This document shows positions 1 to 64,000 of a stretch of 64,000 nt of DNA, piece after piece (position 1 is the first letter of the stretch; the number at the start of each line of letters is the position of its first letter). The position numbers were made by a program, and so were the translations under genes. The notes below the pieces were generated by a model. The model was given only the letters and a program-made list of their open reading frames with translations, searched no databases and was not told the origin of the DNA. Source of the DNA: Candidatus Nomurabacteria bacterium (GTDB lineage Bacteria > Patescibacteriota > Patescibacteriia > HK-STAS-PATE-3). The stretch spans positions 320,001-384,000 of the forward strand of contig CP060223.1 of NCBI GenBank assembly GCA_023898465.1. Direction: 5' to 3'.

Positions 1-70
1 TCGCAGGTGAATGTGGAAAAGTATTTTTTCTTTCAACGCATACGACAAAGGTGGCATGAAAGGAGTTCAC

Positions 71-481
71 ATGGACGTGAACAAAGTAACTTTGATCGGG
101 AATTTAGTCCGCGATCCCGAGGCGAGAAATTTACCGAGCGGACAGGCGATTAGCACTTTTTCACTCGCCACAAACTATAGCTGGCGAGACATTAAAACAA
201 AGAGTCGCAAGGAGTCAACTGAATTTCATGACATTGTTGCCTGGGGAAAATTGGGCGAAATCATCCAGCAGTACGTGAAAAAGGGCAGCAAAGTATATAT
301 CGAAGGTCGCCTCCACCGTCGTTCTTGGGAAGATAAGGCAAAACAAAAGCATTATCGAACCGAGGTAGTTGCAGAAAATTTGGTCATGCTAGGTCATCGT
401 AGTGCAAAGACAAAAGAAGTTGAACCAACCGAGTTACCAAAAGATGAGGTCAGTGTAGAAGAAATCCCCGTTACCGCTTAA
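71..481 (+). CDS. ssb: Single-stranded DNA-binding protein (OB-fold SSB). The ORF track begins at 11 with an alternative start; the ATG at 71 (MDVNKVTLIGNL...) fits the SSB N-terminus.
   Basis: Translation shows the typical SSB N-terminal OB-fold sequence (VTLIGNLVRDPE...). The acidic C-terminal tail is present. Length is about 137 aa. Confidence 0.85.
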   Translation: MDVNKVTLIGNLVRDPEARNLPSGQAISTFSLATNYSWRDIKTKSRKESTEFHDIVAWGKLGEIIQQYVKKGSKVYIEGRLHRRSWEDKAKQKHYRTEVVAENLVMLGHRSAKTKEVEPTELPKDEVSVEEIPVTA

Positions 482-769
482 GCTCTTTACACTCGAGAAG
501 TTTGAACAAGCGTTCAGGCTTCTCGTCCGCTCAGCATGTGCGATCACTTGATGGTTCCTTTAAATTTTGATCGCCACCAAAATTTGTCTGCTATCAAGCG
601 GCTGCTATGTTGAGTGGACGAGAGGTTAATTCTCTTCTTATGCAAATCATTTACTCCATCATTTCTATACTTATTCTCTGTGTTTTGGGAATCATTTTCC
701 GAGTGCTTACTTGGACAGAGGAAGAAAACTAATTGTCTTTGTTGTAAGACTTTAGGTGTCTGTAGAAAA

Positions 770-961
770 ATGAACAAAGCTACACTAATAAAAGGATTAC
801 TACGTTTTGGTGCGAGCAGCTTATTACTCTCAGGGTATTATTTTCATATTTTTTCTACCGATAGCATATTGGTTGACTTAGTCGTTCCTCTTGCTACTTT
901 TATCTTTGCCGTCTTTTTGATTGATAAAGGTGTAGATAGAGCTTTCAGAAAACTCAACTAA
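770..961 (+). CDS. Hypothetical small membrane protein (~63 aa, two hydrophobic segments). It is the internal ATG of the 614..961 ORF.
   Basis: Only the C-terminal 63 aa of the ORF-track protein look protein-like (two TM-like stretches). The upstream part is low-complexity. A weak call. Confidence 0.2.
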   Translation: MNKATLIKGLLRFGASSLLLSGYYFHIFSTDSILVDLVVPLATFIFAVFLIDKGVDRAFRKLN

Positions 962-1054
962 AAATGGGGGAAAGAACGCCTAAGCGTTTCTTCCCCACAC
1001 TCCAATAGAGAGAATGCTGCAGCGCGGTTGCTACGTCAACGCCTGATTTTTAGC

Positions 1055-1083
1055 TTGGAAAAGTTAGAAAAAAATGGTATACT
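1055..1083 (+). promoter_or_regulatory. Sigma70-like promoter upstream of pgk: -35 TTGGAA (1055-1060), 17-nt spacer, -10 TATACT (1078-1083).
   Basis: Near-consensus hexamers with the ideal 17-nt spacing, 13 nt upstream of the pgk ATG. Confidence 0.5.
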
Positions 1084-1095
1084 AAGATCGAAGAA

Positions 1096-2280
1096 ATGAA
1101 ACTTCGATCTCATCGACAAGCAAAATATAAAGACAAGGTCGTGCTCTATCGCGCGACCTATGATATTACCCTAGCAAAACGAGGAAACGCCTGGGTGGTG
1201 CCGGATGATACCCGCATTCGGGAAACTTTGCCGTCTTTGCGTTGGATATTGAAGCAAAAACCCCGGGCAGTGGTAATTCTCACCTGGCTGGGTCGCCCAA
1301 AACGAAGCGGCGACCCGCAATATAAGCTTGATCCTGTAGCAAAGCGCTTAAGCTCACTGCTACATAAGCCAGTGAAGAAACTTGATCAGACCGTGGGTCC
1401 AAAGGTGCAAGAAGTCATTGAAGACGCAAAAGCGGGCAGTATACTTATGCTTGAAAATGTGCGCTTTGAAAAAGGTGAGGAAAATAATTCAACTGCCTTT
1501 GCAAAGGCGCTCGCCGCTAACGCCGATATAATGGTAAATGATGCTTTTGGTCAGTGTCATCGCAATGTGCCTTCCATTGTCGGCGTGCAAAAGTATTTAC
1601 CCTCATTTGCCGGACCTTTGCTTGAAAAAGAGGTAGAAATGCTTGACCTAGTGCGTAAAAAACCGAAGCGCCCACTGGTGGCGATTATGGGCGGTGTAAA
1701 AATTGGTACACGCATCGGGTTAATTAAATATTATCTTAAGCACGTTGATTACTTGTTGCTTGGTGGCGCCTTATCAAACACAATCCTGGCCGTGAAGGGT
1801 GTGCAGATTGGTAAATCTGTACAGGAGCCAGGCGTTCGTTCCGTGGTGCGTGGCCTCAATCTCATGAACAAAAAACTATATATTCCAATTGATGTGGTAA
1901 CCTCTACTGACGCAAAAGGAAAGGGATCTTTGCATCGACGACCAGTTGGCCGGGTAAGTAAGAATGAGTACATACTTGATATTGGTCCTGATACCGTAGC
2001 GCTTTTTTCTTCTATTATTCGAAAAGCTCGAATGATAGTATGGAATGGACCTCTTGGTTATACTGAAAATAAGCGCTTTGCGTACGGTACACGTTCGATA
2101 GCGCTAGAAATGGCAAAAGGTAAGGGCGAAACAATTGTAGGCGGAGGCGACACGCTTGCCATCTTGTCTCAGTCTCATCTTTTATCAAAATACGATCATG
2201 TCTGCACGGCTGGAGGGGCCATGCTGACTTACCTTGAATACGGGACACTCCCGGGTCTTAAACCACTTTTTACTCGTTAA
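1096..2280 (+). CDS. pgk: Phosphoglycerate kinase
   Basis: 394-aa product with the conserved PGK N- and C-domain sequence pattern (…GRPKR…, …GGGD… region). Length is typical. Confidence 0.93.
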   Translation: MKLRSHRQAKYKDKVVLYRATYDITLAKRGNAWVVPDDTRIRETLPSLRWILKQKPRAVVILTWLGRPKRSGDPQYKLDPVAKRLSSLLHKPVKKLDQTVGPKVQEVIEDAKAGSILMLENVRFEKGEENNSTAFAKALAANADIMVNDAFGQCHRNVPSIVGVQKYLPSFAGPLLEKEVEMLDLVRKKPKRPLVAIMGGVKIGTRIGLIKYYLKHVDYLLLGGALSNTILAVKGVQIGKSVQEPGVRSVVRGLNLMNKKLYIPIDVVTSTDAKGKGSLHRRPVGRVSKNEYILDIGPDTVALFSSIIRKARMIVWNGPLGYTENKRFAYGTRSIALEMAKGKGETIVGGGDTLAILSQSHLLSKYDHVCTAGGAMLTYLEYGTLPGLKPLFTR

Positions 2281-2293
2281 TATTTTCTCCTTC

Positions 2294-3568
2294 ATGCCTA
2301 CACCAAGCATCTCCAAAGTTACTGCACTAGAAATTCTTGATTCACGTGGCAATCCTACCGTGATGGCAAAGGTTGAATTAAGCAATGGTATGGAAGCGCG
2401 AGCGGGGGTGCCATCCGGAGCTTCTACCGGACGTTTTGAAGCATTGGAGTTGCGCGATAATGACATTAATCGATACCGCGGCCGGGGCACTCGTAAAGCA
2501 GTAGATAATATTAAGACGGTTATTCACCAAGCGCTAAAAGGTAAAAGTGTTGATGATAGCTCGCAGATTGATCGCATCATGATTGATTTGGACGGTACAG
2601 AATACAAATCCAAGTTGGGGGCAAATGCCATCCTGGCGGTTTCATTAGCCTGCGCGCGCTTAGCCGCAAAAGTCTCAGGTAAACCACTCTATCAGTACAT
2701 TCATGAGCATTATGGTTTTTCTGATCAGCCGCTCCGCTTACCCGAACCCATGATGAACATTATGAATGGAGGTAAACACAGCGACTCTGGCTTATCGATC
2801 CAAGAATTTATGGTTGTACCGCACGCGCCGTCCTTCCATGAACGAGTACGCATCGGCGCAGAAATTTTTATGGCTCTCGGAGATCTCCTTCATCAGCAGC
2901 GGCTCTCAAAGTTGGTCGGAGATGAGGGTGGCTATGCACCACGCTTAGATGCAAACACAAAAGCTTTTGAGATGATTCTCGAAGCAATTCATCAGACAAA
3001 TTACAAACCAATCGATGATGTGACTTTGGCTATCGATGCCGCAGCAACGGTCTTTTATGAAGCTGATCTGAATCAATATCGTCTTATGCCAGAGGATTCA
3101 ACTTACTCGGCTGATAAGTTAGTTGATCTCTATAAAGAATGGACAGAAAAATATTTCCTTCGCTCGGTTGAAGATGGATTGCGTGAAGATGACTGGAACG
3201 GTTGGAAGATGATGACAAAGAAGTTAGGAGGAAAAGCTATGGTGGTAGGTGACGATCTCTTTGTAACGAATCCATCGCGCTTACGAGAAGGTATAAAGAA
3301 AAATGCTGCCAACGCTATCATTATCAAGCCGAACCAGATAGGCACAATGACTGAGGCAATTGAGGCGACAAAACTGGCTCAGCAAAATCATTACGCGGTG
3401 ATTGTGGCGCATCGCTCTGGTGAAACTATTGATGATTTTATTGCTGACTTAGCTGTTGGCGTGAACGCAGATTATATTAAGACTGGCTCCTTGTCTCGTG
3501 GCGAGCGTATGGCAAAATACAATCGCTTGTTGGAAATCGAAATGGAATTGAGTGAGTGGAAGAAATAA
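2294..3568 (+). CDS. eno: Enolase (phosphopyruvate hydratase). True start is the ATG at 2294 (MPTPSISKV...), not the track start at 2234.
   Basis: Canonical enolase N-terminus (I-KV-A-EILDSRGNPTV) and conserved C-terminal barrel motifs. The ORF-track start overlaps the pgk tail, so the internal ATG is chosen. Confidence 0.93.
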   Translation: MPTPSISKVTALEILDSRGNPTVMAKVELSNGMEARAGVPSGASTGRFEALELRDNDINRYRGRGTRKAVDNIKTVIHQALKGKSVDDSSQIDRIMIDLDGTEYKSKLGANAILAVSLACARLAAKVSGKPLYQYIHEHYGFSDQPLRLPEPMMNIMNGGKHSDSGLSIQEFMVVPHAPSFHERVRIGAEIFMALGDLLHQQRLSKLVGDEGGYAPRLDANTKAFEMILEAIHQTNYKPIDDVTLAIDAAATVFYEADLNQYRLMPEDSTYSADKLVDLYKEWTEKYFLRSVEDGLREDDWNGWKMMTKKLGGKAMVVGDDLFVTNPSRLREGIKKNAANAIIIKPNQIGTMTEAIEATKLAQQNHYAVIVAHRSGETIDDFIADLAVGVNADYIKTGSLSRGERMAKYNRLLEIEMELSEWKK

Positions 3569-3577
3569 ACAGCTACT

Positions 3578-5158
3578 ATGGCAACGAAAAAAGGGACTAG
3601 CACAAAAACTTCTCGAGAAGCACATCTTTGGCCCGCAGTATTGTTAGTCATTGATGGCTTTGGTCACGCGCCAGCCGGCCCAGGGAATGCTGTTACCCTG
3701 GCCAAGACGCCGAACCTAACAAAAATTATGAAAGAAAATCCCTGGACCCTACTTGACGCATCTGGTCCAGCAGTTGGTTTACCCCCGGGTCAGGCAGGAA
3801 ACTCCGAAGCTGGCCATATGAACATCGGGGCAGGTCGAGTTGTATTGCAAGATAGCGTGCATATCACGAAAGAAATTGAAGATGGCCGCTTCTTTAAAAA
3901 TGCCGCATTCCTAGATGCTATCCACCACTGTCAAAAACGCAACAGCCGTGTGCATTTGATGGGGTTACTTTCTAACGAACAGAGTGGGCATAGTAATCCG
4001 GGTCATTTGCAAGCACTCTTAAAGCTCATGCGGCAAAAAAAAGTGAAAGAAGTCTATTTACATCTTTTCACTGATGGTCGCGATACACCTCCCCGTAGCG
4101 GCCTCGGCATGCTTCATAAGTTAGAAAAAACTTTGCGACCAAATGAGCGGGTTGTCAGCATCGCCGGACGTCTATGGGCAATGGATCGTAAGAAAAATTG
4201 GCAGCGAACAGATGCCTCATATCATATGCTTATTGAGGGACAAGGTCATCAAGTAAAATCCGCCTCAGAAGCCATCAGTCAAGGCTATGCGCATGGTACG
4301 ACTGATGAATTTATCGAACCCTCTGTCATATTTGAGAAAGATAAGCCGGTCGGTCGAATCGAGGACGGTGATGCAGTCATTTACTTTAATTTACGTTCTG
4401 ATCGCGCCCGGCAGCTTACCAAGCCTTTTGTGCAGGATAACTTCAAAGAATTCCGTCGCCGCAAAGTCATGCACGACTTAGCCTTTGTGGCTATGACCGA
4501 CTTTGGCCCAGACTTGAATCATTTATTGACTGCGTATCCAAGCGTTGATATTCAGGGCACTTTGCCGATGGCCCTAAAAGGGAAGCGGCAAATGTATATT
4601 GCAGAGAATGAAAAATTCGCCCATGTAACGTATTTCTTAAACGGTGGCTATGCTAACCCGGTGGCAAATGAAGATCGCATTATGATTCCTTCACCTGCGG
4701 TTGCCCATTATGATGAGGTGCCTGGGATGTCCACCCCGGGGATTACCTTGCGTACACTTTCCGTTTTGCAAAAAAAGCAGTACGACTTTATTGGCATGAA
4801 CTTTGCCAATTGCGATATGGTAGGGCATACCGGAAATCTCAAAGCCGCCATCACTGCTGTCGAAACCGTTGATGAGGCGATTGGAACTTTATACAAAGAA
4901 ATCCAAAAGCAGGATGGGTTACTTTTTATAACTGCCGATCATGGCAATGTAGAAAGTATGCTCTTCCCAGAAACCGGTGAGGCCGATACTGAACATTCGC
5001 AAAACCCGGTTCCATTCATTATCGCTGGCAAAGTTCCGAAGCAGTTTAACATTTTGAAAAAAGATGGCGTGTTGGGTCAGGTAGCTCCGACCGTGCTTGA
5101 TACTTTGGGGATCCCCATACCGACAGAAATGAAACTCAGTTCACTATGGCAAAAGTAA
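3578..5158 (+). CDS. gpmI: 2,3-bisphosphoglycerate-independent phosphoglycerate mutase (iPGM), paralog 1
   Basis: 526 aa. Conserved iPGM motifs are present: DGFG, the GNSEAGHMN catalytic-Ser region, and the metal-binding C-terminal TADHGN. Confidence 0.88.
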   Translation: MATKKGTSTKTSREAHLWPAVLLVIDGFGHAPAGPGNAVTLAKTPNLTKIMKENPWTLLDASGPAVGLPPGQAGNSEAGHMNIGAGRVVLQDSVHITKEIEDGRFFKNAAFLDAIHHCQKRNSRVHLMGLLSNEQSGHSNPGHLQALLKLMRQKKVKEVYLHLFTDGRDTPPRSGLGMLHKLEKTLRPNERVVSIAGRLWAMDRKKNWQRTDASYHMLIEGQGHQVKSASEAISQGYAHGTTDEFIEPSVIFEKDKPVGRIEDGDAVIYFNLRSDRARQLTKPFVQDNFKEFRRRKVMHDLAFVAMTDFGPDLNHLLTAYPSVDIQGTLPMALKGKRQMYIAENEKFAHVTYFLNGGYANPVANEDRIMIPSPAVAHYDEVPGMSTPGITLRTLSVLQKKQYDFIGMNFANCDMVGHTGNLKAAITAVETVDEAIGTLYKEIQKQDGLLFITADHGNVESMLFPETGEADTEHSQNPVPFIIAGKVPKQFNILKKDGVLGQVAPTVLDTLGIPIPTEMKLSSLWQK

Positions 5159-6744
5159 GCTCCTCAGTTTATCGACCCGTCGTGCTTGTTGTCTACGATG
5201 GTTTTGGTGTCGCACCAGCTTCTCGCGGCAATGCCATTAGCTTAGCCAAGACACCACACTTTGACGATATACTCCGGCATTACCCGGCAATTACCCTACA
5301 AGCTTCTGGCGAGGCGGTTGGTTCGCTCTGGGGGGAGTTGGGGAATTCAGAAGTCGGACACATGAATATGGGCGCCGGCCGCATCGTTTATCAGGATTTG
5401 CCGAGAATCACCAAGGCAGTTGCCGACGGCAGTATCATGAAAAATCCAGCCTTGCTTGATGCGGTAAAGCACGTGAAGGAGAAGGGGAGCAGTCTCCATA
5501 TTATGGGATTGATGAGCTCAGGAGGTGTGCATAGTTTTAATGAGCACGCCTATGCTTTACTCGAATTTGCCAAGCATGAAAAAATCGACAAAGTATTTAT
5601 TCATGCCTTCTTAGACGGTCGCGATACGCCGCATAATAGCGCAGAGCGTTTTATTACCAAACTTCAAGCGACAATACAGAGTTTAGGCGTAGGGAAGATT
5701 GCCTCACTCTCTGGACGCTACTGGGCCATGGATCGAGATAATCGTTGGGATAGGATTGAAAAAGCGTATCGCGTATTAGTTGACGGCAATGCAGAACAAA
5801 GCGCAACTGATCCGATGCAAGCAATTCACGACAGCTATGCAAAGAAAGTATACGATGAGGAATTTATACCTACAGTTATCACTGATGCGGCCGGCGCCCC
5901 GATTGGGAAGATAAACAATAACGACGCAGTCATTTTCTTTAATTTCCGACCAGATCGCGCTCGCCAGTTAACCAAGGCATTTGTGCTGCCAGGTTTTGAA
6001 AAGTTTTCTCGTGTCTACATGCCAGATCTCTTTTTTGTGACAATGACTGAGTACGAAAAGGATTTGCCGGTGAGTATTGCCTTCCCACCTGAGCATGTGG
6101 CAGAGCCTCTAGCAAAAGTCCTCTCTGACGCCGGCAAGACACAACTCCATATTGCCGAGACGGAAAAGTATGCCCATGTCACTTTCTTCTTTAACGGAGG
6201 CCGAGAAAAAGCCTATCCGCAAGAGGACCGCATACTTATTCCTTCACCGGCAGTGAATTCCTATGATCAGAAGCCGGACATGAGCGCTCGTGAAATAACC
6301 GATCGCGTGATTGAAGAAATTCAGAGCATGAAGTATGACTTGATTGTTATTAATTACGCAAACGCAGATATGGTGGGTCACACCGGCAAATTGCCAGCGA
6401 CGATTGAGGCAATTGAAATGTTGGATGAGATGACAGCCCGGCTCAAAGAAATTGTCGAGGAGGTAAACGGTGTGTTGCTACTAACTGCTGATCACGGCAA
6501 TGCTGAGGATATGATTAATTTACAAACCGGCTTTTTACAAAAAGAGCACACGACAAATCCTGTCCCATGTATTTTGGTAGGAAAGGCTTTTCGTTCAACG
6601 AAAGATAAAGACACCATGTCGCTCGATCTTTCTTTGCAGACGCCACGAGGATTACTTTCTGATGTTGCACCAACTATTCTCGAGCTGATGGGAGTTGCCA
6701 AACCAAAATCCATGACTGGAAAGAGTTTGCTCCATGTGTTTTAG
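5146..6744 (+). CDS. gpmI: 2,3-bisphosphoglycerate-independent phosphoglycerate mutase (iPGM), paralog 2, in tandem with a 13-nt overlap
   Basis: 532 aa. It carries the same motif set (DGFG, GNSEVGHMN, TADHGN) but is clearly diverged from paralog 1. Confidence 0.88.
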   Translation: MAKVSSSVYRPVVLVVYDGFGVAPASRGNAISLAKTPHFDDILRHYPAITLQASGEAVGSLWGELGNSEVGHMNMGAGRIVYQDLPRITKAVADGSIMKNPALLDAVKHVKEKGSSLHIMGLMSSGGVHSFNEHAYALLEFAKHEKIDKVFIHAFLDGRDTPHNSAERFITKLQATIQSLGVGKIASLSGRYWAMDRDNRWDRIEKAYRVLVDGNAEQSATDPMQAIHDSYAKKVYDEEFIPTVITDAAGAPIGKINNNDAVIFFNFRPDRARQLTKAFVLPGFEKFSRVYMPDLFFVTMTEYEKDLPVSIAFPPEHVAEPLAKVLSDAGKTQLHIAETEKYAHVTFFFNGGREKAYPQEDRILIPSPAVNSYDQKPDMSAREITDRVIEEIQSMKYDLIVINYANADMVGHTGKLPATIEAIEMLDEMTARLKEIVEEVNGVLLLTADHGNAEDMINLQTGFLQKEHTTNPVPCILVGKAFRSTKDKDTMSLDLSLQTPRGLLSDVAPTILELMGVAKPKSMTGKSLLHVF

Positions 6745-6774
6745 TTACTCCTTGTTGTGATATACTAAATATCT

Positions 6775-7398
6775 ATGGAAGGTTTCACTGTCCCCGTAGA
6801 AGTTTCCGCGCGACATCTCCACGTAACTGAGGAGACTTTTCATATCTTATTTGGAGCTGAAGCGAATTTGAGTATTGAGAAAAATATTTCTCAGCCAAAT
6901 CAGTTTATAGCAAAAGAGCGGGTAAAAGTAATCGGACCAAAAGGTTCATTTTCATCTGTTGGTATTGTTGGTCCTTATCGTGCATATACCCAGCTTGAAC
7001 TGGCTAAGAGCGACGCGCGTCACATCGGCGTAGATGCTGCGTTAACCGTGTCTGGCACAGAGGTAGAAAATACCGTGCCAGTGACACTGGAGGGTCCCCT
7101 AGGCTCTGTAACGATTCATAAAGATGTCATTATTGCCGCGCGACATCTCCACTGCGATCCAGCAACGGCAGCTAAGTATGGCCTGAAACATCTGGATAAG
7201 GTAAAAGCGCGAATCACTGGCCCCCGTGGCTTAGCATTTGATCAGGTGGTAGTACGGGCGAGAGAAGGCAAAGACGCATTAGCGCTGCATCTCGATACTG
7301 ATGAAGGGAATGCGGCAGGGGTAGAGCCCGGGACGACTGCGGAACTCATACTAGAAGATATTTCCGACGTGCCGCAGCCTGAATTAACTCTCGACTAG
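6775..7398 (+). CDS. pduL: PduL-type phosphate acyltransferase (phosphotransacetylase / phosphate propanoyltransferase, EutD/PduL family)
   Basis: About 207 aa with the internally duplicated PduL architecture: two ARHLH-containing halves (SARHLHV… and AARHLHC…). It sits immediately upstream of ackA. Confidence 0.78.
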   Translation: MEGFTVPVEVSARHLHVTEETFHILFGAEANLSIEKNISQPNQFIAKERVKVIGPKGSFSSVGIVGPYRAYTQLELAKSDARHIGVDAALTVSGTEVENTVPVTLEGPLGSVTIHKDVIIAARHLHCDPATAAKYGLKHLDKVKARITGPRGLAFDQVVVRAREGKDALALHLDTDEGNAAGVEPGTTAELILEDISDVPQPELTLD

Positions 7399-7399
7399 T

Positions 7400-8545
7400 A
7401 TGTACACTCTTTCCGTGAATGTAGGCAGCTCAAGTATGAAGTTTGCCGTTTTTGCTCGTGATGAAAAGGTGCTACTGCGGGGTGTGCTCGATGGTATGAA
7501 GCGCGTTAATGTTGTTGTGCATTTGCAGTACGGTAACAAGAAGCGAACCTATGATGTGCGCGGGCCAATTCGTTTGGCTAAGGCGTTTCAATTACTTCGC
7601 AGCGCATTAACCGAGGCGGGGATTGATCAGGCAGAAGTATCAAGCGTGGGTCATCGAGTTGTACACGGGGGAAAGTTTGGTCATGCGGTGAAAATTACCC
7701 CGGCAGTATTACGCGAGTTAAAAAAGTACATTCCACTGGCGCCTCTGCATCAAGGTCAAGATATTGAGGCTATACGTACTGCCCAAAAAGTTTTTCCTGA
7801 GGCGCAGCATATAGCGGTTTTTGACACCTCATTCTTTACGCACTTACCTGAAAAAGCAAAATACTACGCGTTACCGCGAGCGATCATGAAGAAATACCAG
7901 CTGCGCCGGGCAGGTTTCCACGGCCCTTCGCACCAGCACGCTGCCCAGTACGCCGCCCAGAAACTCGGCCGGCCTTTGCGTAAACTTAATCTCATCAGCA
8001 TACACCTAGGTTCAGGCTGTAGCATGACGGCAATTCAGCACGGTAAGCCAGTTGATACCTCTATGGGTTTCACTCCATTGGAAGGCTTAGTCATGTCTAC
8101 TCGTTCTGGTGATATTGATCCTGGCCTGATGCTCTTTCTTTTACGACAGGGATGGAACGTTTCCATGATTGATCGATTACTTCATACGCAATCCGGCTGG
8201 TACGGCCTAAGCGGATTTGTAGATTTTCGTGATGTACTTAAAGCATCTGGTTATCCCGTACCAAATTGGAAATTGCCGCATAAAGTAAATACACAACAAA
8301 AGGCCGAGTGTCGGGCGACAGTCGATACTGTGCTGTATCGACTGACCAAGTATCTTGGTGCGTACTGGGCAGTGCTTGGTGAAGTTGATGCAGTTATTTG
8401 TACCGGCGCAATGGGAGCGAAGAATGTCTGGTTTCGGAAGGCTCTGAAATCCTCCTCGCCTTTGTTTCATCATGCGAAGTGGTTAGCGGTGGAATCAGAC
8501 GAAGAGTTATTAATTGCTCGAGCAGTCCATACTACAGTGAAATAA
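7400..8545 (+). CDS. ackA: Acetate (propionate) kinase
   Basis: 381 aa with the acetate kinase N-terminal pattern (L-NxGSSS-KF) and typical length. It follows pduL by 1 nt. Confidence 0.9.
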   Translation: MYTLSVNVGSSSMKFAVFARDEKVLLRGVLDGMKRVNVVVHLQYGNKKRTYDVRGPIRLAKAFQLLRSALTEAGIDQAEVSSVGHRVVHGGKFGHAVKITPAVLRELKKYIPLAPLHQGQDIEAIRTAQKVFPEAQHIAVFDTSFFTHLPEKAKYYALPRAIMKKYQLRRAGFHGPSHQHAAQYAAQKLGRPLRKLNLISIHLGSGCSMTAIQHGKPVDTSMGFTPLEGLVMSTRSGDIDPGLMLFLLRQGWNVSMIDRLLHTQSGWYGLSGFVDFRDVLKASGYPVPNWKLPHKVNTQQKAECRATVDTVLYRLTKYLGAYWAVLGEVDAVICTGAMGAKNVWFRKALKSSSPLFHHAKWLAVESDEELLIARAVHTTVK

Positions 8546-8547
8546 CT

Positions 8548-9045
8548 ATGTGGTTTACGCCTAGTGAATGGATTGAGCTACTCATCTTGTTTTTTGCTAC
8601 CTTACTTATCCCGACCTTTAATTTCGTCTCACCTTTCCGTCCAATCCTTCTCATTATCGCTTTTGCCACTCATATCCACTTTCTTGTTGTTGGTGTGGTG
8701 GCTTCGGTGGGGGCAACGCTCGGCACTTTGCCACTTTACTACGTTGGACGAAAAACGCAGGAAATGGAAAAGGTGCAAACATGGCTGCAGCATCACTCAA
8801 AATGGAAGCGCTTACTTGAGAGAGTAGAACACAGCACATTTCTTGTCCTTTTGCTTTTACTTTGGACACCCTTACCTGATCAACTCGTTGGACTCTATGG
8901 CGGATTTGAGCGCTATACTATGAAAAAGTTTCTCCTAGCAAATTTTATTGGGCGAGCCGTATGGTACATCCCTCTCGCTTTTGCTGCGACAATATTTGAT
9001 GATCCATTAAGTGGCTTATGGCATTGGCTAACCGGGTGGCTATAA
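8548..9045 (+). CDS. DedA / SNARE-associated (VTT domain) family membrane protein. The internal ATG at 8548 is chosen; the track ORF start at 8398 overlaps ackA.
   Basis: Polytopic hydrophobic protein with DedA-like motifs (…LPLYYVGRK…, …FIGRAVWYIPL…). Confidence 0.65.
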   Translation: MWFTPSEWIELLILFFATLLIPTFNFVSPFRPILLIIAFATHIHFLVVGVVASVGATLGTLPLYYVGRKTQEMEKVQTWLQHHSKWKRLLERVEHSTFLVLLLLLWTPLPDQLVGLYGGFERYTMKKFLLANFIGRAVWYIPLAFAATIFDDPLSGLWHWLTGWL

Positions 9046-9046
9046 G

Positions 9047-9075
9047 TTGCGTGAAAGTAGAAAAATTCGTATACT
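9047..9075 (+). promoter_or_regulatory. Sigma70-like promoter upstream of korA: -35 TTGCGT (9047-9052), 17-nt spacer, -10 TATACT (9070-9075).
   Basis: Hexamers and spacing lie in an intergenic gap 12 nt before the korA ATG. Confidence 0.45.
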
Positions 9076-9086
9076 AGTGGAACGTC

Positions 9087-10832
9087 ATGGAGGAAATAAC
9101 ACTGAAAATTGGGGGTATCGCCGGGGCGGGAATTAAATCTACCGGCGAGATATTTGCAAAAATCTGCTTGCGCTCAGGCTGGCATGTCTTTGATTACACT
9201 GAATATCCCTCACTTATTCGCGGAGGACATAACACCTATCACGTGCGAGCAGCCACGGAGCCAATCTGGAGCACGGTGCAGTATATACACATCCTTATCG
9301 CACTAAATGAGGAGGCCGTACGACTTCATTTGGAGCACGTGATTGAGGGTGGAGTAGTGGTGTACGATCCTTCGGTCGTGGATGCTGAAAAACTTGGTCG
9401 AGGTCGTAGTGATGTGCGCTTTTGTGCAGTACCTTTTGCTGAATTGGCCATTTCCTCAGGCGGTATTGAAAAGATGGGAAATATGGTTTCCATTGGTGCG
9501 GTGGTTGGACTCTTACACGGCTCGCTGAAAATTACCAAGTCAGTTATTGCCGATATTTTTGCCACTAAGGGTGAGCAAATTGTTTCACAGAATGAAGTAG
9601 CGGCTGAGGCTGGCTATGAATATGTGCAAGAGCATTTTTCTGAACCTTTTGCATGGACTTTGCATGAGTTGGATGCGCCTGAACAGATGCTCGTAGCAGG
9701 AAACGAAGCATTAGGCTTTGGCGCTTTAGCCGGCGGCGTGCAATTTTATGCGGGATATCCCATGACACCATCCTCATCCATCCTGCATTTCATGGCCAAA
9801 TACGGGCCAAAGCAGGGCGTGGTAGTGAAGCACGCTAGCGATGAAATTGGTGCAGTAAATATGTGCATTGGCGCTGGATTTGCGGGAGCGCGAGCCATGA
9901 CCGCCAGTTCGGGTGGGGGTTTTTCTCTCATGGTGGAATCACTTGGTCTAGCTGGGATTACCGAAACGCCAATTGTTATTACCGAAGTGCAGCGTGGTGG
10001 TCCAGCCACCGGCCTACCAACCTGGACCGAGCAAGCCGACCTTCGCTTTGTTGCTCATGCCTCACAGGGTGAATTTCCTCGCGTGCTTTTGGCACCTGCT
10101 TCGGTCGAGGAATGCTTTACCCATGCGGCACTGGCACTTAATCTAGCAGAAATCGCACAAACCCCAGTGCTTATCTTGTCTGATAAATTATTGGCAGAGA
10201 GTCAGAAGAGTACAGAGCCTTTCACCTCCAAACACGTTGCTATTGATCGAGGTAAGCTCATGACCACTCGGGAGGCAAATAGACAAAAAGACTACCACCG
10301 TTATGAAATCACAGAGGATGGTATTTCACCTCGAGCTGTACCAGGCCTGCCCAATACACTTTTCCTAGCTAATAGCGATGAGCATGACACCTATGGCTAT
10401 AGTGAAGAGAACGCAGAGAATCGCACCGCAATGGTTGATAAGCGAGCTCGTAAGCTTGAGCAGATTAAGGATTTACTGCCAAAGCCGATAATAATCGGAC
10501 CAAAGCAAGCTGACTACACTTTTATTACCTGGGGATCCACTATGGGCCCGGTGCTTGATGCAATGCGTATCCTCGAGGCTGAGGGACATAGCGTGCAGAT
10601 GTATCGCTTGCCAGTGATACTTCCGTTCCCAAGCGAAGAGGTAACACAATTTCTAGAAACTACCACGCAAACTATTTTAGTAGAGAATAACAGCGAAGGT
10701 CAGCTTGGTGGTTTGATTCGCGAAAAAACTGGTTACGAATTAGATGTGCACATGTTGAAATATGATGGCCGGCCCTTTTTCCCAGAGGAAATTGTACAAA
10801 ACTTTTTAGCAATGATTGAAGAAGCGCATTAA
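9087..10832 (+). CDS. korA: 2-oxoacid:ferredoxin oxidoreductase alpha subunit (fused gamma-alpha type, KorA/PorA-like)
   Basis: 581 aa with an N-terminal gamma-like domain fused to a pyruvate flavodoxin/ferredoxin oxidoreductase alpha core. It is paired with a TPP-binding beta subunit directly downstream. Confidence 0.82.
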   Translation: MEEITLKIGGIAGAGIKSTGEIFAKICLRSGWHVFDYTEYPSLIRGGHNTYHVRAATEPIWSTVQYIHILIALNEEAVRLHLEHVIEGGVVVYDPSVVDAEKLGRGRSDVRFCAVPFAELAISSGGIEKMGNMVSIGAVVGLLHGSLKITKSVIADIFATKGEQIVSQNEVAAEAGYEYVQEHFSEPFAWTLHELDAPEQMLVAGNEALGFGALAGGVQFYAGYPMTPSSSILHFMAKYGPKQGVVVKHASDEIGAVNMCIGAGFAGARAMTASSGGGFSLMVESLGLAGITETPIVITEVQRGGPATGLPTWTEQADLRFVAHASQGEFPRVLLAPASVEECFTHAALALNLAEIAQTPVLILSDKLLAESQKSTEPFTSKHVAIDRGKLMTTREANRQKDYHRYEITEDGISPRAVPGLPNTLFLANSDEHDTYGYSEENAENRTAMVDKRARKLEQIKDLLPKPIIIGPKQADYTFITWGSTMGPVLDAMRILEAEGHSVQMYRLPVILPFPSEEVTQFLETTTQTILVENNSEGQLGGLIREKTGYELDVHMLKYDGRPFFPEEIVQNFLAMIEEAH

Positions 10833-10834
10833 GC

Positions 10835-11704
10835 ATGGCCAAAGCAATCGAAAAAAAAGATAAGTTTCACACTGATAAGTCGCCAACTTGGTGCCCGGGC
10901 TGCGGCGATTTCAGTATTTGGATGGCGCTGAAAGAAGCGTTGGAGAAGTTGCAGCTAGAACCAGAAAAAGTTGTGATTGTGTACGGCATTGGTTGTTCTG
11001 GCAATATGGCGAATTATGTCCGCACCTATGGCTTCCACGGCCTGCACGGAAGAGCCTTACCAGTAGGTGAGGCGGTGAAGATGATTAATCCAGGCATGAC
11101 CGTGATCGTAGTCGGTGGAGATGGTGATGGTTTGGGCGAGGGGATCGGCCATTTCTTGCACTCAGTGCGTGGCAATCATGATCTCACGTATATTATTCAT
11201 GATAACCAGGTGTATGGCCTAACCACTGGGCAGACCGCGCCAACCTCAGCTAAGGGTTTTGTTACAAAATCTACTCCCTTCGGCGTCTTGGAAGAGCCGG
11301 TGAACGCCGCAGCACTAGCTTTAGCAGCTGGCGGGCACTTTGTGGCGCGTGGTTTTGCTGGCGAGCAAATGCATTTGGTTGATACTTTGGTTCGAGCTAT
11401 TCAGCACCCTGGCTTCTCGCTTGTAGATGTACTCCAGCCTTGTGTCACTTTTAATGACTTAAATACCTACGCCTGGTTTTTTGAGCGTATTTACAAACTG
11501 GAAGAGAGTGAGTATGCTCCGAATGACCGAATGCAGGCGATGGTAAAAGCAATGGAAAGCGCCACGCTGCCGATTGGTGTGATGTATGAAGGTGAAAGTA
11601 CGCCATATCATTTGGGTGTTGAGGGTCTGGATATTAGTAAGCCTTTAGCTGAGCAAAAGTTGAAGCCGAGAAATATTTCTACGATTGTCGAGCACTACCT
11701 CTAA
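10835..11704 (+). CDS. korB: 2-oxoacid:ferredoxin oxidoreductase beta subunit (TPP-binding)
   Basis: 289 aa with the TPP-binding GDG-X-N-like region (…VVGGDGDGLGEGIGH…) and the conserved N-terminal Cys cluster region. It abuts korA. Confidence 0.82.
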   Translation: MAKAIEKKDKFHTDKSPTWCPGCGDFSIWMALKEALEKLQLEPEKVVIVYGIGCSGNMANYVRTYGFHGLHGRALPVGEAVKMINPGMTVIVVGGDGDGLGEGIGHFLHSVRGNHDLTYIIHDNQVYGLTTGQTAPTSAKGFVTKSTPFGVLEEPVNAAALALAAGGHFVARGFAGEQMHLVDTLVRAIQHPGFSLVDVLQPCVTFNDLNTYAWFFERIYKLEESEYAPNDRMQAMVKAMESATLPIGVMYEGESTPYHLGVEGLDISKPLAEQKLKPRNISTIVEHYL

Positions 11705-11705
11705 G

Positions 11706-13496
11706 ATGAGCACCACAACTCAGGAACAGTTTCGGGAGGGGCCGAGCACGTCACGGGCGCGTTGGCTTTTTCGTAACCCAGTCGCCGAAAGCTTTGCCGC
11801 CAGCTTCCCTGAACATAGCGCGGTTATGCTGCAGCTATTGCAGGCACGGGGCTTAGAAAAGCAAACGCAAATTGATGAATTTTTGCAGCCTGATTATGGC
11901 AGCGACGTGCATGACCCTTTCCTTTTTCGTGATATGCACAAAGCGGTTGATCGCATTATTGATGGCGTGAAAAAAAATGAACGCATTGTTGTGTATGGCG
12001 ACTATGATGCTGATGGCGTGTGTGGCGCTTCTGTGCTCTGGTCTACTCTACATGCCCTCGGTGCCAACCCAGGAGTGTATTTACCTGATCGGCAGAGTGA
12101 GGGTTATGGTTTAAATGAAAAAGCCCTAGAGTCGCTTCACTCGCAGGGTTACACTCTCGTAATCACGGTTGATTGCGGTGTGACGAGCGTGGGGGAAGTA
12201 AAGAAGGCAAATGAGTTAGGCATCGACGTTATTATCACTGACCACCATAGCGAGCCGCCGGAGCTACCTGCCGCTTTTGCTATTCTCAACCCAAAACTCG
12301 CTGAAGAAACATATCCATTTCGTGAATTAGCCGGTACTGCTGTAGGTTTTAAACTAGCTCATGCGCTTTTACTTAAAAGTGAGTATGGGAAATCCTTTAA
12401 TCGTGAGCCCCTCGTGCAAGGTTGGGAAAAATGGCTACTTGATTTAGTGGCAATAGCCACTGTAGCAGACATGATGCCGATGTTAGGTGAGAATCGCACG
12501 TTAACCATGTATGGCTTGAAGGTGTTGCAAAAAACCCGCCGCCTGGGATTACGTTCACTTTTCTCTGTCATGCATAATGATCTCGCGAAAGCGGATACCG
12601 AGACTATCGGCTTCATGATAGCTCCACGCTTAAATGCAGCTGGTCGCCTTGATCATGCAAACACTGCTTTTCGTTTACTTGTTACTGAGGACGCCGCTGA
12701 AGCATTCGCACTGGCTGACGATTTAGAACGGACCAATACAGCTCGCCAGGCAGAGACAGAGCGAATCGTTGATGCAGCTATTGAGCAAATTGGATCTGAG
12801 CCCGAGCAACCGATTGTCGGTGCGTATCATCCAGACTGGCAAGTTGGCGTACTGGGATTAGCGGCCGGCCGCCTGGTGCATCGCTATGGACGTCCGGCTA
12901 TTGTTATGGCTAAGGTGCGTGGTCTGGTAACGGGATCAGGACGTTCTATACCTGCGCTAAATCTCATGGAAGCACTTGACCCGCTTCGTCCAAATTTTGA
13001 AAAGTTCGGTGGGCATCCGCAGGCATGTGGCTTCACATTGAAGGCAAATTACACACCAGAGGAATTTGTTATAGATTTTGCCGCGCGCGCCGGAGAGCTG
13101 CTGAAGGGGAGGGAGTTAGCACCGGAATTACTTATTGACGCGGAACTAGTTTTGCATGATGTGAATTGGGATTTACTTGAACAAATTGAGCAACTGGCAC
13201 CTTTTGGACAGAATGCGCGACGTCCAATTTTCGCAGTCCGCAATGTACAGGTCGTTGAAGCGCGCCAGGTAGGCAAGAAAAATCAACACCTCAGCCTTAC
13301 CATTCGTTCTGCGCAGGGGACTGAACATCGTAGCATCGGCTTTACCTGGGGAGAGGAGCACAGTAAACTACCAGTAGGCAAAAATATTGATTTAGCTTTT
13401 GAGCTCAGTGCAGACGAATGGAATGGTGAACGTCGCCTGCAGCTCAAAATACTTGATATTCATTACAGCGATGAAACAGATAATACTTCGATCTGA
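11706..13496 (+). CDS. recJ: Single-stranded-DNA-specific exonuclease RecJ. The ATG at 11706 is chosen; the track start at 11685 is an alternative start overlapping korB.
   Basis: DHH family motifs (…VVYGDYDADGV…, …VIITDHH…), a DHHA1 region and a C-terminal OB-like domain. About 596 aa. Confidence 0.88.
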   Translation: MSTTTQEQFREGPSTSRARWLFRNPVAESFAASFPEHSAVMLQLLQARGLEKQTQIDEFLQPDYGSDVHDPFLFRDMHKAVDRIIDGVKKNERIVVYGDYDADGVCGASVLWSTLHALGANPGVYLPDRQSEGYGLNEKALESLHSQGYTLVITVDCGVTSVGEVKKANELGIDVIITDHHSEPPELPAAFAILNPKLAEETYPFRELAGTAVGFKLAHALLLKSEYGKSFNREPLVQGWEKWLLDLVAIATVADMMPMLGENRTLTMYGLKVLQKTRRLGLRSLFSVMHNDLAKADTETIGFMIAPRLNAAGRLDHANTAFRLLVTEDAAEAFALADDLERTNTARQAETERIVDAAIEQIGSEPEQPIVGAYHPDWQVGVLGLAAGRLVHRYGRPAIVMAKVRGLVTGSGRSIPALNLMEALDPLRPNFEKFGGHPQACGFTLKANYTPEEFVIDFAARAGELLKGRELAPELLIDAELVLHDVNWDLLEQIEQLAPFGQNARRPIFAVRNVQVVEARQVGKKNQHLSLTIRSAQGTEHRSIGFTWGEEHSKLPVGKNIDLAFELSADEWNGERRLQLKILDIHYSDETDNTSI

Positions 13497-13881
13497 CGGC
13501 GGCGCGCGGGGCAACCCAGGTCCAGCCGGTATTGGCGTGGTCCTAGAGGCTGATGGGCAAATCGTAGCAGAAATCAGCGAGTATATTGGTGAAGCGACGA
13601 ACAATGTTGCTGAGTACTCAGCCTTGATTGCTGGTCTGAAAAAAGCTAAAGAATTAGCCGCTACAACCGTGCAGTGCTTTCTCGATAGTCAGTTGATTGT
13701 TGAGCAGATGAATTTACGCTACAAAGTAAAAAATCCAGACTTGGGTAAACTTTTCTTGCAAGCGCAAAACCTGGCACACACTTTTAGTAAAGTGACCTAT
13801 CAGCATGTACCGCGCGAATTAAATAAAGCCGCTGATGCGCTGGTGAATAAGGCGATTGATAGTGCGGTGGGCGCTAGCTAA
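13471..13881 (+). CDS. rnhA: Ribonuclease HI family protein (RNase H type 1 fold). The start is the internal ATG (MKQIILRSDGGARGNPG…), which overlaps the recJ end.
   Basis: DGG-RGNPG N-terminal motif, …AEYSALIAGL… and C-terminal D/E residues typical of the RNase HI / RNase H-like family. About 136 aa. Confidence 0.72.
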   Translation: MKQIILRSDGGARGNPGPAGIGVVLEADGQIVAEISEYIGEATNNVAEYSALIAGLKKAKELAATTVQCFLDSQLIVEQMNLRYKVKNPDLGKLFLQAQNLAHTFSKVTYQHVPRELNKAADALVNKAIDSAVGAS

Positions 13882-13891
13882 CTTTATTCGC

Positions 13892-14281
13892 ATGCACAAG
13901 GACATTGAATTATATAACAGGGCTTTAACGGCAAAAGAAAAAGCCATTTGCACAACGCTTGCTCACAGCATTGACGAGAGTCTTAAGTTGGCAGAAAGTA
14001 AAATATGGCACGCCCATCCGGTTTGGTTCTTAGCCGGTAATCCCATTGTCGGGTATAGTAAAATGAAGGAAGGTGTTCGGATACTTTTTTGGAGCGGCCA
14101 ATCCTTTGATGAGGAAAAGTTACAACCCGAAGGAAGTTTTAAAGCAGCTGAAGCCAGATATACTAATGTGAAGCAAATGAATAAAACTGACCTTAAAAGG
14201 TGGCTAAAAAAGGCAAAAGAAATTCAGTGGGACTACAAAAATATAGTCAAGCGAAAAGGACGACTTGAGAGGTTGAAATAG
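13892..14281 (+). CDS. DUF1801 (YdhG-like) domain protein
   Basis: About 129 aa with the pattern typical of DUF1801 (…WHAHPVWFLAGNPIVGYS…). Confidence 0.5.
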   Translation: MHKDIELYNRALTAKEKAICTTLAHSIDESLKLAESKIWHAHPVWFLAGNPIVGYSKMKEGVRILFWSGQSFDEEKLQPEGSFKAAEARYTNVKQMNKTDLKRWLKKAKEIQWDYKNIVKRKGRLERLK

Positions 14282-14321
14282 CGTTGTGTTAACTAGACGG
14301 TTCTTGATGGTGAGTTTTTTT

Positions 14322-14547
14322 ATTTAAACAAAGAAAAAGACCCCCCATCAGATGTGCTAATGGGGGGTAGGGACGGGTCTCGGCGGCACCTTAGGGCACC
14401 AGGGGTCCGCTCTGTTCTACGGTCAACTTTTTCACGTCTCAAGGGACGTGCCAAAGAGTGCTGAACAATCACAGACCGCGTTGGCCACTGTATGCACTCG
14501 CTCACCATCCCGTGTGCAGAAGCTAACAAAAACTACCTTTTGCGTCA
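14322..14547 (-). ncRNA. Candidate small non-coding RNA of unknown family (~220 nt). It is bounded on the minus strand by a sigma70-like promoter (-35 TTGCAA at 14577-14582, -10 CATACT at 14554-14559) and an intrinsic terminator (hairpin 14341-14367 plus a T-run on the minus strand).
   Basis: The 350-bp gap contains no convincing ORF. A perfect 8-bp G/C-rich hairpin (CCCCCCAT/ATGGGGGG) is followed by a long T-tract, but only when read on the minus strand. The promoter hexamers sit 17 nt apart, about 220 nt upstream. Confidence 0.3.
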
Positions 14548-14629
14548 ATAGAGAGTATGACAATTACCAACTTTCCTTGCAAAAAAGGTCATTTTCAGGC
14601 ACTATTAGCCCGTACTTAACCACACACCT

Positions 14630-17386
14630 ATGCGCATGCGACGATGGATTCTCACAATAGTAGCAGTAGTTTTTGTGCTCAGTGCTTTAATTGCAGCTTT
14701 AGCGAACACCATAACAGATTGGTGGTGGTTTCAATCGATTCAGCAGACTGATCTCTTCCTCACGCCATTGTATACACAACTACTCTTAGGTTTCGGAGTA
14801 GGCTTATTTGTGGCTCTACTTTTCTTTTTTAATACCTATTTAGTTGGTCGTTTCGCGCGTACGCCATCAAAGACTTTTCAATGGTCACAACGAAAAGGGG
14901 ATGCTGTAGAAATTAAGTCGGTAGCGGTGGCGCCATTTGCTCGCAAGATAAGCATGGTCTTTGCCTTGCTCCTTGGGTTAATTTTTGGATTTACTGCGGC
15001 TAGTCACTGGGAAACCGTGCAACTATTCCTTCATCGTGTGGCTGTTGGACAGACCGATCCATTATTTGGGCGTGATGTGAGTTATTACTTTTTCACGCTG
15101 CCTTTTGTAAAGATTGTGGTACAGACGGCTTTTGCGGCCATGTTACTACTCACCATAACGACCATTGTTTTGTATTTTGTGCATGGTGCCTTAGAAGTTG
15201 GTCGTCGCATTATGGGGCGGGATCGACTGGGTATGAAGACTTTAGTAAGCGCCGCACGTCAGCATCTGTCCATTATCAGCGCGATTCTTTTCGCCTTAGT
15301 CGCTGTTCAGCTTTATTTCATCGCAGTTCCGGATTTAGTGTATAGCGCTACTGGTCCAATCACTGGAGCGAGTTATACCGATGTCCACATCCGCTTGCCC
15401 ATCCTTTATATCGGCACGGGTATTGCGATTCTTCTAGCCGTCAGTCTACTTGCCCACAGTATTAAATCCTCTACACGTTGGGTGGCTGGATTTGCCGGAG
15501 CTTTTCTAGTTCTCTTCATTGTCGGTGGTTGGTTAGTGCCTGATTTGTTGCAGCGCTTCGTTGTTTTACCGAACGAATTAGATAAAGAGTCGGAGTATAT
15601 CACCCGTCATCTCGAGGCTACTCGGCAAGCCTATGGTTTAGATACCATTGAGAAACGTGATCTATCCGGTGACACCGCACTAACCCGGAGTGATATTGAT
15701 GCGAATCCTGGCACAATTAAAAATGTTCGCTTGTGGGATCGCGATCCACTTCTTGATACCTTTAGCCAGATTCAGGAAATTCGCACCTACTATGAGTTTA
15801 ATTCGATCGATAATGATCGCTATACCATCAATGGTGATTATCGTCAGGTGCTATTGTCACCCCGTGAATTGGAGGCTGGGAATCTCCCTCAGCGTAATTT
15901 TATTAACGAGCATCTAACCTTCACCCACGGATATGGACTTACCTTGGGTCCTGTGAACGAAGTCACACCAGAAGGTTTACCAGTGCTATTTGTGCAGGAT
16001 ATTCCACCAAGCTCTTCCACTAATGTTGAGGTGAAGCGTCCGGAAATTTACTTCGGTGAATTAGCAAATGATTACGTCGTAGTAGATAGCGGTGCGAAAG
16101 AGTTTGATTATCCATCCGGTGAGGAAAATGTCTTCAGTGATTACAGTGGAGATGGGGGAGTGCAGGTGAACTCTCTATTCCGTAAGTTGCTCTACGCTAT
16201 TCGCTTCCAATCAAGTAAATTCCTGTTCTCCTCAGATATCAAAGGCGACTCACGCGTCATGTACTACCGTGATATTCAGGATCGAGTGCAGCGTACCTTG
16301 CCGTTTTTACGCTTTGATGGTGACCCATATCTCGTGGTGCGTGATGATGGTTCCTTGACTTGGATCTACGACGCGTATACCACCTCGAATGCGTATCCAT
16401 ATGCCGAGCGAGTCTCTGATGCACTCCTACAGCATAATAGCGGTGGGCTCTATGGTCAGATTAACTACATTCGCAATGCGGTAAAAGTGAGCATTGATGG
16501 ATATACAGGCGCCATGACCTTCTATGTCGCGGACGCTAATGATGCAATTATTCAGGCATATCAGGGCGTTTTCCCGGCTAGCTTCACCTCAATGAATGAA
16601 ATGCCGGATGATTTGCGTTCACATATCCGCTTCCCAGAAGATATGTTCCAGTATTTGACCAACATCTACTCGATCTATCACATGGAGGATGCGCAAATCT
16701 TCTATAACCGCGAGGACCAGTGGTCGATTCCAACCCGGCCAAATGAAAGCTCTGATCCCTTCATGCGACATATGATTATGCGCTTGCCAGAAGAGGAAAA
16801 AGAGGAATACATCCTCATGCTTCCTTTCACGCCTAGGGGTAAAGATAATCTCTCAGCCTGGATGGTTGCCCGAAATGACGGCCAACACTACGGTCAATTG
16901 GTTGTGTATCGATTCCCGAAACAAAAGTTAGTGTATGGCCCAATCCAGATCATCAATCGTATTAACCAGGATCCGGATATTTCGCGACAAATTTCACTTT
17001 GGGATCAGCGCGGCTCAGAGGTTATTCGTGGTAACTTGTTGGTTATCCCGATTGAGTCATCCTTGCTTTATGTGCAGCCAATTTATCTCCGTGCCGAAGG
17101 AGGACGCATCCCAGAGTTGAAGCGCGTCATTGTAGCGCATGAAAACAAGATCGCCATGGAGGAAACGCTTGATCAAGCCTTGATTCGACTTTTCCCTCGT
17201 GATGGAGAGGCGCCAGCACCGAGCAATACCACCGATGAAGAGACTGATACCACGGACGCAAGTGTGGCGCAGCAGGCCAGCGATGCATACCAGCGAGCCT
17301 TAGATGCGCAGCGGAATGGCGACTGGACGACCTATGGCGAGGAGATACAGCGTCTCGGTGAGTTGCTTGGGCAGCTAAACCAATAG
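14630..17386 (+). CDS. Large polytopic membrane protein, UPF0182-like: N-terminal multi-TM region plus a large extracytoplasmic domain
   Basis: 918 aa with about 7 N-terminal TM helices and then a ~650-aa soluble domain. The overall architecture matches UPF0182 family proteins; the family call is by recollection only. Confidence 0.5.
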   Translation: MRMRRWILTIVAVVFVLSALIAALANTITDWWWFQSIQQTDLFLTPLYTQLLLGFGVGLFVALLFFFNTYLVGRFARTPSKTFQWSQRKGDAVEIKSVAVAPFARKISMVFALLLGLIFGFTAASHWETVQLFLHRVAVGQTDPLFGRDVSYYFFTLPFVKIVVQTAFAAMLLLTITTIVLYFVHGALEVGRRIMGRDRLGMKTLVSAARQHLSIISAILFALVAVQLYFIAVPDLVYSATGPITGASYTDVHIRLPILYIGTGIAILLAVSLLAHSIKSSTRWVAGFAGAFLVLFIVGGWLVPDLLQRFVVLPNELDKESEYITRHLEATRQAYGLDTIEKRDLSGDTALTRSDIDANPGTIKNVRLWDRDPLLDTFSQIQEIRTYYEFNSIDNDRYTINGDYRQVLLSPRELEAGNLPQRNFINEHLTFTHGYGLTLGPVNEVTPEGLPVLFVQDIPPSSSTNVEVKRPEIYFGELANDYVVVDSGAKEFDYPSGEENVFSDYSGDGGVQVNSLFRKLLYAIRFQSSKFLFSSDIKGDSRVMYYRDIQDRVQRTLPFLRFDGDPYLVVRDDGSLTWIYDAYTTSNAYPYAERVSDALLQHNSGGLYGQINYIRNAVKVSIDGYTGAMTFYVADANDAIIQAYQGVFPASFTSMNEMPDDLRSHIRFPEDMFQYLTNIYSIYHMEDAQIFYNREDQWSIPTRPNESSDPFMRHMIMRLPEEEKEEYILMLPFTPRGKDNLSAWMVARNDGQHYGQLVVYRFPKQKLVYGPIQIINRINQDPDISRQISLWDQRGSEVIRGNLLVIPIESSLLYVQPIYLRAEGGRIPELKRVIVAHENKIAMEETLDQALIRLFPRDGEAPAPSNTTDEETDTTDASVAQQASDAYQRALDAQRNGDWTTYGEEIQRLGELLGQLNQ

Positions 17387-17387
17387 C

Positions 17388-17954
17388 ATGAAACGGGGGA
17401 TCAAGGTACTGCTTATTTCCGACGCTTGGATTAATCTTGCCTTAGGCATGATAGGTCCGATTTACGCTATTTTTGTGGAAGACATTGGCGGGGACCTCCT
17501 GGACGCGAGCTGGGCGTATTCCGTTTACATGATCACTGCTGGAGTTGTGATGTTTTTGCTTGGTAAGTGGGAGGATCGCGCCAAACACAAGGAAAAGTTT
17601 GTGGTTATTGGTTATGCGCTTATTAGCCTAGCGTGTTTCATGTATATTTTTGTGAATAGTCAGATTATGCTTTTGTTCACGCAGGCAGTACTTGGACTTT
17701 CTCTCGCCGTGCTCAGTCCGTCATTTGATGCCATTTATTCACATTTTGTGAAGCGTAAAGAAGAGGCCTCAAATTGGGGTATTTGGGAAGCGATGAGTTA
17801 TGTAGTGACCGCCATTGCCGCGATCATTGGAGGCTATGTCGCGGACGGTTTCGGTTTCCGCACCCTTTTCATTGTCATGTTTGTTATTTCCTTATTTGGT
17901 ACAAGTTATAGCATGCATTTGTATCGAGGTAAGAAGTATTTGAATCGGGGATGA
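17388..17954 (+). CDS. Six-TM MFS-like half transporter (possible truncated or stand-alone MFS half)
   Basis: 188 aa with six hydrophobic helices. The sequence resembles the C-terminal six-helix bundle of MFS permeases. Its start overlaps the upstream stop (ATGA). Confidence 0.4.
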   Translation: MKRGIKVLLISDAWINLALGMIGPIYAIFVEDIGGDLLDASWAYSVYMITAGVVMFLLGKWEDRAKHKEKFVVIGYALISLACFMYIFVNSQIMLLFTQAVLGLSLAVLSPSFDAIYSHFVKRKEEASNWGIWEAMSYVVTAIAAIIGGYVADGFGFRTLFIVMFVISLFGTSYSMHLYRGKKYLNRG

Positions 17955-18010
17955 TTCGAATGAATATGAGAAGAACAGGGACCACGCGAAGGCATAGTCC
18001 CTGTGTTCTG

Positions 18011-18490
18011 CTATTCACCGCTTGATCCGGCGCCGATCGAGGCTCCAAACACCGTCACTCCGTCGCGTTGTCCGATCATCAAGTCAACCGGTGGGAGTTG
18101 GATGAACTTCATCACATAAGGGTTCAGATACTGCAGTACCCGGAAGTGGGCAGCGTATCCGAGTATCGGGTCAAATCCGTCCGAAGGTTGGAAGCCAAGC
18201 GTTGCTGATACACCGAGGAAAGGAAGCGGTTGCACATGGACATGGCCGCCCAACATCCAGAGGATTTCCTTGTCCTCGACCTGCAGGCAGACTTGGGGTC
18301 CGACCGAGAGGTGGCTGAGAGGAAAAAGTCGATGGTACTGACCGTCGAGACGCAGTTCGTCTTCTTCATCGACTCTGGTGTCGCCACCAACGATGATTGC
18401 TCCGAACTTGGGATGAGTATCGTCGTCAGCCAGGCTTGTCCCAGCCATCAAGCCTAGCAGTAACAGTGAAAAAAGAACGCACACTTTCAT
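18011..18490 (-). CDS. Small secreted hypothetical protein with a signal peptide. The gene is strongly GC-enriched compared with its flanks. Start chosen at MKVCVLFSLLLLGLMAGTSLA…
   Basis: ORF-track 18011..18577 with an internal ATG at 18490 preceded by a GGAGGG RBS. There is an N-terminal signal peptide and conspicuous GC-rich codon usage. A spurious antisense ORF (18230..18457) is typical of GC-rich coding DNA. Confidence 0.55.
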   Translation of the reverse strand: MKVCVLFSLLLLGLMAGTSLADDDTHPKFGAIIVGGDTRVDEEDELRLDGQYHRLFPLSHLSVGPQVCLQVEDKEILWMLGGHVHVQPLPFLGVSATLGFQPSDGFDPILGYAAHFRVLQYLNPYVMKFIQLPPVDLMIGQRDGVTVFGASIGAGSSGE

Positions 18491-18578
18491 GGCACACCCT
18501 CCGTATGCATAGTGGAAACTGACGCTTACTATGGTACTCCAGGAGGGACTATCTCGCAAAAAGTGGAGAAATAGCAAC

Positions 18579-18607
18579 TTGACAAACAGGCGCTTTTTCG
18601 GTATGTT
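18579..18607 (+). promoter_or_regulatory. Promoter of rnpB: -35 TTGACA (18579-18584), 17-nt spacer, -10 TATGTT (18602-18607).
   Basis: Consensus -35 with the correct spacing, a few nt upstream of the predicted P1 5' strand of RNase P RNA. Confidence 0.5.
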
Positions 18608-18611
18608 CGCA

Positions 18612-19036
18612 TGTGCTGACGTGCGCCGGATGACTGCTCCGCCTTAGGTGGAGAGGAAAGTCCGAACACCCCCCAAGCCCCCCATTTTTGAGAGGTTTGT
18701 GGAAGTAGGTCGTTCCGAAAGGGAACCGAGCAATTGGTTGTAAGCTTTCGGCCGAATAACCAATGGTTTAGGGAAAGTGTCACAGAGACAATACTGCCGA
18801 TGATCTCGCTTAGCGGGATACAGGTAATAGGTGAAAAGTAAGGGCCTAAGAATCCTTTCTCTTCATAGGTGACTATGAGGAGTGAAAAACCCGACCTGGT
18901 GCAAGATCGCATAGGTCTAGTCATTCGACTGGACGGGTAGATCGCATGATCCCGACGGCGACGTCGGGGCTAGAGAGATAGTCATCCCTCATTATGAGGA
19001 CAGAATTCGGCTTATAGGTGTGCGTCAGCACCTAAG
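18612..19036 (+). ncRNA. rnpB: RNase P RNA (bacterial type A-like M1 RNA)
   Basis: Contains the universally conserved P4 strands GAGGAAAGUCCGAAC (about 18650) and ACAGAAUUCGGCUUAUAGG (about 18995). The P10-12 region is also M1-like (AGGGAAAGUG…GCCGAUGAU…GGGAUACAGGUAAUAGGUGAAAAGUAAGG). P1 can pair 5' GUGCUGACG (18613-18621) with CGUCAGCAC (19023-19031). Confidence 0.85.
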
Positions 19037-19043
19037 AGAATTT

Positions 19044-20432
19044 ATGAAAAAGCTTGAATTGGTAATTAGCGCAATTCTTGTACCGATCGACTGGCTTATG
19101 ATCGTTGCTGCTGGTTTGGCTTCGTATTACCTACGTTTCACCAGTTTTGCTGAATTGCGACCGGTTATTTATGAAATGCCATTTGATGAGTACGTTAATA
19201 TCGTGCTCGGAGTGGCAGTGTTATGGCTGCTTATTTTTGCCATGAGCGGTCTCTATAGCTTAGGTGGTCGTGTCCGATGGGTTGATGAATTCGCAAAGGT
19301 CTTTTTTGCCTGTTCAACCGGAGTTATGCTCCTGATTATTTTGATTTTCTTCCAGCGTGAACTTTTTTCTTCACGTTTTATTATTGTATCCGGCTGGGTG
19401 CTTAGCATACTTTTTGTGGCCCTAGCCCGCATTGTGGTTCGCGTTGTACAACATTCCTTATATGTGAAAGGTGTGGGTGTGCATCGTTTAGCTCTGGTAG
19501 GTAATAGTGGATCTCAGCATGAATTACAGAATCACATTAGCAATCATCCTGGGTTAGGCATGCGTGTGGTGCATACCTATGGGCAAGCAGATGAAAGCGT
19601 TCTTCCTCAGCTGGAAACGCTTATGCAACAGCGTGCCATTGACGAGCTAGTGGTCACTGATGCACGGATGCCAAAAGAAGCTATGTTGAAGTTGATCGAA
19701 TTGGCAAATGATTATCATGTAAATTTTAAATATGCGGCAGATCGTTTTGAGACCATGGCGTCAAGTATTAGTACGCAAACGCTGGGTGGTATACCGATCA
19801 TTGAATTGTGCCGCACACCGCTCGATGGTTGGGGTAAGATATTGAAACGCAGCTTCGATATTTTTGGCGCGGTGATAGGTCTCATCATTCTTATTCCAGT
19901 CGGCGCAATAGTCGCCTTAGCTATCTCCATAGACAATCCAGGTCCGATCTTTGTTCGACTTGAGCGGATAGGTAAAGCAAATAAACGATTCCATCTTTAT
20001 AAGTTTCGTTCCATGGTGCCAAATGCGCATGCTATGAAGCCACAACTCATGCAAATGAATGAGCGAAATGATGGACCCCTCTTTAAAATGAAAAACGATC
20101 CACGCATTACGCGAGTTGGTCGCTTCCTCCGGGTTTCCAGTATTGATGAGCTACCGCAGCTATGGAACGTGTTAAAAGGTGAAATGAGTTTAGTGGGCCC
20201 TCGTCCACATGAGCCAGAAGAGGTGGCAAAGTATTCGCGCAACGATCGCAGCCTGCTGACTGTGAAGCCGGGGATTACCGGCCTGGCACAGATTTCCGGT
20301 CGTTCTACACTTAGCTTTGAGGAAGAGGTGCGCTTGGATCTCTATTACATTGAGCATTGGTCGCTTCGTCTAGATCTGCATATACTCGTAAAAACACCCG
20401 CAGTCGTGTTGTCGACTCGTTCCGCCGCATGA
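19044..20432 (+). CDS. Polyprenyl-phosphate sugar phosphotransferase (bacterial sugar transferase family, WbaP/CpsE-like; initiating enzyme of polysaccharide synthesis)
   Basis: N-terminal TM helices plus the C-terminal bacterial sugar transferase domain (…FKFRSM…, …DELPQLWNVLKGEMSLVGPRP…). Starts 8 nt after rnpB. Confidence 0.85.
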   Translation: MKKLELVISAILVPIDWLMIVAAGLASYYLRFTSFAELRPVIYEMPFDEYVNIVLGVAVLWLLIFAMSGLYSLGGRVRWVDEFAKVFFACSTGVMLLIILIFFQRELFSSRFIIVSGWVLSILFVALARIVVRVVQHSLYVKGVGVHRLALVGNSGSQHELQNHISNHPGLGMRVVHTYGQADESVLPQLETLMQQRAIDELVVTDARMPKEAMLKLIELANDYHVNFKYAADRFETMASSISTQTLGGIPIIELCRTPLDGWGKILKRSFDIFGAVIGLIILIPVGAIVALAISIDNPGPIFVRLERIGKANKRFHLYKFRSMVPNAHAMKPQLMQMNERNDGPLFKMKNDPRITRVGRFLRVSSIDELPQLWNVLKGEMSLVGPRPHEPEEVAKYSRNDRSLLTVKPGITGLAQISGRSTLSFEEEVRLDLYYIEHWSLRLDLHILVKTPAVVLSTRSAA

Positions 20433-21565
20433 AAAAACCACGCATCGCTTTAGTTCATGAGCACTTAGCCCAGGACGGGGGAGCAGAAAAAGTGCTGAAA
20501 GTGTTTCAGGAAATGTTTCCTGAGGCGCCTACCTATACCTTGGTATTTGATAAACGCAAAACGAATCGGGCCTTTTTAGGAAAGGATATTCGCACGTCTT
20601 TTATTCAAAAGTTGCCTTTCGGGGTACGTCATTATCAAATGTATTTGCCACTTATGCCATCGGCGGTTGAGCAATTCAACTTAGGTGACTACGATATTGT
20701 GCTCTCTTCCAGTTCTGCTTTATCAAAGGGCGTGCTCACGCTTCCAGAGACTCTTCACATTTGTTACTGCCATTCACCAACGCGCTATCTGTGGAGTGAT
20801 ACGCATCGTTACGTGCAGGAGCTACCCTACAATCGTCTGATCAAAAAGTTTGTTCCGATGCTGCTTAATCGCATTCGCATGTGGGACCGTTTAGCGGCTG
20901 AGCGAGTTGATACTTTTATTGCAAATTCATACGCTATCCGACGTCGCATTCAGAAATATTATCAGCGCGACAGTCAGGTTATTTATCCGCCGGTTGATGC
21001 ACAGTCATTTAGTATTAGCCCGACTATTGGCAATTACTATTTGATCGGTGGTCGCTTAGTTGCGTACAAGCGCTATGACCTGGCGGTGATGGCCTTTAAT
21101 CGCCTTGGTATTCCTTTGAAGATATTTGGCGATGGGCCGGAACTTAAAAACCTCAAAAGCATTGCTAAGTCTAATATTGAGTTTGTCGGCAAAGTTTCGC
21201 CGGATGAATTAAAAAAGCTGTATCGTGAGTGCGTGGCTTTTCTTCACCCACAAGAAGAAGACTTTGGCATCACTGCAATTGAGGCAATGGCGTCTGGTCG
21301 TCCTGTTATTGCGTATGCGGCTGGTGGTGCGCTGGAAACAGTAATACCCGGAAAAACAGGCGAGCTTTTTGATGATCAAAATTGGGAAACCTTAGCAGAC
21401 ACAATAGTCCGTTTCCATCCCGAACAGTATTCACCAGAAGAAATTCGTGCGCACGCTTTGCAGTTTGATACCGAAGTGTTTAAGAAGCGGGTGCACGACT
21501 TTGTCGATCAAAAATACGCTGAGCATTCAACTATTCGTAATTCATCACATCCCTATGGAGCTTGA
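20429..21565 (+). CDS. Glycosyltransferase family 4 (GT-B, RfaB-like). Internal ATG at 20429 (ATGA overlap with the upstream stop).
   Basis: C-terminal GT4 signature (…EDFGITAIEAMASGRPVIA…GG--E-V…). Confidence 0.8.
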   Translation: MKKPRIALVHEHLAQDGGAEKVLKVFQEMFPEAPTYTLVFDKRKTNRAFLGKDIRTSFIQKLPFGVRHYQMYLPLMPSAVEQFNLGDYDIVLSSSSALSKGVLTLPETLHICYCHSPTRYLWSDTHRYVQELPYNRLIKKFVPMLLNRIRMWDRLAAERVDTFIANSYAIRRRIQKYYQRDSQVIYPPVDAQSFSISPTIGNYYLIGGRLVAYKRYDLAVMAFNRLGIPLKIFGDGPELKNLKSIAKSNIEFVGKVSPDELKKLYRECVAFLHPQEEDFGITAIEAMASGRPVIAYAAGGALETVIPGKTGELFDDQNWETLADTIVRFHPEQYSPEEIRAHALQFDTEVFKKRVHDFVDQKYAEHSTIRNSSHPYGA

Positions 21566-22178
21566 CGGATACCTACGGGCCACATTGCGCCGCCGCACTT
21601 TGGTCATCTCACTTACCTTACTCGGCGGTATTATTGCCTTTGTCTTAAGTTATCTGACGCCGGTGCGCTATGATGTGGCAGTCGCCTCAACTATCCAGCG
21701 TGTGAATGGTCAGAACACTGAACAGTTTCAGTACGATGAGTATTATGCACTGCAGTCGGTTGACCTCGTGGCGCAAACTATCGTGAGCTGGTTTGCCACC
21801 CCATCTTTTGTGGTAGCGGTGTACGAGGAAGCTGGGTTTGATCCGGCAGTCCAATCAGTCAACGAATTAAGTCGTCGCTTTGAAGCACGGAAGTATTCCG
21901 GCCAAAACGTGGTAATAAACTTCACTCAAGAATCGCGAGACAGCGCTGAAAAACTTGCCCAGGGTATTATTGCTTTAGTTGGTGAGCGAGTACCGCAGCT
22001 TGTCCAAGATGCTAATGATACTGGTGCCTTTGCAATTGATTTTGATGCGCCGGTTATTTCCGAGCGAAAAGCAAATCAATTACTCGATACGATACTCGGA
22101 TTATTGGTAGGACTTTTTGTTGCCCTGTTTATTGCCGCTGCGCAAGAAGCCTTAAGCCGGGACACGCAAAGTGTCTGA
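21555..22178 (+). CDS. Wzz-like polysaccharide chain-length determinant N-terminal domain protein (short)
   Basis: About 207 aa with a TM helix after a basic N-terminus, a periplasmic domain and a C-terminal TM helix. This is the Wzz/Cap8A-like topology. Confidence 0.45.
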   Translation: MELDGYLRATLRRRTLVISLTLLGGIIAFVLSYLTPVRYDVAVASTIQRVNGQNTEQFQYDEYYALQSVDLVAQTIVSWFATPSFVVAVYEEAGFDPAVQSVNELSRRFEARKYSGQNVVINFTQESRDSAEKLAQGIIALVGERVPQLVQDANDTGAFAIDFDAPVISERKANQLLDTILGLLVGLFVALFIAAAQEALSRDTQSV

Positions 22179-23307
22179 GAAACGAGTTGGCATTGATGCA
22201 CGTTTCTTTGGACCAGGGGGTAAGGGCTTAGGTCGCTACACCGAGCGTTTGATTAAACACTTGGAGGCACTCGACTTGCCATTTGAGCTGGTAGTTTTTT
22301 TGCGCGAAGAAAATTGGGAAGAGTATCAGCCAAGTAATCCCAAAGTGAAGAAAGTCTTAGCTCCGTATCGCTGGTATTCACTTGCCGAGCAGCTGTATTT
22401 TCCACGCTTGATACGCGCGCAAAAACTTGACCTCACCCACTACGCACACTTTAATGTGCCACTCTTTGCGCCAAAGCGTTTCATCGTCACTATTCACGAT
22501 CTCATCTTAACAAAGTTTCCCACCGAGCGGGCGAGCACACTAGGCCCCTTACGCTATTGGGTGAAACATGCCGGGTCGCAGTTGGTCTTGCAGCAGGCCG
22601 TGAAGCGCGCAGAGAAGGTGATTACAGTATCTCAGTACTCAGCCGAGCAAATCGCTCAAACGCTCCATGTGCCAAAAGAGAAAATTCAAGTAATTCTCGA
22701 GGGTTGTGAACCATTAGCAAACACAGATCCAGTGAGGCCACAGAGCTTAACCCAAGTAGAAGATGGCTATGTGCTCTACGTTGGTAACGCGTATCCGCAT
22801 AAGAATCTAGAATATCTGCTAGAAGTTTGGGAAAAGATGAGAGCCTCTGGACGTGATGAGACGCTCGTCTTAGTGGGTAAGATGGATTATTTTTATTCTC
22901 GGCTTCGTGAGCGCGCCAAGCAAAAGGGTTTACTCGAAGGAAAATCACCAGTTGTCTTTGCTGGAGGTTTGAGCGATGCCGAGCTGCAATGGGCTTATGC
23001 ACACAGCGGTCTCTATGTATTTCCATCTCTTATGGAAGGTTTTGGTCTGCCTCCGCTTGAAGCAATGCGCGCCGGCGTGCCTGTGGTGGCTGCTCGTGCT
23101 TCTTGCCTCCCTGAAATTTTGGGCCCGGCTGCTGAGTATTTTGATCCACATTCACAGGAAGACCTCCAGCGCGCTATGTTGGCTGTTTTAGATAACCCCG
23201 CACTTCGGGAAAAGTACATCTCCTTAGGCTATGAGCAGATAGGGCGCTATCGTTGGGAGGAAATGGCAAAGCAGACCGCCCAACTTTATCAAGAACTGCT
23301 ATACTAG
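22171..23307 (+). CDS. Glycosyltransferase family 4
   Basis: GT4 C-terminal motif (…FPSLMEGFGLPPLEAMRAGVPVVA…) and overall GT-B layout. 378 aa. Confidence 0.8.
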   Translation: MSEKRVGIDARFFGPGGKGLGRYTERLIKHLEALDLPFELVVFLREENWEEYQPSNPKVKKVLAPYRWYSLAEQLYFPRLIRAQKLDLTHYAHFNVPLFAPKRFIVTIHDLILTKFPTERASTLGPLRYWVKHAGSQLVLQQAVKRAEKVITVSQYSAEQIAQTLHVPKEKIQVILEGCEPLANTDPVRPQSLTQVEDGYVLYVGNAYPHKNLEYLLEVWEKMRASGRDETLVLVGKMDYFYSRLRERAKQKGLLEGKSPVVFAGGLSDAELQWAYAHSGLYVFPSLMEGFGLPPLEAMRAGVPVVAARASCLPEILGPAAEYFDPHSQEDLQRAMLAVLDNPALREKYISLGYEQIGRYRWEEMAKQTAQLYQELLY

Positions 23308-23326
23308 GGTGATAGAGGATTGACCC

Positions 23327-25531
23327 ATGCTACACTCATCCAAATCTAACTCGACCGAAGGCGTCCCACAACAAAATGTGCTTGATTTGCGCAAAATGTT
23401 GCAGCGGCCAAAACCAGCGCCAGAAGTAAAGAAAAAACCTGTTCAGAAAATAGTGAAAGAGCAGCTTTCTTCTCTTCGCCCGACTCATTTCTCAATTGAA
23501 AAACCAAAGGTGAGCATGCGCTTACCTCAGGTTTCTTTTGTATATTTCCGTCGCCTACCTGGACATTGGCGAAGTGTGCTGGTCTTTGCGGCGATTGCGT
23601 TACTTTTACTCAGTCCTATGCTCCTAAGCGGGCCTGTACGTCGTTTACATACAGCGAAAGGTGAAGTTTTAGCTGCCTCCACTCAAGCCTATGCGTTTTT
23701 ACAAACAGCCGGTGATGAGGCGAGTCAATTTGAGTTTAGCAAGGCTGAGGATGCTTTTAACCAGGCGCTCAGTCAATTTCAAGATGCGCAAAATTCTTTT
23801 GATGGTATTGGTGGCTCATTAAAGACGATTTTGCGGATTATGCCTTTTACCGGCTCCTCAGTCACTACTGGTGAAGCGTTGCTGACGGCTGGTCAGTCAA
23901 TCGCCCGAGCTGGTCAACGCTTTAGCCAGGCGGCGCAGGTGCTGACCGAGCAAACGAGTCAACTTGATCCAAATGTAGAGCAGGGCACAAATTTACAAGA
24001 AATTTTTCAAGTACTTCCCCCGGCTTTAGATGATATTAGCAGTGACATCGATGTTGCGCTGGCAGCAATTAAAAAGGTTGATCCAAAGCAGGTACCAGAA
24101 TCATATCGAGATGCGCTTGAGCAAGTGCGAAGTCAGCTGCCGAGTTTTTATGTAGCATTCCATCGAGTTCAATCAAGTGTTCATGTGCTATCTACACTCT
24201 TCTCTAGCGGCGAAGAAAAGCAATACGCTCTCGTCTTTCAAAATAGTAATGAGCTACGCCCGACCGGTGGCTTCATGGGGAGCTGGGCGCTTATCAGTGT
24301 ACGGGATGGCCGAGTAAAGGTGCTTGAAGTGCCAGGGCGGGGTTTCCTCGACTTAAATTTTGGAAGCGATGCACCGTATGTGCCACCTGAGCCTCTCCAG
24401 CTCGTTAATCCGACTTGGCAAATTCAAGACGCGAATTGGTGGCCAGATTTTCCTAGCTCGGCCGAGAAAATTAATTGGTTCTACGAGCGGGCAAGAGGAT
24501 ACCAGCTTGATGGCATTATTGCCATGACACCAGCAGTCGTAGAGGATTTACTTAGCTTAACCGGCTCAATTGAGTTACCTGACTATGATTTGCAGGTTGA
24601 TGCCGAGAGCTTCCGCACCGGTTTACAAGAGGCAGTTGAAGTGACCTATGATAAGGAGTTGAACCAGCCGAAGCAAGTTGTTGGAGCATTATTGCCCAAG
24701 CTGCTTGAATCAGTTTTTGCGCTGCCAACCAAGGATTTACTACAGGTCGCATCAGTCTTAACCGATTCATTGGCTCATCGAGATATTTTACTTTATAGCA
24801 AAGATGTTGACTTACAGAACGAAATTCGCGACTTAGGTTGGGCTGGGGAGGTGTTATCGGCGCCGCATGATTATCTTCAAGTGGTCGAAGCGAACATCGG
24901 GGGTGGCAAGACCGATGGCATGATGCAGCAAGATATTTCCCATGAAGTAAGTATCCAATCTGATGGAAGTCTAGAAGTGCACCTAACCTTGCACCGGCGT
25001 AATCTCGGCGATCCAAATGACGAGTGGACTGGTGTGAAAAATGTCTCGTACTTGCGTTTCTATGTGCCAGAGGGAAGTCGTTTCTTAAGCGCTGAGGGAT
25101 TTACTGCGATTGGTCCAGGGCGTCAGCAACGCGTACCCTCTGATGCACAAAGCGATCCGACGAGTGCTGGGCTCGAGCAAATTGATGCAGAGGATGCGCT
25201 TTCCCATACGCAGATAAGTCATGGCTTTGCTAAGACAATATTTGGTAATTGGCTTGAATTAGGCCCTGGTGAAGAAGTAACTGCAACAATAAGCTATCAA
25301 CTACCGTTTACTTGGGATGATGTGCGTAAGGATGGATATAGCCTCTATGTTCAACAACAAGCCGGGACGAGTCAGCGTACATTACTAAGTAGTTTTAGTT
25401 TTCCTGAATCATTTACTCCAAACTGGTCTAGTCCGACCGGTGGAGAGGTATATCGCCTCGGAAATTCGGTGCGCTTTTCTGCTCCTTTAGTAATGGATCA
25501 GAGTTATGCGCTTTCTTTTACTAAGCGCTAG
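23327..25531 (+). CDS. Large membrane-anchored extracytoplasmic protein, possibly DUF4012-type, associated with a polysaccharide locus
   Basis: 734 aa with a single TM near residue 90 and a long extracellular region. The DUF4012 assignment is by recollection of architecture and is tentative. Confidence 0.4.
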   Translation: MLHSSKSNSTEGVPQQNVLDLRKMLQRPKPAPEVKKKPVQKIVKEQLSSLRPTHFSIEKPKVSMRLPQVSFVYFRRLPGHWRSVLVFAAIALLLLSPMLLSGPVRRLHTAKGEVLAASTQAYAFLQTAGDEASQFEFSKAEDAFNQALSQFQDAQNSFDGIGGSLKTILRIMPFTGSSVTTGEALLTAGQSIARAGQRFSQAAQVLTEQTSQLDPNVEQGTNLQEIFQVLPPALDDISSDIDVALAAIKKVDPKQVPESYRDALEQVRSQLPSFYVAFHRVQSSVHVLSTLFSSGEEKQYALVFQNSNELRPTGGFMGSWALISVRDGRVKVLEVPGRGFLDLNFGSDAPYVPPEPLQLVNPTWQIQDANWWPDFPSSAEKINWFYERARGYQLDGIIAMTPAVVEDLLSLTGSIELPDYDLQVDAESFRTGLQEAVEVTYDKELNQPKQVVGALLPKLLESVFALPTKDLLQVASVLTDSLAHRDILLYSKDVDLQNEIRDLGWAGEVLSAPHDYLQVVEANIGGGKTDGMMQQDISHEVSIQSDGSLEVHLTLHRRNLGDPNDEWTGVKNVSYLRFYVPEGSRFLSAEGFTAIGPGRQQRVPSDAQSDPTSAGLEQIDAEDALSHTQISHGFAKTIFGNWLELGPGEEVTATISYQLPFTWDDVRKDGYSLYVQQQAGTSQRTLLSSFSFPESFTPNWSSPTGGEVYRLGNSVRFSAPLVMDQSYALSFTKR

Positions 25532-25545
25532 TAGAATAGCATTTT

Positions 25546-27177
25546 ATGAGTGGTCGCTGGCAACGAATTCAAACATCACTAACTGGCGGAGCCTTGCTGA
25601 TTGCAGCGGCTTCTTTAGTGAGTAAGGTATTAGGCTTTGTTCGTGACAGGCTTTTGGCTGCTCAATTTGGCGCAGGTGATACGCTTGATGCGTACTATGC
25701 AGCGTTTAAGCTTCCGGACTTAATATTTAATGTGCTGGTGCTCGGCGCCTTATCAGCAGCTTTCATCCCTGTTTTTATCGAGCGTTGGCAAAAATGTCAG
25801 ACCGAAGAAGAAAAACAGCAAGCGTGGCATATTGCAAATTCGGTTTTAAATATTTTGCTGATTATTCTGGCGGTCCTTAGCGTGCTCTTGATACTTTTCG
25901 CGCCGTGGTTAGTACCGTTTTTGGCTCCTGGATTTCCTGAAGAGAAGATGCGTCTAACTGTGCAGCTGACGCAGATCATGCTCGGTTCGATTCTTTTCTT
26001 CGGGGTGAGTAATGTGTTTAGCGGCCTATTAAACGCTTTTCGACGATTTGCTGCGTATGCTATGGCGCCGATTTTTTACAACGTCGGCATCATCGTCGGT
26101 ATCACCGCGTTTTATAGCTGGTGGGGCATCCCAGGTTTAGCCTGGGGGGTTGTGTTAGGTGCGGCATTGCACATGCTTGTACAAATTCCGGCCGTCTTTC
26201 ACACGGGTTATCGCTATTCCACCGCACTTGATATGCGCGATCCAGCAGTGAAAAAAATAATGCGCCTTATTTTGCCGCGAACTTTAGGCCTAGCAGTAAA
26301 CCAATTGAACAATGTTGTCATTACCATCATTGGGTCAACTCTGGCAGCGGGCTCGGTCGCCATTTTTAATTTTGCAAACAATTTACAAAGCTTTCCCATT
26401 GGCTTAGTCGGAGTTTCGCTTGCTGTGGCGGCCTTCCCATATTTTTCCGAAGCTTTTTCTCAGCAGGATAAAGAGAAGTTTGTGACGCATTTTTCTATAA
26501 CCCTACGTCGGATCGTCTTCTTTATCGTGCCGGCCGCTGTCCTCATCCTCTTACTACGTGCGCATATTGTTCGTGTTGTCTTGGGGGCAGGGGAGTTTGA
26601 TTGGGAGGCAACATATTTAACTGCGCAGACGCTGGGGTATTTCGCAGTCTCACTAGTAGCCCAAAGTTTATTACCAATGTTAGCTCGGTCTTTTTATGCT
26701 GATCAGGATACAAGCACTCCGGTAAAAATCGCTGTGGTCAGTCTCTTGGTCAACGTCGCTTTATCGATCTGGTTGGCGCCTCAGCACGGAATACTTGGTT
26801 TGGCTGCTGCATTTTCCGTAGCCAATGTGGTGAATATGCTGCTCTTATTGGCAGTGCTTCGGGTACGGCATGGAAATCTCGATGACGAGAGAATAATCCG
26901 ATCGACTATTAATATTTTACTCGCCTCAGCAGTGATGGCCTTGGTTACCTGGATAAGTTTGCGCGCATTTTTACCTGGAATTAACAATCGGACCTTTATC
27001 GGCATCTTCTTGCAAGGGGCAATAGCGGGCAGTATTGGTATTCTTGTATATTTGGGAATTGCCATCACTTTCCGTTTTGATGAGGTGCATCTTGTCACAA
27101 CACGTCTGCAGCGGATTTGGCAACAATTGAGAGCTGTGCTAAGAAACGGTGGTAAGTGGAAACAGGGAGCAGAATAA
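25546..27177 (+). CDS. murJ: Lipid II flippase MurJ (MviN)
   Basis: 543 aa, about 14 TM helices, with a conserved MurJ N-terminus (…SLVSKVLGFVRDRLLAAQFGAGDTLDAYYAAFKLPDL…). Confidence 0.88.
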   Translation: MSGRWQRIQTSLTGGALLIAAASLVSKVLGFVRDRLLAAQFGAGDTLDAYYAAFKLPDLIFNVLVLGALSAAFIPVFIERWQKCQTEEEKQQAWHIANSVLNILLIILAVLSVLLILFAPWLVPFLAPGFPEEKMRLTVQLTQIMLGSILFFGVSNVFSGLLNAFRRFAAYAMAPIFYNVGIIVGITAFYSWWGIPGLAWGVVLGAALHMLVQIPAVFHTGYRYSTALDMRDPAVKKIMRLILPRTLGLAVNQLNNVVITIIGSTLAAGSVAIFNFANNLQSFPIGLVGVSLAVAAFPYFSEAFSQQDKEKFVTHFSITLRRIVFFIVPAAVLILLLRAHIVRVVLGAGEFDWEATYLTAQTLGYFAVSLVAQSLLPMLARSFYADQDTSTPVKIAVVSLLVNVALSIWLAPQHGILGLAAAFSVANVVNMLLLLAVLRVRHGNLDDERIIRSTINILLASAVMALVTWISLRAFLPGINNRTFIGIFLQGAIAGSIGILVYLGIAITFRFDEVHLVTTRLQRIWQQLRAVLRNGGKWKQGAE

Positions 27178-27185
27178 GCCCGTCT

Positions 27186-27287
27186 ATGCATCAACACATC
27201 CGTAATTTCAGCATCATTGCCCATATTGATCATCCCGCTACCACTCTGTTTTTTTATCTACTAAGTAGGCGGGACGGGACTCGGTAA
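27186..27287 (+). pseudogene. Relic of a lepA 5' end: a 33-codon ORF encoding M-HQH-IRNFSIIAHIDH, then unrelated sequence, ending 5 nt before the real lepA start.
   Basis: The 12-aa stretch IRNFSIIAHIDH is identical to lepA residues 8-19 (27314-27349). At the DNA level it differs at 9 of 12 codon third positions. Confidence 0.4.
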
Positions 27288-27292
27288 TCTCT

Positions 27293-29074
27293 ATGAATTC
27301 CGCTGATAAGCAAATTCGAAATTTTAGTATTATCGCTCATATCGATCATGGGAAGTCGACTTTAGCCGATCGATTCTTGGAGTTGACAGGTACAGTAGAT
27401 GCTCGGCATATGCGAGCTCAGTATCTCGACCGGATGGATTTAGAGCGTGAACGGGGTATTACGATCAAGCTCAAGCCAATTCAGATGCAGTATAAGGGCT
27501 ATACCCTGAACTTGATTGATACACCAGGTCATGTGGATTTTACCTATGAGGTATCACGTTCCTTAGCAGCTGTTGAGGGGGTAATTCTCATTGTCGATGC
27601 GACGCAAGGTGTCGAGGCGCAGACAGTCGCCAATCTTTACTTAGCTTTGCAACAGGATCTACAGATCATTCCGGTTATGAACAAAATTGATCTGCCGAAT
27701 GCTGATGTGCCGCGGGTGAGGCAGGAATTAGCCCAACTCATCGGTGTGGACCCCGAGTCAATTTTAGCTGTTTCTGCCAAGACGGGGGAAGGTGTCGAAG
27801 CAGTACTTGAGCGAATTATTGCTGAAGTGCCAGCACCCAAAGGTACGCTTGATGCACCAACCCAGGCGCTTATTTTTGACTCCTACTTTGATGACTATCG
27901 AGGAGTGATTAGCTCGGTGCGAGTGGTCAACGGCGCAATTCGCAGCAATGAGGATATCCGTTTTCTTGCTACCAAAACGCAAACCAAAGCGCTCGAGGTT
28001 GGTCACTTTGGCATGGAGTTTCAACCAAAGCCTGAAATAAAAGCCGGCGAGATTGGATATATCGTGACCGGACTGCGTGACATTGAAAAGGCAAAAGTGG
28101 GTGATACGATAAGCACCACGAAAAGCGTTGCCACAGCACTGCCGGGATATCAGGCAATGAAGCCAATGGTTTTTGCCGCACTCTATTGCCAATCGGGCGA
28201 TGAGTTTGAGCGATTGCGCGAAGGAATTGAAAAGTTAAAATTGAACGACGCTGCCTTAGACTACATTCCTGAGCATTCGCCAGCACTAGGTTTTGGTTTT
28301 CGCTGTGGTTTCTTAGGCATGCTGCATATGGAAGTGGTAGAGCAGCGTCTGAAGCGAGAATTTGGTATCAGTGTTATTGTGAGCGCCCCATCAGTGGCCT
28401 ATCGAATCACTACAACAAACAAAGAAACAAAGGATTATGCAAATCCGATGGATTGGCCGGAAGCGAATCACATAGTGAAAGTTGAGGAGCCGTGGATGAG
28501 TGTAACCGTCGTCAGTCCAAACGACTGGATAGGCCCGGTCATGCAGGCAGTGACTGATCGGCGCGGGGTGTACAAGACTACCGAGTATCTCGAAGGAGGT
28601 CGCTTAGTGTTGCATTATGAAGTGCCTTTATCCTCGTTGATCAGCGATTTTCATGATACACTGAAGAGCGTATCGCAGGGTTATGCTTCTTTAAATTACG
28701 ATTATTTAGGCTTCCGAGAGGCAGACGTGACTCGATTGGATATCCACGTTGCCGAAGAGATGGTTGATGCGCTCACCATGATTGTGAATAGCGATGAGGC
28801 GTATCGAGAAGGTCGACGCGTGGTTGATACCCTCAAGGACATCCTTCCTCGTCAACAGTTTGAACTCAAAATCCAAGCCTTGATTGGCGGTAAGGTGATT
28901 GCCTCCAGCCGAATCGCTCCATTGCGCAAAGATGTCACGGCAAAACTCTATGGAGGCGATGTCACTCGTAAGCGTAAACTCTTGGAAAAGCAGAAAAAGG
29001 GAAAGAAGCGCATGAAAACCATGGGGCGCGTTTCTATCCCGGCTGATGCTTATATTAAACTGTTGCGGCGTTAA
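27293..29074 (+). CDS. lepA: Elongation factor 4 (LepA)
   Basis: G1-G4 GTPase motifs (AHIDHGKST, DTPGH, NKID) and the conserved LepA C-terminal domain. 593 aa. Confidence 0.95.
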   Translation: MNSADKQIRNFSIIAHIDHGKSTLADRFLELTGTVDARHMRAQYLDRMDLERERGITIKLKPIQMQYKGYTLNLIDTPGHVDFTYEVSRSLAAVEGVILIVDATQGVEAQTVANLYLALQQDLQIIPVMNKIDLPNADVPRVRQELAQLIGVDPESILAVSAKTGEGVEAVLERIIAEVPAPKGTLDAPTQALIFDSYFDDYRGVISSVRVVNGAIRSNEDIRFLATKTQTKALEVGHFGMEFQPKPEIKAGEIGYIVTGLRDIEKAKVGDTISTTKSVATALPGYQAMKPMVFAALYCQSGDEFERLREGIEKLKLNDAALDYIPEHSPALGFGFRCGFLGMLHMEVVEQRLKREFGISVIVSAPSVAYRITTTNKETKDYANPMDWPEANHIVKVEEPWMSVTVVSPNDWIGPVMQAVTDRRGVYKTTEYLEGGRLVLHYEVPLSSLISDFHDTLKSVSQGYASLNYDYLGFREADVTRLDIHVAEEMVDALTMIVNSDEAYREGRRVVDTLKDILPRQQFELKIQALIGGKVIASSRIAPLRKDVTAKLYGGDVTRKRKLLEKQKKGKKRMKTMGRVSIPADAYIKLLRR

Positions 29075-29182
29075 TTCCCTTATCTAGCTGAAAAACGGTG
29101 ATATCGTAAAGAGTATCATTGCTGCCAGCATGATGATGGAAACAACCAGCCAAATCTTGTGTGCGGTTTTCTTACGTGCCAT

Positions 29183-29731
29183 ATGCTCGATTCGTATATT
29201 AGCAAAAATTTAAAAGATGGAGAAACGGTCTTGCGGATAGTGAAGCAATTTCCCTTTATGGTGGCATTTCGACTTTCTCTGCTGGGCATTGTGCTGCTGC
29301 TCGATTTCTTCTTTTTAACCTTTTTTATACAAAGAGGCACCTGGGGCTTTCTTCTCTTTTGCTTGGTGCTTTTAGCGGTGATTTTTTTCTCATGGCGTCA
29401 ATGGTACATGTGGTCAATGAATGTTCTGCTCATTACCAACCAGAGGATTGTTGATATTGATCAAAGAGGCTTTTTTGATCGTACGGTTTCTGAGACCACC
29501 TATCGACGTATTCAAGATGTGAGTTATTCAAGCTCAGGTATCTTTGCCACACTTTTTCACTATGGCAGGATTGTTATTCAAACTGCAGGCACGCAGACGA
29601 GGATTGAATTGGCCTATATTAAGAATCCAGAGCACGTGCAAGATCTGATTACGCATCTTCAGGATGAGAGCGCGCTGACTGATCGAGCAAAAAGTCAGCC
29701 AGAGGAGGGGAACCATGCCCAGGAAATCTAA
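29183..29731 (+). CDS. Bacterial PH-domain (DUF304/YdbS-like) membrane protein
   Basis: Two N-terminal TM helices then a soluble domain with bPH_2-like features. Internal ATG chosen. Confidence 0.45.
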   Translation: MLDSYISKNLKDGETVLRIVKQFPFMVAFRLSLLGIVLLLDFFFLTFFIQRGTWGFLLFCLVLLAVIFFSWRQWYMWSMNVLLITNQRIVDIDQRGFFDRTVSETTYRRIQDVSYSSSGIFATLFHYGRIVIQTAGTQTRIELAYIKNPEHVQDLITHLQDESALTDRAKSQPEEGNHAQEI

Positions 29732-30137
29732 AAAGCGCCAAACGCAACAAAATCCCTTAGCCAAAACTCGCTTTGTGCTAGCTCTTGCTTTACTCGTTCT
29801 CGCCGTAATCAGTACCTCAATTGTAAAAGAGCTTATCCGGCGTCACGATGTACATAGTGAGTTATCTGGTTTATCAGAGGAAATTGCAGCCCTAGAGTCA
29901 CGCAATACTGAGCTGGGCTCGCTTCTGACATATTTGCAAAGCTCGACCTACCATGAACAAGAAGCTCGTCTTAAACTTGGCCTCCAGGGTCAGGGCGAGC
30001 GAGTACTTATTGTGCCAGGCTCCGAAAAAACTTTGCCTGACAACGTAAATGTAGAGAATGCAAAAGGTACAGATCCCCAAAAAGTGCAGGGTAATCCAAA
30101 CAAATGGTGGAAGTGGCTTTTCTTGGCAAAAGATTGA
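29715..30137 (+). CDS. Septum formation initiator family protein (FtsB/DivIC-like)
   Basis: Basic N-terminus, a single TM helix, then a leucine-zipper-like coiled coil (…ELSGLSEEIAALESRNTELGSLL…). About 140 aa. Confidence 0.5.
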   Translation: MPRKSKKRQTQQNPLAKTRFVLALALLVLAVISTSIVKELIRRHDVHSELSGLSEEIAALESRNTELGSLLTYLQSSTYHEQEARLKLGLQGQGERVLIVPGSEKTLPDNVNVENAKGTDPQKVQGNPNKWWKWLFLAKD

Positions 30138-30190
30138 CGGAAAAGGCCTAATTCCGTACACTTCTAGAGTACTATCTTTATCTCAATCCC

Positions 30191-31243
30191 ATGCCTCAGA
30201 CACAACCAAGTCAAGAAAGTCCTGCCGCTGCTCCTACGCCGGCGCCAGTAATGCCAGATGCTCAAGCTAAAATGAAAAAGCCGCAACTCAACAATCTCTA
30301 TGTCAAAGTTATCGGAGGCGTCCTCGGACTCTTTGTCTTGTTATTGATTGTGGTTGGTCTTGGTTTGTACGTGTTTGACTGGAAGGTAAATGTAGTCACT
30401 AATGTGGCAAAAACACTTCGCTATCCTATTGTCTTTGCGAATAGTCAGCCAATTTCCTACACCGCAATGCTGGAGGATAAGGCGACATTAAGTCATTACT
30501 ACAAAGCGCAATCAGACCTAAGTCCTGATCTCTTCCCAGAACCAAGTGACGAGGAGTTAACTGCAATTGTGTTAAATAAGCTGCTTAGCGACGCAATGAC
30601 AAATCAAATTGCGCATGATCAGGGTGTGAAGGTGAGTAACGCTGATGTGGAGTCAGAATACCAAAGCGTTGTTAGTCAATCAGGTAATGTTGAGACTGTA
30701 GAGCAAAATATTCGCGATCTATATAATTGGGACGTTGCCACCTTTAAAGAAAAGGTAATTCGACCCTTCCTCGTTCGCTCAGCAATTCAAGAGAAACTGG
30801 CGAATAATAACGATGAAAATGCACAAAAGCGTGAGTTAGCTGATGCGGTTTTGGCCAGAGTAAAAAATGGCAATGAAGATTTTGGCGAAGTTGCCAAGCA
30901 GTTTAGCGAAGATGAATCAACTGCCAGCAATGGCGGTGAGCTAGGCTTCTTTGGTCAGGGAGAAATGGTGCAGCCATTTGAAGACGCAGTGAGTCAACTT
31001 GAGCCAGGTGAAGTCAGCGACATCGTTGAAACGAGCTTTGGCTATCACATCATTCAACTCGAGGAAAAAGCTACGGACGATGATGGTAATCCAACTTATC
31101 GAGCCCGCCATATCCTCATCCGCACAAAGAGCGTGGACGACCTCATTGATGAGCGTCTAAAAGATGCCTCAGTATGGTTGCTTGCCAAGGGCTTTGTATG
31201 GAGCAAGGATGATGTCCAGGTATTGCCAGAAAGCGCACTATAG
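30191..31243 (+). CDS. Parvulin-type peptidyl-prolyl cis-trans isomerase (PrsA/SurA-like), membrane-anchored
   Basis: N-terminal TM helix, a chaperone-like domain and a PpiC/parvulin domain (…SNGGELGFFGQGEMVQPFEDAV…SFGYHII…). Confidence 0.78.
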   Translation: MPQTQPSQESPAAAPTPAPVMPDAQAKMKKPQLNNLYVKVIGGVLGLFVLLLIVVGLGLYVFDWKVNVVTNVAKTLRYPIVFANSQPISYTAMLEDKATLSHYYKAQSDLSPDLFPEPSDEELTAIVLNKLLSDAMTNQIAHDQGVKVSNADVESEYQSVVSQSGNVETVEQNIRDLYNWDVATFKEKVIRPFLVRSAIQEKLANNNDENAQKRELADAVLARVKNGNEDFGEVAKQFSEDESTASNGGELGFFGQGEMVQPFEDAVSQLEPGEVSDIVETSFGYHIIQLEEKATDDDGNPTYRARHILIRTKSVDDLIDERLKDASVWLLAKGFVWSKDDVQVLPESAL

Positions 31244-31283
31244 GGATGCTAAAAAGTAGCTTCGCACAGTACGATGCGGAGCG

Positions 31284-31359
31284 TGGAGCCGAAGGGGGGA
31301 GTCGAACCCCCGACCTCTGCTTTACGAAAGCATTGCTCTACCAACTGAGCTACTTCGGC
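31284..31359 (-). tRNA. tRNA-Thr (anticodon CGT)
   Basis: Minus-strand cloverleaf GCCGAAG-TA-GCTC-AGTTGGTA-GAGC-A-ATGCT-TTCGTAA-AGCAG-AGGTC-GGGGG-TTCGACT-CCCCC-CTTCGGC-T-CCA. The T-loop TTCGA and the encoded CCA are present. Confidence 0.85.
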
Positions 31360-31425
31360 GAGTTATTATTGTCCGATTTTCAGAGCAAGGGAAGAATAGC
31401 GAAGACAGGGGAGTAACGTCAAGAA

Positions 31426-32187
31426 ATGGCCTATCCGATTCATCCAAAAGCAGGCGATTACTTTTTACAGGGAGGTCGCTTTGGGGTATTGCTTACTCAT
31501 GGCTTTTCTGGCTCTGCCTATGACCTGCGCGAGTTGGCCGAAGAGCTGCATACTCAAGGCTGGACCGTCTTAGTGAAGAGGTTAGCTGGCCACGGCACTG
31601 ATCCGCGTGATTTAGCGCAGAATGGGATAGCCGAGTGGCGAGCCTCGCTCGATGAAGCGCTTCATACACTACAAGAACATTGTGACAAAATCGCAGTTAT
31701 TGGCAATTCATTTGGCGGTAATCTTTTGACTGACCTGGCTCTGCGCCACCCAGGACAAGTATCCGGCATTGGGCTTTTATCAACGCCGATTTTTACCTAT
31801 GGTGAATGGTGGAAGCGTTTAGTGCTTCCTATGCTTATGCGTATTAAGTTTTCAGTGAAAAAGGCCTGGGTGCGCTACGAGGGTAAGGCTGATTATCTGG
31901 CTCGAGGTTCATACATTGAAATTCCGTTGCGTGCCTATAAGCAGTTTCTCGATTTTCTTAAGATCAGCCGCACTGAATTTTCACAGGTGCAGATCCCAGT
32001 GATCATGATTTACTCGAGTCGGGACAGCGTTGTAAAACCGCATAGTGCTGAATTTATTTATGCGGCCTTGCCAAGCAAGCAAAAGCGTCTTTATTGGGTA
32101 CATGACTCCTATCATTCGCCACTTCGCTCAAATGACAAAAGTGAAGTATTTCGACTACTGACAGATTTCGTGCGTTCATTACACTAG
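31426..32187 (+). CDS. Alpha/beta hydrolase (carboxylesterase/lipase-like)
   Basis: Nucleophile elbow GNSFGG, with His and Asp candidates in the C-terminal half. 253 aa. Confidence 0.72.
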   Translation: MAYPIHPKAGDYFLQGGRFGVLLTHGFSGSAYDLRELAEELHTQGWTVLVKRLAGHGTDPRDLAQNGIAEWRASLDEALHTLQEHCDKIAVIGNSFGGNLLTDLALRHPGQVSGIGLLSTPIFTYGEWWKRLVLPMLMRIKFSVKKAWVRYEGKADYLARGSYIEIPLRAYKQFLDFLKISRTEFSQVQIPVIMIYSSRDSVVKPHSAEFIYAALPSKQKRLYWVHDSYHSPLRSNDKSEVFRLLTDFVRSLH

Positions 32188-32271
32188 TCTTTTCCTCAGG
32201 GGCAAGCTGTGATAGGATTCCTTAAGATAGCCCATTGTATCCTTAGTTTTTCTGCCCTTGCCAGCGTTTTT

Positions 32272-32345
32272 GCGGGTATAGTACAGGGGCAGTATGCGAC
32301 CTTCCCAAGGTTGAGACACGGGTTCGAATCCCGTTACCCGCTCCA
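32272..32345 (+). tRNA. tRNA-Gly (anticodon CCC)
   Basis: GCGGGTA-TA-GTAC-AGGGGCA-GTAT-G-CGACC-TTCCCAA-GGTTG-AGAC-ACGGG-TTCGAAT-CCCGT-TACCCGC-T-CCA. Confidence 0.7.
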
Positions 32346-32375
32346 AGATTATTCTCATTGTAGATATCCTCACAT

Positions 32376-33926
32376 ATGTTACGACGAAGTATTACCTCAC
32401 TCCTAGTTGCCGCAATGCTTTTTTCGCTAGTACCTGGCTTAGGTCTAGCCCAAGAGCAGAATGAAGATATGATTCGCTTGCAGCTTGATCAGGCAACGGT
32501 TGAGCGGGGCTATACACTACACACCCCGTCAGACGAGCTTATCATGGGAATTTTTCCAGGTGTGGTACATCGTCCAGCTCGGGTCACTATGCGCAAAGGC
32601 TTGGCAGAAGATGCTATGGAGGCGCCCGAGGGCATGCATCGCGTGAGTGAAATTTATGAGTTTGACATTTTAACTGACCCCATCCAGATTTTTGGCCGAG
32701 ATGTTATTTTGGCACTTAAGTATCACTCTGATACTAATCATAAGCGCCGAGCATTTTTCTGGGACGGTAATCGCACTCGCTGGATTCCACTGAGTTCTTA
32801 TGATGTGCCAGATCAGCAGCGAGTCCGTGCTTTTACGCATCTTCCGTATTCTAAAATCGCAATTTTTGAAGAAGGCGGCGTCCAAGAGGGTATAGCGAGC
32901 TGGTATCGTGATAGTCAGCACCCACTTACCGCATCCTCAAATGACTATGCCCTAGGCACAAAGGTGAGGGTGACAAACATTGATAATGGTACTTCAGTCG
33001 ATGTAACCATTCGTTCACGCGGGCCCTATGTTGATGGTCGAATTATTGACTTAACCTACGATGCCTTTGATGTGATCGCCAATCCAGGGATTGGTGTTAT
33101 TCATGTGCGCGTTGAAGCGGTTGACAGTATTGCTGAGGAGCAAGGGCAAGAGCCGAGCAGCTCTGCACCTGCTATTAGCGCCAGCTCTGCCATTGTGTTT
33201 GATCCGGTAAATAATCGAGTTATCTACGAGAAGGATCAACGACAGCAGTCAATTGCAAGCATTACAAAGCTTATGACTGTCATGGTATATCTTGAGTGGC
33301 ACCGTGATCACTCCGGCGTACCCTTTGATCAGTTAAACCTTACCTACAGTGCGAGCGATAATGTTGGCTCAGGAGAAAGCTCGATTGATATGAGCTCGGG
33401 CGATGTCATTGCCGCGGACGAAGCAATGAAGGCCGTATTAATTGCTTCTGCTAATAATGTGACGAAAACTCTGGCACGCTCAACTGGTATGTCGACGAGC
33501 GAATTCGCTGCACGTATGAATGACGCTGCTCGACGCCTCGGTATGTCAAACACGCACTTTGTTGAACCAACTGGCATTGACGCAGGTAACGTCTCTACAC
33601 CGGCCGACGTTGTAAAATTGGTAAATTATATTCTCAACCGTAATGGCGTCCGATTAATGACCGTAAGTGCCTCGGATGCTATTAGTGCAAACACTGGTAC
33701 TAACCACGAAAGAATAATTACGCTTCATAGTACTAACCATATCCTCGGCAGTGGTCTACCAATTTTTGGTGGAAAAACCGGCTATCTAGGAACTGGACAC
33801 GCCTCTTTTGCTCTAAAGTTTGTTGATGGAGCAAAGCAACGTGTAGTGGTTATCTTAGGTTCAGAAAACGGAAATACGCGCAATGATGACATGTTGCGCT
33901 TAGGTCGTTGGGCAATGGAGCAATAA
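32376..33926 (+). CDS. Fusion protein: N-terminal RlpA-like double-psi beta-barrel (DPBB) domain plus C-terminal serine-type D-Ala-D-Ala carboxypeptidase (peptidase S11, PBP5/6-like)
   Basis: Signal/TM N-terminus. A DPBB region follows (…ASWYRD…TASSNDYALGTKVRVTNIDNGTSVDVTI…GPYVDGRIIDLTYDAF…). Then come the S11 motifs SITK (SxxK), SANN (SxN) and KTGY (KTG). Confidence 0.72.
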   Translation: MLRRSITSLLVAAMLFSLVPGLGLAQEQNEDMIRLQLDQATVERGYTLHTPSDELIMGIFPGVVHRPARVTMRKGLAEDAMEAPEGMHRVSEIYEFDILTDPIQIFGRDVILALKYHSDTNHKRRAFFWDGNRTRWIPLSSYDVPDQQRVRAFTHLPYSKIAIFEEGGVQEGIASWYRDSQHPLTASSNDYALGTKVRVTNIDNGTSVDVTIRSRGPYVDGRIIDLTYDAFDVIANPGIGVIHVRVEAVDSIAEEQGQEPSSSAPAISASSAIVFDPVNNRVIYEKDQRQQSIASITKLMTVMVYLEWHRDHSGVPFDQLNLTYSASDNVGSGESSIDMSSGDVIAADEAMKAVLIASANNVTKTLARSTGMSTSEFAARMNDAARRLGMSNTHFVEPTGIDAGNVSTPADVVKLVNYILNRNGVRLMTVSASDAISANTGTNHERIITLHSTNHILGSGLPIFGGKTGYLGTGHASFALKFVDGAKQRVVVILGSENGNTRNDDMLRLGRWAMEQ

Positions 33927-33993
33927 TAGCGCTGGACGCAAAGCTCTTCTTGGTTTACCCTAGAGAGGGAGGGGACCGGTAAGAGGGGGATTC

Positions 33994-34674
33994 ATGATTC
34001 GTTTCGAAAACGTTACAAAAATATATCCCAATGGTGGTGTAGGTATCCAGGATGTAAATTTACACATCGAGCCTGGTGAATTTGTTTCTATTGTAGGTCA
34101 ATCAGGATCAGGTAAGTCAACCATCACTAAACTTATTATTGCCGAGCTTCGCCCAACGAAAGGCAAAGTGGTTATTGGTGGTTGGGATATTACGAAAATT
34201 AGTCAATCAGAAATTCCTCTGCTTCGTCGTCAAATCGGAGTTGTTTTCCAGGATTTTAAATTACTTCCCAAACGTACATTATTTGAAAATGTTGCTTTTG
34301 CTTTAGAAGTGTCTGGTGCAAGTAGGAAGAATATTGACACCATCGTCCCTCAAGTATTTAAAATTGTTGGATTAGAGCAAAAGATGGACCGCTACCCACA
34401 TCAAGTATCAGGTGGAGAGCAGCAGCGTACTGTTATTGCTCGTTCACTTGTGCATCGTCCGAAGATATTGGTTGCTGACGAGCCAACGGGAAATCTTGAT
34501 TCAATTAACGCTCAGGAAATTATCAGCCTACTGAAGAAGATTAATGAGTTTGGGACAACTGTGCTGCTAGTGACTCACAATAGAGAAATCGTAAACACTT
34601 TACGTAAACGCGTTATTACTATTGACCAAGGCCATATGGTGATGGACCAGAAGGCCGGGAAGTATCTCCTGTAA
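33994..34674 (+). CDS. ftsE: Cell division ATP-binding protein FtsE
   Basis: ABC ATPase with Walker A GQSGSGKST, signature SGGEQQR and Walker B ILVADEPT. 226 aa. Confidence 0.93.
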   Translation: MIRFENVTKIYPNGGVGIQDVNLHIEPGEFVSIVGQSGSGKSTITKLIIAELRPTKGKVVIGGWDITKISQSEIPLLRRQIGVVFQDFKLLPKRTLFENVAFALEVSGASRKNIDTIVPQVFKIVGLEQKMDRYPHQVSGGEQQRTVIARSLVHRPKILVADEPTGNLDSINAQEIISLLKKINEFGTTVLLVTHNREIVNTLRKRVITIDQGHMVMDQKAGKYLL

Positions 34675-34676
34675 GT

Positions 34677-35600
34677 ATGTCATCCGCAACCCTCTCAAGA
34701 GTATTTAAGTTCGCATTTCAAAATTTTTACCGAAATGCCTGGTTATCAGTGGTGACTATTGTCATACTTTCCTTGACTCTTTTCATGATCAGCACTCTGG
34801 TGACCGCGCAAGCATTGGGAAATCAAGCGATTAATTCCGTGCTGAGCAAAGTCGATGTTTCGATATTCTTTACCGCAAATACAAGCACCCAGCAGGTAGA
34901 GTCATTAGCTGATCAATTGCGAAATCGTCCAGAGGTGGATTCGCTTGAGGTAATTAGTGCTGATGATGCTCTGGAAAAGTTTCGAGAAGAAAACTCGGAT
35001 GATCCGGTTATCCAGGAATCAATTGAAGAGCTAGGCTTAAATCCATTAGGGCCGGTCTTGGTTTTACAGGCAAAAGATTTAGAGGATTATCCGACTATAC
35101 TTGAATTCTTTGATACCGAAAGTGTTGCCCCGCTCATTCAGGACAAAGACAGGGATTTTGCAAGTAAGCAATTAGTTATCGAGCGACTTACTGCAATTGT
35201 AAAAAATCTCCGCGAAGTTGGTTTTATTGTTGTAGCAATTTTTATCCTTATTGCCTTTTTGGTCATCTTTAACACCATCCGTATTACTATTTATACGCAC
35301 CGTGAGGAAATCGGCATCATGAAACTGGTTGGTGCTTCAAACAATTTTGTTCGCGTACCTTTCCTTATTGAAAGTGTGCTGTACGCTATCATTGCGACGA
35401 TTGTTACTGCCTTGCTTTTCTATCCTGCGGTAGTTAGTTCAACCCCGGCAATTAATAATTTCTTTACAGGGTACGATTTCTCCTTCCTTGGGTATTTCCA
35501 GGCCGAATTTTGGAAAGTAGTCTTACTGCAGCTCGGTACAGCCATCCTTTTGAGCATATTCAGTGCGGCAGTGGCTGTAGGCCGTTATTTGAAGGTTTGA
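34677..35600 (+). CDS. ftsX: Cell division permease FtsX
   Basis: 307 aa with four TM helices and a large periplasmic loop, directly downstream of ftsE. Confidence 0.88.
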   Translation: MSSATLSRVFKFAFQNFYRNAWLSVVTIVILSLTLFMISTLVTAQALGNQAINSVLSKVDVSIFFTANTSTQQVESLADQLRNRPEVDSLEVISADDALEKFREENSDDPVIQESIEELGLNPLGPVLVLQAKDLEDYPTILEFFDTESVAPLIQDKDRDFASKQLVIERLTAIVKNLREVGFIVVAIFILIAFLVIFNTIRITIYTHREEIGIMKLVGASNNFVRVPFLIESVLYAIIATIVTALLFYPAVVSSTPAINNFFTGYDFSFLGYFQAEFWKVVLLQLGTAILLSIFSAAVAVGRYLKV

Positions 35601-35686
35601 GGGTTGACGAAAAGGGAAAAGCGGGGTATAGTGCCTCGTCGGTTTCTGTAAAAAACCATATATTACTTGCCTAGGCATACAGACGG

Positions 35687-35760
35687 TGGGGAGTCGTCTA
35701 ATGGTAGGACACTGCCCTTTGGAGGCAGGTACGATGGTTCGAATCCATCCTCCCCAGCCA
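35687..35760 (+). tRNA. tRNA-Gln (anticodon TTG), with a U1-A72 acceptor pair
   Basis: TGGGGAG-TC-GTCT-AATGGTAG-GAC-A-CTGCC-CTTTGGA-GGCAG-GTAC-GATGG-TTCGAAT-CCATC-CTCCCCA-G-CCA. A TTGACG-17-TATAGT promoter lies about 70 nt upstream. Confidence 0.8.
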
Positions 35761-35831
35761 GGAAAAGGTAATCCGTATGATGCGCGATAAAATACGCATC
35801 GTCATTTCCAGATAACTCATCAAAGGACATC

Positions 35832-36746
35832 ATGGAAATCCTTGAATTCCGAAACCTAAAGTGGATCTACATCGAGCAGACATCTTATAAAGATGTTGAA
35901 TACCTCGAGGAGCATTATCGTTTCCACCCGCTCGACCTAAAAGACTGTATTGGTGTTACACAGCGTCCGAAGATTGATATCTACGACGACTATCTCTTTT
36001 TAGTATTTCATTTCCCACAATACGATCGGGAGCAGCGTCGGATTCGCGTCCAGGAATTAAACGTCTTTTTAGGTCCGGACTATTTGATTACGCTTACCAA
36101 TCAGCCAAACCCAGGTTTGAGCGAGTATTTCCAGGAATATAAGCAGAAAATTGAAGCAAACCCTAAGCCAAATCGATTGCAGAATTCATCGGCTTACTTG
36201 CTCTACAAAGTGCTGGATTTACTTTTTAGCGCTTCTCAGCCGGTCATTGATATTATTGGTGAACGACTCTCAGTGGCTGAAGAAGAAGTTTTTAGTGAGA
36301 GTAAGCGAAGTGCCACAATGGATCTCTCTATTGTCCGTAGAAATATTTTAACTTATCAACGTCTACTCGAGCCGCAGCTGCATGTTATCGATAAAATGGT
36401 GCAGCTAAAAAAGAAGTTTATTCCTGATGAGTTGTCCGTGTATTTTGATGACATTCATGACGGTTTAGAGCGCACCTGGAGCGTTTTGCATAATTACAAA
36501 GATACGGTAGAAGGATTAGATCGCACAAATGAGACTTTAATTTCGCAGCGTTTAAATGAGATTATTCGAACGCTGACGGTTATTTCCGTTGTGACTATCA
36601 TCCCAGGTCTGATAATTAATTTTTATGGCATGAACATTAGCTTGCCATTTGCCGATCGACCGAATGCCTTTTTTCTCATCTCGGGTTTCCTGTTGCTCAT
36701 CATGATTGTCACATACTACATTTTGAAGCGTCGTCGCCTTACGTAG
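35832..36746 (+). CDS. corA: CorA-family magnesium/cobalt transporter
   Basis: 304 aa with two C-terminal TM helices and the signature YGMN motif (…NFYGMNISLPF…). Confidence 0.85.
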   Translation: MEILEFRNLKWIYIEQTSYKDVEYLEEHYRFHPLDLKDCIGVTQRPKIDIYDDYLFLVFHFPQYDREQRRIRVQELNVFLGPDYLITLTNQPNPGLSEYFQEYKQKIEANPKPNRLQNSSAYLLYKVLDLLFSASQPVIDIIGERLSVAEEEVFSESKRSATMDLSIVRRNILTYQRLLEPQLHVIDKMVQLKKKFIPDELSVYFDDIHDGLERTWSVLHNYKDTVEGLDRTNETLISQRLNEIIRTLTVISVVTIIPGLIINFYGMNISLPFADRPNAFFLISGFLLLIMIVTYYILKRRRLT

Positions 36747-36764
36747 TATTTAGTGAATGAGATT

Positions 36765-36784
36765 GGCCCGAAAGGGCCTTTTTT
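36765..36784 (+). terminator. Rho-independent terminator after corA (GGCCC-GAAA-GGGCC followed by TTTTTT)
   Basis: A perfect 5-bp GC stem with a GNRA-like loop and a 6-T run, 19 nt after the stop codon. Confidence 0.7.
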
Positions 36785-36798
36785 GGTATACTTAGCTC

Positions 36799-38271
36799 AT
36801 GCAGATGACAAAAAAGGGCACCAGTTTAATTGTTGCAGGAGGGCTGGTAGCCTCTTTAGCCATTGCGCTTGTTTTGTTAGGTGCAGAGAATGAGCCTGTC
36901 TCTGGCTCGAGTGTGGGACGAGTGAGTCCCGTAAACACGCCCCAGTCAGTTGTCCTGGGACAAGAAACATTTGCCCAGAGCGCGAAGCCTTTACGGAGCA
37001 TACATTCGCATATAGTTTTGCAGGGTGACGTAGTTGATATGCCGGAGCTGGCAAAAACCGGTGCTGGCTGGTTTATGCTCTCGGGCGATCAAGCAATTGT
37101 TTGGGGTGAAATAGAAACGAGTGCTGGACAATTTCGCTGGGATGCCCTCGATGAAATAGTTGCACAGGCGCGACAAAACGGATTTCACCTAGTACTTACT
37201 ATTGCGCCGTATGCTGGTTGGGATTACGAGGCTTGCCATAGTAGCGATGAGGCCGACTTCACAACAGAGCTTCCTGAGGCATACGCTGAGCCATGTGATG
37301 TTGGCGCTTTCAGCTTCTTTGTCGACAGTCTTATTGAGCGTTACGCAGCAGATTCTTCTCAAACAGACTTACAACACATTGCCTTCTATCTTCCTAATAA
37401 GCTGACTCGTTTCTCTACGGAGTTTCATTATGCCGGCGATGCTCAGCCTTGGAATGCATTACAAAAGCTCATTCAGAATGCAGCGCAGAATCATGCAAAT
37501 GTGTTCGCTTGGGATGATTCATGGTACATACTGCCCGAAGTATCTCCAGTGTTAAATAATGAAGTTGACGCATTTAGTTCAGGTGTAGTAACGACAATCG
37601 CACGATTATTCACTGAGGGGGCTAGTAAAATTGTTATCCCTGAGCAAAATGAACAAGAGGGTCAAGCACTTCGCTCGGCTGTTCGCACTTTTATTCAAAG
37701 TGCTGATCAATTTACCAAGGTACAAAAGATTTCAGATAGCATCATTATTTTTTCTCTACCAAATAAGCTTGAACGCTGGATCGCTTGGGGAGGGGAAACG
37801 GAGCAGCAAACACTCCAAAGTTTTTTACAAGGCCAGGTACGTGTGAGCGCGGCAAATGGGACGGAAAGAATAATGAACGCAGAACAGGTGCAATTGTCAG
37901 CTAGTCCAGTTATTATTGCGCCCTTACAACAGGTAGATATCGCAAGCGAGCAATCAGACGCAAAGGTAAAAATTGAACACCTTAGCCTGGCCGCTTTAGA
38001 GCAGGGCAAGCCGAGTCAAGCAAGAACAGTTTTTTCTCTCAATGAAGATATTGTCCTAGTGGTTCGCATGCAGTCAGACATTTCAGAAAGTGTAACCGCT
38101 ACTTTTTCACTAGCCCAGCAGGATGGCGGTATTCTCGTGCCAAATTCACAGATACAGTTGATTAACGGTGAAATTGGCGTACCTAAACCCAGCGCATTAG
38201 GAAAATACATTCTGACTCTGCAGGTGAGTCAGCAGGAGGTGTACCACTTAAACTTTGAAATAGTGGAATAG
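36799..38271 (+). CDS. Hypothetical membrane-anchored extracytoplasmic protein (490 aa), possibly a TIM-barrel/glycoside-hydrolase-like fold
   Basis: N-terminal TM/signal anchor. No motif I can assign confidently. The hydrolase hint rests only on alternating beta/alpha character. Confidence 0.4.
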   Translation: MQMTKKGTSLIVAGGLVASLAIALVLLGAENEPVSGSSVGRVSPVNTPQSVVLGQETFAQSAKPLRSIHSHIVLQGDVVDMPELAKTGAGWFMLSGDQAIVWGEIETSAGQFRWDALDEIVAQARQNGFHLVLTIAPYAGWDYEACHSSDEADFTTELPEAYAEPCDVGAFSFFVDSLIERYAADSSQTDLQHIAFYLPNKLTRFSTEFHYAGDAQPWNALQKLIQNAAQNHANVFAWDDSWYILPEVSPVLNNEVDAFSSGVVTTIARLFTEGASKIVIPEQNEQEGQALRSAVRTFIQSADQFTKVQKISDSIIIFSLPNKLERWIAWGGETEQQTLQSFLQGQVRVSAANGTERIMNAEQVQLSASPVIIAPLQQVDIASEQSDAKVKIEHLSLAALEQGKPSQARTVFSLNEDIVLVVRMQSDISESVTATFSLAQQDGGILVPNSQIQLINGEIGVPKPSALGKYILTLQVSQQEVYHLNFEIVE

Positions 38272-38272
38272 T

Positions 38273-39130
38273 ATGGTACGTGCGCCGAATTTTTCTCCAG
38301 GCCAGCCCGGGTATAAAGTGCCCGGCTACCAAGCCCAACAAAATGGTAATACTGATCACGAGCATAGTCGCTCACACTTGATTGGCCTTTTACGGGTGAA
38401 GAATTTTGTTTTTATTCTCATCATAGCATCGGCGCTATTGTGGTTTTTTGATGTGATGCTGCACCTAGGCGAGTCAGTAACTATTTGGTGGGTACTTATT
38501 GCCTCGCTAGTTGTGCAAGCACTTGGTATTTTTCTTTTTGGCGCAATTATTCGACGACCGACTGTTCTCGCCTTTGGTCTACTTTCCCTACTCGTGAGTT
38601 ATTTCTTTCTCCCTTATGTCTATCTCTCATCTTGGTTAGGTTATGTGGGAGAGTTTTTTATCCTTGGACTTGGGTTGCTAGTAGTAGCTAAGACGGACAC
38701 TTTACCTAGAAATACTGACCACGTTTTTCTTCGCTTCTGTTTTAACTTGGCTATGTACGTCATCCTTTTCTTAATTTTCTGGAATATTACCGCATTGATG
38801 TCGTCATCAATTTATCGCATACATGAAAAAGATACAGAGGCATTAAGTAAAGAAATAAGCCAGCAGTTAGCCGGAGGAGAGCGAGTCGTGGATGTGAGCT
38901 CCGGGGTGAATTTAAGCGGACGATTTTTCTTCGCTGACTTCGGCGCGAGCCAGGGGATAGAGGTGTATGACAAGAGTGGATCCTCTTACAAGCTTCCTGA
39001 TGCGAGGACTGCCTGCGTGCGTCCATACGCGTATTTACCATCCTTACAGGAAAACACTAACTGGCTCTGTCGGGTCTTAAGCACCCATTGGATTTTCTTT
39101 TACGATTACCACACAAGCTTTGGACAGTGA
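38273..39130 (+). CDS. Hypothetical polytopic membrane protein
   Basis: 285 aa with about 5 hydrophobic helices. It is tightly coupled (1-nt gap) to the upstream gene. Confidence 0.35.
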   Translation: MVRAPNFSPGQPGYKVPGYQAQQNGNTDHEHSRSHLIGLLRVKNFVFILIIASALLWFFDVMLHLGESVTIWWVLIASLVVQALGIFLFGAIIRRPTVLAFGLLSLLVSYFFLPYVYLSSWLGYVGEFFILGLGLLVVAKTDTLPRNTDHVFLRFCFNLAMYVILFLIFWNITALMSSSIYRIHEKDTEALSKEISQQLAGGERVVDVSSGVNLSGRFFFADFGASQGIEVYDKSGSSYKLPDARTACVRPYAYLPSLQENTNWLCRVLSTHWIFFYDYHTSFGQ

Positions 39131-39425
39131 GTTAAGAAAAACAGTTGCCAAGCGCCTTGCCACGATTGAGGATCCCGAGCTCCATGTGGATATCGTAAGT
39201 CTGGGGCTGATTTATAACATCCACATAGTTAATAAGATATGCGTAGTGAGCATGTCTTTAACCTATCCCGGTTGTCCATTAGGGCCATACTTTGAAGAAA
39301 AAGTAAGAAGTGTGTTGCATGGTTTAGAAGGTTTTACCGAAGCAAAAGCGTCTATTATTTTTCAGCCTACTTGGAAGCCGGGCATGATGGATCCTCGCTT
39401 AAGAAATGCATATCAGAGAGCCTAA
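39120..39425 (+). CDS. DUF59 / MIP18-family Fe-S cluster assembly protein (SufT/PaaD-like)
   Basis: About 100 aa with a characteristic DUF59 N-terminus (…L-TIEDPEL-VDIVSLGLIY…) and a conserved Cys (…YPGCP…). Confidence 0.6.
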   Translation: MDSELRKTVAKRLATIEDPELHVDIVSLGLIYNIHIVNKICVVSMSLTYPGCPLGPYFEEKVRSVLHGLEGFTEAKASIIFQPTWKPGMMDPRLRNAYQRA

Positions 39426-39447
39426 AATGTGATATACTGCATACTAT

Positions 39448-40323
39448 ATGGTACATAAGCAAAGAAACTCACAAGCCTGGAAAGTGTTAGAAAAAGCAAA
39501 AAGAGGTCATTATGCTGTAGGAGCTTTTAATGTTTCCACGCTCCCTGCCTTAAAAGGGATACTGAACGCCGCAGCAAAACTTCACTCACCAGTTATTATT
39601 GAGGCCTCTGGGGGTGAGACAAAGTTTTTTGGAACAGCCTTATTAGCTGCGGTTATCGCGCAATTTCGTAGAGAGTATCAAATACCGATTATCTTAAACC
39701 TTGATCATTCGAAGAAATATGAATTAGCCTTAGAGGGAATTACGGCCGGCTACGATCTTATTCATTTTGATGGTTCAGAACTTGATCCAGAGGTGAACGC
39801 TGGAATCTTAAAGAAAGTGGTAACAAAGGCTCACGCGAAGGGCTTGCTTGTTGAGGGAGAACGCGAACATATTGGTGGGAGCTCAAAAGTGCATAAAGGC
39901 CAGCGCCATGTGATAGATCCAGAGAATTTAACTGACCCTAAAATAGCTCACGACTTTGTGTCAAAAACAGGTATCGACACTTTAGCTATTTCAGTTGGTG
40001 AAGCGCATGGTTTGTATCAGGGCGCTAAGCATATTGATGTACAAAGGATTCGCGCTATTCGTAAAGCAGTTCCGTGTTTCCTTTCCTTACACGGTGGCTC
40101 GGGAATACCAGGGCCCAAGATCCGCCAAGCAGTGAAAGCAGGAGTAAACAAGATAAATGTAAATTCTGAACTGCGTTTTGCTTTCACTGACGCGCTCAGT
40201 AAGGAGTTGGCAAAAAAGTCCGCCTCTATTGTGCCTTATGATTATTTGCCACCAGCCATGAATGCGGTACAGCGTGTAGTTGAGAAAAAAATTGAACTCT
40301 TTGGGAGTAAGGGAAAGGCCTAG
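39448..40323 (+). CDS. fba: Class II fructose-bisphosphate aldolase (FbaA/TBP aldolase family)
   Basis: 291 aa with the class II aldolase pattern (…YAVGAFNV…, LDHS…, …HFDGS…, …SVGEAHG…). Confidence 0.82.
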   Translation: MVHKQRNSQAWKVLEKAKRGHYAVGAFNVSTLPALKGILNAAAKLHSPVIIEASGGETKFFGTALLAAVIAQFRREYQIPIILNLDHSKKYELALEGITAGYDLIHFDGSELDPEVNAGILKKVVTKAHAKGLLVEGEREHIGGSSKVHKGQRHVIDPENLTDPKIAHDFVSKTGIDTLAISVGEAHGLYQGAKHIDVQRIRAIRKAVPCFLSLHGGSGIPGPKIRQAVKAGVNKINVNSELRFAFTDALSKELAKKSASIVPYDYLPPAMNAVQRVVEKKIELFGSKGKA

Positions 40324-40324
40324 T

Positions 40325-41320
40325 ATGTCTACCCGGAACCTGGATATCATTACCATAGGCTCAGGTACCCGAGATGTCTTTTTAAAGAGTGCTCGTTTTA
40401 AAGTGGTTCGAGATGATCGTTTTAGTACCGGGGAGGCGGAGTGCATGGCGCTTGGTACCAAAATTGATATTCCAGATATCACCTTTGAAACCGGCGGTGG
40501 AGCAACAAACTCAGCAGTTTCGTTTGCACGTTTTGGCTATCACACTGGTATTATTACTCGAATTGGAAAAAGCGACTCGCATAGTCAAGACGTCCTCAAT
40601 ACTCTAAAAAGGGAAGGCGTAGACACTTCTACCATTATTCGTGACGCGAAGCATCAAACTGGTTATTCTACCTTACTACTTACGAGCGCTGGTGAGCGCA
40701 CAATTCTTGCACATCGCGGAGCCTCTGCTCATTTCACAACTTCTGATATTCCATGGTCAAAATTGCAAAGCAAGTGGTTATATATTACTTCCTTAGCGGG
40801 GAACATGTCCCTTTTGGGCCGGCTTCTTAACCATGCAAACAAAAAGGGCATAAAGGTAGCCTGCAATCCAGGTACGAGTGAGTTAAGTCATCCCGCCAAG
40901 AAACTTTTTCCACTCCTCCGCAAACTTGATATATTCTTCCTCAATGACCTAGAGGCAGCAGCTCTCACCGGCATGCCCCATACCGATGAGGTTGGAATGC
41001 TAAAAAAACTCGGCCGAGCTTTACCGGGTATCGTGGTGATTACAGCCGGCAAGGACGGGTCTTTCTCTTGCGATAATGAGTACCGCTTCCATTCTACTAA
41101 TCGACCTATTCGTGTTTTAGACACTACAGGTGCAGGGGATGCCTTTGGGGCCGGCTTTGTGGCCGCCTATATGAAGCGCGAGGACATTCCTTATGCCCTA
41201 AAAGTAGGCACCCTGAATGCAGAGTCGGTTATTCAGCATATAGGAGCAAAACCAGGATTATTACGCCGTTTTCCATCGGTCGAAAAAATTAGGGTTGACA
41301 AGTATCGCTTCCCAAATTAA
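40325..41320 (+). CDS. PfkB-family carbohydrate kinase (ribokinase-like; candidate phosphofructokinase/sugar kinase)
   Basis: Typical PfkB motifs: an N-terminal GG motif (…ETGGGATNSAV…) and the C-terminal …DTTGAGDAFGAGF… anion hole/catalytic Asp. ATG at 40325. Confidence 0.78.
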   Translation: MSTRNLDIITIGSGTRDVFLKSARFKVVRDDRFSTGEAECMALGTKIDIPDITFETGGGATNSAVSFARFGYHTGIITRIGKSDSHSQDVLNTLKREGVDTSTIIRDAKHQTGYSTLLLTSAGERTILAHRGASAHFTTSDIPWSKLQSKWLYITSLAGNMSLLGRLLNHANKKGIKVACNPGTSELSHPAKKLFPLLRKLDIFFLNDLEAAALTGMPHTDEVGMLKKLGRALPGIVVITAGKDGSFSCDNEYRFHSTNRPIRVLDTTGAGDAFGAGFVAAYMKREDIPYALKVGTLNAESVIQHIGAKPGLLRRFPSVEKIRVDKYRFPN

Positions 41321-41367
41321 GCTCCGACCGCTAGCTAGTATTCTACTTAGATTCTTGGTATTGCGTT

Positions 41368-42894
41368 ATGGCTGTTTCTGAAAAAATGAAGCGTGAGATT
41401 CGGACGTACCGATTTCTCGAAATACTCCCAGGTGCATTCATTTGGCTTACTTTTGCTGTAACGCTTGTGGCAATCTTTTGGAAGCCGCTCTGGGCGATAG
41501 TTTTCATTATTGTCTTTGACGTCTTATGGCTGGTTCGTATTACCTATGTGCTGACATACATTATTTTAGCGTACACTCGTTACCGCCGGGCAAATAAAAT
41601 TGATTGGTTAGCGCAATGTCAACAGCCAAGATTACTCGGACGCTTCCATCAACTGAAGCATGTAGTTGTCGTGCCTAGCTTCCGAGATGAATTTCATATT
41701 ATCGATACGAGCTTACGATATCTTGTTGAATCAAGTGTGCCTCGCGAGCAAATTTTTGTTGTGCTTGCTCTAGAGGAGCGTGATGGCGAACGCGCGCATG
41801 AACTCGGTCGCCAATTAAGCGAAAAATACGGCCATCAATTTGGTCAGTGGTTGGTTACCTATCATCCAGCTGATTTGGCAGGAGAAATGCCAGGCAAGGG
41901 GTCAAATATCTCCTGGGCTGGTCATAGGATGAAGGAGCGAATTGATGAGCTTGGTTGGAATTACGATGACATTATCGTTACTTCGCTTGATGTTGATTCT
42001 TGTGTGCACCGCGAATACCTGGCCTGCTTGAGCTATGAGTTTATGACGCAAGCCTATCCGCATCGTAATAGTTATCAGCCCATTCCAGTTTTCCAAAATA
42101 ACACTTGGGACGCCCCAGCCTTCACTCGTGTGGTGGCCAGCTCAACTACCTTTTGGTTGCTTTCCGAGACTATACGCAACGACCGCATGTTTACTTTTTC
42201 GTCACACAGCATGAGCTTCCGGGCTTTGGTGGACGTAGGATTTTGGCAGAATGACATTGTCACGGAAGACTCTCGCATCTTTTTGCAGTGTTTAGTCAAT
42301 TACGATGGCGATTATGAAGTTGTGCCAATCTACCTTCCAGTTTCCATGGATACTGTGCAGGGGAGGACTTTTTGGCAAAGTGTGGTTAATCAATATAAGC
42401 AAATTCGTCGTTGGGCCTATGGCACTGAAAATCTTCCGTTTATGATTTGGAATTTTCGTGACATGCCAACAATGTCATTGCGCAAAAAGCTGCGCTATAT
42501 TTGGAATCAGCTGGAAGGGGAGTATTCATGGGCCACGGCCCCTATACTCATTTTTGTGCTAGGTTATGCGCCGCTTTGGGTTGCCCCAGAGGCTGTGCGG
42601 ACAACCGCGCTTTTTCAATCAGCCCCTTTTGTATTACAAACCATTCTCACTCTTTCTCTGACTGGTTTGTTTGTGAGTGCGGCAATTACTTGGATGATAT
42701 TGCCTCCACGGCCACGTAAAGTAAAGCAGTGGCGCAAACTTGCCATGATATTCCAATGGGTAGTGTTTCCGATCACCACTATCGCATTTGGCTCTATTCC
42801 GGCTATAGAGGCGCAAACTCGCTTAATGCTGGGCAAATATCTGGGTTTTTGGACAACTGAGAAGGTGAGGAGCGAGGAATCAAGTAAAGAGTAA
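41368..42894 (+). CDS. Integral membrane glycosyltransferase-like protein (GT2-like fold suspected)
   Basis: 508 aa. TM helices flank a cytoplasmic domain with D-x-D-like acidic motifs (…TSLDVDSC…). The assignment is tentative. Confidence 0.4.
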   Translation: MAVSEKMKREIRTYRFLEILPGAFIWLTFAVTLVAIFWKPLWAIVFIIVFDVLWLVRITYVLTYIILAYTRYRRANKIDWLAQCQQPRLLGRFHQLKHVVVVPSFRDEFHIIDTSLRYLVESSVPREQIFVVLALEERDGERAHELGRQLSEKYGHQFGQWLVTYHPADLAGEMPGKGSNISWAGHRMKERIDELGWNYDDIIVTSLDVDSCVHREYLACLSYEFMTQAYPHRNSYQPIPVFQNNTWDAPAFTRVVASSTTFWLLSETIRNDRMFTFSSHSMSFRALVDVGFWQNDIVTEDSRIFLQCLVNYDGDYEVVPIYLPVSMDTVQGRTFWQSVVNQYKQIRRWAYGTENLPFMIWNFRDMPTMSLRKKLRYIWNQLEGEYSWATAPILIFVLGYAPLWVAPEAVRTTALFQSAPFVLQTILTLSLTGLFVSAAITWMILPPRPRKVKQWRKLAMIFQWVVFPITTIAFGSIPAIEAQTRLMLGKYLGFWTTEKVRSEESSKE

Positions 42895-42931
42895 ATAGAC
42901 TGCGGATAGTTGTCTATAACGAGAACTCTTT

Positions 42932-43297
42932 TTATTTCCGCAAAATCTTTTCCAAAGCTTTTCCTTTTGCTAGTTCATCCACCAATTTATCCAAATAGCG
43001 AATCTCTTGCATGAGGGGTTCCTTGATATTTTCCACCCTAATGCCACAAATTACCCCAGTAATAGCTTTCCGGGCAGGGTTTAGCTTAGGAGCCTTTGTA
43101 TAAAAGCTTGTTAGATCACTCTGTTGTTTTAGCTGTGTTTCAAGTTGTTTTTTTGAATATCCTGTTAACCACTGAATGGCCGTATCAAGCTCTGCTTTTG
43201 TACGCCCTTTCTTTTCCACTTTTGCAACATAGAGGGGATAGATGCTCGAAAAGGGCATGCTGTAGATTCGTGCTAGTTTTGTTTTAGATTGCTTCAT
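42932..43297 (-). CDS. DUF2200-like small cytoplasmic protein
   Basis: 121 aa, at the convergence point of the plus- and minus-strand gene blocks. Confidence 0.4.
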
Positions 43298-43313
43298 AGC
43301 TGAGATGGCGATA

Positions 43314-44252
43314 TTATTTTCCTAATTCCGTATGCGCAAGATTAGGATATCCACGTAACAATGACTCAGAGCTTTGTGGTGTTTTCCCAGCTAGTTGCAA
43401 ACCCTTCAGTTGGAGCACACCTGAACCACACTGCACATAGAGTGTGTGGTCCTGTAAAAAGGTTGCACCAGCTTTAGTTTGATCAGCCAGCAGTGCAACT
43501 TGTACATCTAAGAGTTTCATTTGCTGTGCATTCCAGGTAGTCCAGATGCCTGGCCAAGGATGCAAGGCTTGAAACTGATGATAAATTTGCTCAGCACTTT
43601 TTGTCCAATCAATTTTTCCATCTTCGCGCGTAAGAATTTGCGTGAGAGAAACTCCCTCATTTGTCTGCGGTGTAGGCTGTATTTCATCTGCCAGGTAGGG
43701 GAGGAGTGAATTTTGCAATAACTCAGCACCTTTTTTTGCTAAACGTTCATGGAGCTGTTCTCGTAAAATGCCCCCCGGAATTACATAGCTTTCTTGCTGA
43801 AGAATTGGGCCAGTATCGAGACCTTTATCCAGCAGCATAATACTTACCCCGGTTTCTTTTTCGCCATTTAATAGAGCTCCTGCCACAGGACTTGCTCCGC
43901 GATACTTCGGGAGCATCGACGGATGTACGTTCACAAAACCCTTTGGCGGGATATTAAGCACTGCCTCAGGAATAAGCTTGCCATAAGAAGCGACAATCGC
44001 TACGTCAGGCTTTGTTTCTTGTAGCCAATGTGCAAAAACTTCATCCAACTTCTTTGGTTGCATGATAGGTAATCCTAGCCGCTTTGCTAATACGGCAACA
44101 GGATTTGGTGTGAGGGTCTGGGCTCGACCTACGGGTTTGTCTGGCTGGGTGACAACGGCGATAATACGAAGCGCACCCCACTTTGCCAGAGGCTCAAGTG
44201 TCTGAGCTCCGAATTCACCTGAACCTAAAAAGACGACGGACGGCGTTTCCAT
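43314..44252 (-). CDS. fmt: Methionyl-tRNA formyltransferase
   Basis: 312 aa with a formyltransferase N-domain (…[13 protein letters not shown]… SLLP motif region) and a C-terminal beta-barrel domain. Sits downstream of def. Confidence 0.9.
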
Positions 44253-44731
44253 TTTTTGAGATCAAATGTTCCGTGAGTAATTCCCTTTGCTCTATCAATA
44301 AAAAGGCCGCCATTCAGATGGTCAACTTCGTGCTGAAAAATTCGTGCTAATAAGCCTTCAGCTTGCATTGTGTAACTTTCACCTTTTTCATCGTAGCCTT
44401 TGACGGTGAGCGATCTATGTCGTGGTACTGGGCCAAAAATTCCTTTAACCGAGAGACAGCCCTCTTCAACAGTTTCCTTGCGAAGCGATTTTTTCTGAAT
44501 AACAGGATTCATCATAACTATTGGCCCGTCTTTTGTTTCCACGATAATAATACGAAGATTTACGCCAACCTGAGGGGCGGCGATACCGATGCCATTCTCA
44601 GCATACATCGTTTCTAACATATCCTTGACCAGCTTACGAAAGGTGCCGGCCCGAATATCATCAAGCGTGACCGCCTTTGAGGGCTGTCGAATGCTTTCTT
44701 CATTGTACTGTGTGACGTGGAGATGGGCCAT
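44225..44731 (-). CDS. def: Peptide deformylase
   Basis: Motifs GIGIAAPQVG (motif I), EGCLS (motif II) and QHEVDHLNG (motif III). 168 aa. Confidence 0.92.
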   Translation of the reverse strand: MAHLHVTQYNEESIRQPSKAVTLDDIRAGTFRKLVKDMLETMYAENGIGIAAPQVGVNLRIIIVETKDGPIVMMNPVIQKKSLRKETVEEGCLSVKGIFGPVPRHRSLTVKGYDEKGESYTMQAEGLLARIFQHEVDHLNGGLFIDRAKGITHGTFDLKKWKRRPSSF

Positions 44732-44767
44732 ATGACTGCGCCAGTATACTCAAAATATGAGGAAAAA

Positions 44768-46609
44768 TCAAGTTGTGCTGGCAGATGGATCAAGGTCAAT
44801 CATCCATTCAGGTGGAAGCGATTGAAGTATTTTAGCTCGTTGTTCAGCCGTGCATTCTGGATCTAACTTAAGTAAAATTTGGACTAACTTTTTGTCTCCA
44901 TATACCCGGACTTGCGCTGGTAAGATTTCTTGTATAATCGTTGTATTATTTTTTTTCAGCACTGCTAAAATTGAAGCTTCAAGTTTATCAACTATCTCAT
45001 TTACTTGAAGTTGGTAACTAAGTTTAAGCAATCGGATACTCGGTGGAAAGTGAAATCGTTGTCTCTCCTTTAATTCATTTTTTAAAAAGCTTTGAATGGC
45101 AGTTGAGGAGAGGTGCTCAAGAATATATTGCTCTGTGTCGTAGCTTTGCACAATAAGTTTTTCAATAGCAGATTGCGCAAACTGTAGTGACCGAATGTGT
45201 TGATACACGGTTTCGGTAACATTCCAGCTCGATTGGGTGAGTTCACTCTCTAAGGAAAGTAGTACGGCTAGTTTAATTGGAGGAAGAGCTAAACGAAATA
45301 ATTTTTCCGTACCAATGAGAATATCAGCCTTTGCGAGATCTTCTTTTGTATATGCGCTTGATTTATCGATCGTTAGTATGTGCGCATCAGGGAAAAGTGC
45401 TCGTAAAGCTTTTGCGTTTCCCTCAATACCATAACCACTTGGTTTTATTTCTACACTTCGACATTGAGGGCACTGTAGGGGAATGTTTTGCGTGCGATTA
45501 CAATAAGGACAAAAAAGTCCACGCTCTTGGAGTTTGAGTGGAGTTGCGCATTGCTGACAGCTTGGACGCCAACCGCATTCTCGACAATTGAGACTGTGAT
45601 AACTACCACGTCGGTTTCGGAAGATAATTACTTTTTCCTTTTTAGCTAAGCATTCTTGTATAGCCTGCGTGCTTACTAAGGTGAGTATGCCCCCTGGTCC
45701 CTCACGTTGCTCATTTTTCATGGATGAAATTTGCGTAGTTGTCTGAGAGCCCCAACGCTCACTCCGGTGCCAGGAGCCGCTATATTTTTTTAGCATCTGC
45801 AAGGCGTCTAGACTGGGAATCCGACCCGTAAAAATGAGTCCGCTTCCATGTATTTTTGCTAGCTGTATAGCAAGATTTCGTGCATGGATATGCGGTTGGC
45901 GGTCGGTCTGCTTATACATATCTTCAAACTCATCAGTCAGAACAATACTTTGCAGGTCGGTAAACGGCTCATAAAGCGCACTTAGCGTGCCTAAGACAAG
46001 GAGATTGCCCTGGCGTATCCGTTCACGCGCTTGCCATTGCTCACTGCGGCTGAGCGAGCCGTGTAGGATAAGTGCTTGAAGCGGGAGAACTGCGTCGCTT
46101 TCTGCATAGTGCTCGAGACTTTGGATATCCGGAAAAAGGATAAGGATGCTCTGTCGGTCACGCTTCTTCAACAAGGCATTGAGATATTCCTCGTGAGCGC
46201 GAGGGAAATCATATTGAAAAAAAGTAAAAGAGAATTTCCCACTCTTTTTAACTTGCGCAGGTGTAGCGGAGAGTTTTTGTTCTTTTTTAGTGGGGGAGAG
46301 GAAGGCAGAGCGAAGCGCTAAGCCGACGGAGCTATGGTATTCTTTTGCTGCCCATTCAAGCAATGCTATTTGTTCAGACGTGAAAGCACCGGCCTGAAAA
46401 ACTTCCAGTATCGGCTGTATCGCTCGTGCAGGAACATCACTTTGCGACTTCATTTTTTTCACAATGCCAAAGACCTTCCTACGACGAAATGAAATCCGGA
46501 CTATTTGTCCAGGCTCGCAATGCATCCCCTCAGGTAAGGCGTAATCAAAAAAGCTAAGTTCTCTGGGGAGAGCCAGGGCGGGATAAACCTCGGCAAACTG
46601 TTTTTTCAT
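44768..46609 (-). CDS. priA: Primosomal protein N' (PriA) homolog with an apparently degenerate ATPase core
   Basis: 613 aa. It has the PriA-specific Cys-rich zinc-binding insertion (CRECGWRPSCQQCATP…CPYCN…CPQC) and the overall domain order. No GxxxxGK[T/S] P-loop is visible where Walker A should sit (…FQYDFPRAHEEYL…). The Walker B region reads TDEFED rather than DEEH. Confidence 0.75.
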   Translation of the reverse strand: MKKQFAEVYPALALPRELSFFDYALPEGMHCEPGQIVRISFRRRKVFGIVKKMKSQSDVPARAIQPILEVFQAGAFTSEQIALLEWAAKEYHSSVGLALRSAFLSPTKKEQKLSATPAQVKKSGKFSFTFFQYDFPRAHEEYLNALLKKRDRQSILILFPDIQSLEHYAESDAVLPLQALILHGSLSRSEQWQARERIRQGNLLVLGTLSALYEPFTDLQSIVLTDEFEDMYKQTDRQPHIHARNLAIQLAKIHGSGLIFTGRIPSLDALQMLKKYSGSWHRSERWGSQTTTQISSMKNEQREGPGGILTLVSTQAIQECLAKKEKVIIFRNRRGSYHSLNCRECGWRPSCQQCATPLKLQERGLFCPYCNRTQNIPLQCPQCRSVEIKPSGYGIEGNAKALRALFPDAHILTIDKSSAYTKEDLAKADILIGTEKLFRLALPPIKLAVLLSLESELTQSSWNVTETVYQHIRSLQFAQSAIEKLIVQSYDTEQYILEHLSSTAIQSFLKNELKERQRFHFPPSIRLLKLSYQLQVNEIVDKLEASILAVLKKNNTTIIQEILPAQVRVYGDKKLVQILLKLDPECTAEQRAKILQSLPPEWMIDLDPSASTT

Positions 46610-46612
46610 ACC

Positions 46613-47407
46613 CTAATGCGTTTCAAGAATACAGGTGCAATATCCAACCCCAAAAGGATACTCATAGGCCAAAATACGCCCGAAAAAATGTTTGCGATAT
46701 AAGACTCCGAGCAATAAAGAAAGCGGACCGAGTCCAAGCATTTTTGCTTCCTCCGCTTCTTCATTGCTGATGTGGAGAATTGCTTTTTCATCTCCCTGGA
46801 GTAATGCTTCCATGATTCGGGCATCAAGCGCAGAGGCCTTTGGTGTATACCCAGCCGGTGAGTTTTTCCCACGCTTATATGAAAGGTTTGCGCTGGCAAG
46901 CACGGCAACTCTTTCATTTGTCGCAAATATTTCTTCGCGAAGCATTTTACCAAATTCATACTGTGCTCGATTGTTTGTATTTGCCACCATTAAGGAAACG
47001 AGTCGAGCATTTGGTAGGTGTGGCATTGTTTGCATAGCGCTCAGTACAGTAGCGTAGTCAAGCTGCTGACCGCTTTGTAGCAGGAGAGGGAAGCGATGAT
47101 CCTCCGCTCGTTCTTTTAAGCGATGACTAAAAGCAATACTGCCAGGTACTTCTAACTGAGCGCTAAAGTCGCTAAATTCCTTTAAATCACCTTTAAGCGT
47201 TTCACCTACAGTGATTTCCCAAGCGGCAGGGATAGCGCCCTCGTGGGGGCTAAGGATAACCAATAGGTCTGGCTTGGCAGCATAAAGCTGCTGCGCCAAG
47301 GTATGATAAGCCTGGCGAGTTTTTTGCAGTTGATCGCTTGACCCAGGATTTGGCTCTTGGCTTAGCTGTGGAGGATGTGGGGCGATTGCCGCGAATACCA
47401 GCGACAT
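46613..47407 (-). CDS. Class III extradiol dioxygenase / Memo-like (LigB superfamily) protein
   Basis: 264 aa. The N-terminal …AAIAPHPP… and overall pattern suggest the LigB/MEMO1 superfamily. Tentative. Confidence 0.45.
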   Translation of the reverse strand: MSLVFAAIAPHPPQLSQEPNPGSSDQLQKTRQAYHTLAQQLYAAKPDLLVILSPHEGAIPAAWEITVGETLKGDLKEFSDFSAQLEVPGSIAFSHRLKERAEDHRFPLLLQSGQQLDYATVLSAMQTMPHLPNARLVSLMVANTNNRAQYEFGKMLREEIFATNERVAVLASANLSYKRGKNSPAGYTPKASALDARIMEALLQGDEKAILHISNEEAEEAKMLGLGPLSLLLGVLYRKHFFGRILAYEYPFGVGYCTCILETH

Positions 47408-47413
47408 GCGTGC

Positions 47414-48883
47414 TTATTCTTCAACTTCAAAGGTGATCTTTTCGCCTGTTGGGTGAATATCTAGGGCGCGATCAGTAGTCCAAATGAGATTACTCCATTT
47501 CAAACCCAGTTGGTCAAAAACGCCAGGACTTGGGATACCGCGTTTCACACCGTCGGTGATTAAGTAGACACCGTCGGCTCCAGGGGAGGTGACGATTTCA
47601 CCATCCTTGAATTTTACCGGATCACCAATTGGGTATTGCTCAAGCTCTGCACGACTGACCGTAGTCCATCGCTGATACTTGAAGCGTGACCGTAGAATTT
47701 CCTTTGAGTAAATAGGATGACGAAGTCCATTTTCTACATAGACAATGCCGCCACTTTCGCGTTCCTGAAAAAGTACGCCAATCGGGTGAACGCTGTCCAC
47801 CTTAATCTCATCGCCATCAGGATAGATGGAGAGATCATCGTAGCTAACATGAATCAGCTCTTCAGGATTAAATCCGAGCTGACGGAAAACCTCTCGTGAA
47901 CGAATTGGGCGCTTTTTGCCATCTGCTAAGAGGTAGACGCCACCGTCAGGGGATTGGAGAAGGCTGAATTCAGGATATTTAATTGGTGTTGCGATTGGAT
48001 ACGCCTCGAGGACGAGTGGGTCTACATCAATAACTTTTTCTGGGTCATAGGAGCTATAGAAGGCTGAGCGAGAATGGAAAGGATGCCGCTTGCCATCTTT
48101 GATTAACCAAATACCGGCCTCACCGCGAGCTCGGAGGAGTGCCCCATCAAAATAGCGGACACTAAACCACTCTTGCCAAATCTTGGCAAAGAGAGAGTTG
48201 CCACCCCATCGTGGATCTCCGCCACCATAGGCGCCTACGTAAGGGTTGTAGGTGTAGAGGGCGGCAGTTGCCTCATTATCAGGAGTGATTTCAATACCAT
48301 CAACTGTGGTTTTGGGAATGCCAACGCCCCAACCAGAAACAGTATAGCCGCGTGACTGCATATCAGCTAGATAGCCATTTTGAATGCGATTACCCGCAGA
48401 ATCAACCTGGGTGCCAAATCCGAAATAGGCTGGATCGCAGTCTCCAGGACAGCCATAGCCCAGCGCCCGGTCAATAAGTTCCTGTGATGCAGTTTTTCGG
48501 GCTCGGACAAGTCCTGATTCTTTTTCAATCAAAACTAGGTAAAACTGTGGACTTAGTCGATATTTTGCTGCAGCCTCGGCAATAAGTCCGGCAGCTGATT
48601 TACGCTCGCCCTGCGCGTTATAACCGCTCACATCTTTTAGTGCGCCGCCGAGAGTGTTTAAGAAACGCTGAATTCGCCCTTCATTCATTGACTGCCAGTT
48701 GAAGAGGTCAGTGTTATTCAGCAGGTTATTTTTGTTAAAACTAAACGCTAAACCAGCCTGGGGAAGGCTGATGGTGAGTATGGTCCCTATGACTGCGAGA
48801 AACAGCGTAATTTTTCGCAGATACGGGTTTGAAGTGTTCCGCATGGTAGATAGAAGTATACTGGTTTTTCTGCTATAGTGCAA
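47414..48883 (-). CDS. Secreted protein with an N-terminal domain of unknown function and four tandem ~60-aa C-terminal repeats (consensus about YL[IL]xDGK[KR]xP[IF]xSxxxFxxLGF)
   Basis: Signal/TM N-terminus. Repeats are visible by eye: …DGKRHPFHSRSAFYSSY…, …DGKKRPIRSREVFRQLGF…, …NGLRHPIYSKEILRSRF…, …DGVKRGIPSPGVFDQLGL…. Confidence 0.5.
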   Translation of the reverse strand: MHYSRKTSILLSTMRNTSNPYLRKITLFLAVIGTILTISLPQAGLAFSFNKNNLLNNTDLFNWQSMNEGRIQRFLNTLGGALKDVSGYNAQGERKSAAGLIAEAAAKYRLSPQFYLVLIEKESGLVRARKTASQELIDRALGYGCPGDCDPAYFGFGTQVDSAGNRIQNGYLADMQSRGYTVSGWGVGIPKTTVDGIEITPDNEATAALYTYNPYVGAYGGGDPRWGGNSLFAKIWQEWFSVRYFDGALLRARGEAGIWLIKDGKRHPFHSRSAFYSSYDPEKVIDVDPLVLEAYPIATPIKYPEFSLLQSPDGGVYLLADGKKRPIRSREVFRQLGFNPEELIHVSYDDLSIYPDGDEIKVDSVHPIGVLFQERESGGIVYVENGLRHPIYSKEILRSRFKYQRWTTVSRAELEQYPIGDPVKFKDGEIVTSPGADGVYLITDGVKRGIPSPGVFDQLGLKWSNLIWTTDRALDIHPTGEKITFEVEE

Positions 48884-49015
48884 GCGATGAGTGGCTTGCT
48901 AAAAATCAATTCTCAAGCAGTAAAACGTGCATGAAATGAGTAAGTTTGTTACTCAATACATCGTTTTGTCTACTCATCTGTTACGGATTAAGATGATGTT
49001 TCAATTGCAAAACCT

Positions 49016-49744
49016 ATGTTAAAGCTTTTTGGTGTACGTATTGATTCTCTGACAAAGGATGAACTGCGAAACAAGTTATTTGCGTTTCGTCAGAGCAGGG
49101 GACACATGATTGCCACGGTGAATCCGGAAATGTTGATGGAGGCTCGAGAAAATAAGGATTTGCAAAAAGCACTCGAGCAAGCTGATCTTCGTTTACCAGA
49201 CGGATTTGGCGTTATGCTGGCGGCAAAGTATCGTGGTCAGGCTTTAGCAGATCGACATCCAGGAATTGATATTATGAGCACCCTATTAGCACAGGCGGCC
49301 AAACAACAGGAGCGGGTGTATCTCTTTGGTGCTAAGTCAGGTGTGGCAGAAAAAGCAGCTGCTCGTCTGGTAAAAAAACATCCAGGCCTACAGATTGTCG
49401 GAGCAGAAAGTGGATTTCGTTTTTGGGGTATTCGCTTATCTGATCGTGAAATGCGTGATCGCATCAAACGCGCAAAACCAGACTTACTCTTCGTAGCGCT
49501 TGGTATCCCTAAGCAGGAGCTATGGCTAGCAAAAAATCTGCCACACCTTTCATCAGTGAAAATCGCTGTAGGCGTCGGTGGCGCTTTTGACGTTTTTGCC
49601 GGAAACGTACGTCGAGCACCTAGTTTCCTGCGAGTTATTGGCTTAGAATGGTTTTGGCGCCTCCTTGTACAACCATGGCGCTGGCAGCGAATTATCACTG
49701 CTACCTATCGTTTCTCACTGGCTGTAATTCGCGCGAAAGAATGA
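49016..49744 (+). CDS. WecB/TagA/CpsF-family glycosyltransferase (GT26; N-acetylmannosaminyl/glucosyl transferase-like)
   Basis: 242 aa. The conserved GT26 pattern is present (…LPDGFGVMLAAKY…, …LLFVALGIPKQELW…). Confidence 0.78.
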   Translation: MLKLFGVRIDSLTKDELRNKLFAFRQSRGHMIATVNPEMLMEARENKDLQKALEQADLRLPDGFGVMLAAKYRGQALADRHPGIDIMSTLLAQAAKQQERVYLFGAKSGVAEKAAARLVKKHPGLQIVGAESGFRFWGIRLSDREMRDRIKRAKPDLLFVALGIPKQELWLAKNLPHLSSVKIAVGVGGAFDVFAGNVRRAPSFLRVIGLEWFWRLLVQPWRWQRIITATYRFSLAVIRAKE

Positions 49745-50892
49745 AATTACCCAGCACCACATTTTCACAGTTAAGTATTTTACTCGGAGCAATACTGGGC
49801 GTGGGCATGTTTGGTTTGCCTTATTTGACAGCCCGAGCGGGTTGGACAAGTCTTTTACTTTGGTTTTTGGTAGCCGGGTTTGTTTTACTTATTGTTGGAT
49901 TTTGCTATATCCGCATTTTGCATAATAGTCAGGGCCAACACCGGCTACCCGGTTATGTTGAACAGCACTTAGGGCATCGTTGGAAACAGGCAGCAATTTT
50001 CACCACCACGATGAGTATTTGGGGCGCCTTGCTCGTATACGCTATCCTAGGCGGACAATTCTTGCATGATTTATTTGCGGATAGTGTGGGAGGTAGTTCG
50101 CTATTCTACCTCTTAGTTTTTTATGTGAGTGCGGCGGCTCTCCTTTATGTACAAGCAAAAACAATTGCTCGTGTGGAAATTTTATTGCTTTGTTTCTTCC
50201 TTGTGCTTCTGGCGATGTTATTTATCACAGGATCACGAACTGTGCAGTTTGATTTTTCTTCTTGGGATATTCGATACTTTATTCTGCCTTACGGCGCAGT
50301 ACTTTTTTCACTCTGGGGCATTGATGTGGTACCCGATGCAGCTGAGTTAGGGGAGAGGAGTGAAAAGCATATGCGTAAAACGTATTTTATTGCCCTAGCG
50401 AGCGCTGTGCTTATTTATTGCTTGTTTGTTTATGCAATACTTTCAATGAGTGGCATGGCGAGTAGTCGAGACGCACTTAGTGGCTTGGTTGGATTATTGC
50501 CACAAAAAGTTTTATTGTTCGGCTATATAATTGGTTTCATTGCCACCTTTACCTCTTTCATTAGTTTGGGAATGAATCTGCACAAGACTTTTCAATTTGA
50601 TTATGGTCAATCTAAGCACCTCGCGCTTTTTTCTACTTTAGCTTTCCCATTGGCCGTAGCTCTAGCTGGAGTTAGTGATTACTTAAATGTCATGGGTATT
50701 GTTGGATCGCTGGCAGTTGGTGCCGAGGCAATTATTATCCTGCACATGTATGATCGTTTTTCCCATGGCAGAGCACATCTCTATCGGCAGCGCGACTGGC
50801 TTACTTTTCTCACTCGTCCGCTCATGCTACTCTTGGGATTCGGAGTTATCTTAGGCATTCTTACCCCATTTTTATTGAAGTATTATGGCTGA
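49741..50892 (+). CDS. Amino-acid-transporter-like polytopic membrane protein (APC superfamily-like, ~11 TM). Internal ATG at 49741 (ATGA overlap).
   Basis: About 383 aa, all hydrophobic helices. N-terminal …LGVGMFGLPY… resembles aromatic/hydroxy amino-acid permease families. Tentative. Confidence 0.45.
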   Translation: MKLPSTTFSQLSILLGAILGVGMFGLPYLTARAGWTSLLLWFLVAGFVLLIVGFCYIRILHNSQGQHRLPGYVEQHLGHRWKQAAIFTTTMSIWGALLVYAILGGQFLHDLFADSVGGSSLFYLLVFYVSAAALLYVQAKTIARVEILLLCFFLVLLAMLFITGSRTVQFDFSSWDIRYFILPYGAVLFSLWGIDVVPDAAELGERSEKHMRKTYFIALASAVLIYCLFVYAILSMSGMASSRDALSGLVGLLPQKVLLFGYIIGFIATFTSFISLGMNLHKTFQFDYGQSKHLALFSTLAFPLAVALAGVSDYLNVMGIVGSLAVGAEAIIILHMYDRFSHGRAHLYRQRDWLTFLTRPLMLLLGFGVILGILTPFLLKYYG

Positions 50893-52321
50893 TTTGACGG
50901 CACCTCGAGTCCGATTTGCCCCTTCGCCAACTGGTGAGCTGCACCTCGGTGGATTACGGACCGCATATTATGATTGGTTACTTGCTCGCAAGTATGGCGG
51001 TACATTTGTTTTACGTATCGAGGACACGGATAGGACACGCTATGTAGAGGGAGCAGAAGAGCGCTTGTTAGCAACTCTCCAACAATTAGGCTTGCAGCCA
51101 GACGAGGGTCCGGGCCTGGGTGGTGAGTATGGACCATATCGTCAATCTGAGCGGCTAAGCATCTATCATGAGGCGATACAAGAGTTGATTGAGAAGAAGC
51201 AGGCATATTATTGTACTTGTACACCGGAGCGATTAGAAAAAATGCGTGCTGAGCAAAGCGCAAACAAGCAAGCTCCAGGCTATGATCGACATTGTCGTGA
51301 TCGTTATAATGAAAAACCAACTGAGCCGCATGTAGTACGTTTTCGCATGCCGGATAATGAAAAAATCACGGTAAATGATTTCTTACGGGGTAACTTAAAC
51401 GTTGCTACTAGCACGCTGGATGATTTTGTTATTCTCAAGGCTGACGGGTTTCCCACCTATCACAGCGCAGTGGTCATCGATGATCATGCTATGCAGATTA
51501 CGCACGTTTTGAGGGGCGAGGAATGGTTACCATCATTACCAAAGCACGTTTTGCTTTATCAGGCCTTTGGATGGGAAGCGCCGGTTTTTGTCCACCTCCC
51601 GCTCATCTTAGGTAAAGACAAGAAAAAGCTTTCGAAACGCCATGGCGCGCATTCAGTAGAAAAATTTTTGCAAGACGGTGTATTGTCTGAGCCTTTGTTA
51701 AACGCGATTGCTTTGCTGGGATGGCACGCCTCTGATGATCAAGAAAAATATACCCGCCAGGAATTATTAGCAAAGTTTTCACTAGAAGGATTGCAAAAAT
51801 CTTCAGCAGTTTTTGATCCGGAAAAATTAGCCTGGCTCAATGCGCAGTATATCAAAACAATGGATATAAAAGACTTGAGCGTGCTTGCCCGGCCTTATAT
51901 TTCTGATGTGATCGCTCCGCAATATCTTGAGCGATTAGATGAGGCGCTGCCACTCGTAATTGAACGAATTACACAGCTGAGTGAATTACCTGAGCGGCTG
52001 AGCTTTTTACAGAACGAGTTACACTATGATCAGGAAATCGTTCCCTTCAAAACACAGAGTAGGGAAGAGGCGCATGCCGCGCTTCAGCAAGATATGGATT
52101 GGCTGATGGCGTACAATGGTGAATGGGGTACGCAAGCTTTAGAAAAATTCTTCCATGAGCAAGTAGAAACTCTGGGTAAAAAAGTGGGAGAATATTTTTG
52201 GCCCTTGCGTGTCGCCTTGAGCGGCAAGAAAGCCTCACCTGGGACATTTGAGCTGCTGCATTTCTTCGGTAGGGAAGAGGCGCAAAAGCGCATTCAACAA
52301 GCATTGCAAGCGCTTCAATAA
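50885..52321 (+). CDS. gltX: Glutamyl-tRNA synthetase
   Basis: HIGH motif (PSPTGELHLGG), KMSKS variant (KLSKR) and an anticodon-binding C-terminal domain. 478 aa. Confidence 0.95.
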   Translation: MADLTAPRVRFAPSPTGELHLGGLRTAYYDWLLARKYGGTFVLRIEDTDRTRYVEGAEERLLATLQQLGLQPDEGPGLGGEYGPYRQSERLSIYHEAIQELIEKKQAYYCTCTPERLEKMRAEQSANKQAPGYDRHCRDRYNEKPTEPHVVRFRMPDNEKITVNDFLRGNLNVATSTLDDFVILKADGFPTYHSAVVIDDHAMQITHVLRGEEWLPSLPKHVLLYQAFGWEAPVFVHLPLILGKDKKKLSKRHGAHSVEKFLQDGVLSEPLLNAIALLGWHASDDQEKYTRQELLAKFSLEGLQKSSAVFDPEKLAWLNAQYIKTMDIKDLSVLARPYISDVIAPQYLERLDEALPLVIERITQLSELPERLSFLQNELHYDQEIVPFKTQSREEAHAALQQDMDWLMAYNGEWGTQALEKFFHEQVETLGKKVGEYFWPLRVALSGKKASPGTFELLHFFGREEAQKRIQQALQALQ

Positions 52322-52330
52322 TAGTTAGTC

Positions 52331-52385
52331 GCAGGCGAGGAGTTTATCCTCGCCGAATCCAAACGCCCAAGATAAATTCTTGGGC
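52331..52385. repeat. Left arm of a 55-nt inverted-repeat pair (double-hairpin element: GGCGAGGA-GTTTA-TCCTCGCC … GCCCAAGA-TAAAT-TCTTGGGC)
   Basis: Its reverse complement matches 54771-54824 at 52 of 54 positions. It lies 10 nt after the gltX stop. Confidence 0.85.
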
Positions 52386-52526
52386 TACGCGTGAATGAGT
52401 ATCTTCAGCAATAAATGCATTCACACAAGCGTAACAAGAGTAAGACTTGTGCGATATACAGTATGTTAACGGTTTTTTGTGAGGACTAGCCAAAAACTTT
52501 ATCTCGTGCTATAGTATATAGGCAAT

Positions 52527-53852
52527 ATGGGGGCAAAAAAGCTCAACCAAAAAGCAAAATATCTACGCATTAGTATATGCACCCTCCTGGTCGCAATAAT
52601 CGCGGCTGGCGGCTTTTTGTCATTCTCATGGCAGCAATTAGCTGGTATTGCGAAAGCTCAAGACGTTAGTATTCCAGATGAAACAACAACCGAGCTCATT
52701 AATCTCAATAGTGATATTGAAAATAAGCGCGATGAAATTAATGACTTAGAAAAGAAGAGTCAAGCCTACCAGCAAAATATTAACAAGAAACTCCAGCAAT
52801 CGCAGTCAATTGAAACGCAGCTTTCCACTTTAGAGGATCAAATCGCTCAGACGGAAACCGATCTCGAAAAAACCAATCTAGAGGTTGAGAAGTATGGATT
52901 AGAAATACAGCAAGTAGAGGGATCAATAGCCAAGCGAAATGAAGAAATAGATGCGGCAAAAGATCGAATCGGTGAGTTTATTCGAGTCATGCATCGCAAT
53001 GATAGTCGCACATATTTAGAAATTTCTTTACTACATGATAACTTCTCGAGTTATTTCATGCAGGAACGGGCGGTAAAGGATATTGAAAATGAAACCAAGA
53101 AGGCGCTTGATCAGCTGCATGTGTTAAAACAGGGTCTAGAGGATGATCTAGATACCTTAACTGACAAAAAGCGTGAACTCGATGAGGCAAAAACACGTTT
53201 GGAAAGTACTAAAGATGCGCATGCACAGGAGTTAGAATACCAACAGTTGCTTTTGACTCAGGTGCAAGGGGAGTCAGGTGAATTACAATCATTGCTTGAT
53301 GAGGTCCAACAGCAGGTTAATCAGGCCACTTCCGAAGTTTCTGTACTTGAGAATCGTTTCCGCGACCGTCTCTCTGAGGAAAATATCGATTTAGATACTT
53401 TACTGCAGGCTCAAAATGACTTTATTTGGCCAGTAAATCCAACTCGAGGCATTAGTGCTTATTTCCATGATCCTAGCTATCCTTATCGCGGCTATTTTGA
53501 GCATAACGCTATTGATGTCCCGACGCCTCAAGGCACTCAAGTTCGGGCTTCCGCCGATGGTATAGTAAGTATTGCTCGTGACACAAATTGGACCACCGAC
53601 AGCAGGGGACGACGAATTCCAGCCTATAACTATGTTTCCATCATTCACGGTGGCGGTATTTCAACGGTCTATGGCCACTTAAGTGCGGTATATGTGTCGC
53701 CAGAGCAATTTGTCCGCAAAGGAGAGGTGATAGGATTAAGTGGGGCAACGCCTGGCACGGCTGGTGCTGGACTCTTTACGACCGGACCACACTTGCACTT
53801 AGAGTTTCGACTTAACGGTATTCCAGTTAATCCTTTGAACTACTTGCCGTAG
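52527..53852 (+). CDS. Membrane-anchored coiled-coil M23-family (LytM-domain) peptidoglycan endopeptidase, EnvC/NlpD-like architecture but with an intact metal site
   Basis: N-terminal TM helix, about 250 aa of heptad-rich coiled coil, then a C-terminal M23 domain with H-x(3)-D (…HNAIDV…) and HLH (…GPHLHLEF…) zinc ligands. Confidence 0.8.
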   Translation: MGAKKLNQKAKYLRISICTLLVAIIAAGGFLSFSWQQLAGIAKAQDVSIPDETTTELINLNSDIENKRDEINDLEKKSQAYQQNINKKLQQSQSIETQLSTLEDQIAQTETDLEKTNLEVEKYGLEIQQVEGSIAKRNEEIDAAKDRIGEFIRVMHRNDSRTYLEISLLHDNFSSYFMQERAVKDIENETKKALDQLHVLKQGLEDDLDTLTDKKRELDEAKTRLESTKDAHAQELEYQQLLLTQVQGESGELQSLLDEVQQQVNQATSEVSVLENRFRDRLSEENIDLDTLLQAQNDFIWPVNPTRGISAYFHDPSYPYRGYFEHNAIDVPTPQGTQVRASADGIVSIARDTNWTTDSRGRRIPAYNYVSIIHGGGISTVYGHLSAVYVSPEQFVRKGEVIGLSGATPGTAGAGLFTTGPHLHLEFRLNGIPVNPLNYLP

Positions 53853-53887
53853 CATTCTTGTGTGAATGTTGTCGAATTGCCGCAGGC

Positions 53888-53915
53888 CTTTACCGGGCCT
53901 GTTTTGTTAGGTACT
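53888..53915 (+). terminator. Rho-independent terminator after the M23 peptidase gene (CAGGCC-TTTACCG-GGCCTG followed by TTTT)
   Basis: A GC-rich hairpin plus a T-run about 35 nt after the stop codon. Confidence 0.55.
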
Positions 53916-54014
53916 ATGTTCATACTGCAACATAGGGAGAGGAGGGCTTCCCATTGTTGGCGTAAGCTACTCCTGCATATTGACAAAGGACTGTAGAGCA
54001 TTGGAGGGTTAACC

Positions 54015-54668
54015 ATGCGTTGGAAGAGCATGTCTTACCTGGCCTTCTTGATGGCCTTCATCGTCAGTCTCGGTACGTGGACGGGCGCTCAGGCAGCTGA
54101 GGAAGAGGTCTGTGATCCTCAGCCGGTGATCATGTGCACTTCGGCCTACTATGACTTCATGAGGCTCCTCACGGACGGTAACTGCTCGACTGTGGTGACC
54201 GAAGGGGAGAGCTCCTGGACCTTCAATTCGTGGCCACTGCTGTACTGCACGCAAGTGCCGGCAACGCTCAACTACGATGACTACTTCAGCACCGTGTCGA
54301 GTACGATCGAGCTGCGCGACGAGCATCCTTCGTTGAGCTTGATGAGTGACGGCGAGTGCTTCGAGGTCTACGCGGCGTGTCAGGGAGGTGCCTACGGCGT
54401 CACGGTGATGTATACGCACGCTGATGGATCGATGAGCTACGTCGGACAGCCGGGTGATTGCCCAGTCCAGATCAGTGGCGCCATTGCACTCAAGTTCGAC
54501 GGCGAGGCGCGCGAGCTCTACGTCGACGAGGGTTTTCGGACTCAAGTCTATCGAGTCGATGACCCACTTGGCTCACAGCACGCTCGAACCCTTCTACCGG
54601 ACCAGGCCGATACCCAAAGCGATAGGGTAGCGACCGACCAGTTCGCTGAAGTGGTATCCACGCGCTAG
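54015..54668 (+). CDS. Cysteine-rich secreted hypothetical protein with a signal peptide. The gene has strikingly high GC and GC3 relative to the rest of the window.
   Basis: 217 aa with N-terminal signal peptide MRWKSMSYLAFLMAFIVSLGTWTGAQA and 8 Cys in the mature part. Codons are dominated by G/C-ending triplets. A long spurious antisense ORF (54009..54545) is typical for GC-rich genes. Confidence 0.6.
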   Translation: MRWKSMSYLAFLMAFIVSLGTWTGAQAAEEEVCDPQPVIMCTSAYYDFMRLLTDGNCSTVVTEGESSWTFNSWPLLYCTQVPATLNYDDYFSTVSSTIELRDEHPSLSLMSDGECFEVYAACQGGAYGVTVMYTHADGSMSYVGQPGDCPVQISGAIALKFDGEARELYVDEGFRTQVYRVDDPLGSQHARTLLPDQADTQSDRVATDQFAEVVSTR

Positions 54669-54675
54669 TTCCCAG

Positions 54676-54728
54676 CTCGGAGCAAGTTACTTACTTAGGT
54701 GAGTAGCAGCTCCGAGCTTTCTTTCTTT
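54676..54728 (+). terminator. Terminator-like long hairpin after the GC-rich gene (AGCTCGGAGC … GCTCCGAGCT, 10-bp stem) followed by a TTTCTTTCTTT tract
   Basis: A perfect 10-bp stem with a T-rich tail. Confidence 0.5.
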
Positions 54729-54770
54729 AAAGAAGCTATTACAAGCGAGAAGTATAATGCATCTACGCTA

Positions 54771-54824
54771 CCCAAGAATTTATCTTGGGCGTTTAGATTC
54801 GGCGAGGATAAATTCCTCGCCTGC
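54771..54824. repeat. Right arm of the inverted-repeat pair (inverted copy of 52331-52385)
   Basis: CCCAAGAATTTATCTTGGGCGTTTAGATTCGGCGAGGATAAATTCCTCGCCTGC is the reverse complement of the left arm except at 2 positions. Confidence 0.85.
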
Positions 54825-54981
54825 TCTTAGAGGGGAGCATAACCTGTGTAACTAATATAGTGTCGCACAATATATCTTCTACGTCGCTATAACCATATAA
54901 TGCAATAAAAGGCCTATTCCTAGCATCTAGGCAGATAGTGCGAAATTAGCCTCTATTTTGCTCTCTACGGCGTCTTTTACC

Positions 54982-56022
54982 CTATTTTAGGTATACACGC
55001 TCTCCAAATCTCACATCAATATATCGTAAGCTTTCTGGATGTACGCTCGGGTCTTGCAAAGTTCGCTGTAGTTTATTGATCTGCGCTTCAATATCATCTT
55101 TGAGGACATATACTTGCCAGCCAGCTTCGGTGACGATATGAAATTCAGGTGTAAAATATAGCAGCTGTTGTATATCACATGTAGACTCAGGCAGATCCTC
55201 GCTTTCATTTGTATTCGCAGCTAGATTTGTATTCGTTGTTTTATTTGTGTTACTTATGACATCTGAGTCATCCTCTACAGGTATATTTGCCTCAGAAGGA
55301 GTATTCACGCAATCAAGTTGAGGTATAAGTACTTTTTGCATAGAAAAGTCACTCGGAAAGCTATCAGTAAATTTTTGTATCCCGTGTAAGATGTTTGCAT
55401 CTATTTTTTGACTCCCCACATCAACACTCAACTCATTCTCATCTTCAATACGCAATAAGTTAAGCTCCTCATCATTATTTTGTATTTCTGAAATGATAAA
55501 GCCATTTTCATCCATGAAATATTTTTTTTCGCGTGACTGCCAAATATATTTTGCTGATTTTGCTTGGATGCTGATAGTGAGTGTATTTGGGAAGTCTTTT
55601 TGGATGGAGATATTTTCTACTCCTAAGATGTTGGCTATCGCCTGTTCAAGATGGTCGCCAAACCATAAGGGTCGTAAAATAAAATAGTTTTGGTTGGGTA
55701 TGACAAGTAGTGTTCGTTTACTTAACAACACATCTACTTGCGTGGCAATTTGCTGCTCCAATTGAGTAGTGCTATCGATGAGCTCGATGTGTATTGATGA
55801 GATGCGGAACATTGGCGAGTTCATAATAACGTACCAGAGCAACCCAAATACAAGCACTTGGAGAATAAGAAGTGTGCGGTTCCGCCAACGAGATTGGAGA
55901 CGGGTTTGTTCGCTTGGAAAAAGTGGATTACTACGATGCGAATAATGCACCTCGCTCGTAGCAGGCTTCGGGAGTGTTCGTCGTTTCCGACGTGAAAATA
56001 TACGAGAAAGGAATCGCCGCAT
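54982..56022 (-). CDS. FtsQ/DivIB-like cell division protein (POTRA-domain type), tentative
   Basis: 346 aa with a basic N-terminus, a single TM helix (…LLILQVLVFGLLWYVIM…) and then a periplasmic domain with a POTRA-like start (…FRISSIHIE…). Confidence 0.45.
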   Translation of the reverse strand: MRRFLSRIFSRRKRRTLPKPATSEVHYSHRSNPLFPSEQTRLQSRWRNRTLLILQVLVFGLLWYVIMNSPMFRISSIHIELIDSTTQLEQQIATQVDVLLSKRTLLVIPNQNYFILRPLWFGDHLEQAIANILGVENISIQKDFPNTLTISIQAKSAKYIWQSREKKYFMDENGFIISEIQNNDEELNLLRIEDENELSVDVGSQKIDANILHGIQKFTDSFPSDFSMQKVLIPQLDCVNTPSEANIPVEDDSDVISNTNKTTNTNLAANTNESEDLPESTCDIQQLLYFTPEFHIVTEAGWQVYVLKDDIEAQINKLQRTLQDPSVHPESLRYIDVRFGERVYLK

Positions 56023-56032
56023 AACTTCCCTA

Positions 56033-57154
56033 TTATTTCACAATGTGTCGCGGGAGCAAAGGATGGATGTGGGTAATTACTTCATAGTTAATAGTGCCCA
56101 TATCTTTGGCAATATCCTGTGCGCTTAGTTCCTCTCTCCCCTGCCGGCCGATAATAACCACTTCGTCTCCAGCTTTTGCTTGAGGAATTAGTTCACAATT
56201 TACCACACTGAGATTCATGGATAGGCGGCCTAAAAACTTTGCTACTTTCCCTCGCAGCAGTACCTGACCATTATTAGAGAGTGATCGTTGCAGGCCCTCA
56301 AAATACCCGATAGGAAGTACAGCCACTCGCATTTTTTTCTTCACTCGATAGGTGCGATCATATCCGATTGTCGTGCTAGGCGGCAGTGTTTTAATTGCGA
56401 GCACTCGAGTTTTCCAACTTAGCACTGGACGAAGTTTGAGGTCTTGTATTTTTTTTAGCTCCGGGGCTGGCCACAAACCATACATGCCTAAACCTACTCG
56501 CAGCATGTCATAGCGCATCTTAGGATACTTCAGTACCGCGGCGGTGCAGCTAATATGACGAATAGCTTTTTTATCAAGTACTACCTGTAACTCTTCAACA
56601 CATTCCTGGAAACGCTTGTTTTGCTGAAGTGTAAAAGACTTGTTATTACTTTCTGATTGCGCAAAATGAGAAAACACGCCATTCATTTTTAGCGCTGGTT
56701 TTGCTAGCAGTAGTTTTTTTAGTTTTGCGAGCTCGTTTGGCAGGAAGCCGATCCGGCTCGTGCCAACATCAAGCTTAAGATGAAGAGAGAGGCGTTTTTG
56801 TAAGCTTGTAGGTAGGGCGCGTATCTCTTGGAGTTGGGCAAACGAGTGCAATACAAGGGAGATATTATTTTGCACCGCAGCACTCGCGCTCTGAGTATCC
56901 CAGTAGCTTAAAACAACAATTGGTTTGCGTATGCCCAGAGCTCGTAACTCTAGCGCTTCGTCAAGATTCGCCGTACCAAATACGTCCACGTTGTTTTGAA
57001 GTATCTTTACTACCTCAGGTGTTCCTAGTCCGTAGGCGTTTGATTTTACCACTGCCATAAGCTTCGCATTTCCGCTGATACGTCGAAAAGCCTTGGCATT
57101 ATGTACAAGCGCCGATTTACTCAGCTCAATCCAAGTAAATTCTGTTTTAGGCAC
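56033..57154 (-). CDS. alr: Alanine racemase
   Basis: PLP-lysine motif (AVVKSNAYGLG) near the N-terminus and a typical two-domain length of 373 aa. Confidence 0.88.
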   Translation of the reverse strand: MPKTEFTWIELSKSALVHNAKAFRRISGNAKLMAVVKSNAYGLGTPEVVKILQNNVDVFGTANLDEALELRALGIRKPIVVLSYWDTQSASAAVQNNISLVLHSFAQLQEIRALPTSLQKRLSLHLKLDVGTSRIGFLPNELAKLKKLLLAKPALKMNGVFSHFAQSESNNKSFTLQQNKRFQECVEELQVVLDKKAIRHISCTAAVLKYPKMRYDMLRVGLGMYGLWPAPELKKIQDLKLRPVLSWKTRVLAIKTLPPSTTIGYDRTYRVKKKMRVAVLPIGYFEGLQRSLSNNGQVLLRGKVAKFLGRLSMNLSVVNCELIPQAKAGDEVVIIGRQGREELSAQDIAKDMGTINYEVITHIHPLLPRHIVK

Positions 57155-58442
57155 GGGGGCGAAGTTCTTTTAGGCCAACAATTTTCTGCAGAGCCTTAGG
57201 TATCTTTACGCTGCCGTCTTTCTGCTGATGATTTTCCAGGAGTGCAATCAGGATGCGCGGTGAAGCGATGACAGTATTGTTTAGTGTGTACACAAATTGT
57301 CGCTCGCTCCCCTCTCCTTCGCCTTTCGTTTTGATGTTTAATCGGCGGGCTTGCCAGTCGCTGAGGTTTGAGCTGGAGTGCGTTTCTCCATACCCTTGTC
57401 GGCCCGGCATCCATGTTTCAATATCAACCATGCGGCGTTTACCAGCCCCCATATCCCCCGTCGAAGTTTCAATGAGTTGATATGGTAAGTCGAGATGCTC
57501 TAACATTTTTTGAGAAATATCCAGCATGGTAGTAAACCATTTTTCTGCTTCAGCAGCCTCAGGTTTACATAGCACGACTTGCTCAACTTTTACGAATTCT
57601 CTCACACGATAAAGTCCCTTTGTGTCTTTACCATAGCTGCCAATTTCTTCGCGATAACATTGACTAATACCGCAGAGGAGTTTTGGCAATTGCACTTCTG
57701 GAATAGTTTCATTTGCGTAGTACGAAAGTAGTGCAGGCTCAGAAGTGCCGGCTAAATATAGCGCCTCGCGATCATCCGCTGGAGTTTCACTGCCTGGACT
57801 TTGTAGTGAAAAGATTTCATTTTTCCCAAAAGGAAAATGACCACTTCCGTAAAGCGCAAAACCCTTAATAGCAGTTGGAGGTGTCATTAAGGTAAAGCCA
57901 GCTTTTTGCATTTCCTGCAAGCCCAGTAAAAGAATTGCCTGTTGTAAAAGCACAGCTTCGTTTTTTAAATAGTATCCACGGAAGCCGGCTACTTGAGCGC
58001 CTTTCTCTAGATCGAGAATATCCAGAGCAAGGCCGAGGCTAATATGATCCTTTGCTTCAAAGGAAAATGTCTTTGGTGTGCCGACTTGCTTGATCACCTT
58101 ATTGCTACTTGCGTCGGGGCCAATCGGAGCTCCTTCCCAAGGTATGTTTGGCATGCGCCAAAGCATTTCATCACGCTCGAGAGTTAACTCTTTTAATTTT
58201 GCTTCCAAGTCCTGCAGCCTTTGCTTAAGCTCCTTTGCCTGAGTGATCTGGGCAGGATCAGATTGTTTGCCTTGCTTAGCCAGTGCATTTCTCTCTGCTC
58301 GTACAGTTTCTGTTTCGCTGAGCAGTGCGCGATACTCTTTGTCGACTTGAAGAAAGCGATCAAAGTCAATTGATACCCCCTTGTTTTTTATGGCCTCGCG
58401 TACAATGTCCTGATTAGCCAAAATGAAAGAAGTATCAAGCAT
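57147..58442 (-). CDS. serS: Seryl-tRNA synthetase
   Basis: N-terminal coiled-coil arm plus a class II catalytic core with motifs 1-3. 431 aa. Confidence 0.93.
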
Positions 58443-59919
58443 GATCGTTGCTCCGTAAGCTTGGAAAAAGTATACATTCTCGCAGACTGTTTGCGTTGGT
58501 AAGTATGGCAGTTAATCGATCAATACCAATGCCGATACCAGCGGCTGGTGGCATGCCATACATAAGCGCCTGCACATATTCCTCATCATGTGGTTGTGCC
58601 TCATCATCCCCTGCTTCACGCATGCGCTGTTGCTCAAGGAATCGGTCGCGCTGATCAATTGGATCATTTAACTCGCTGAATCCATTTGCTAACTCAGTTG
58701 AGGCAACTACCAATTGGAAACGTTCAACATAGCGCTTATCATCCGGCTTTGCTTTTGCGAGCGGAGAAAGCTCAATTGGATGATCAATGATAAAGATGGG
58801 ATTGATGCATTCAGGACGAACGAATTTCTTAAAAATGCTATCAATTATTTTTCCTCGTCCATCTGACGCTGCTACCTCGACGCCGCGGCGTTCAGCTTCA
58901 TGGGCTAAGGCATCCCGCTCTGGGAAGCGCTCAATATCCAGCTTAGCGTATTTGCGCACTGCATCACGGAAAGTCATTTGAGGGATTTCTTTTGGCCAAG
59001 TAATATGCTTATCGCCAAAAGCAAGCGTGTCACCCAGTTCAGTTGCTTTCAAAATGTTTGTGAAGAGCTCCTGGGTCATCTTCATTAAGGCTTGGTAATC
59101 CGCGTAGGCTATATAAAATTCCACCTGAGTAAATTCAGGGCTGTGGTCACGATCAATTCCCTCATTACGGAAGCAGCGACCGATTTCGTATACTCGCTCA
59201 TAGCCACCGACCAGCAGACGTTTTAAATAAAGCTCAGGCGCAATGCGTAAGAACAGATCCTGATTAAGTGTATCGTGATGAGTAATAAAAGGCTTAGCGC
59301 TGGCTCCTCCAGCCTGTCCTTGGAGAATTGGTGTTTCTACCTCTAGGAATTGTTGACCATCCAAAAAGCTTCGAATCGCGCTTATAATTTTTGCCCGCGT
59401 GCGAAATCTATTTTGAACCTCGGGGTTAGTTAAGAGATCAAGCTCTCGATGCCGAAGTCTTGTTTCAGCTTCACTTAAACCTTTGCGCTTATCAGGCAGT
59501 GGGTAAAGACTCTTACTCAGTATCTGATATTCCTCAACCTGAATAGTTTTTTCTCCTCGTCGCGTAGTACCCAGAGTGCCAGTCAGGCTGACAAAATCAC
59601 CCAGGTCTACCAGGCTGGTCCACTTTTCAAAAGCGTCATCCCCCACCTTATCTTTTGCGAGCGAGAGTTGTATTTTTCCACTCTCATCTTCAATATCACC
59701 AAAGCAGAGCGTGCCATGCAGTCTAATAGCTCGCAGTCGTCCATAAAGTGTTACTTTTGTTTCCGCGGTAACAAGTGCATCAAAATCAGAAAGTAGCTCT
59801 CCTACTCTATGCGTTCTGGAATTTTGTGCTCGAGCTGGATACGCGAAAAGCCCTTGGCTCTCCAGAGTGGCCCGTTTTTCCTTCCTGAAACGATGCTGGT
59901 CAAGTTCTTGTGTTGGCAT
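58435..59919 (-). CDS. lysS: Lysyl-tRNA synthetase (class II). The ATG at 59919 (MPTQELDQ…) is chosen; the track start at 59943 is also possible.
   Basis: N-terminal OB anticodon-binding domain and class II motifs (…FRNEG… motif 2, …GIGIDRL… motif 3). Confidence 0.92.
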
Positions 59920-59977
59920 ACCAAATCGCCTGGAGTGTATCACGCCAGGCAGTGCTTCGGCAATGGTGAGCGTGATA

Positions 59978-60442
59978 TTATTCGATTTCCAGAATAGTAA
60001 CCTCGGTAGTGCCCTTTGGTACTACAATAGTTACCTTATCCTTAGTCTTGCGGCCTAGGAAAGCCTGACCAAGAGGAGATTCATGGGAAATTTTACCCTC
60101 AACTGGATCAGCCTCATTTGAGCCCACAATCGTGTAGATGTGCTTGTTGCCATCTGAATGCTGCACAGTGATAGTTGAGCCAATTGAAACGATGTCCCCG
60201 CCTTTGGTTTGAGCGATGACCTTTGCTTGTTTGAGAATCATTTCAAGTTCATTGATGCGACCCTCAATAAAAGCCTGTTCGTTTTTAGCCTCGGTATATT
60301 CTGCGTTCTCTGATAAATCACCAAGCTCTTTTGCTTCTTGGATGCGATTTGCCACCTCTTTGCGGCGAACATTTTTCAGCTGCTCAAGTTCATCCTGGAT
60401 TTTTTTTAATCCTGTAGGAGTGAGGAATTTTTCTTGTGTCAT
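59978..60442 (-). CDS. greA: Transcription elongation factor GreA
   Basis: 154 aa with an N-terminal coiled-coil carrying acidic tip residues and a C-terminal FKBP-like domain. Confidence 0.9.
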
Positions 60443-60564
60443 ATACTATCTTACGGGAAAAAGTCGAAACAGAAGTTCGGATTGCGGCGATGCCAAAGGC
60501 ATGAAGCCATCCGTTTTAATTGACTGCGGATATACTACTTGAACACTCCTGCTATGTCAATAGT

Positions 60565-62502
60565 CTACTGCGAAGCCTCAATATTAGCGAAATATTCCTC
60601 ATATCCAGCTTGGGCAACCGGCAGAGCGGCTGCATGACCTTCGCCGCCCTTTTCCACCATTACCGTGATGACGATCTCAGGATTTTCATATGGGGCAAAT
60701 GAGGTAAACCAAGCGTGTGTTGCATTGGTAGTTGAGGAGAACTGAGCAGTACCGGTCTTAGCAGCAATTGCAACCGGCATACTATTGAGACGTACTGCGC
60801 TACCACTAGTAACGACAAGACGCATTCCCTCTCTGACAGCTTTTAGAGATGAGGCGCTTACTACATTTTGCCGCAGCACCTCAGGGTTAATGTGAGAGAG
60901 AAGATTACCTTCCGCGTCCAGCCAATCCATGGCAATCTGGGGTCGATAAAGCGTGCCGCCATTTGCAATTGCCGCAGTCGCGTTTGCAATTTGCAGTGGC
61001 GTGACAAGCACATCACCCTGACCAATGGCATAGTGATAGGTGTCGCCAATATACCATGGTTCATCCTTCACCTCTTCTTTCCATTCCGGGGTTGGTAAAA
61101 ATCCATCAGCTTCATTTGGCAGATCAATCCCAAGTCTTTGGTCGAAACCAAAGCGTTTGGTGTACTCATTGAGTCGGTCGATTCCTAAGCCGTCAATATC
61201 GCCATCACCACCACCAATGGTGTAAAAATAGGTATTCACTGAGTCGGCAATCGCCTTTGCTAAGTTTGTTGGACCGTGACCACCAGCTTTCCAGTCTGGG
61301 AAATACCATTTATCAATACGAATGCCACCAGAGCTTTGAATAATCGTTTGCGGTGTAACTATTCCCTCCTCTAAGGCTGCTGCTGCAATAACTGGCTTAA
61401 TAGTTGAGCCAGATGGGTACTCGCCCGAGATTGCGCGATTAAGTAGAGGTGTTTTAGGGTCGTTAATAAGTTGGCTATAGGCGTCAACGCTTATCCCCTG
61501 ACTAAAGGCATTAGCGTCAAAGCCAGGCGAGCTCACCATTGCGAGTACGTTTCCCGTGCGCGGATCCAAAGCTACTGCCGCACCGCCACTGGCGTTATTT
61601 TTATCGACACTTTCATTTAGGGCGTCTTGCAGTCGATTTTGCAAACCAATATCAATTGATGTACGAAGTGTTTTTCCGGGACTTGGGTCTTGGCTGGCTA
61701 TTAAACGCTTCTCGCGATTGAGATGATCCCGTTCAACTTGTCGATAGCCATGACGACCACGCAGTTCATCCTCGTAGTATTTTTCTAGACCGGTTTTCCC
61801 TGTGTAGTCGAGTCGACTATAGCTGGGATCCTCCTCCAGTTCCTGATCGCTAATTTTACCTACATAGCCGAGTATGTGCGAGGTGGAATTCGCATGATCG
61901 TATTCTCTGGCTGCTATAGTTTCAACCTCAATACCTGGATAAAGATAGTCTTCAGTGATAAGTTGAGCAGCTTGGGTATATGGCACACGTTCAGCAATTT
62001 CAATCGGCAGTCTGCTATAGAGCGTTTCATCGGTTAATTTCGAGCTAATATCCTCAAAAGGTATTTCCAGCATCTTCCCAATATGTGCAAGGAGCGCATT
62101 GCGCTCATCTTCTTTTTCAGGCAGATCAATTGGAATCATCACCACACTAAAGCTCGGCACGTTTTTTACAAGCTGTTCGCCATTACGATCCAAAATAAGT
62201 CCTCGCATAGCTGGTATACGCTCAGTGCGGATGCGATTGTTTTCCGCCTGATCAAGACGCTCGGCACCTTGAACTACCTGGAGACTAAAAGTGCGGATGG
62301 TCAGCAGAGAAATAAGCACCCCGACAAAAAGGAAAAGTATACGAAAATATCTTTGGGTCACCGAGTTCGGCACTCCAGATTCCTGACCACCTTGAATTAC
62401 CTCATCCACTGAAAAAGCGTTTGGTGAGGAACGGTTTACTCGACCGTATACGCGGGACGGTCCGACTGAGTCAATGAAAGGGTTGCTACGTAGTGAAGGC
62501 AT
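60565..62502 (-). CDS. Penicillin-binding protein 2 / class B transpeptidase (MrdA/FtsI family)
   Basis: N-terminal TM helix and a dimerisation domain. Transpeptidase motifs STIKP (SxxK), SxN and KTGTA are present. It lies downstream of mreBCD. Confidence 0.88.
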   Translation of the reverse strand: MPSLRSNPFIDSVGPSRVYGRVNRSSPNAFSVDEVIQGGQESGVPNSVTQRYFRILFLFVGVLISLLTIRTFSLQVVQGAERLDQAENNRIRTERIPAMRGLILDRNGEQLVKNVPSFSVVMIPIDLPEKEDERNALLAHIGKMLEIPFEDISSKLTDETLYSRLPIEIAERVPYTQAAQLITEDYLYPGIEVETIAAREYDHANSTSHILGYVGKISDQELEEDPSYSRLDYTGKTGLEKYYEDELRGRHGYRQVERDHLNREKRLIASQDPSPGKTLRTSIDIGLQNRLQDALNESVDKNNASGGAAVALDPRTGNVLAMVSSPGFDANAFSQGISVDAYSQLINDPKTPLLNRAISGEYPSGSTIKPVIAAAALEEGIVTPQTIIQSSGGIRIDKWYFPDWKAGGHGPTNLAKAIADSVNTYFYTIGGGDGDIDGLGIDRLNEYTKRFGFDQRLGIDLPNEADGFLPTPEWKEEVKDEPWYIGDTYHYAIGQGDVLVTPLQIANATAAIANGGTLYRPQIAMDWLDAEGNLLSHINPEVLRQNVVSASSLKAVREGMRLVVTSGSAVRLNSMPVAIAAKTGTAQFSSTTNATHAWFTSFAPYENPEIVITVMVEKGGEGHAAALPVAQAGYEEYFANIEASQ

Positions 62503-63031
62503 GTGTACCAGTTAAGGGGTTACGTGCTTGCATACGATCTGGCCAAAGCATTTGGATAAAGCGATAACTGACCAGGGCGAAAAATACATTTTCCGCGATA
62601 CCAAGCAGCAAATATGACCACGCGGAAGGTGCAAAAACATCAGTTACATTGCTTTGGGTTAATAAACTGTAGCTGAAAAAGACCCCATAGGTCAAAAGTA
62701 TATAAGCAATACTACCAATAAGCGTGCAAGTCAGCACCAGTAGCCAGATTCGGTGAGTTCGCCAGGAGTTGGTGAGCAAAAAGCTCATAGTGCAACTAGC
62801 TGGAATAATAATGATATATTGAGCAGGAAAGGCGCTATAAAAATAGACGCTGAGCATCCAGCCGGTGATTAGGGCAACCGAGAGCGAGTGTCGAACTGAT
62901 ACGGTGAGTAATACTAAAGGAAAAACAAGCCAGAGTTGCAGTGGGTGTAGCCAGCTGGGTAGATAAGGTTGTGCGCTTAAGGAAAAAACGACCAACCCAA
63001 GCGCAATTATGACTATGAGACTATTCTTCAT
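62486..63031 (-). CDS. mreD: Rod shape-determining protein MreD (tentative)
   Basis: 181-aa polytopic membrane protein positioned between mreC and PBP2 with overlapping stops and starts. Confidence 0.5.
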   Translation of the reverse strand: MKNSLIVIIALGLVVFSLSAQPYLPSWLHPLQLWLVFPLVLLTVSVRHSLSVALITGWMLSVYFYSAFPAQYIIIIPASCTMSFLLTNSWRTHRIWLLVLTCTLIGSIAYILLTYGVFFSYSLLTQSNVTDVFAPSAWSYLLLGIAENVFFALVSYRFIQMLWPDRMQARNPLTGTHAFTT

Positions 63032-63845
63032 CTGTGCTTGGTCCTTGGACTACTGATACTAATTGTAGCCGATCAAGTGAAACTGGGTAGCGTATGCTGG
63101 CACTTTGAAATAGATTCGTGGCAGTTGAGCTGACATCGCCAACCGTACCAATCAGTAATCCACGAGGGACTCCGGCTTCTAGTCCAGCGGTTACGATGCT
63201 TTGTCCAAACTCGATTGGTTCATCTTGCGGCACAGTGGTAAGCCGAAGTGCGAGTCCCCTTTCACCGATTACAATTCCAGGAGAGTTAAACTCATTCTGT
63301 ACTTCTACTGATATTTTACTGCGTCGGTCAGTCACCAAGAGGACTTGAGCAGTGTTACTTGTTGTAGAAGAAACACGACCGATCACAATGCCGTCCTCCA
63401 CTACAACAACTTGACCAACAAATACACCGGAAGATTGCCCACGGTTAATAATAATAATTTGTGCACTAGGGTCTAAACTGCGACCAATAACGCGCGTGAC
63501 CTGGAAACGTAGGTTTTTAGTGCTTAGTAACTGTGATTGTTCATTTGCGCTGGCTTGGTCACGGAGCAAAGAACGCAGCTCTGCATTTTCTACCAACAAG
63601 GAATTCCGCTCTTCTTCGAGCTGGGCCACCTGGAACTGGAGGTCCCCTGTTACGCCTTTTGGTTGGAACCAGGATTGAATACCAGCCGCCATAGAGGCGC
63701 TTGCTTCTTGAATCGGATTAATAATAGCCGAGGTTAAAGATCGAAAAGGTTTACCAAAACCAAAAGCATCAAGCACTACCAAAAGAAGAATAGCTACCAG
63801 AAAAAGTAGCGTAAAACTTCTGGCTGAGAGACGACGCTGTGACAT
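63021..63845 (-). CDS. mreC: Rod shape-determining protein MreC
   Basis: N-terminal TM helix and a coiled-coil (…QVAQLEEERNSLLVENAELRSLL…) followed by a beta-rich domain. 274 aa. Confidence 0.8.
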   Translation of the reverse strand: MSQRRLSARSFTLLFLVAILLLVVLDAFGFGKPFRSLTSAIINPIQEASASMAAGIQSWFQPKGVTGDLQFQVAQLEEERNSLLVENAELRSLLRDQASANEQSQLLSTKNLRFQVTRVIGRSLDPSAQIIIINRGQSSGVFVGQVVVVEDGIVIGRVSSTTSNTAQVLLVTDRRSKISVEVQNEFNSPGIVIGERGLALRLTTVPQDEPIEFGQSIVTAGLEAGVPRGLLIGTVGDVSSTATNLFQSASIRYPVSLDRLQLVSVVQGPSTDEE

Positions 63846-63849
63846 ACTA

Positions 63850-64000
63850 CTTAATTAAGACGTTTTCGTCTTGGGTTGAGAGCACGAGTACTTTACGTAG
63901 CGCATCAAGATCTTCCAAAACTATACCGGTCCCACGTACTACCGTAGTAAGTGGGTCATCGGCAATATGAACTGGAATGCGTGCCTCTCGTTGAATTGAT
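63850..64000 (-). CDS. mreB: Rod shape-determining protein MreB, C-terminal fragment (gene continues beyond the window end)
   Basis: Minus-strand translation of the last 150 nt gives …SIQREARIPVHIADDPLTTVVRGTGIVLEDLDALRKVLVLSTQDENVLIK*. This matches the conserved MreB C-terminus (…PVHIAEDPLTCVARGTG…). Confidence 0.75.

Follow-up and report, generated by a model that had tools for sequence, protein, structure and literature searches.

A 348-bp gap upstream of a UPF0182 gene in a Candidatus Nomurabacteria genome is probably the site of an independent gene for a non-coding, structured RNA of ~180 nt, encoded on the minus strand and apparently the positional counterpart of a small RNA (sRNA) encoded divergently from UPF0182 in related genomes. 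A first-pass annotation of the same DNA had described a minus-strand unit bounded by a promoter and a terminator, and every in-silico test that was run agrees with this candidate. The window, i.e. the whole stretch of DNA analysed here (64,000 nucleotides), belongs to a Candidatus Nomurabacteria MAG of the Patescibacteria, also known as the Candidate Phyla Radiation (CPR).

The gap and its transcription signals

Genes in the first 42 kb of the window lie almost all on the plus strand and are tightly packed, which makes a gap of 348 bp conspicuous. DUF1801 flanks it on the 5′ side, with RecJ and RNase H-like genes farther upstream, and UPF0182 flanks it on the 3′ side (Table 1); apart from its own entry, the closest proteins to UPF0182 are only 62%, 60% and 58% identical. 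The earlier statement that the gap lacks a credible ORF is borne out by the gene calls, the ORF list and Pfam.

Table 1. Coordinates of the features discussed (window positions, unless a locus of a relative is named)
Feature	Coordinates	Strand	Remarks
Gap	14282-14629		348 bp, between DUF1801 (+) and UPF0182 (+), without credible genes
DUF1801 gene	13895 (annotated start)-14281	+	5′ side of the gap
UPF0182 gene	14630-17386	+	3′ side of the gap; ATG at 14630
RNase P RNA	18618-19030		Rfam
Promoter P1 (first-pass annotation)	14554-14582	-	TTGCAA-17-CATACT; possible upstream tandem promoter
Promoter P2	14520-14548	-	-35 TTGACG (14548-14543), 17-nt spacer ending TGT (extended -10), -10 TAGCTT (14525-14520)
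Putative UPF0182 promoter	14577-14605	+	TTGCAA-17-CACTAT; sequence reading, by analogy with the relatives' -10 GTGTATAAT
Candidate sRNA primary transcript	14330-14513	-	~180 nt, from P2 start to end of U-tract; both ends predicted
Rod-like imperfect hairpin	14370-14511	-	142 nt; ~45 pairs including several G-U; closing stem GGGAUGG/CCGUCCC
Apical hairpin CACGUC-CCUUGA-GACGUG	14433-14450	-	Tip of the rod; in minimum-free-energy and centroid folds
Intrinsic terminator	14326-14368	-	Stem ACCCCCCAUUAG/CUGAUGGGGGGU (14368-14340), then CUUUUUCUUUGUUU
ORF of 69 aa (62 aa from ATG 14507)	14529/14507-14320	-	
ORF of 43/38 aa	14563/14548-14432	-	
ORFs of 36 aa and 70 aa	gap	+	
Protein-gene extended -10, examples	1073-1083, 6756-6766, 9066-9075, 36782-36792, 39428-39438, 44743-44753		
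Relative's hairpin sRNA, L012	9882-9722	-	Unannotated
Relative's hairpin sRNA, L013	9881-9730	-	Unannotated
Relative's hairpin sRNA, L015	9884-9728	-	Unannotated
Relative's hairpin sRNA, L020	2872-2738	-	Unannotated
Relative's hairpin sRNA, L021	2873-2738	-	Unannotated
Relative's hairpin sRNA, L098	3888-3752	-	Unannotated

No canonical intrinsic terminator elsewhere in the window is as strong as the one in this gap. A generic scan called it on the minus strand as 12 pairs, seven of them G-C, with a 5-nt loop and CTTTTTCTTT thereafter; a G+C-rich hairpin and a directly adjoining U-tract on the transcribed strand, the hallmarks of intrinsic termination, are thus both present (12-bp stem, tail CUUUUUCUUU). 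The first-pass annotation had reported an 8-bp stem at 14341-14367, which the call at 14368-14340 lengthens to 12 bp, and it had rightly assigned the terminator to the minus strand only, since the U-tract is confined to that side; read on the plus strand, the same hairpin has an A-run before its stem and no U-run after it. Because the lenient class of the generic scan occurs at chance frequency (two found against 2.4 expected in a 2-kb region), a strict class was used instead, requiring a perfect stem of 10 bp or more, six or more of the pairs G-C, and then at least six T in nine bases. Two sites of the strict class exist in the window, both on the minus strand (14368-14340 and 18001-17978), while the expectation is 0.017 per simulated 64-kb window (one in 60 simulations). 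The second site ends the only nearby minus-strand protein gene (18011-18577); together with a terminator at 53883-53901, it illustrates that canonical U-tract terminators serve real genes of the window.

Two minus-strand promoters can be read upstream of the terminator. P1, the promoter originally proposed, is present at 14582-14554 as described and fits a genome-specific pattern, TTG-N21-ATACT. The window matches this pattern seven times where 2.1 matches are expected, and of the six besides P1, four lie just upstream of genes. P1 is a weak promoter, however, agreeing with the sigma-70 consensus at eight of 12 positions and escaping the generic scan, and a better one, P2, lies 34 nt downstream. 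The pattern of P2, TTGAC-N15-TGnTAnnnT, has this single match on both strands of the 64-kb window (0.07 expected), and the broader TTGACR-N17/18-TAnnnT has eight matches against 2.0 expected, seven of them in front of genes; the P2 pattern was formulated after viewing the window and the relatives, and these statistics are therefore somewhat post hoc. Matches to the broader pattern directly precede RNase P RNA (18579), tRNA-Thr (31422, minus strand) and tRNA-Gln (35604), and three more stand before protein genes. Since P2 shares this pattern with the RNase P RNA and tRNA sites, it appears to be of the type that this genome uses for stable-RNA genes.

P2 predicts a transcription start at about A14513, and its -35 element lies 82 nt from the UPF0182 ATG. 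P1 is probably secondary to P2, and as a tandem promoter it may add a 5′ leader of ~35 nt to the RNA. The putative promoter of UPF0182 stands back to back with the sRNA promoters, and the TTGCAA of P1 may instead be the -35 element of that plus-strand promoter. The hexamer (14577-14582) is palindromic, and a distance of 17 nt separates it both from the minus-strand CATACT and from the plus-strand CACTAT. A single -35 TTGCAA could, judging by this spacing, serve both the sRNA and the UPF0182 promoters.

Protein genes of the window are organized differently. Most lack a Shine-Dalgarno (SD) sequence and carry an extended -10 element, TGnTATACT, only 11-12 nt before the ATG, so that their mRNAs must be nearly leaderless; the window therefore contrasts TTGACR-N17/18-TAnnnT at stable-RNA genes with TGnTATACT at protein genes. 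In line with this scarcity of SD sequences, an anti-SD motif is detectable in just 48% of Parcubacteria (PMC9297842). As to 3′ ends, two successive hairpins without U-runs (GGCGAGGAG...CTCCTCGCC and GCCCAAGA...TCTTGGGC) follow a plus-strand gene ending at 52321, at 52325-52400, and some 3′ ends of this genome therefore do without a canonical U-tract. A near-perfect, G+C-rich palindrome, GTGGGGAAGAAACGC...GCGTTCTTTCCCCCAT, occupies 964-998 between a gene ending at 961 and one starting at 1096; it was matched on both strands, by shape alone, by one of the covariance models described below (R1) and is probably a 3′-end structure.

Fold, coding potential and known RNA families

The predicted RNA is delimited closely by its own structure. 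Transcription would begin 2 nt ahead of the first base pair in the 142-nt rod, and 1 nt separates the last pair of the rod (14370) from the terminator hairpin; because start and terminator abut the rod in this manner, the ~180-nt RNA would consist of two hairpins and have nearly no single-stranded ends. The internal hairpin CACGTC/GACGTG of the first-pass annotation is real and forms the tip of the rod. In the minimum-free-energy fold the rod is interrupted by small internal loops only, and the centroid fold has a 7-bp closing stem followed by a loosely paired region of 15+16 nt that is not central. The rod alone has a minimum free energy of -54.4 kcal/mol (z -2.47, two of 200 shuffles as good) against z -1.48 for the plus strand, and the whole minus-strand transcript reaches -82.7 kcal/mol (z -3.0) against z -2.1. 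The predicted folding advantage of the minus strand over both shuffles and the plus strand is modest, its asymmetry between the strands resulting from the several G-U pairs of the rod. As the searches for homologues of the window RNA came back empty, the rod has no covariation support of its own.

Coding in the gap is unlikely, a verdict that is less firm for a 43-aa ORF. The 69-aa ORF had been taken for the sole ORF, yet three more are present, that of 43 aa on the minus strand and, on the plus strand, two of 36 and 70 aa; the 69-aa ORF itself exists as described (14320-14529), except that its stop codon lies just past the T-tract and not inside it. The codon-usage log-odds of the gap ORFs range from -0.05 to -0.27 (-0.055 for the 43-aa ORF), compared with a mean of 0.27 and a fifth percentile of 0.09 for 65-codon windows of real genes and a mean of -0.42 off-frame. 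Pfam has no family match to the gap ORFs even at E<=10, and phmmer, run with the 69-aa ORF against 1.84 billion representative proteins, returned five weak low-complexity matches only. These fall on proteins of 680-943 aa and are scattered over 5-10 stretches in each, a distribution that indicates compositional bias, not homology. Codon usage, Pfam and, for the 69-aa ORF, phmmer thus agree with the earlier judgement that the gap is non-coding. In addition, ATG 14507 falls within the stem that closes the rod, and the frame of the 69-aa ORF runs through the terminator hairpin.

Searches with models of known RNAs point to an RNA that belongs to no described family. At gathering score, Rfam 15 reported no family in the gap, and relaxing the cutoff to E<=10 for the interval 14200-14700 (501 nt, both strands) brought up chance-level matches only, none of them to 6S RNA, SRP RNA or tmRNA; the best, to PyrR, scored 21.5 bits against a gathering score of 54 and was driven by the terminator. 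ARAGORN found three tRNAs in the window, none of them in the gap, and no tmRNA. The first-pass conclusion that the transcript is not RNase P RNA, tmRNA or SRP RNA is in keeping with the silence of both programs in the gap, and as cmscan of both strands returned no family, nothing redefines the feature as a plus-strand RNA. Identification as tmRNA, an RNA with a tRNA-like domain and a tag reading frame, is rejected because neither program reported one in the gap. The domain IV consensus of SRP RNA is a GNRA tetraloop; identification as SRP RNA (RF00169/RF01854) is rejected for want of an Rfam match and because the apical loop is CCUUGA, with no GNRA tetraloop. The suggestion of 6S RNA lacks support: Rfam has no match even at E<=10, and no clear central bubble is seen, the minimum-free-energy fold having small internal loops and the centroid fold a loose region of 15+16 nt next to the closing stem.

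Several possible origins of the gap DNA were also rejected. Self-BLAST of the gap within the window was empty (paralogue or mobile repeat), as was tblastx against the syntenic locus L008 (degraded gene); blastn of phage and plasmid collections gave no real match, and nhmmer and BLAST of the window RNA against the fetched loci found no similar DNA. Our literature search found no work on small RNAs in CPR bacteria and nothing relevant on 6S RNA in these bacteria or on UPF0182-linked RNA.

Hairpin RNAs divergent from UPF0182 in relatives

The neighbourhood of the gap has been rearranged. DUF1801 shares 73-76% protein identity and 73% DNA identity with Bacteroidota genes (Niastella-, Chitinophagaceae-like), while the genes around it are typical of the CPR and do not exceed ~60% identity to anything else; DUF1801 is thus probably a recent horizontal acquisition by this CPR genome. 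The gap was not part of the similar Bacteroidota DNA, as the similarity to the Bacteroidota locus L102 stops at the DUF1801 coding sequence; DUF1801-linked Bacteroidota DNA is therefore rejected as its source. L101, a 1.7-kb contig of a close relative (SRR17818317), shows 91.5% DNA identity to the window across RNase H and DUF1801, and this similarity is lost 10-13 nt before the DUF1801 stop (L101 774 of 784; window 14268 of 14281). Beyond that point, L101 (775-1747) has two minus-strand hypothetical ORFs of 115 and 95 aa with strong GGAGG sites, both ending with the same terminator, GACGACC...GGGTCGTC, which suggests an inserted foreign cassette. GGAGG sites of this kind are unusual for the lineage. 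The divergence at the end of DUF1801 places the gap at a rearrangement breakpoint and implies that the sRNA locus is evolutionarily labile.

The two closest relatives by UPF0182 identity, L008 (62%) and L001 (60%), have no such RNA beside UPF0182. L008 keeps the order RecJ, RNase H, UPF0182, RNase P with other genes in the interval; its intergenic stretches between RNase H and a metallophosphatase gene contain AACGTTTCGGCG three times (3160-3980). A search with the UPF0182 N-terminus for closer relatives found none, and Rfam on 17 further UPF0182 loci from other phyla reported tRNAs only.

A clade whose UPF0182 is 54-57% identical to that of the window has an sRNA gene on the divergent strand, in a region of 280-355 bp upstream of UPF0182. 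Its loci are L012; L013 (= L014, L018); L015 (= L016); L020 (= L100); L021; and L098 (= L099). The promoter, TTGACA-N17-TA(G/T/A)nnT with an extended TG, lies 78-94 nt from the UPF0182 start (82 in the window), and the gene comprises a leader of ~40 nt, a conserved hairpin of 85-100 nt and a U-run terminator, followed by a separate promoter and Dus. The 18-bp basal stem of the hairpin has 92.6% of cells paired and seven pairs with changes on both sides, and its covariation score is 0.43, compared with 0.04-0.18 for slid controls. Invariant U-G pairs, which would be A-C mismatches on the opposite strand, fix the strand of the relatives' RNA. In L020, L021 and L098 the counterparts are almost continuous hairpins without a bubble, and the rod itself is the terminator hairpin. 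Rfam has no family match to these hairpin RNAs, which makes the RNA between Dus and UPF0182 a good candidate for a new RNA family. Overall, the comparison shows that a predicted sRNA gene recurs in the position divergent from UPF0182.

The window RNA resembles these RNAs in its setting and general plan. Position, orientation and the TTGAC-N15-TGnTAnnnT promoter are the same, and in both cases the rod is closed by GGG(G)AU.../...(A/G)UCCC and accompanied by a U-run terminator. There are also differences: the window RNA begins directly with its rod, whereas in the relatives a 5′ leader of ~40 nt, which includes a small hairpin, comes first; the relatives' rod measures 85-100 nt against 142 nt; and their RNA is encoded upstream of Dus on the same strand, whereas no minus-strand gene follows in the window. 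Homology between the two is unproven, all tests of it having been negative. Profiles built from the relatives' RNA matched nothing in the window RNA with nhmmer, pairwise alignments scored no better than shuffles, covariance model R1, run over the whole window with filters off, had no match in the gap, and model R2, run on the gap alone, gave a best score of 2.1 bits (E 1.5) on the terminator. A 9-mer, GUAGAACAG, common to the window RNA and L021 and spotted by eye, is not significant. The covariation analysis suggested earlier thus has a divided outcome, in that it yielded no homologue of the window RNA and did reveal a covarying hairpin RNA at the same position. Pairing of the sRNA with the UPF0182 translation start was likewise discarded as an explanation, RNAduplex giving nothing better than shuffles for the window or the relatives, a method that is uninformative at such lengths.

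Taken at face value, these comparisons suggest that the sRNA locus of the window is probably fast-evolving and lineage-specific. That the window RNA and the relatives' RNAs are orthologues of one ancient, fast-evolving and abundant Patescibacteria RNA, linked to UPF0182 by function despite scrambled gene order, is conceivable but unlikely. If they were orthologues, the RNA might regulate UPF0182 or act as its partner, or it might stand in for a housekeeping RNA, such as 6S RNA, that standard models miss in these reduced genomes.

Interpretation and comparison with known systems

From the signals, the fold and the conserved position we infer the following course of transcription, ends, abundance and function of the RNA. 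RNA polymerase would start at ~14513 from P2, a sigma-70 promoter of the stable-RNA type, to which P1 may contribute. The RNA would fold at once into the 142-nt rod (14511-14370) and would be released at the terminator (14368-14326) before the polymerase meets the DUF1801 gene head-on. With both ends paired, it would presumably be a stable regulatory or protein-binding RNA. Its control region of ~80-100 bp, back to back with the UPF0182 promoter, suggests a probable co-regulation of the two genes, as in known divergent sRNA/protein pairs.

Other readings of the gap are conceivable. 6S RNA is an abundant, rod-shaped RNA that ties up the RNA polymerase holoenzyme by imitating an open promoter, and its sequences are poorly conserved. 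The window RNA could be the 6S RNA (SsrS) of this lineage, with the same holoenzyme-sequestering role, on the grounds that it has the appropriate length of ~180 nt, a rod with paired ends and a strong promoter of the stable-RNA type, and that the loose 15+16-nt region behind the 7-bp closure in the centroid fold could act as a bubble. The Rfam model remains silent on the 501-nt search even at E<=10, however, the loose region sits off-centre beside the 7-bp stem, no large bubble opens in the middle of the minimum-free-energy fold, and L020, L021 and L098 have near-continuous hairpins as counterparts, which together make a 6S RNA rather improbable. Alternatively, transcription itself might be what matters: a strong divergent promoter would tune UPF0182 via promoter competition or supercoiling, the terminator would insulate the upstream plus-strand genes, and the RNA would be a by-product. 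The close apposition of the promoters, which stand back to back within ~100 bp both here and in the relatives, accords with such an arrangement, as does the divergence of the RNA sequence beyond recognition while promoter type and position were kept, and in L020, L021 and L098 the rod is nothing other than the terminator hairpin. Yet a by-product has no need of a 142-nt rod, and in L012, L013 and L015 the basal stem covaries despite a separate terminator, which implies selection on RNA structure there; we give this reading as little weight as the preceding one.

It is very unlikely that the gap has no dedicated transcript at all, the hairpin at 14340-14368 being a 3′-end or stabiliser of the plus-strand DUF1801 mRNA and the remainder a non-functional spacer left by rearrangement next to a horizontally acquired gene. 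The gap does lie at a synteny breakpoint beside DUF1801, with its 73-76% identity to Bacteroidota proteins, some plus-strand genes do precede hairpins without U-runs (e.g. 52330-52400) and the z-score of the rod is modest. Against this, the U-tract is found on the minus-strand side only, U-tract terminators are used by real genes of the window (18001-17978, 53883-53901), and a promoter of the stable-RNA type, unique in the window, points into the rod and the terminator. Still less likely is a small minus-strand protein gene, using the 43/38-aa or the 69/62-aa ORF, despite the two small minus-strand protein genes with similar terminators at the equivalent position in L101 and an ambiguous codon score for the 43-aa ORF (-0.055). 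It is important to point out that a missing ribosome-binding site proves nothing here, as this genome hardly uses SD sequences and its starts are near-leaderless (PMC9297842). Rather, the case against a protein is made by codon usage, which puts all gap ORFs under the fifth percentile of real genes, by the lack of a Pfam match and the purely low-complexity matches of the 69-aa ORF among 1.84 billion representatives, and by geometry: the P2 transcript begins downstream of the start codons of the 43-aa ORF, ATG 14507 is sequestered where the rod closes, and the 69-aa ORF crosses the terminator hairpin.

An independent gene for a structured sRNA is therefore the reading that we prefer. A gene extending from promoter to terminator is of an ordinary kind, and what is new is this instance and the candidate family in the relatives. 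Patescibacteria have tiny genomes and are mostly unculturable, and a delimited sRNA gene offers a concrete target for metatranscriptomics. The locus also provides a handle on the regulation of UPF0182, a conserved and widespread membrane protein of uncharacterised function. Its value would rise if the RNA proved abundant in transcriptomes, or if bridging homologues tied the RNA to UPF0182 across the Patescibacteria.

Among known systems, SRP RNA (4.5S, RF00169) is, as predicted for the window RNA, one long hairpin expressed from a promoter dedicated to it, and differs in the apical loop, which is a hexaloop (CCUUGA) in the window, where no domain IV loop motifs are seen. 6S RNA (SsrS, RF00013) is similar in its length of ~180 nt, in its rod with paired 5′ and 3′ ends and in having its own strong promoter, predicted in the case of the window RNA; the latter differs in having no Rfam match, no central bubble in its minimum-free-energy fold and no linkage to the known neighbour genes of 6S RNA. 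In enterobacteria, divergent pairs of sRNA and protein genes are known from MicF/ompC, OxyS/oxyR and GcvB/gcvA. These sRNAs have no kinship in sequence or structure with the window RNA; they are Hfq-dependent and expose single-stranded seed regions, while the window RNA is predicted to be almost fully paired. The likeness lies in the arrangement: promoter and Rho-independent terminator belong to the sRNA gene itself, which is placed back to back with a protein gene across a short common control region.

Follow-up and report, generated by a model that had tools for sequence, protein, structure and literature searches.

A GC-rich accessory gene for a predicted exported protein beside rnpB in a Candidatus Nomurabacteria genome, with a probable history of allele replacement

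Introduction

How did a GC-rich gene for a predicted exported protein come to lie back-to-back with rnpB in a Candidatus Nomurabacteria genome, and does it share the history of its neighbors? The gene, hereafter ORF159, is annotated as H6760_01620, hypothetical protein, a MAG entry that its translation matches at 100%, and lies within the 64,000-nucleotide stretch of DNA analyzed here (CP060223.1:320001-384000, hereafter the window). A first-pass annotation, made from the sequence alone, had proposed that ORF159 was acquired by integration at a stable-RNA hot spot and that its arrival may have truncated a neighboring transporter gene. Little is known about host recognition or phage evasion in Patescibacteria, for which isolates are largely lacking, and small, exported, lineage-restricted proteins whose evolution departs from that of the rest of the genome are plausible players in these processes. 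Literature searches for integration at rnpB and for secreted ORFans of CPR bacteria brought up nothing pertinent.

Results

The ORF list and the translation placed ORF159 at 18011-18490 on the minus strand, with an ATG at 18490 and 159 amino acids followed by a stop, which bears out the reading frame first noticed there. When ORF159 was compared with P0002, its ortholog on the metagenome contig L001, identity was 0.71, 0.80, and 0.43 at the first, second, and third codon positions. The dN/dS ratio was 0.18 against P0002 and 0.13 against a further family member, P0126 (about 0.15). Based on these codon-position identities and dN/dS values, ORF159 can be taken as a genuine coding gene under purifying selection.

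ORF159 has a GC content of 0.544, whereas the window as a whole has 0.461. Among 480-bp windows, 1% reached the level of ORF159, and these were located at ~9.6 kb, around ORF159, and at 53-54 kb. Its GC3 of 0.594 ranked second among the 55 ORFs of the window, for a gene mean of 0.43, the top value (0.725) being that of the ORF at 54015-54668. Given its amino acids and the codon usage of the window, a GC of 0.483 and a GC3 of 0.427 were expected. The observed GC3 exceeded this expectation (z=4.27), with none of 20,000 simulations as high. The GC enrichment is thus genuine and cannot be put down to amino-acid content. The higher GC claimed for the gene was thus upheld by computation. The mature part of the protein had also been described as rich in D, E, G, P, and H; this stood for H, G, D, and P, which were enriched 1.6- to 1.8-fold, and failed for E, which was depleted (0.71-fold).

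Next to the start codon, we read a GGAGGG Shine-Dalgarno sequence at 18497-18502 on the minus strand, 6 nt before the ATG. It was invariant in the window, in L001, and in a second related contig, L103, in line with the ribosome-binding site claimed earlier. A putative sigma-70-like promoter (TTGCGA-17 nt-TACCAT) may be located at 18531-18559, also on the minus strand and back-to-back with the rnpB promoter. It matched 8 of 12 consensus positions and fell under the threshold of the promoter scan. When the three upstream regions (window, L001, L103) were aligned, the hexamers proved to be conserved at TTGC and TA...T, while the 17-nt spacer was entirely different and the 5'UTR had diverged. On the plus strand, the promoter scan called the rnpB promoter (TTGACA-17-TATGTT, 10/12 matches) at 18579-18607, and this element was conserved in L001 and L103. 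The rnpB gene itself, a class A RNase P RNA (cmscan RF00010, 164.8 bits), extends from 18618 to 19030 on the plus strand, ~130 bp from the divergently oriented ORF159, and forms the left edge of a conserved block.

On the other side, 3' of the ORF159 stop, a terminator-like hairpin occupies 17975-18004 on the minus strand, with a 13-bp stem including two G.U pairs, a CUUC tetraloop, and an outer pairing that reaches to about 17961-18015. As ORF-sense RNA, the 62-nt stretch 17955-18016 had a dG of -29.4 kcal/mol (z=-7.05). Folding was worse on the plus strand (-23.3 kcal/mol, z=-4.2), which points to a function on the ORF159 transcript. All 26 nucleotides of the stem were identical in L001 and L103, and only the loop differed. 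The tail, UCUUCUCA, contains 4 U in 8; it is a weak U-tract after a very stable stem, and this is why the terminator scan did not call the hairpin. The strong hairpin reported to flank ORF159 is, then, a real structure. The motif was unique in the window and, among 102 loci, present only in L001-L003. A repeated REP/attC-like element was considered and ruled out, since the window has a single copy of the motif and it was seen with no gene other than ORF159. An Rfam search of 17900-18640 at E<=1 returned no match.

The second structure that had been proposed, an imperfect long palindrome at 18495-18550, was not supported. Its folding was unremarkable (z=-1.63, with 13 of 200 shuffles folding equally well), the repeat search did not report it, and it was not conserved in L001 or L103. 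Its CCCTCC arm sits in the spacer of the likely ORF159 promoter. We rejected the idea that it hides the Shine-Dalgarno sequence, as it is neither significant nor conserved and lies probably upstream of the transcription start.

With its Shine-Dalgarno sequence, hexamer positions, and terminator conserved in the window, L001, and L103, ORF159 reads as an autonomous unit. It would probably be transcribed alone, from a weak sigma-70-like promoter set back-to-back with that of rnpB, and translated from its strong GGAGGG sequence, and the transcript would probably end at the 13-bp hairpin.

We then asked whether ORF159 and its neighborhood have diverged to the same extent. For the close relatives, the available sequence consisted of two short contigs, L103 (2132 bp) and L001 (997 bp), which trace back to the samples SRR17818317 and SRR32105342; contigs identical to the window at this place came from SRR12358675 and SRR12358676. 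No ribosomal-protein gene that might help to calibrate genome-wide divergence turned up among the small ORFs. In both L103 and L001, the ORF159 ortholog is divergent from rnpB, with the same Shine-Dalgarno sequence and the same hairpin. Beyond the hairpin, L001 carries a Peptidase_S51 fragment where the window carries a half-size MFS gene, and the 64-kb window contains no S51 gene.

Between the window and L103, the first 278 codons of Bac_transf, the sugar transferase gene that follows rnpB, were 90.8% identical in nucleotides and 97.1% in amino acids, with a dS of 0.51 and a dN of 0.016, and the rnpB core was 94-95% identical outside the L103 insertions. The values for ORF159 were 67% in nucleotides and 58% in amino acids, with a dN of 0.31; dS was 1.7-2.4 over both orthologs. 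Four-fold sites in amino-acid-conserved codons differed in 57% of cases in ORF159 vs 28% in Bac_transf (Fisher P=5e-4). Synonymous divergence was ~2-fold higher in ORF159 than in the flank in raw terms, and ~3-fold higher after multiple-hit correction. Sliding identity showed a sharp switch at ~18557, between the two divergent promoters. Because of the gap between 58% and 97% amino acid identity and the excess of synonymous divergence, the history of ORF159 is discordant with that of its right-hand flank.

Composition differed along the same line. In the window and L103, GC3 was 0.56-0.60 in ORF159 and 0.42-0.47 in Bac_transf. In L004, a distant carrier, it was 0.70 in the ORF159 homolog vs 0.44-0.60 in the genes on either side of the pair formed by this homolog and the gene downstream. 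Altogether, GC3 of ORF159 was 0.10-0.24 above that of the flanking genes in every carrier genome. The downstream gene in L004 (10496-11074) starts 25 nt after the ORF159 homolog and is followed by a classical terminator. It is GC-rich (0.554) and encodes a 192-aa protein with no signal peptide and no Pfam match, which may be a functional partner without a counterpart in the window.

Incidentally, we noticed that rnpB of L103 (850-1478) is about 630 nt long, whereas that of the window has 413 nt. The additional segments in L103 are GC-rich, fall at roughly 18645-18698 and 18992 in window coordinates, and include a duplicated motif (CCACCTTCGCTCGCT.CTGCGAGCT ... GTTCACG..AGTGAACGAAGGAGGG). The length of rnpB in related loci ranged from 327 to 636 nt.

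The explanation that we favor, and hold to be fairly probable, is that ORF159 is accessory and autonomous, encodes an exported and probably beta-rich protein, and has an evolutionary history of its own, most readily accounted for by allele replacement. The allele would most likely have been replaced by recombination with a more distant member of a restricted CPR gene pool, and this replacement would have combined with fast protein evolution of the exported product. Such a divergence pattern would be typical of exposed proteins under diversifying selection. Diversifying selection itself is something that we infer, since the average dN/dS of ORF159 is well below 1. No outside donor could be identified, because no homolog was found beyond three lineages in 1.84 billion representative proteins. 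Allele replacement accounts only partly for the high GC3 and for the invariant hairpin stem, though it may simply be that the replaced segment does not include the stem.

One alternative is that the divergence of ORF159 reflects the true distance between the organisms and that the rnpB-Bac_transf block was exchanged more recently, in which case the flank would be the anomaly. The flank can be compared on one side only, the genes left of the hairpin are not the same in the window (half-size MFS gene) and L001 (Peptidase_S51), and polysaccharide clusters are often exchanged. Yet the compositional outlier is ORF159 (GC3 0.594) and not Bac_transf (0.42, close to the gene mean of 0.43), and a flank dS of 0.51 argues against a recent import. 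Moreover, the derived adjacency of ORF159 and rnpB is common to these lineages only, and the hairpin stem is identical in both. We regard an exchanged flank as rather unlikely.

The other alternative, to which we give similarly little credit, is that ORF159 is native and vertically inherited, no allele having been imported, and that its GC3 and substitution rate are both raised by something local. This could be GC-biased gene conversion, selection on mRNA or codons, or a mutational consequence of the two divergent promoters. The constancy of position, orientation, and terminator in three genomes agrees with this idea, and so do the failure to find an outside donor and the raised GC3 of all carriers. 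Among these is the distant L004, whose downstream gene is GC-rich too. The idea requires, however, a roughly 3-fold higher neutral rate limited to about 480 bp with sharp edges, and such a GC3 is found in no other gene of the window except the one at 54 kb.

Since ORF159 had been proposed to be an insertion, we examined gene order around rnpB. The order in the window is POR-...-RecJ-DUF1801-UPF0182-half-MFS-(ORF159, reversed)-rnpB, and Bac_transf follows. Syntenic relatives, found via the Bac_transf protein, share the backbone (POR/PGK)-RecJ-(RNase H)-[variable genes]-rnpB-Bac_transf-GT4-Wzz-like-GT4-DUF4012-MurJ-LepA. In 14 further loci, whose Bac_transf is 41-65% identical, rnpB lies beside Bac_transf as confirmed by cmscan, in the same orientation in 12 and inverted in 2 (L030, L033). 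What precedes rnpB differs from locus to locus. In L027 and L050, PGK-RecJ-RNase H abuts rnpB directly, and in L038, RecJ is followed by about 600 bp. L013 has RecJ-RNase H-...-UPF0182-response regulator-AF_1845; L015 has heliorhodopsin-DUF378-Pyr_excise; L016 and L017 have AF_1845-DUF378; L026 has a GC-rich M23 peptidase with a Por_Secre_tail domain; and L018 has an unrelated divergent gene. By tblastn, no ORF159 homolog was found upstream of rnpB in the other loci checked, including these 14, and the gene was present at this very site in the closest relatives, L001 and L103. With upstream genes that differ per locus and none with ORF159, the RecJ-rnpB stretch is variable in content and borders on a conserved rnpB-to-LepA block. 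Gene content and base composition together support the view that ORF159 is accessory and compositionally atypical.

Some of these loci deserve mention for themselves. In L026, whose Bac_transf is 54% identical to that of the window, the gene directly upstream of rnpB (3156-5192) encodes an exported-looking protein of 678 aa. Its GC is 0.542 vs 0.418 for the locus, and it combines Peptidase_M23 with Por_Secre_tail, a T9SS-type C-terminal sorting domain that is unexpected on a Patescibacteria contig. In L015, a heliorhodopsin gene (4905-5696) lies upstream of rnpB, and an uncalled Pyr_excise ORF (pyrimidine-dimer DNA glycosylase, 6012-6338) sits between DUF378 and rnpB. Several Logan contigs from different samples (L001, L019-L022) end within rnpB or just beside it, consistent with assemblies breaking where a conserved RNA gene meets strain-variable sequence.

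The signs expected of an integration event were then sought. No flanking direct repeats of at least 9 nt bracket ORF159. No recombinase or integrase was found among the neighbors with Pfam information, namely POR, RecJ, DUF1801, UPF0182, and the half-size MFS protein on the left, and Bac_transf, GT4, a 207-aa protein, GT4, DUF4012, MurJ, and LepA on the right (the ORF at 10835-11704 was outside the scan). The integrases known to target stable-RNA genes act at the 3' end of these genes. ORF159 sits on the 5' side of rnpB, upstream of its promoter, and is therefore a misfit with integrase-mediated insertion at a stable-RNA gene. The proposed hot-spot integration was not supported. The comparison of the rnpB-upstream region among relatives gave a mixed outcome, as gene content does vary but a recent insertion is contradicted by L001 and L103. 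Since these two related lineages share the place, orientation, and terminator of ORF159, its placement is not recent; since their same-site orthologs show saturated synonymous divergence, it is old.

The neighbor said to have been truncated by the insertion, at 17388-17954 on the plus strand and convergent with ORF159, is a stand-alone half-size MFS gene of 188 aa with about 6 TM. It matches Pfam MFS_1 (5.8e-26) over profile positions 10-166 of 347, that is, the N-terminal half. A scan of species-representative genomes yielded relatives with 66-78% identity in seven genomes, from Magasanikbacteria, Paceibacterota, and one "Aenigmatarchaeota" MAG. Six of the seven matched over residues 1-186 or 1-187 in an ORF of 188-189 aa, the match to the seventh being cut by a contig end. 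Their neighbors differ from genome to genome, each relative being followed by a different gene, and no rnpB was seen within the 4-6 kb of flank fetched. The neighbor is thus intact and belongs to a conserved family of half-size MFS proteins that stand alone. This refutes truncation, as the six complete relatives are also 188-189 aa long and align end to end, and none of them is a full-length collinear protein of ~400 aa.

As a side observation on the loci L006-L012, the half-size MFS protein is 77-78% identical to proteins of Magasanikbacteria and other Patescibacteria MAGs of ~32-35% GC, and 68% identical to a protein in the MAG labeled Aenigmatarchaeota. These values exceed the identity of the housekeeping neighbor Bac_transf to its best full-length relatives (65%). 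In several of the L006-L012 genomes, the GC of the gene (0.38-0.40) is above that of most genes around it (about 0.27-0.33). Together, these observations suggest horizontal spread among CPR and DPANN.

ORF159 had also been grouped with the GC-rich gene at 54 kb into a set of acquired secreted factors. The latter is a second compact cassette, at 54015-54668 on the plus strand, with a 217-aa ORF, a signal-like N-terminus (MRWKSMSYLAFLMAFIVSLGTWTGAQA), and a GGAGGG Shine-Dalgarno sequence. Its GC is 0.584, its GC3 is the window maximum, and it has no Pfam match. Its terminator, at about 54669-54730, has a strong stem, AGCTCGGAGC...GCTCCGAGCT, followed by TTTCTTTCTTT. Its 90% cluster holds one other sequence only, which is partial. 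The two genes share their build (signal-like N-terminus, GGAGGG, terminator). They show no sequence similarity to each other, and acquisition as a set of related factors was mostly unsupported.

Collectively, these data leave very little room for a foreign island with a secreted factor that recently integrated at an rnpB hot spot and halved a 12-TM MFS gene. Such an island would agree with the anomalous GC and GC3 of ORF159, with the variable gene content upstream of rnpB, and with a neighbor that matches just the N-terminal half of the MFS_1 profile. Against it stand the end-to-end alignment of the 188- to 189-aa MFS family in six other genomes, the lack of direct repeats and of an integrase among the neighbors with Pfam information, the position on the 5' side of rnpB, and the old placement shared with L001 and L103.

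Finally, we considered the family and the likely product of ORF159. Homologs were searched with phmmer against 1.84 billion representative proteins and with a profile against 5.8 billion clusters. In the former, the only credible relatives were P0002 (158 aa, 61% identical to ORF159, 62% in the HMMER alignment) and P0003 (156 aa, 31-33% identical). P0126 was one further sequence, found in the cluster of P0002. By locus, L001 and L103 carry orthologs, and L004 carries a homolog that is 31-37% identical. The profile search gave no relatives beyond those found with phmmer. The family thus amounts to four sequences from three lineages, all from MAGs or metagenome contigs. Two other hits, P0004 and P0005, were judged spurious, being long repeat proteins matched via short repeated stretches. 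Sequence and profile searches of Pfam, NCBIfam, PHROGs, and PDB gave no match, in agreement with the claimed absence of a recognizable domain, and neither did tblastn against phage genomes and plasmids or a scan of IMG/VR.

By inspection, ORF159 has a predicted Sec signal peptide of 21 aa, MKVCVLFSLLLLGLMAGTSLA, encoded at 18428-18490 on the minus strand. It opens with a basic n-region, continues with ~15 hydrophobic core residues, and ends in S-L-A, directly ahead of the mature part. The layout, MK-VCVLFSLLLLGLMAG-TSLA|DDD, agrees with the usual form (basic n-region, 10- to 15-residue h-region, small residues at -3/-1), and cleavage would take place after SLA. The n-h-c layout and the small -1/-3 residues were seen, likewise by inspection, in all four family members (ORF159, P0002, P0126, and P0003), in support of the signal peptide claimed earlier; the signal-peptide sequence itself is poorly conserved across them. 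As regards a lipobox (L-[AS]-[GA]-C, Cys at +1), no Cys ends the h-region in any member. The mature part is acidic and 135-138 aa long in all four proteins, which share the motifs ELRLDGQYHRL, GFDP..GYAAH.R.LQYL, and VFGASIGAGSSGE. Differences are spread over the whole gene, the C-terminus being the most conserved part.

In view of a Sec-type signal peptide without a lipobox, the most likely fate of the product is export and cleavage, which would leave an acidic ~15-kDa protein with a pI of about 4.8. The mature protein would probably be located at or beyond the cell surface, and it may be beta-rich. The beta-rich call is weak because both AlphaFold models have low confidence (pLDDT 38.8 and 39.3) and disagree on residues 108-122. 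We find it hard to credit that ORF159 came from a diderm bacterium and encodes an OmpX/PagL-like membrane beta-barrel of 8 strands. The model in question is unreliable (pLDDT 38.8) and the second one differs, no Pfam OMP matches ORF159 even at E<=10, its C-terminus (GSSGE) has no aromatic beta-signal, and no diderm homolog occurs among the 1.84 billion representatives. In addition, Patescibacteria are regarded as lacking an outer membrane. A chance open frame, which the lack of a known domain and the mere four relatives might evoke, can be dismissed in view of homologs conserved over their full length, the conserved Shine-Dalgarno sequence and start codon, dN/dS values of 0.13-0.18, and an identity of 0.43 at the third codon position vs 0.80 at the second.

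Discussion

On present evidence, ORF159 encodes an uncharacterized hypothetical protein and lies in a variable region, a common combination. A bolder view, which we put forward as speculative and on balance improbable, is that ORF159 specifies strains of CPR episymbionts as a surface or secreted protein, for example as a host-recognition or phage-exposed factor, and that its diverged, GC-rich alleles are swapped as a cassette at a dedicated exchange site upstream of rnpB. Diverged alleles would be kept in the population, promoter, ORF, and terminator would move together, and recombination would be anchored in rnpB on one side and in the invariant hairpin on the other. This view also draws on the GC-rich exported gene found at rnpB in L026 and on the 54-kb cassette of similar build. 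In practical terms, rnpB and the invariant hairpin are possible handles, by PCR or read mapping, for surveys of ORF159 alleles in metagenomes.

How does ORF159 compare with known systems? Like islands and islets targeted to tRNA or tmRNA genes, it is accessory, atypical in composition, and adjoins a stable-RNA gene in a stretch of variable content. It differs from them in being a single gene on the 5' side of rnpB, without an integrase, att duplication, or mobile-element genes, and in being kept at the same site across diverged relatives. Its neighbor resembles half-size (6-TM) MFS proteins, as it covers the N-terminal half of MFS_1 and is conserved at 188-189 aa, and it lies outside the ORF159 unit. 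Comparison with barrels of the OmpX/PagL/NspA and lipocalin/avidin types reveals differences, namely no profile match, no aromatic C-terminal signal, and a low-confidence model.

Diversity-generating retroelements (DGRs) are reported to be common in CPR bacteria, and ORF159, as a variable exported protein in a CPR genome, is akin to their targets. It differs in that the window holds no template repeat, the differences are gene-wide, and the C-terminus is the most conserved part. As a matter of fact, a blastn search with a word size of 7 of 17955-18617 against the rest of the window returned chance matches of <=23 nt. We rejected ORF159 as a DGR variable protein, there being no template-repeat copy within the 64-kb window.

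The remaining comparison is with hypervariable loci for surface or secreted proteins, such as those of pilins, flagellins, and outer-surface antigens, whose diversity is maintained through recombination between conserved flanks. ORF159 differs from these in that three alleles are known, dN/dS is below 0.2, and selection and recombination are what we infer for it. As in those loci, identity is high in the flank (91-95%) and falls sharply in the gene itself (about 65%), there is an excess of synonymous divergence, and the product is predicted to be exported. Also as in those loci, the variable gene is bordered by conserved sequence, here its own 3' end, the terminator, and the rnpB promoter, which could anchor recombination.

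Follow-up and report, generated by a model that had tools for sequence, protein, structure and literature searches.

Genomic context of the locus

The locus lies between gltX and a convergent ftsQ-like gene within the window, as the whole 64-kb stretch of DNA that was analysed is called here. Two genes on the forward strand follow gltX. The first encodes a coiled-coil M23 (EnvC/LytM-like) peptidase (52527-53852, + strand; GC 43.5%). It is preceded by a promoter-like site with an extended -10 element (TGCTATAGT; 52487-52515, +) located ~12 nt 5' of the ATG and followed by an intrinsic terminator (GCAGGCC...GGCCTGT and TTTTGTT; 53882-53909, +). The second encodes a Cys-rich protein of 217 aa with a signal-peptide-like N-terminus (54015-54668, +; GC 58.4%), has a GGAGGG ribosome-binding site, and ends in a strong intrinsic terminator (54676-54728, +; -33 kcal/mol, z -6), which is followed by TTTCTTTCTTT. 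In the NCBI record, with locus tag H6760_01805, M23 is protein USN53881.1 and the ftsQ-like protein is USN53883.1.

Both genes are enclosed by the two arms of an inverted repeat. The core of the left arm (52331-52385, +) begins 9 nt past the gltX stop codon, and the core of the right arm (54771-54824, -) is its reverse complement. Each core is continued by a gapped inner tail, at 52386-52406 (+) in the left arm and, diverged from it, at 54749-54770 (-) in the right arm. Beyond the right arm, a block of ancestral spacer (TCTTAGAGGGGAG...; 54825-54861, +), homologous to the sequence after the M23 stop codon in relatives, leads to a dif-like site.

A first-pass annotation had called these genes, the M23 domain, both terminators and the GC anomaly correctly. 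It was also right that the base composition of M23 is native, that of the Cys-rich gene being foreign, and that no transposase or integrase is found in the window; no recombinase or Y1 transposase (RAYT) was detected in these 64 kb either. It had placed the arms exactly at the 3' ends of the two flanking genes; the left arm begins 9 nt past the gltX stop codon, and the right arm is separated from the ftsQ-like stop codon by 157 nt that include a conserved recombination-type site.

Structure and copy number of the repeat arms

In a repeat search of the 64-kb window, the arm pair (52331-52384 and 54771-54824) was by far the best inverted repeat, with 52 of 54 nt identical (96% complementary) and 2386 nt between the arms; the runner-up was 38 nt long at 71%. 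The left arm consists of GCA, a first hairpin H1 (52334-52354; GGCGAGGA-GTTTA-TCCTCGCC), a 10-nt spacer and a second hairpin H2 (52365-52385; GCCCAAGA-TAAAT-TCTTGGGC), while in the right arm H2 is located at 54770-54790 and H1 at 54801-54821. Each hairpin sequence has only two sites in the window at ≤3 mismatches, with 0 expected according to 100 shuffles. Folding gave two stem-loops per arm, each with an 8-bp stem and a 5-nt loop, the outer pair of the fourth hairpin being G-T, and energies of -32.6 and -31.6 kcal/mol for the two arms (z ~ -4.9 and -4.6). Perfect 8-bp stems with a loop of 3-8 nt occur at only 7 places in the 64 kb, three of them within the arms. Thereby, a match far beyond chance and two adjacent hairpins per arm, both claimed in the first-pass annotation, were confirmed, and the repeat is real and unannotated.

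Of the two mismatches between the arms, one is in a loop and one in a spacer. H1 matches the reverse complement of the H2 in its own arm at 14 of 21 positions, with the loops GTTTA and ATTTA, and this kinship gives the arm the head-to-head doublet layout of BIME/REPIN elements. The outer edge of the arms is abrupt; the outward continuation of similarity suspected before was not observed, and similarity runs inward instead for a further ~22 nt (to 52406 and 54749) at ~75% with four indels. This inner-tail similarity had a p value of ~0.002 in an anchored test and of 0.22 in an unanchored local test. Divergence is uneven, with 2/54 positions in the hairpin core and ~8/24 in the inner tail when mismatches and gaps are both counted. 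A GTAG directly beside H2 is confined to the left arm, the right arm having CTA there, and no good T-tract follows either hairpin pair when reading in gltX direction. No target-site duplication was found outside the arms, where such a duplication had been proposed as a check, and no direct repeat abuts them (flanks ...AGTTAGTC | arm ... arm | TCTTAGAG...). An Rfam scan of 51500-55500 with E up to 5 returned nothing credible for the arms or for the conserved motif beside the right arm. A reading of the stems as DNA uptake sequences was rejected, as stem 7- and 8-mers are not enriched in the window.

In the remaining 61.5 kb, no further arm copy was found. A count of two in 64 kb makes very high copy numbers unlikely, in the range of ~50 per Mb and above, and says nothing against lower ones. 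Collections that do not contain the source genome were also scanned: The arm pattern had no match in the GTDB species genomes and one in the JGI metagenomes, located within an ArsC-like coding sequence and taken as chance, while the IMG/VR viral contigs contained neither the doublet nor H1 and gave three bare matches to the H2 palindrome with no similarity around them. The same arms in the same arrangement were present in independent Logan assemblies (L001, and L002/L028/L063, which represent one contig). The two arm-specific mismatches were the same in all three assemblies whose DNA was read, and the orientation was identical in four, namely the window plus three contigs from Logan, one of them listed as a similar place.

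Conserved gene order and a lineage-specific insertion

In seven related Patescibacteria loci, the order of gltX, M23 and the convergent ftsQ-like gene is kept, and both the arms and the Cys-rich gene are missing. Since the gene order is conserved without the arms, M23, which is syntenic in all relatives, is a resident gene and not cargo. Its present orientation is the ancestral one, and because the same promoter motif precedes M23 in relatives, the gene keeps its ancestral promoter.

Compared to the relatives, only the left-arm region and a lineage-specific insertion of 972 nt (53853-54824, +) are extra. The junctions of the insertion were compared with L023, L029, L030, L033, and L034. The M23 stop codon precedes it, and it is followed by the block CTTAG(A)GGGGAG, which comes after the M23 stop codon in all relatives and within 6 nt of it in L023, L030, L025, and L034. 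An insertion-free form would join the M23 stop codon straight to CTTAGAGGGGAG. The insertion contains the terminator used by M23, the Cys-rich gene with its own terminator, and the right arm, whose outer end is the distal insertion junction to within ~2 nt.

Of the two genes enclosed by the arms, only the Cys-rich one is new, a lineage-specific addition that looks foreign. Its protein was not assigned to any Pfam or PHROGs family, a search against 1.84 billion representatives yielded no real homologue (only the protein itself and two weak matches to repeat proteins), and its AlphaFold model has a pLDDT of 39. A plasmid or phage origin of the insertion was considered and rejected, as blastn gave no match.

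The same spacers hold other insertions in relatives: L024/L033 carry an IS481-like transposase, and L025 and L034 have ORFs of 236 and 233 aa, respectively. Also, different and unrelated strong hairpins are located directly 3' of gltX in relatives (twin palindromes in L029, a 19-bp stem in L025, and another hairpin in L022), which suggests a shared need for a 3' structure at that place.

The M23 proteins of the window and L029 are 62.9% identical, compared to 48.7% for gltX of the same pair, while in all other genome pairs the M23 identity minus the gltX identity ranges from -9 to +3 points. Horizontal replacement by a swapped-in xenologous M23 may account for this discordance. It can also be rate heterogeneity, since the catalytic domain has diverged in the L023/L025/L024 clade. 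A search for closer relatives via the ftsQ-like protein returned only its own cluster. A relative with a gltX identity of 74% is represented in the data set SRR32105342.

A dif-like site beside the right arm

The dif-like core site GTCGCACAA/TATATC/TTCTACGTC (54862-54885, +; outer dyad 54857-54890) starts 37 nt beyond the right arm, is separate from the repeat and is deeply conserved. Both the window and 7 relatives have it once per locus, and the window has only one match to GTCGCACAATATATC at ≤3 mismatches. Sites of this class have two partly symmetric arms of 9-11 bp about a centre of 6-8 bp, a layout that is shared here. In the general form GTCGCACAA/TATATC/TTYTAYGNC, the dyad comprises 7/9 positions in the commonest variant (right arm TTTTACGAC) and 5/9 in the window. 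A small ORF covering the conserved motif (MSRTIYLLR... in L023 and L025) was ruled out, and the motif is regarded as non-coding because neither the window nor L029 or L030 has a start codon for it. No Xer gene is present in the window. GC skew and gene orientation switch sign at the site in the window and in L029, whereas the skew merely weakens in L023 and L033; this is suggestive of a replication terminus at the dif-like site in the window and L029 only, not in L023, L033, or L025.

In other Patescibacteria, integrase-less inovirus-like prophages lie between direct copies of the dif-like site. L043, L048, L050, L052, L055, and L058 have one full and one hybrid copy apiece at a distance of 5.2-5.9 kb. 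In L052 the copies bracket genes for Zot and RCR-Rep with no ORF big enough for an integrase, and the host flank is murG-ftsQ-like. Zot/Rep elements of 5.4 kb are carried by genomes of oral Saccharibacteria. From these prophages we conclude that the gltX-M23-ftsQ-like spacers are an insertion hot spot adjoining a dif-like recombination site. The locus thereby resembles the dif sites used by integrative elements exploiting host XerCD (IMEX; CTXphi and other filamentous phages) in that foreign DNA accumulates next to a dif-like core site, and in related hosts the likeness extends to the direct duplication of the site around 5.2-5.9-kb integrase-less elements. The Cys-rich insertion differs, as it has no flanking site pair; with no second copy of the dif-like site and 37 nt of ancestral spacer between insertion and site, an IMEX origin was rejected. 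The arms also differ from IMEX sites, being unrelated to the dif-like site in sequence and inverted instead of direct.

Origin of the repeat pair

We tentatively interpret each arm as a copy of a short palindromic repeat, REP/BIME-like and specific to the lineage, and not as one end of a mobile element, a reading that we prefer with less than even confidence. The repeat unit is discrete, is present twice and is missing from all relatives, the M23 gene between the copies is ancestral, and the right copy abuts the 972-nt foreign insertion with its orphan gene. The uneven divergence of core and tail is more in line with copies of a unit under constraint than with a single recent segmental copy. 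The first-pass annotation had offered REP/BIME-like arms that attracted an insertion as a fallback, and this comes close to our interpretation.

According to this interpretation, the unit would be a head-to-head pair of related hairpins that has a conserved core of 54 nt and a looser inner tail. Its copies would occupy the spacers that flank the resident M23 gene, having been spread or copied by a trans-acting or recombinational process that the window does not encode. The left copy would be transcribed as the 3' end of gltX, where its stem-loops are candidates for pausing or termination and for mRNA protection ahead of the M23 promoter; as a good T-tract is lacking in gltX direction, a terminator role of the left arm is only proposed. 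The right copy, located between two terminators, probably has no RNA role, and its palindromic DNA could have arrived with the foreign DNA or have supplied its junction.

REP, BIME, and REPIN elements of Proteobacteria stabilise mRNA 3' ends and are hot spots for insertions and rearrangements. To our knowledge, such repeats have not been described in Patescibacteria (CPR). Like these elements, the arms are discrete, species-specific sequence units composed of hairpins of ~20 nt placed head to head with a short spacer in intergenic DNA just 3' of genes, the 21-nt H1 and H2 of the left arm lying 9 nt past the gltX stop codon. Such elements number tens to hundreds of copies, whereas only two are known here; moreover, the hairpins of one unit share only 14/21 positions, GTAG is present in one arm only, and the window encodes no RAYT transposase or other enzyme for their spread. 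Further members of a repeat family would also be expected, and none was found in the other 61.5 kb or in the collections scanned; REP-type families are usually species-specific.

Two copies at a distance of 2.4 kb, one of them exactly at a junction of foreign DNA, are also compatible with a one-off inverted local duplication. The hairpin sequence behind gltX would then have been copied downstream of M23 while the 972-nt foreign DNA was joined, by illegitimate recombination or replication template switching, which is favoured by palindromes, and the arms would be functionless. The inverted arrangement of just two copies, the position of the right-arm outer end at the distal junction within ~2 nt, and the GTDB, JGI, and IMG/VR scans without further copies are in line with such an event. 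However, a single recent copy should have diverged evenly, whereas identity drops from 96% in the core to ~75%, with four indels, in the 22 nt next to it, and the unameliorated GC content of the Cys-rich gene argues that the event was recent. We regard a local duplication as rather unlikely, and as next in probability to the repeat-family interpretation.

Protein-binding sites acting at the DNA level, with two related dyads per arm for two dimers, appear improbable. An inverted pair of this kind could serve as an operator pair or as a polar replication-fork barrier near the dif-like site. In Bacillus subtilis, the RTP-binding Ter sites IRI and IRII form an inverted repeat pair of ~50 bp near the terminus with two adjacent protein-binding dyads each. 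The arms share the repeat size, the inverted arrangement and the two adjacent dyads, which are perfect 8-5-8 dyads related to each other yet non-identical, and the right arm is situated in an apparently untranscribed gap 37 nt from the dif-like site, where the sign changes of skew and gene orientation in the window and L029 suggest a terminus. Yet they are 2.4 kb apart, enclose genes and both lie on one side of the dif-like site; no gene for an RTP- or Tus-like or other candidate binding protein was found nearby, the arms are missing from every relative even though the dif-like site and gene order are conserved, and L023 and L033 do not exhibit the skew change. As little weight is given to an undescribed arrangement, either a hairpin-ended, enzyme-less cassette in the dif-adjacent spacer with a swapped-in xenologous M23 and an orphan secreted gene, or a polar protein-binding pair gating replication or recombination. 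A xenologous replacement of M23 would explain its 63% identity to L029 compared to 49% for gltX.

The original proposal of the first-pass annotation, in which M23 and the Cys-rich gene are the cargo of a mobile 2.5-kb cassette, has an even smaller chance of being correct and is largely refuted by synteny, a refutation test that it had set itself. The arms would be terminal inverted repeats of a non-autonomous MITE-like or composite element moved in trans, as suggested by near-perfect inverted repeats of 54 nt with an abrupt outer edge, cargo bracketed with no transposase in between, and the unusual closeness of M23 to that of L029, which is explicable by rate heterogeneity. However, M23 is found at the same position, in the same orientation and with the same promoter motif in seven arm-less related loci. 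A comparison of 52386-54770 as one unit, proposed before as a check, revealed M23 in the relatives and the Cys-rich gene and arms lacking; presence or absence of the whole unit at a conserved site was thus not observed, and one of the 'cargo' genes is an ancestral resident of native composition. In contrast to MITE composites, there is no target-site duplication, no arm copy beyond the pair anywhere searched and no transposase in 64 kb, and the arms have the form of hairpin doublets, not of terminal repeats that a transposase binds. The description as secreted cell-wall-active cargo fits the resident M23 only, while the newcomer is foreign-looking, as had been stated, and functionally orphan.

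An invertible 2.4-kb segment, with the arms as crossover sites for a recombinase or RecA, is the least probable reading. The inverted repeats are long enough, but no recombinase is encoded in the 64-kb window, the window and the three contigs from Logan all have one orientation, with identical arm-specific mismatches in the three that were read, M23 has its ancestral orientation, and flipping would switch nothing obvious as M23 and the Cys-rich gene each have their own terminator.

Relevance of the repeats and their genomic setting

As the enclosed M23 is found at the same spot in all relatives, the locus is best described as small lineage-specific repeats in an insertion-prone spacer and not as a gene cassette. 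Alone, the repeat pair is minor, a small structured repeat in a genome type, CPR/Patescibacteria, from which few repeats of this sort have been catalogued, and it marks the entry point of foreign DNA. The genomic setting outweighs the repeats, since insertions into the gltX-M23-ftsQ-like spacers recur across a deep clade. If confirmed, the dif-like site would open an approach to chromosome dimer resolution and to Xer-dependent mobile elements in a phylum for which genetics hardly exists, and it would serve as a precise landmark for locating prophages and islands in Patescibacteria genomes. The candidate Xer-type substrate sequence at this site is GTCGCACAATATATCTTCTACGTC.

An inverted repeat of two hairpin doublets

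Apart from one pair of arms (52331-52384 and 54771-54824), the 64-kb window contains no long inverted repeat of high identity. In a repeat search, the arms were 54 nt long, 96% complementary and 2386 nt apart. Folding confirmed the two adjacent hairpins per arm reported in the first-pass annotation (H1 and H2), each with a stem of 8 bp and a loop of 5 nt. The folding energies were about −32 kcal/mol (z about −4.6 to −4.9; strands as read from the outer genes). Three of the seven perfect 8-bp stems with 3-8-nt loops obtained in a scan of the window lie within the arms. At up to three mismatches, both hairpin sequences are confined to the two arm positions, with 0 occurrences expected from shuffled sequence.

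The left arm starts 9 nt past the gltX stop codon, and the repeat stops sharply at its outer edge. On the inner side of the arm core, similarity continues for about 22 nt (about 75%, four indels; p ~0.002 in an anchored test, p = 0.22 in an unanchored one). The two mismatches of the core lie in a loop and in a spacer, respectively. Since the same arms, in the same arrangement, also appear in independently made Logan assemblies of other sequencing runs, the repeat is not an assembly artefact. The DNA of two Logan contigs was read, and these share with the window the orientation and both arm-specific mismatches; a third contig is known only as a similar place.

Related loci and the resident M23 gene

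Close species of the window genome are absent from GTDB, where the best gltX match reaches 45-52%. Related loci were gathered via gltX and M23 homologues, with the following identities to the window: L022 (gltX 74%), L025 (57%), L023 (55%), L024/L033 (54%), L030 (50%), L029 (gltX 49%, M23 63%), and L034 (M23 71% over the C-terminal half). Every locus spanning the region has WecG, a permease, gltX, and M23 on one strand and, convergent on the other, the ftsQ-like gene, ddl where present, alr, and serS. The arms and the Cys-rich gene occur in none of them. The coiled-coil peptidase gene M23 (52527-53852, + strand) had been taken as cargo of a mobile cassette; because relatives without arms and without the Cys-rich gene show the same gene order, M23 is, as judged from synteny, resident at this site rather than cargo. 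An extended −10 promoter (TGCTATAnT) just upstream of M23 is conserved in relatives. Only about 11-15 nt separate the end of this motif from the M23 start codon, both in the window (52497-52529) and in the corresponding spacers of L023, L029, and L033, which suggests that the mRNA is leaderless or has a very short leader.

For the pair of window and L029, identity is 62.9% in M23 (52527-53852 and 10001-11308) versus 48.7% in the adjacent gltX. This pair is an outlier: in every other genome pair, the identity of M23 exceeds that of gltX by no more than 3 points. The excess could reflect a swapped M23, but it is explained equally well by the catalytic domain having diverged in the L023/L025/L024 clade.

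The label of the ftsQ-like gene (54982-56022) is modestly supported by profile searches: all top PDB matches of a seven-member profile were FtsQ structures (E = 0.004), and two NCBIfam FtsQ models were matched, one by two of the seven members and the other by one. In the relatives with contigs reaching alr (L023, L025, L029, and L033), ddl lies between the ftsQ-like gene and alr; in the window it is missing there (54982-57154) and was not found elsewhere in the 64 kb.

A lineage-specific insertion with an orphan gene

In relatives, a (CTTAG)GGGGAG block, followed next by a conserved palindromic motif, stands directly after the M23 stop codon (L023, L030, L025, and L034) or 10-22 nt past it (L029 and L033). 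In the window, the block begins at 54825, directly past the right arm, and thus the extra DNA of this lineage comprises 53853-54824 (972 nt). It contains a canonical terminator now serving M23, the Cys-rich gene (54015-54668, + strand; 217 aa) with a GGAGGG ribosome-binding site and a signal-peptide-like N-terminus, the strong terminator of this gene, and the right arm. The anomalous base composition noticed earlier was confirmed, with a GC content of 58% for the Cys-rich gene versus 46% for the window and 43.5% for M23. By similarity searches its product is an orphan: no Pfam or PHROGs family was assigned, comparison with 1.84 billion representatives returned only the protein itself and two weak repeat-protein matches, and a structure model was uninformative. 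The insertion had no match among plasmids or phages. The gltX-M23 spacer measures 205 nt in the window versus 59-132 nt in L023, L029, and L030, where both genes are directly adjacent.

Origin of the arms

Within an arm, H1 resembles the reverse complement of H2 (14 of 21 positions alike; loops GTTTA and ATTTA), and therefore each arm has the layout of a head-to-head hairpin doublet, like BIMEs and REPINs. The arm core differs at 2 of 54 positions and the adjoining tail at about 8 of 24, which fits better to two copies of a constrained unit than to one recent segmental copy. Based on the doublet layout and the better conserved core, we tentatively favor a palindromic repeat that is short, lineage-specific and present in at least two copies. 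The same uneven divergence speaks against the second-ranked reading, a one-off inverted duplication made when foreign DNA was joined, which we consider rather unlikely.

As to RNA, the end of the gltX transcript would include the left arm, which lies ahead of M23's own promoter. Strong hairpins unrelated to the arms occupy the same place after gltX in relatives, suggesting that a 3′-end structure may be wanted there. The right arm, located between the terminator of the Cys-rich gene and a terminator-like hairpin of the ftsQ-like gene, is probably silent as RNA. A function of the arms as protein-binding sites appears improbable.

Still a little less probable is the mobile cassette proposed in the first-pass annotation, which lacks support for M23 and is unproven beyond it. 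The high M23 identity to L029 keeps the door open to a swapped M23. No direct repeat that could be a target-site duplication abuts the arms. As already noticed for transposase and integrase, none of the about 55 ORFs of the window encodes one of these enzymes or an invertase, and all those with a family match are housekeeping genes. With stems fixed and loops and spacer free, the arm pattern had no match in 185,579 species genomes or in IMG/VR, and a single match in JGI metagenomes, inside a coding sequence, was discarded as chance. The orientation and mismatches shared with the two Logan contigs also speak against a cassette and, together with the missing invertase, make an invertible segment the least credible reading.

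A dif-like site beside the right arm

As a small structured repeat pair, the feature belongs to a general kind already known; its host is unusual, and the pair lies in an insertion hot spot next to a dif-like site. By itself the pair is of low to moderate weight, and the neighboring site is the more promising lead. The core site GTCGCACAATATATCTTCTACGTC (54862-54885; window dyad 54857-54890) lies 37 nt past the right arm. The corresponding imperfect palindrome, GTCGCACAA/TATATC/TTYTAYGNC, is found between M23 and the ftsQ-like gene in every relative, as one copy in the same place and orientation (7/7), with copies at L023 12820-12843, L025 5621-5644, L029 11348-11371, L030 9291-9314, L033 2181-2204, and L034 845-868. 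It is nearly invariant despite 30-60% identity of the flanking proteins, and its outer dyad co-varies. Two 9-nt arms flank a 6-nt centre, with symmetry at 7/9 positions in the commonest form and 5/9 in the window; judged by this layout, it is a candidate tyrosine-recombinase core site such as dif. A coding reading of the motif was rejected due to non-conserved start codons, and Rfam gave no match. In the literature searched, no paper describing a dif site in Patescibacteria was found; prophages in oral Saccharibacteria have been described, detected by several tools that included one for inoviruses (10.1101/2020.04.29.069278).

Scanning IMG/VR revealed the site in 25 contigs (<1 expected). In six contigs of 9-11 kb (L043, L048, L050, L052, L055, and L058), a full copy and a hybrid one, with only the left arm and centre in common, lie in direct orientation at a distance of 5.2-5.9 kb. 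Among these, the bracketed element of L052 was examined: the copies (2062-2085 and 7494-7517) enclose a Zot-like ATPase, a rolling-circle Rep, and DUF2726, and no ORF of a size that could encode an integrase. On the host side lies a murG-ftsQ-like pair with the element just downstream; L043 has the same flank, and in L043 and L047 the ftsQ-like gene is followed by the site and then by Zot- or coat-like ORFs. Full and hybrid direct copies are the signature of Xer-dependent integration (IMEX) at a dif-like site, and the L052 element resembles an IMEX in being inovirus-like, without integrase, and placed between direct copies. In Patescibacteria, the two-copy arrangement was seen mostly in small human-metagenome-style contigs. 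The Cys-rich insertion lacks two flanking sites and is thus not an IMEX. In three tailed-phage contigs the site adjoins a small-terminase gene (L035 3523-3546, L054 6223-6246, and L059 8877-8900), where it may be an attP for host-Xer integration or have another role.

Insertion hot spot, identity break, and possible terminus signals

The spacers around M23 carry differing insertions by lineage: an IS481-like DDE transposase in the gltX-M23 spacer (end of L024/L033 1-738; contigs overlapping by 22 nt) and two ORFs without known identity, one of 236 aa in a spacer around M23 (L025 3394-4104) and one of 233 aa between the dif-like site and the ftsQ-like gene (L034 862-1563). When the window (40885-59076) was compared with L028/L002 (SRR12358676) and L001 (SRR14234116), the other strain had 100% identity across 14.1 kb ending at 55005 and 28 SNPs in the 4.1 kb that follow (0.7% divergence). 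The change occurs no more than about 120 nt from the dif-like site; it may mark the edge of a recombination tract or sweep, or else one of the assemblies may switch strains there.

GC skew changes sign at about 54.9-56.1 kb of the window, where the cumulative curve peaks and gene orientation goes from mostly + to all −. As this sign change is also present in L029, while L023 and L033 show a weakening only, a replication terminus at this location is only suggested. Elsewhere in the window, pgk and eno are followed by two paralogous genes in tandem for cofactor-independent phosphoglycerate mutase (iPGM_N + Metalloenzyme; 3578-5158 and 5146-6744).

Follow-up and report, generated by a model that had tools for sequence, protein, structure and literature searches.

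A probable horizontally acquired orphan gene in a recurrent insertion gap beside a dif-like site of a CPR bacterium

Known dif/Xer sites are about 28-31 bp long and are built from a pair of ~11-bp arms, partly dyad-symmetric about a central region of 6-8 bp (PMC5357621). They are non-coding, AT-rich and highly conserved, and the genes that flank them vary (PMC9765430). The described systems closest to the locus reported here include the IMEXs (CTXphi, VGJphi, TLCphi, the gonococcal GGI and Legionella LME-1; PMC5357621, PMC9765430) and the pdif-flanked dif modules of Acinetobacter, which are mainly plasmid-borne and bounded by two inverted sites (PMC7399989, PMC12907356). ORFan single-gene islets, extragenic repeats and small secreted cysteine-rich effector-like proteins each share part of its traits as well.

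The window, i.e. the whole stretch of 64,000 nucleotides that was analysed, carries the locus in the convergent gap between an M23 peptidase gene and an ftsQ-like gene. Its features are the following.

52331 to 52384, plus strand: left arm of an inverted repeat, 54 nt, with two 8-bp hairpins, 10 nt past the gltX stop codon (z = -5.4)
52527 to 53852, plus strand: gene of an EnvC-like coiled-coil M23 peptidase, ancestral neighbour, of native composition (GC3 0.394)
53853 to 54824, no strand: non-ancestral block, about 970 nt long, that separates the M23 stop codon from the conserved GGGGAG; relatives have 2-22 nt in its place
53882 to 53902, plus strand: weak terminator-like hairpin and T-run after the M23 gene (-15.1 kcal/mol, z = -1.7)
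54003 to 54007, plus strand: Shine-Dalgarno sequence GGAGG, 7 nt 5' of the ATG of the orphan ORF
54009 to 54545, minus strand: antisense ORF of 178 aa, judged spurious, whose codon position 3 is sense position 1
54015 to 54668, plus strand: compositionally foreign orphan ORF of 217 aa, based on ORF call, composition and length compared with shuffles
54674 to 54729, plus strand: predicted intrinsic terminator of the orphan ORF, a long hairpin at 54674-54718 followed by UUUCUUUCUUU (-33.2 kcal/mol, z = -5.8)
54771 to 54824, minus strand: right arm of the inverted repeat, 54 nt, at the right end of the inserted block, with both mismatches outside the stems
54832 to 54837, plus strand: conserved GGGGAG block, found directly 3' of the M23 stop codon in relatives, start of the ancestral gap
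54860 to 54887, minus strand: dif-like 28-mer GCGACGTAGAA-GATATA-TTGTGCGACAC, with an 11-nt variable arm, a 6-nt AT-rich spacer and an 11-nt conserved arm
54982 to 56022, minus strand: ftsQ-like gene, ancestral neighbour, convergent with the M23 gene, with weak Pfam matches below threshold

We consider it probable that the ORF at 54015-54668 is a real, horizontally acquired and lineage-specific orphan gene in a CPR chromosome, residing in a block of ~970 nt within a dif-bearing hotspot gap. The block was inserted 3' of the M23 stop codon and ahead of the conserved non-coding stretch in front of the ftsQ-like gene; it brings its own Shine-Dalgarno sequence, a coding sequence of 217 codons and a strong intrinsic terminator, and ends in a two-hairpin element. 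The gap in which it landed holds a 28-bp dif-type (Xer-like) site that serves as the attachment site of integrase-less filamentous phages of CPR bacteria.

The GltX protein of the host is 45-52% identical to those of Patescibacteria and Saccharimonadales MAGs. The initial annotation had considered the possibility of an epibiotic CPR or Saccharibacteria-like organism; by GltX identity and the NCBI label 'Candidatus Nomurabacteria bacterium' the host belongs to the CPR/Patescibacteria, but it is not a Saccharibacterium. The ftsQ-like gene is placed between M23 and ddl/alr in relatives too.

The orphan ORF has a GC content of 0.584 (GC1 0.569, GC2 0.459, GC3 0.725), compared to 0.454 ± 0.030 for the other ORFs of the window (n = 52), whose GC3 is 0.427 ± 0.043 with a maximum of 0.582. 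Against these 52 ORFs it reaches z-scores of 6.9 for GC3, 4.3 for GC and -4.5 for codon fit, which bears out the early claim that it is much more GC-rich than its surroundings. The raised GC spans from about 54040 to 54690, essentially the coding sequence, and third positions of the ORF's frame hold most of the excess; therefore the sequence appears to be coding DNA that evolved in that frame in a higher-GC genome. For shuffles of matched composition the 99th percentile is 193 codons, and the stop-free run of the ORF, at 217 codons, lies above it. Neither neighbour-like GC3 and codon usage nor vertically inherited homologs in relatives were found.

The antisense ORF at 54009-54545, already called spurious when the locus was first annotated, was rejected as a true gene because it has no family and no independent homolog and because its GC excess falls at codon position 1; its sole match is a gene call on identical DNA. 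One gene caller gave two products at the orphan ORF, a 105-aa antisense and a 108-aa sense protein. In the Logan assemblies SRR14234116 and SRR12358676 the ORF sequence and its junctions are identical, with 4 and 28 SNPs elsewhere. The ORF is thus identical and intact in three independent assemblies, and the locus is not an assembly artefact. The ORF shows no polymorphism from which purifying selection could be gauged.

By inspection, residues 1-27 of the encoded protein form a predicted Sec signal peptide, consisting of MRWK, the 16-residue hydrophobic core SMSYLAFLMAFIVSLGTW and TGAQA, with cleavage between AQA and the following AEEE. The core is the sole hydrophobic segment of the protein (Kyte-Doolittle 1.99). 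The n-h-c organisation with small residues at -3/-1 is likewise judged by inspection, and as Cys is absent at +1 of the predicted cleavage, there is no lipobox. The mature protein comprises 190 aa with a pI of 4.05, 1 Lys, 8 Arg and 7 Cys (residues 33, 41, 57, 78, 115, 122 and 149), so that of the signal peptide and unrecognised 8-Cys domain in the initial annotation, the signal peptide and the lack of a family stand, while the cysteine count is corrected to seven. In comparison to host proteins, Cys is enriched (3.2% vs. 0.5 ± 0.4%) and Lys depleted (0.9% vs. 5.6%). AlphaFold2 gave a pLDDT of 34.8 for the mature protein and 32.7 for the core without the tail, i.e. no usable confidence and no confident fold. 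A 25-nt direct repeat with its copies 150 nt from each other hinted at an internal duplication, which was discarded because the self-alignment of the protein is not significant (z = 0.9). Judging from its sequence, the product would be a small acidic, beta-rich, disulfide-bonded protein that is exported by Sec, cleaved after AQA and active outside the cell. It possibly plays a role in cell-surface or host interaction; a role as effector or adhesin is speculative.

In agreement with the earlier statement that no family is recognisable, no credible relative of the protein was found in Pfam, NCBIfam, PHROGs, PDB sequences or 5.8 billion protein clusters, among 1.84 billion representatives scanned exhaustively with HMMER, or in phage, plasmid, genome and metagenome DNA collections, and tblastn against phage and plasmid collections gave no match. 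In total, about 15 billion proteins were searched. The HMMER matches P0002 (806 aa) and P0003 (2632 aa) were dismissed as homologs at 10-14 bits per domain and independent E-values above 1e3; their whole-protein E-values arise because 3-4 near-identical repeats are summed. By these comparisons the protein is a true orphan. Because no homolog was found, no donor phylogeny is possible, and an actinobacterial donor is unsupported. The composition suggests a donor of roughly 58-64% GC, for which many phyla qualify. In the CPR relative L029 of the same clade, genes reach a GC3 of up to 0.735, and a CPR donor is therefore equally compatible.

The GGAGG sequence of the orphan ORF is atypical for the host, as an SD-like motif precedes just 7 of 47 native genes, whose starts are approximate. 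No sigma-70-like promoter was found 5' of the ORF, and public assemblies hold no record of the alternative start codon at 54030 or of the exact ftsQ-like protein. The weak hairpin at 53882-53902 sits at the left margin of the inserted block.

The block itself matches no other locus compared. Five related CPR genomes (L023, L024, L026, L027 and L028) have an empty convergent M23/ftsQ gap of 115-140 nt, and three relatives carry other cargo in the same gap: a low-GC ORF of 233 aa in L021, a DUF2188 gene in L029 and a RidA-like gene in L030, the last with a GC3 of 0.79 vs. a host mean of 0.46. We also considered whether the L021 cargo interrupts the conserved motif; the 28-mer is intact there and the cargo adjoins it. 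None of the more distant relatives sampled has the orphan gene at the syntenic site; it is a lineage-specific insertion, and within this clade foreign DNA has landed in the gap repeatedly. The proposal of a recent horizontal acquisition is in line with the foreign composition and with this absence, although homologs in a donor lineage were not found; and since even the closest relatives that lack it are far removed (M23 at most 68% identical), “recent” is only relative.

The initial annotation also placed the ORF inside an inverted-repeat-bounded cassette. The 54-nt repeat is real: its arms are complementary at 52 of 54 positions (0 expected by chance), are unique in the window and have exactly the M23 gene and the orphan ORF between them. 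It does not bound a mobile cassette, however, because the enclosed M23 gene is ancestral, native in composition and syntenic; seven relatives keep the gltX-M23-ftsQ order without the repeat. No transposase or recombinase lies between the arms and no target-site duplication is present at them, the flanks being AGTC before the left arm and TCTT after the right one. The right arm has the same orientation with respect to transcription of the ftsQ operon as the left arm has with respect to gltX.

The 28-mer lies 190 nt from the orphan ORF and scores 40.6 with a weight matrix; the next best score in the 64-kb window is 15.2, so it is unique there. Every copy fits an 11-6-11 register, and copies from Saccharibacteria and viral contigs are symmetric at 7-11 of 11 positions, e.g. 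TGTCGCATAA-GATATA-TTGTGCGACA. The motif is kept in nine lineages of the clade, with host GC of 0.33-0.56, and at two Saccharibacteria loci. The neighbouring genes differ in L005, L018 and L103 (PadR/NifS-like, murC-like and murG/ftsQ/DUF3048), and the 28-mer is non-coding, AT-rich, conserved and variably flanked, as are described dif sites. It has a TATATT -10-like core and resembles NrdR-box palindromes. A function as promoter, sRNA or operator was rejected, given that the neighbours differ, Rfam gives no match and hybrid copies flank integrated phages.

In viral contigs, the full 28-mer occurs at 44 of 127 sites (about 1 expected). In eight contigs a Zot-like gene is enclosed by two direct copies at a spacing of 5.1-5.9 kb, and the phage genes between sites were identified as Zot by Pfam PF05707 and PHROG 197 and as G2P Rep by PF23343. 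L103 combines the full site ATGTCGTAAAA-GATATA-TTGTGCGACGC with the hybrid TGTTCCTACTT-GATATA-TTGTGCGACGC, and no integrase is found in its element. Integrase-less filamentous prophages of CPR bacteria use the 28-mer as attachment site and leave hybrid copies. A location at the replication terminus is only partly supported. The cumulative total GC skew has its maximum at 56096 and the site lies at 54874, with only 9 kb of the window to its right; in 5 of 8 loci the maximum and the site are no more than about 1.2 kb from each other. Total skew flips sign at the gap, whereas third-position skew remains positive on both sides of the site, relatives disagree, and gene orientation confounds the test. 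No tyrosine recombinase was among the 10 window ORFs scanned.

How, then, did the ORF arrive, and does it still matter to the cell? Instead of a plain insertion beside the site, the ORF could be cargo captured by Xer recombination at the dif-like site, as the remnant of an IMEX or a cassette resembling a dif module, with the second, hybrid site copy lost later through decay or deletion. Use of the 28-mer by integrase-less inoviruses is clear; the ORF lies close to the site and on its conserved-arm side, as does the prophage in L103; and the cargo of L029 and L030 has extra site-like copies, those of L030 keeping the conserved arm and one being inverted. In addition, all 28 SNPs between two populations fall on the ftsQ side, starting 119 nt past the site (P = 7e-14). 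Yet the orphan block has no Xer footprint: a weight-matrix scan of 52300-55000 shows only one site scoring at least 3 and no further copy, degenerate or otherwise. Site core and insert are 37 nt apart, and this stretch is ancestral and keeps the GGGGAG spacing, so the junction is not at the crossover region. The block also lacks phage genes, and neither the cargo proteins nor the insert DNA are similar to the prophage loci. We regard capture by Xer as rather unlikely. A transposition-like origin, in which the inverted repeat marks a cassette of M23 and ORF that moves or flips as a unit, draws on arms that are 96% complementary, unique in the window and placed exactly around the two genes. It is highly improbable, because M23 is native in composition, relatives without the repeat keep gene order and orientation, no transposase or recombinase lies between the arms, the flanks are not a target-site duplication, and the orientation between the arms is the same in all three assemblies. 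Both arms lie 3' of transcription units and are oriented alike relative to them, as would suit a REP-like or terminator-like element.

That the ORF is non-functional, i.e. a fragment of foreign high-GC DNA and perhaps a truncated or decaying gene whose frame and “signal peptide” have no present function, would be consistent with the missing homologs in about 15 billion proteins, the missing upstream promoter, structure predictions without confidence, disagreement between gene callers and the lack of population variation that could reveal constraint. We nevertheless think this unlikely: the third-position GC excess indicates coding DNA evolved in this frame, the ORF is intact and longer than 99% of shuffles, it starts behind an ideally spaced GGAGG and stops before a strong terminator, its N-terminus has a canonical n-h-c layout, and its sequence is identical in three populations. 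The initial annotation's idea was that the gene might encode an effector or adhesin which an epibiotic CPR cell gained from its high-GC actinobacterial host; the gene does sit in a CPR bacterium, and the lower part of the actinobacterial GC range overlaps the estimated donor GC of 58-64%. According to PMC10633639, the Patescibacteria in culture are mostly Saccharibacteria and live as epibionts on Actinobacteria. This origin is still quite improbable, as genome, metagenome and protein collections contain no homolog, actinobacterial or other, the organism is not a Saccharibacterium, and the GC3 reached in the same-clade relative makes a CPR donor equally compatible. A metagenomic chimera, with a high-GC fragment of another organism joined into the CPR contig, would explain an abrupt change in composition confined to about 650 nt, but has a negligible probability, given that three data sets assembled separately share identical junctions while showing SNPs elsewhere, and that the flanks bear coherent gene signals. 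We therefore retain the reading of a real, acquired orphan gene.

More speculatively, the M23/ftsQ gap could hold the chromosomal dif site, so far undescribed, of a wide range of CPR/Patescibacteria; beyond hosting filamentous prophages, this site would double as a gene-capture platform for single foreign genes, with the orphan gene as one such capture, retained for action at the cell surface in an episymbiotic lifestyle; a single Xer-type recombinase might act there, because the Saccharibacteria copies are near-palindromic. As a whole we rate this scenario as doubtful. In the searchable literature we found no description of such a CPR dif-type site.

Alone, the orphan ORF is an ordinary, clean example of a horizontally acquired orphan and one more small predicted secreted CPR protein. 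Its genomic context outweighs it: a 28-bp dif-type site common to distant CPR lineages and used by integrase-less inoviruses would give CPR biology a defined site of chromosome-dimer resolution and phage attachment, as well as a natural terminus landmark. Foreign genes demonstrably land and persist at this locus, and this has practical value for genetic work on Patescibacteria, which is now emerging. Here, compositional outliers in these tiny genomes cluster at a recombination hotspot instead of being randomly scattered.

REP/BIME-like or MITE-like elements are extragenic hairpin repeats. The 54-nt arms resemble them in forming two stable hairpins 3' of transcription units as a near-identical inverted pair, but only two copies exist within 64 kb. 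Like small secreted cysteine-rich effector-like proteins, the product is small, has a signal peptide and contains about six times the host average of Cys; unlike them, it matches no family by sequence or structure, has an odd number of Cys (7) and is very acidic. With the Acinetobacter dif modules the locus shares a small cargo of one or two genes with Xer-type sites, and the site-like copies in L030, one of them inverted, split short modules; the window, however, has a single site. The likeness to IMEXs lies in a neighbouring 28-mer with dif architecture, in hybrid copies that flank integrase-less Zot/G2P filamentous prophages in other CPR genomes, and in the position of the ORF on the same side, whereas the orphan block has neither a second site nor phage genes and begins 37 nt from the core, not in the spacer. 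As in ORFan single-gene islets, strong deviation in composition and codon usage is combined with absence from the syntenic site of relatives, a lack of homologs and the presence of the gene's own expression signals. In contrast to those islets, no donor is inferable here, and the landing site is neither a tRNA gene nor a larger island but a gap that has been hit repeatedly and independently in related lineages.

The ORF at 54015-54668 (+), which encodes 217 residues, has a GC content of 0.584 (GC1/GC2/GC3 of 0.569/0.459/0.725), and the initial annotation rightly described it as far richer in GC than its surroundings. Mean values for the window's remaining 52 long ORFs are 0.454±0.030 (GC) and 0.427±0.043 (GC3; maximum 0.582), which gives the ORF z-scores of 6.9 for GC3, 4.3 for GC and -4.5 for codon fit (leave-one-out). 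In a 60-nt sliding profile, the rise in GC (~54040-54690) coincides with the extent of the coding sequence. Because the excess lies mainly at the third positions of this frame, the stretch evolved as coding DNA in a higher-GC genome and not as GC-rich non-coding sequence; moreover, its 217 codons without a stop are longer than the 193 codons that mark the 99th percentile among 2,000 shuffled sequences of matched composition. The 178-aa antisense ORF also noted initially is found at 54009-54545, with codon boundaries that coincide with those of the sense frame, and has no detectable relative. The ORF and its junctions are unchanged in two independent Logan assemblies of the region, L001 (SRR14234116; 4 SNPs to the window in 3.4 kb) and L022 (SRR12358676; 28 SNPs in 11.3 kb), and therefore the ORF is not an artefact. 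The gene calls of L022, a 105-aa antisense and a 108-aa sense product on identical DNA, are a calling artefact, and the ORF is undisrupted.

Searches of the protein against Pfam, PHROGs, NCBIfam, PDB sequences and 5.8 billion protein clusters (word-seeded) gave no match, nor did tblastn-confirmed scans of genome, metagenome and viral contigs or comparison with phage and plasmid records. When 1.84 billion representatives were scanned exhaustively with HMMER, the only hits were a fragment of the protein itself and two large repeat proteins, which we rejected as homologs at 10-14 bits per domain. The protein thus belongs to no recognisable family, as had been proposed, and AlphaFold2 without an alignment reached a pLDDT of 35 and 33 in two runs. 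Regression of GC3 on GC over the loci of the clade predicts a donor GC of ~0.64, and a range from the ORF's own 0.584 to this value fits many phyla; within the clade itself, individual genes of L029 (GC 0.56) reach a GC3 of 0.735. Since the ORF has no homolog, the suggested actinobacterial donor is without positive support.

The ATG is preceded, at a distance of 7 nt, by a perfect GGAGG. Among 47 native genes of the window, just 7 carry an SD-like motif within 20 nt of their mechanically assigned start codons, and Shine-Dalgarno use in the source genome is apparently low. Downstream, a long hairpin (54674-54718; -33 kcal/mol, z = -5.8) and the U-run after it make up a strong intrinsic terminator. 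We found no sigma-70-like promoter between the M23-peptidase gene and the ORF, and the terminator-like hairpin after M23 is weak, so that expression by read-through from M23 is possible. By inspection, the N-terminus has the form of a Sec signal peptide, in line with the initial annotation (MRWK, a hydrophobic core that is the only hydrophobic segment of the protein, and TGAQA|AEEE). The predicted mature protein has 190 residues, a pI of 4.05, 1 Lys, 8 Arg and 7 Cys, one cysteine fewer than first counted, and no lipobox, C-terminal anchor or significant internal repeat was detected. Cysteine accounts for 3.2% of the protein and lysine for 0.9%, compared with 0.5±0.4% and 5.6% in the proteins of the window. 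Provided that the gene is functional, we consider it most likely, and more probable than not, that its product is exported by Sec, cleaved after AQA and resides outside the cell as an acidic, probably β-rich, disulfide-bonded protein; a role in surface or host interaction would be speculation.

The window contains another compositional outlier, the ORF at 18011-18577 (-), with a GC3 of 0.58, a codon fit as poor as that of 54015-54668 and an orientation opposite to all its neighbours. Read from an internal Met it begins MKVCVLFSLLLLGLMAGTSLA|DDD, a signal peptide followed by ~140 residues, and it matches nothing in Pfam, PHROG or NCBIfam. Its features make it a candidate for another foreign small secreted protein.

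The locus was recovered from nine lineages, anchored on M23 homologs (identity 42-68%); the GltX of the window is 45-52% identical to proteins of Patescibacteria and Saccharimonadales MAGs. The conserved block consists of WecG, a permease, GltX and M23 on one strand, and the converging ftsQ-like gene, (ddl), alr, serS and further genes on the other. The ORF is present in none of the gaps between M23 and ftsQ of the relatives.

Contents of the M23-ftsQ gap
L023, L024, L026, L027, L028: empty, 115-140 nt
Window: 1,129 nt, contains the high-GC ORF
L021: 862-1563 (-), 233-aa ORF of very low GC (0.28)
L029: DUF2188 gene
L030: RidA-like gene (GC3 0.79 vs host mean 0.46) and 112-aa ORF

As the gap is empty or differently filled in relatives, the ORF is a lineage-specific insertion. 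Several independent insertions have occurred in this gap, often of genes with a foreign composition. The horizontal acquisition claimed for the ORF is well supported. The ORF represents a known kind of phenomenon, the orphan islet of a single gene in an insertion hotspot. The inserted block (~53853-54824) extends from the M23 stop codon to a conserved GGGGAG, which in relatives directly follows M23. The gap ORF of L021, which among the metagenomic relatives is the closest (M23 68% identical), has neighbours with a GC of ~0.40 and itself matches no family. At 54982-57154 of the window alr directly follows the ftsQ-like gene without ddl (D-Ala-D-Ala ligase), which in relatives lies between the two (L023:7449-10688, L026:2262-5561, L027-L030).

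The ORF had also been placed in a cassette bounded by an inverted repeat, whose 54-nt arms (52331-52384 and 54771-54824; 52/54 complementary) are unique within the window; the right arm closes the inserted block on that side. M23 between the arms has native composition and keeps its synteny in relatives without the repeat, the interval contains no transposase and the flanks are not duplicated, and hence the repeat does not delimit a mobile unit. Each arm can form a pair of 8-bp hairpins (z about -5.4) and follows the 3' end of a transcription unit (gltX; the ftsQ operon) in the same relative orientation, in keeping with a REP-like or terminator-like element.

Within the gap, GTCGCACAATATA(C/T)CTT is common to the nine lineages. 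When its opposite strand is compared with two Saccharibacteria loci fetched solely through GltX similarity, it resolves as a 28-mer composed of a variable arm of 11 nt, a GRTATA spacer and an arm that hardly varies, TTGTGCGACnC; the Saccharibacteria form, TGTCGCA(T/A)AA-GATATA-TTGTGCGACA, is nearly a perfect palindrome.

Copies of the 28-mer (conserved arm TTGTGCGAC)
54860-54887 (-): window copy, GCGACGTAGAA-GATATA-TTGTGCGACAC
L005:15864-15891 and L018:15608-15635
L103:2209-2236 and 7732-7759 (contig with integrated phage)

No second copy occurs in the 64 kb: the window copy has a weight-matrix score of 40.6, and the next best sequence scores 15.2. Total GC skew was examined as a marker of the replication terminus. 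It is positive across 1-55 kb and turns negative beyond ~56 kb, and its cumulative maximum (56096) lies 1.2 kb from the 28-mer, where gene orientation also flips; in 5/8 loci the local maximum falls within ~1.2 kb. Third-position skew, expected to carry the replication signal, is positive on both sides in the window (+0.126 to +0.041) and inconsistent among relatives. The GGGGAG block (window 54832-54837) is conserved in the gaps of L021-L030, 24-30 nt from the conserved arm, and extends in L027 to GAGAAGGG, which we take to be the B. subtilis SpoIIIE/FtsK-type recognition motif. A second block, CCTATTTTGCC, lies near the ftsQ stop codon (~54940-54955) and at equivalent positions in L021-L030. 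Both are candidates for terminator halves, accessory sequences or translocase-orienting motifs. The stop codon of the L021 gap ORF overlaps the variable arm.

Scanning IMG/VR for exact matches to 15 nt of the 28-mer yielded 127 sites in 119 contigs (14 of them one sequence cluster). When scored on the 13 positions outside the query, 44 sites exceeded the 99th percentile of the null, where ~1 was expected, and most of these carry the full palindromic 28-mer. In eight contigs two direct copies, 5.1-5.9 kb apart, enclose a Zot-like gene (PF05707, 23 bits vs the Pfam cutoff of 20.3; also PHROG 197). A G2P-type replication initiator (PF23343, 41 bits) is also encoded in L103, where no ORF of integrase size has a recombinase domain. 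Its order is host murG-like and ftsQ-like genes, a full site, a 5.5-kb element, a hybrid site and host DNA, the hybrid having a new variable arm with spacer and conserved arm unchanged. [quoted passage not shown] The 28-mer of L047 likewise follows an ftsQ-like gene directly on its 3' side. Roux et al. (PMC6813254) described inoviruses of CPR hosts in a text that does not mention Xer or dif.

Could the ORF have entered through the 28-mer? The inserted block lies on the conserved-arm side, which is the prophage side in L103, with 37 ancestral nucleotides between it and the 28-mer core. No second copy, even degenerate, is detectable bounding the block, no prophage similarity was found anywhere in it, and within the 1,129-nt gap the 28-mer alone matches any other locus. 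These data show an insertion hotspot adjoining a recombination site; Xer-mediated capture of the ORF is beyond what they show. All 28 SNPs between window and L022 lie on the ftsQ side (55006-58318, beginning 119 nt past the 28-mer), as do 4/4 to L001, and none falls in the 7.5 kb on the other side (47527-55005; P = 7e-14 under uniformity). The two flanks therefore differ in recent history, and the 28-mer may mark the limit of a recombination event or a sweep.

We regard the 28-mer, a candidate CPR dif site common to distant CPR lineages, together with the inovirus IMEXs, as a more valuable outcome than the orphan gene. Our searches of the accessible literature turned up no account of a Patescibacteria dif site. 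L030:11249-12808 contains three site-like copies, a full one (11600-11627) and two with the conserved arm only (11267-11294, inverted; 11880-11907), a layout that, with the RidA-like gene, is reminiscent of Acinetobacter dif modules. Dif sites are defined by an 11-6-11, partly symmetric architecture (PMC5357621), which the 28-mer shares. The Legionella dif site was recognised as a ~30 bp, AT-rich, partly palindromic, non-coding sequence with varying neighbours (PMC9765430), and the 28-mer resembles it in each of these respects.
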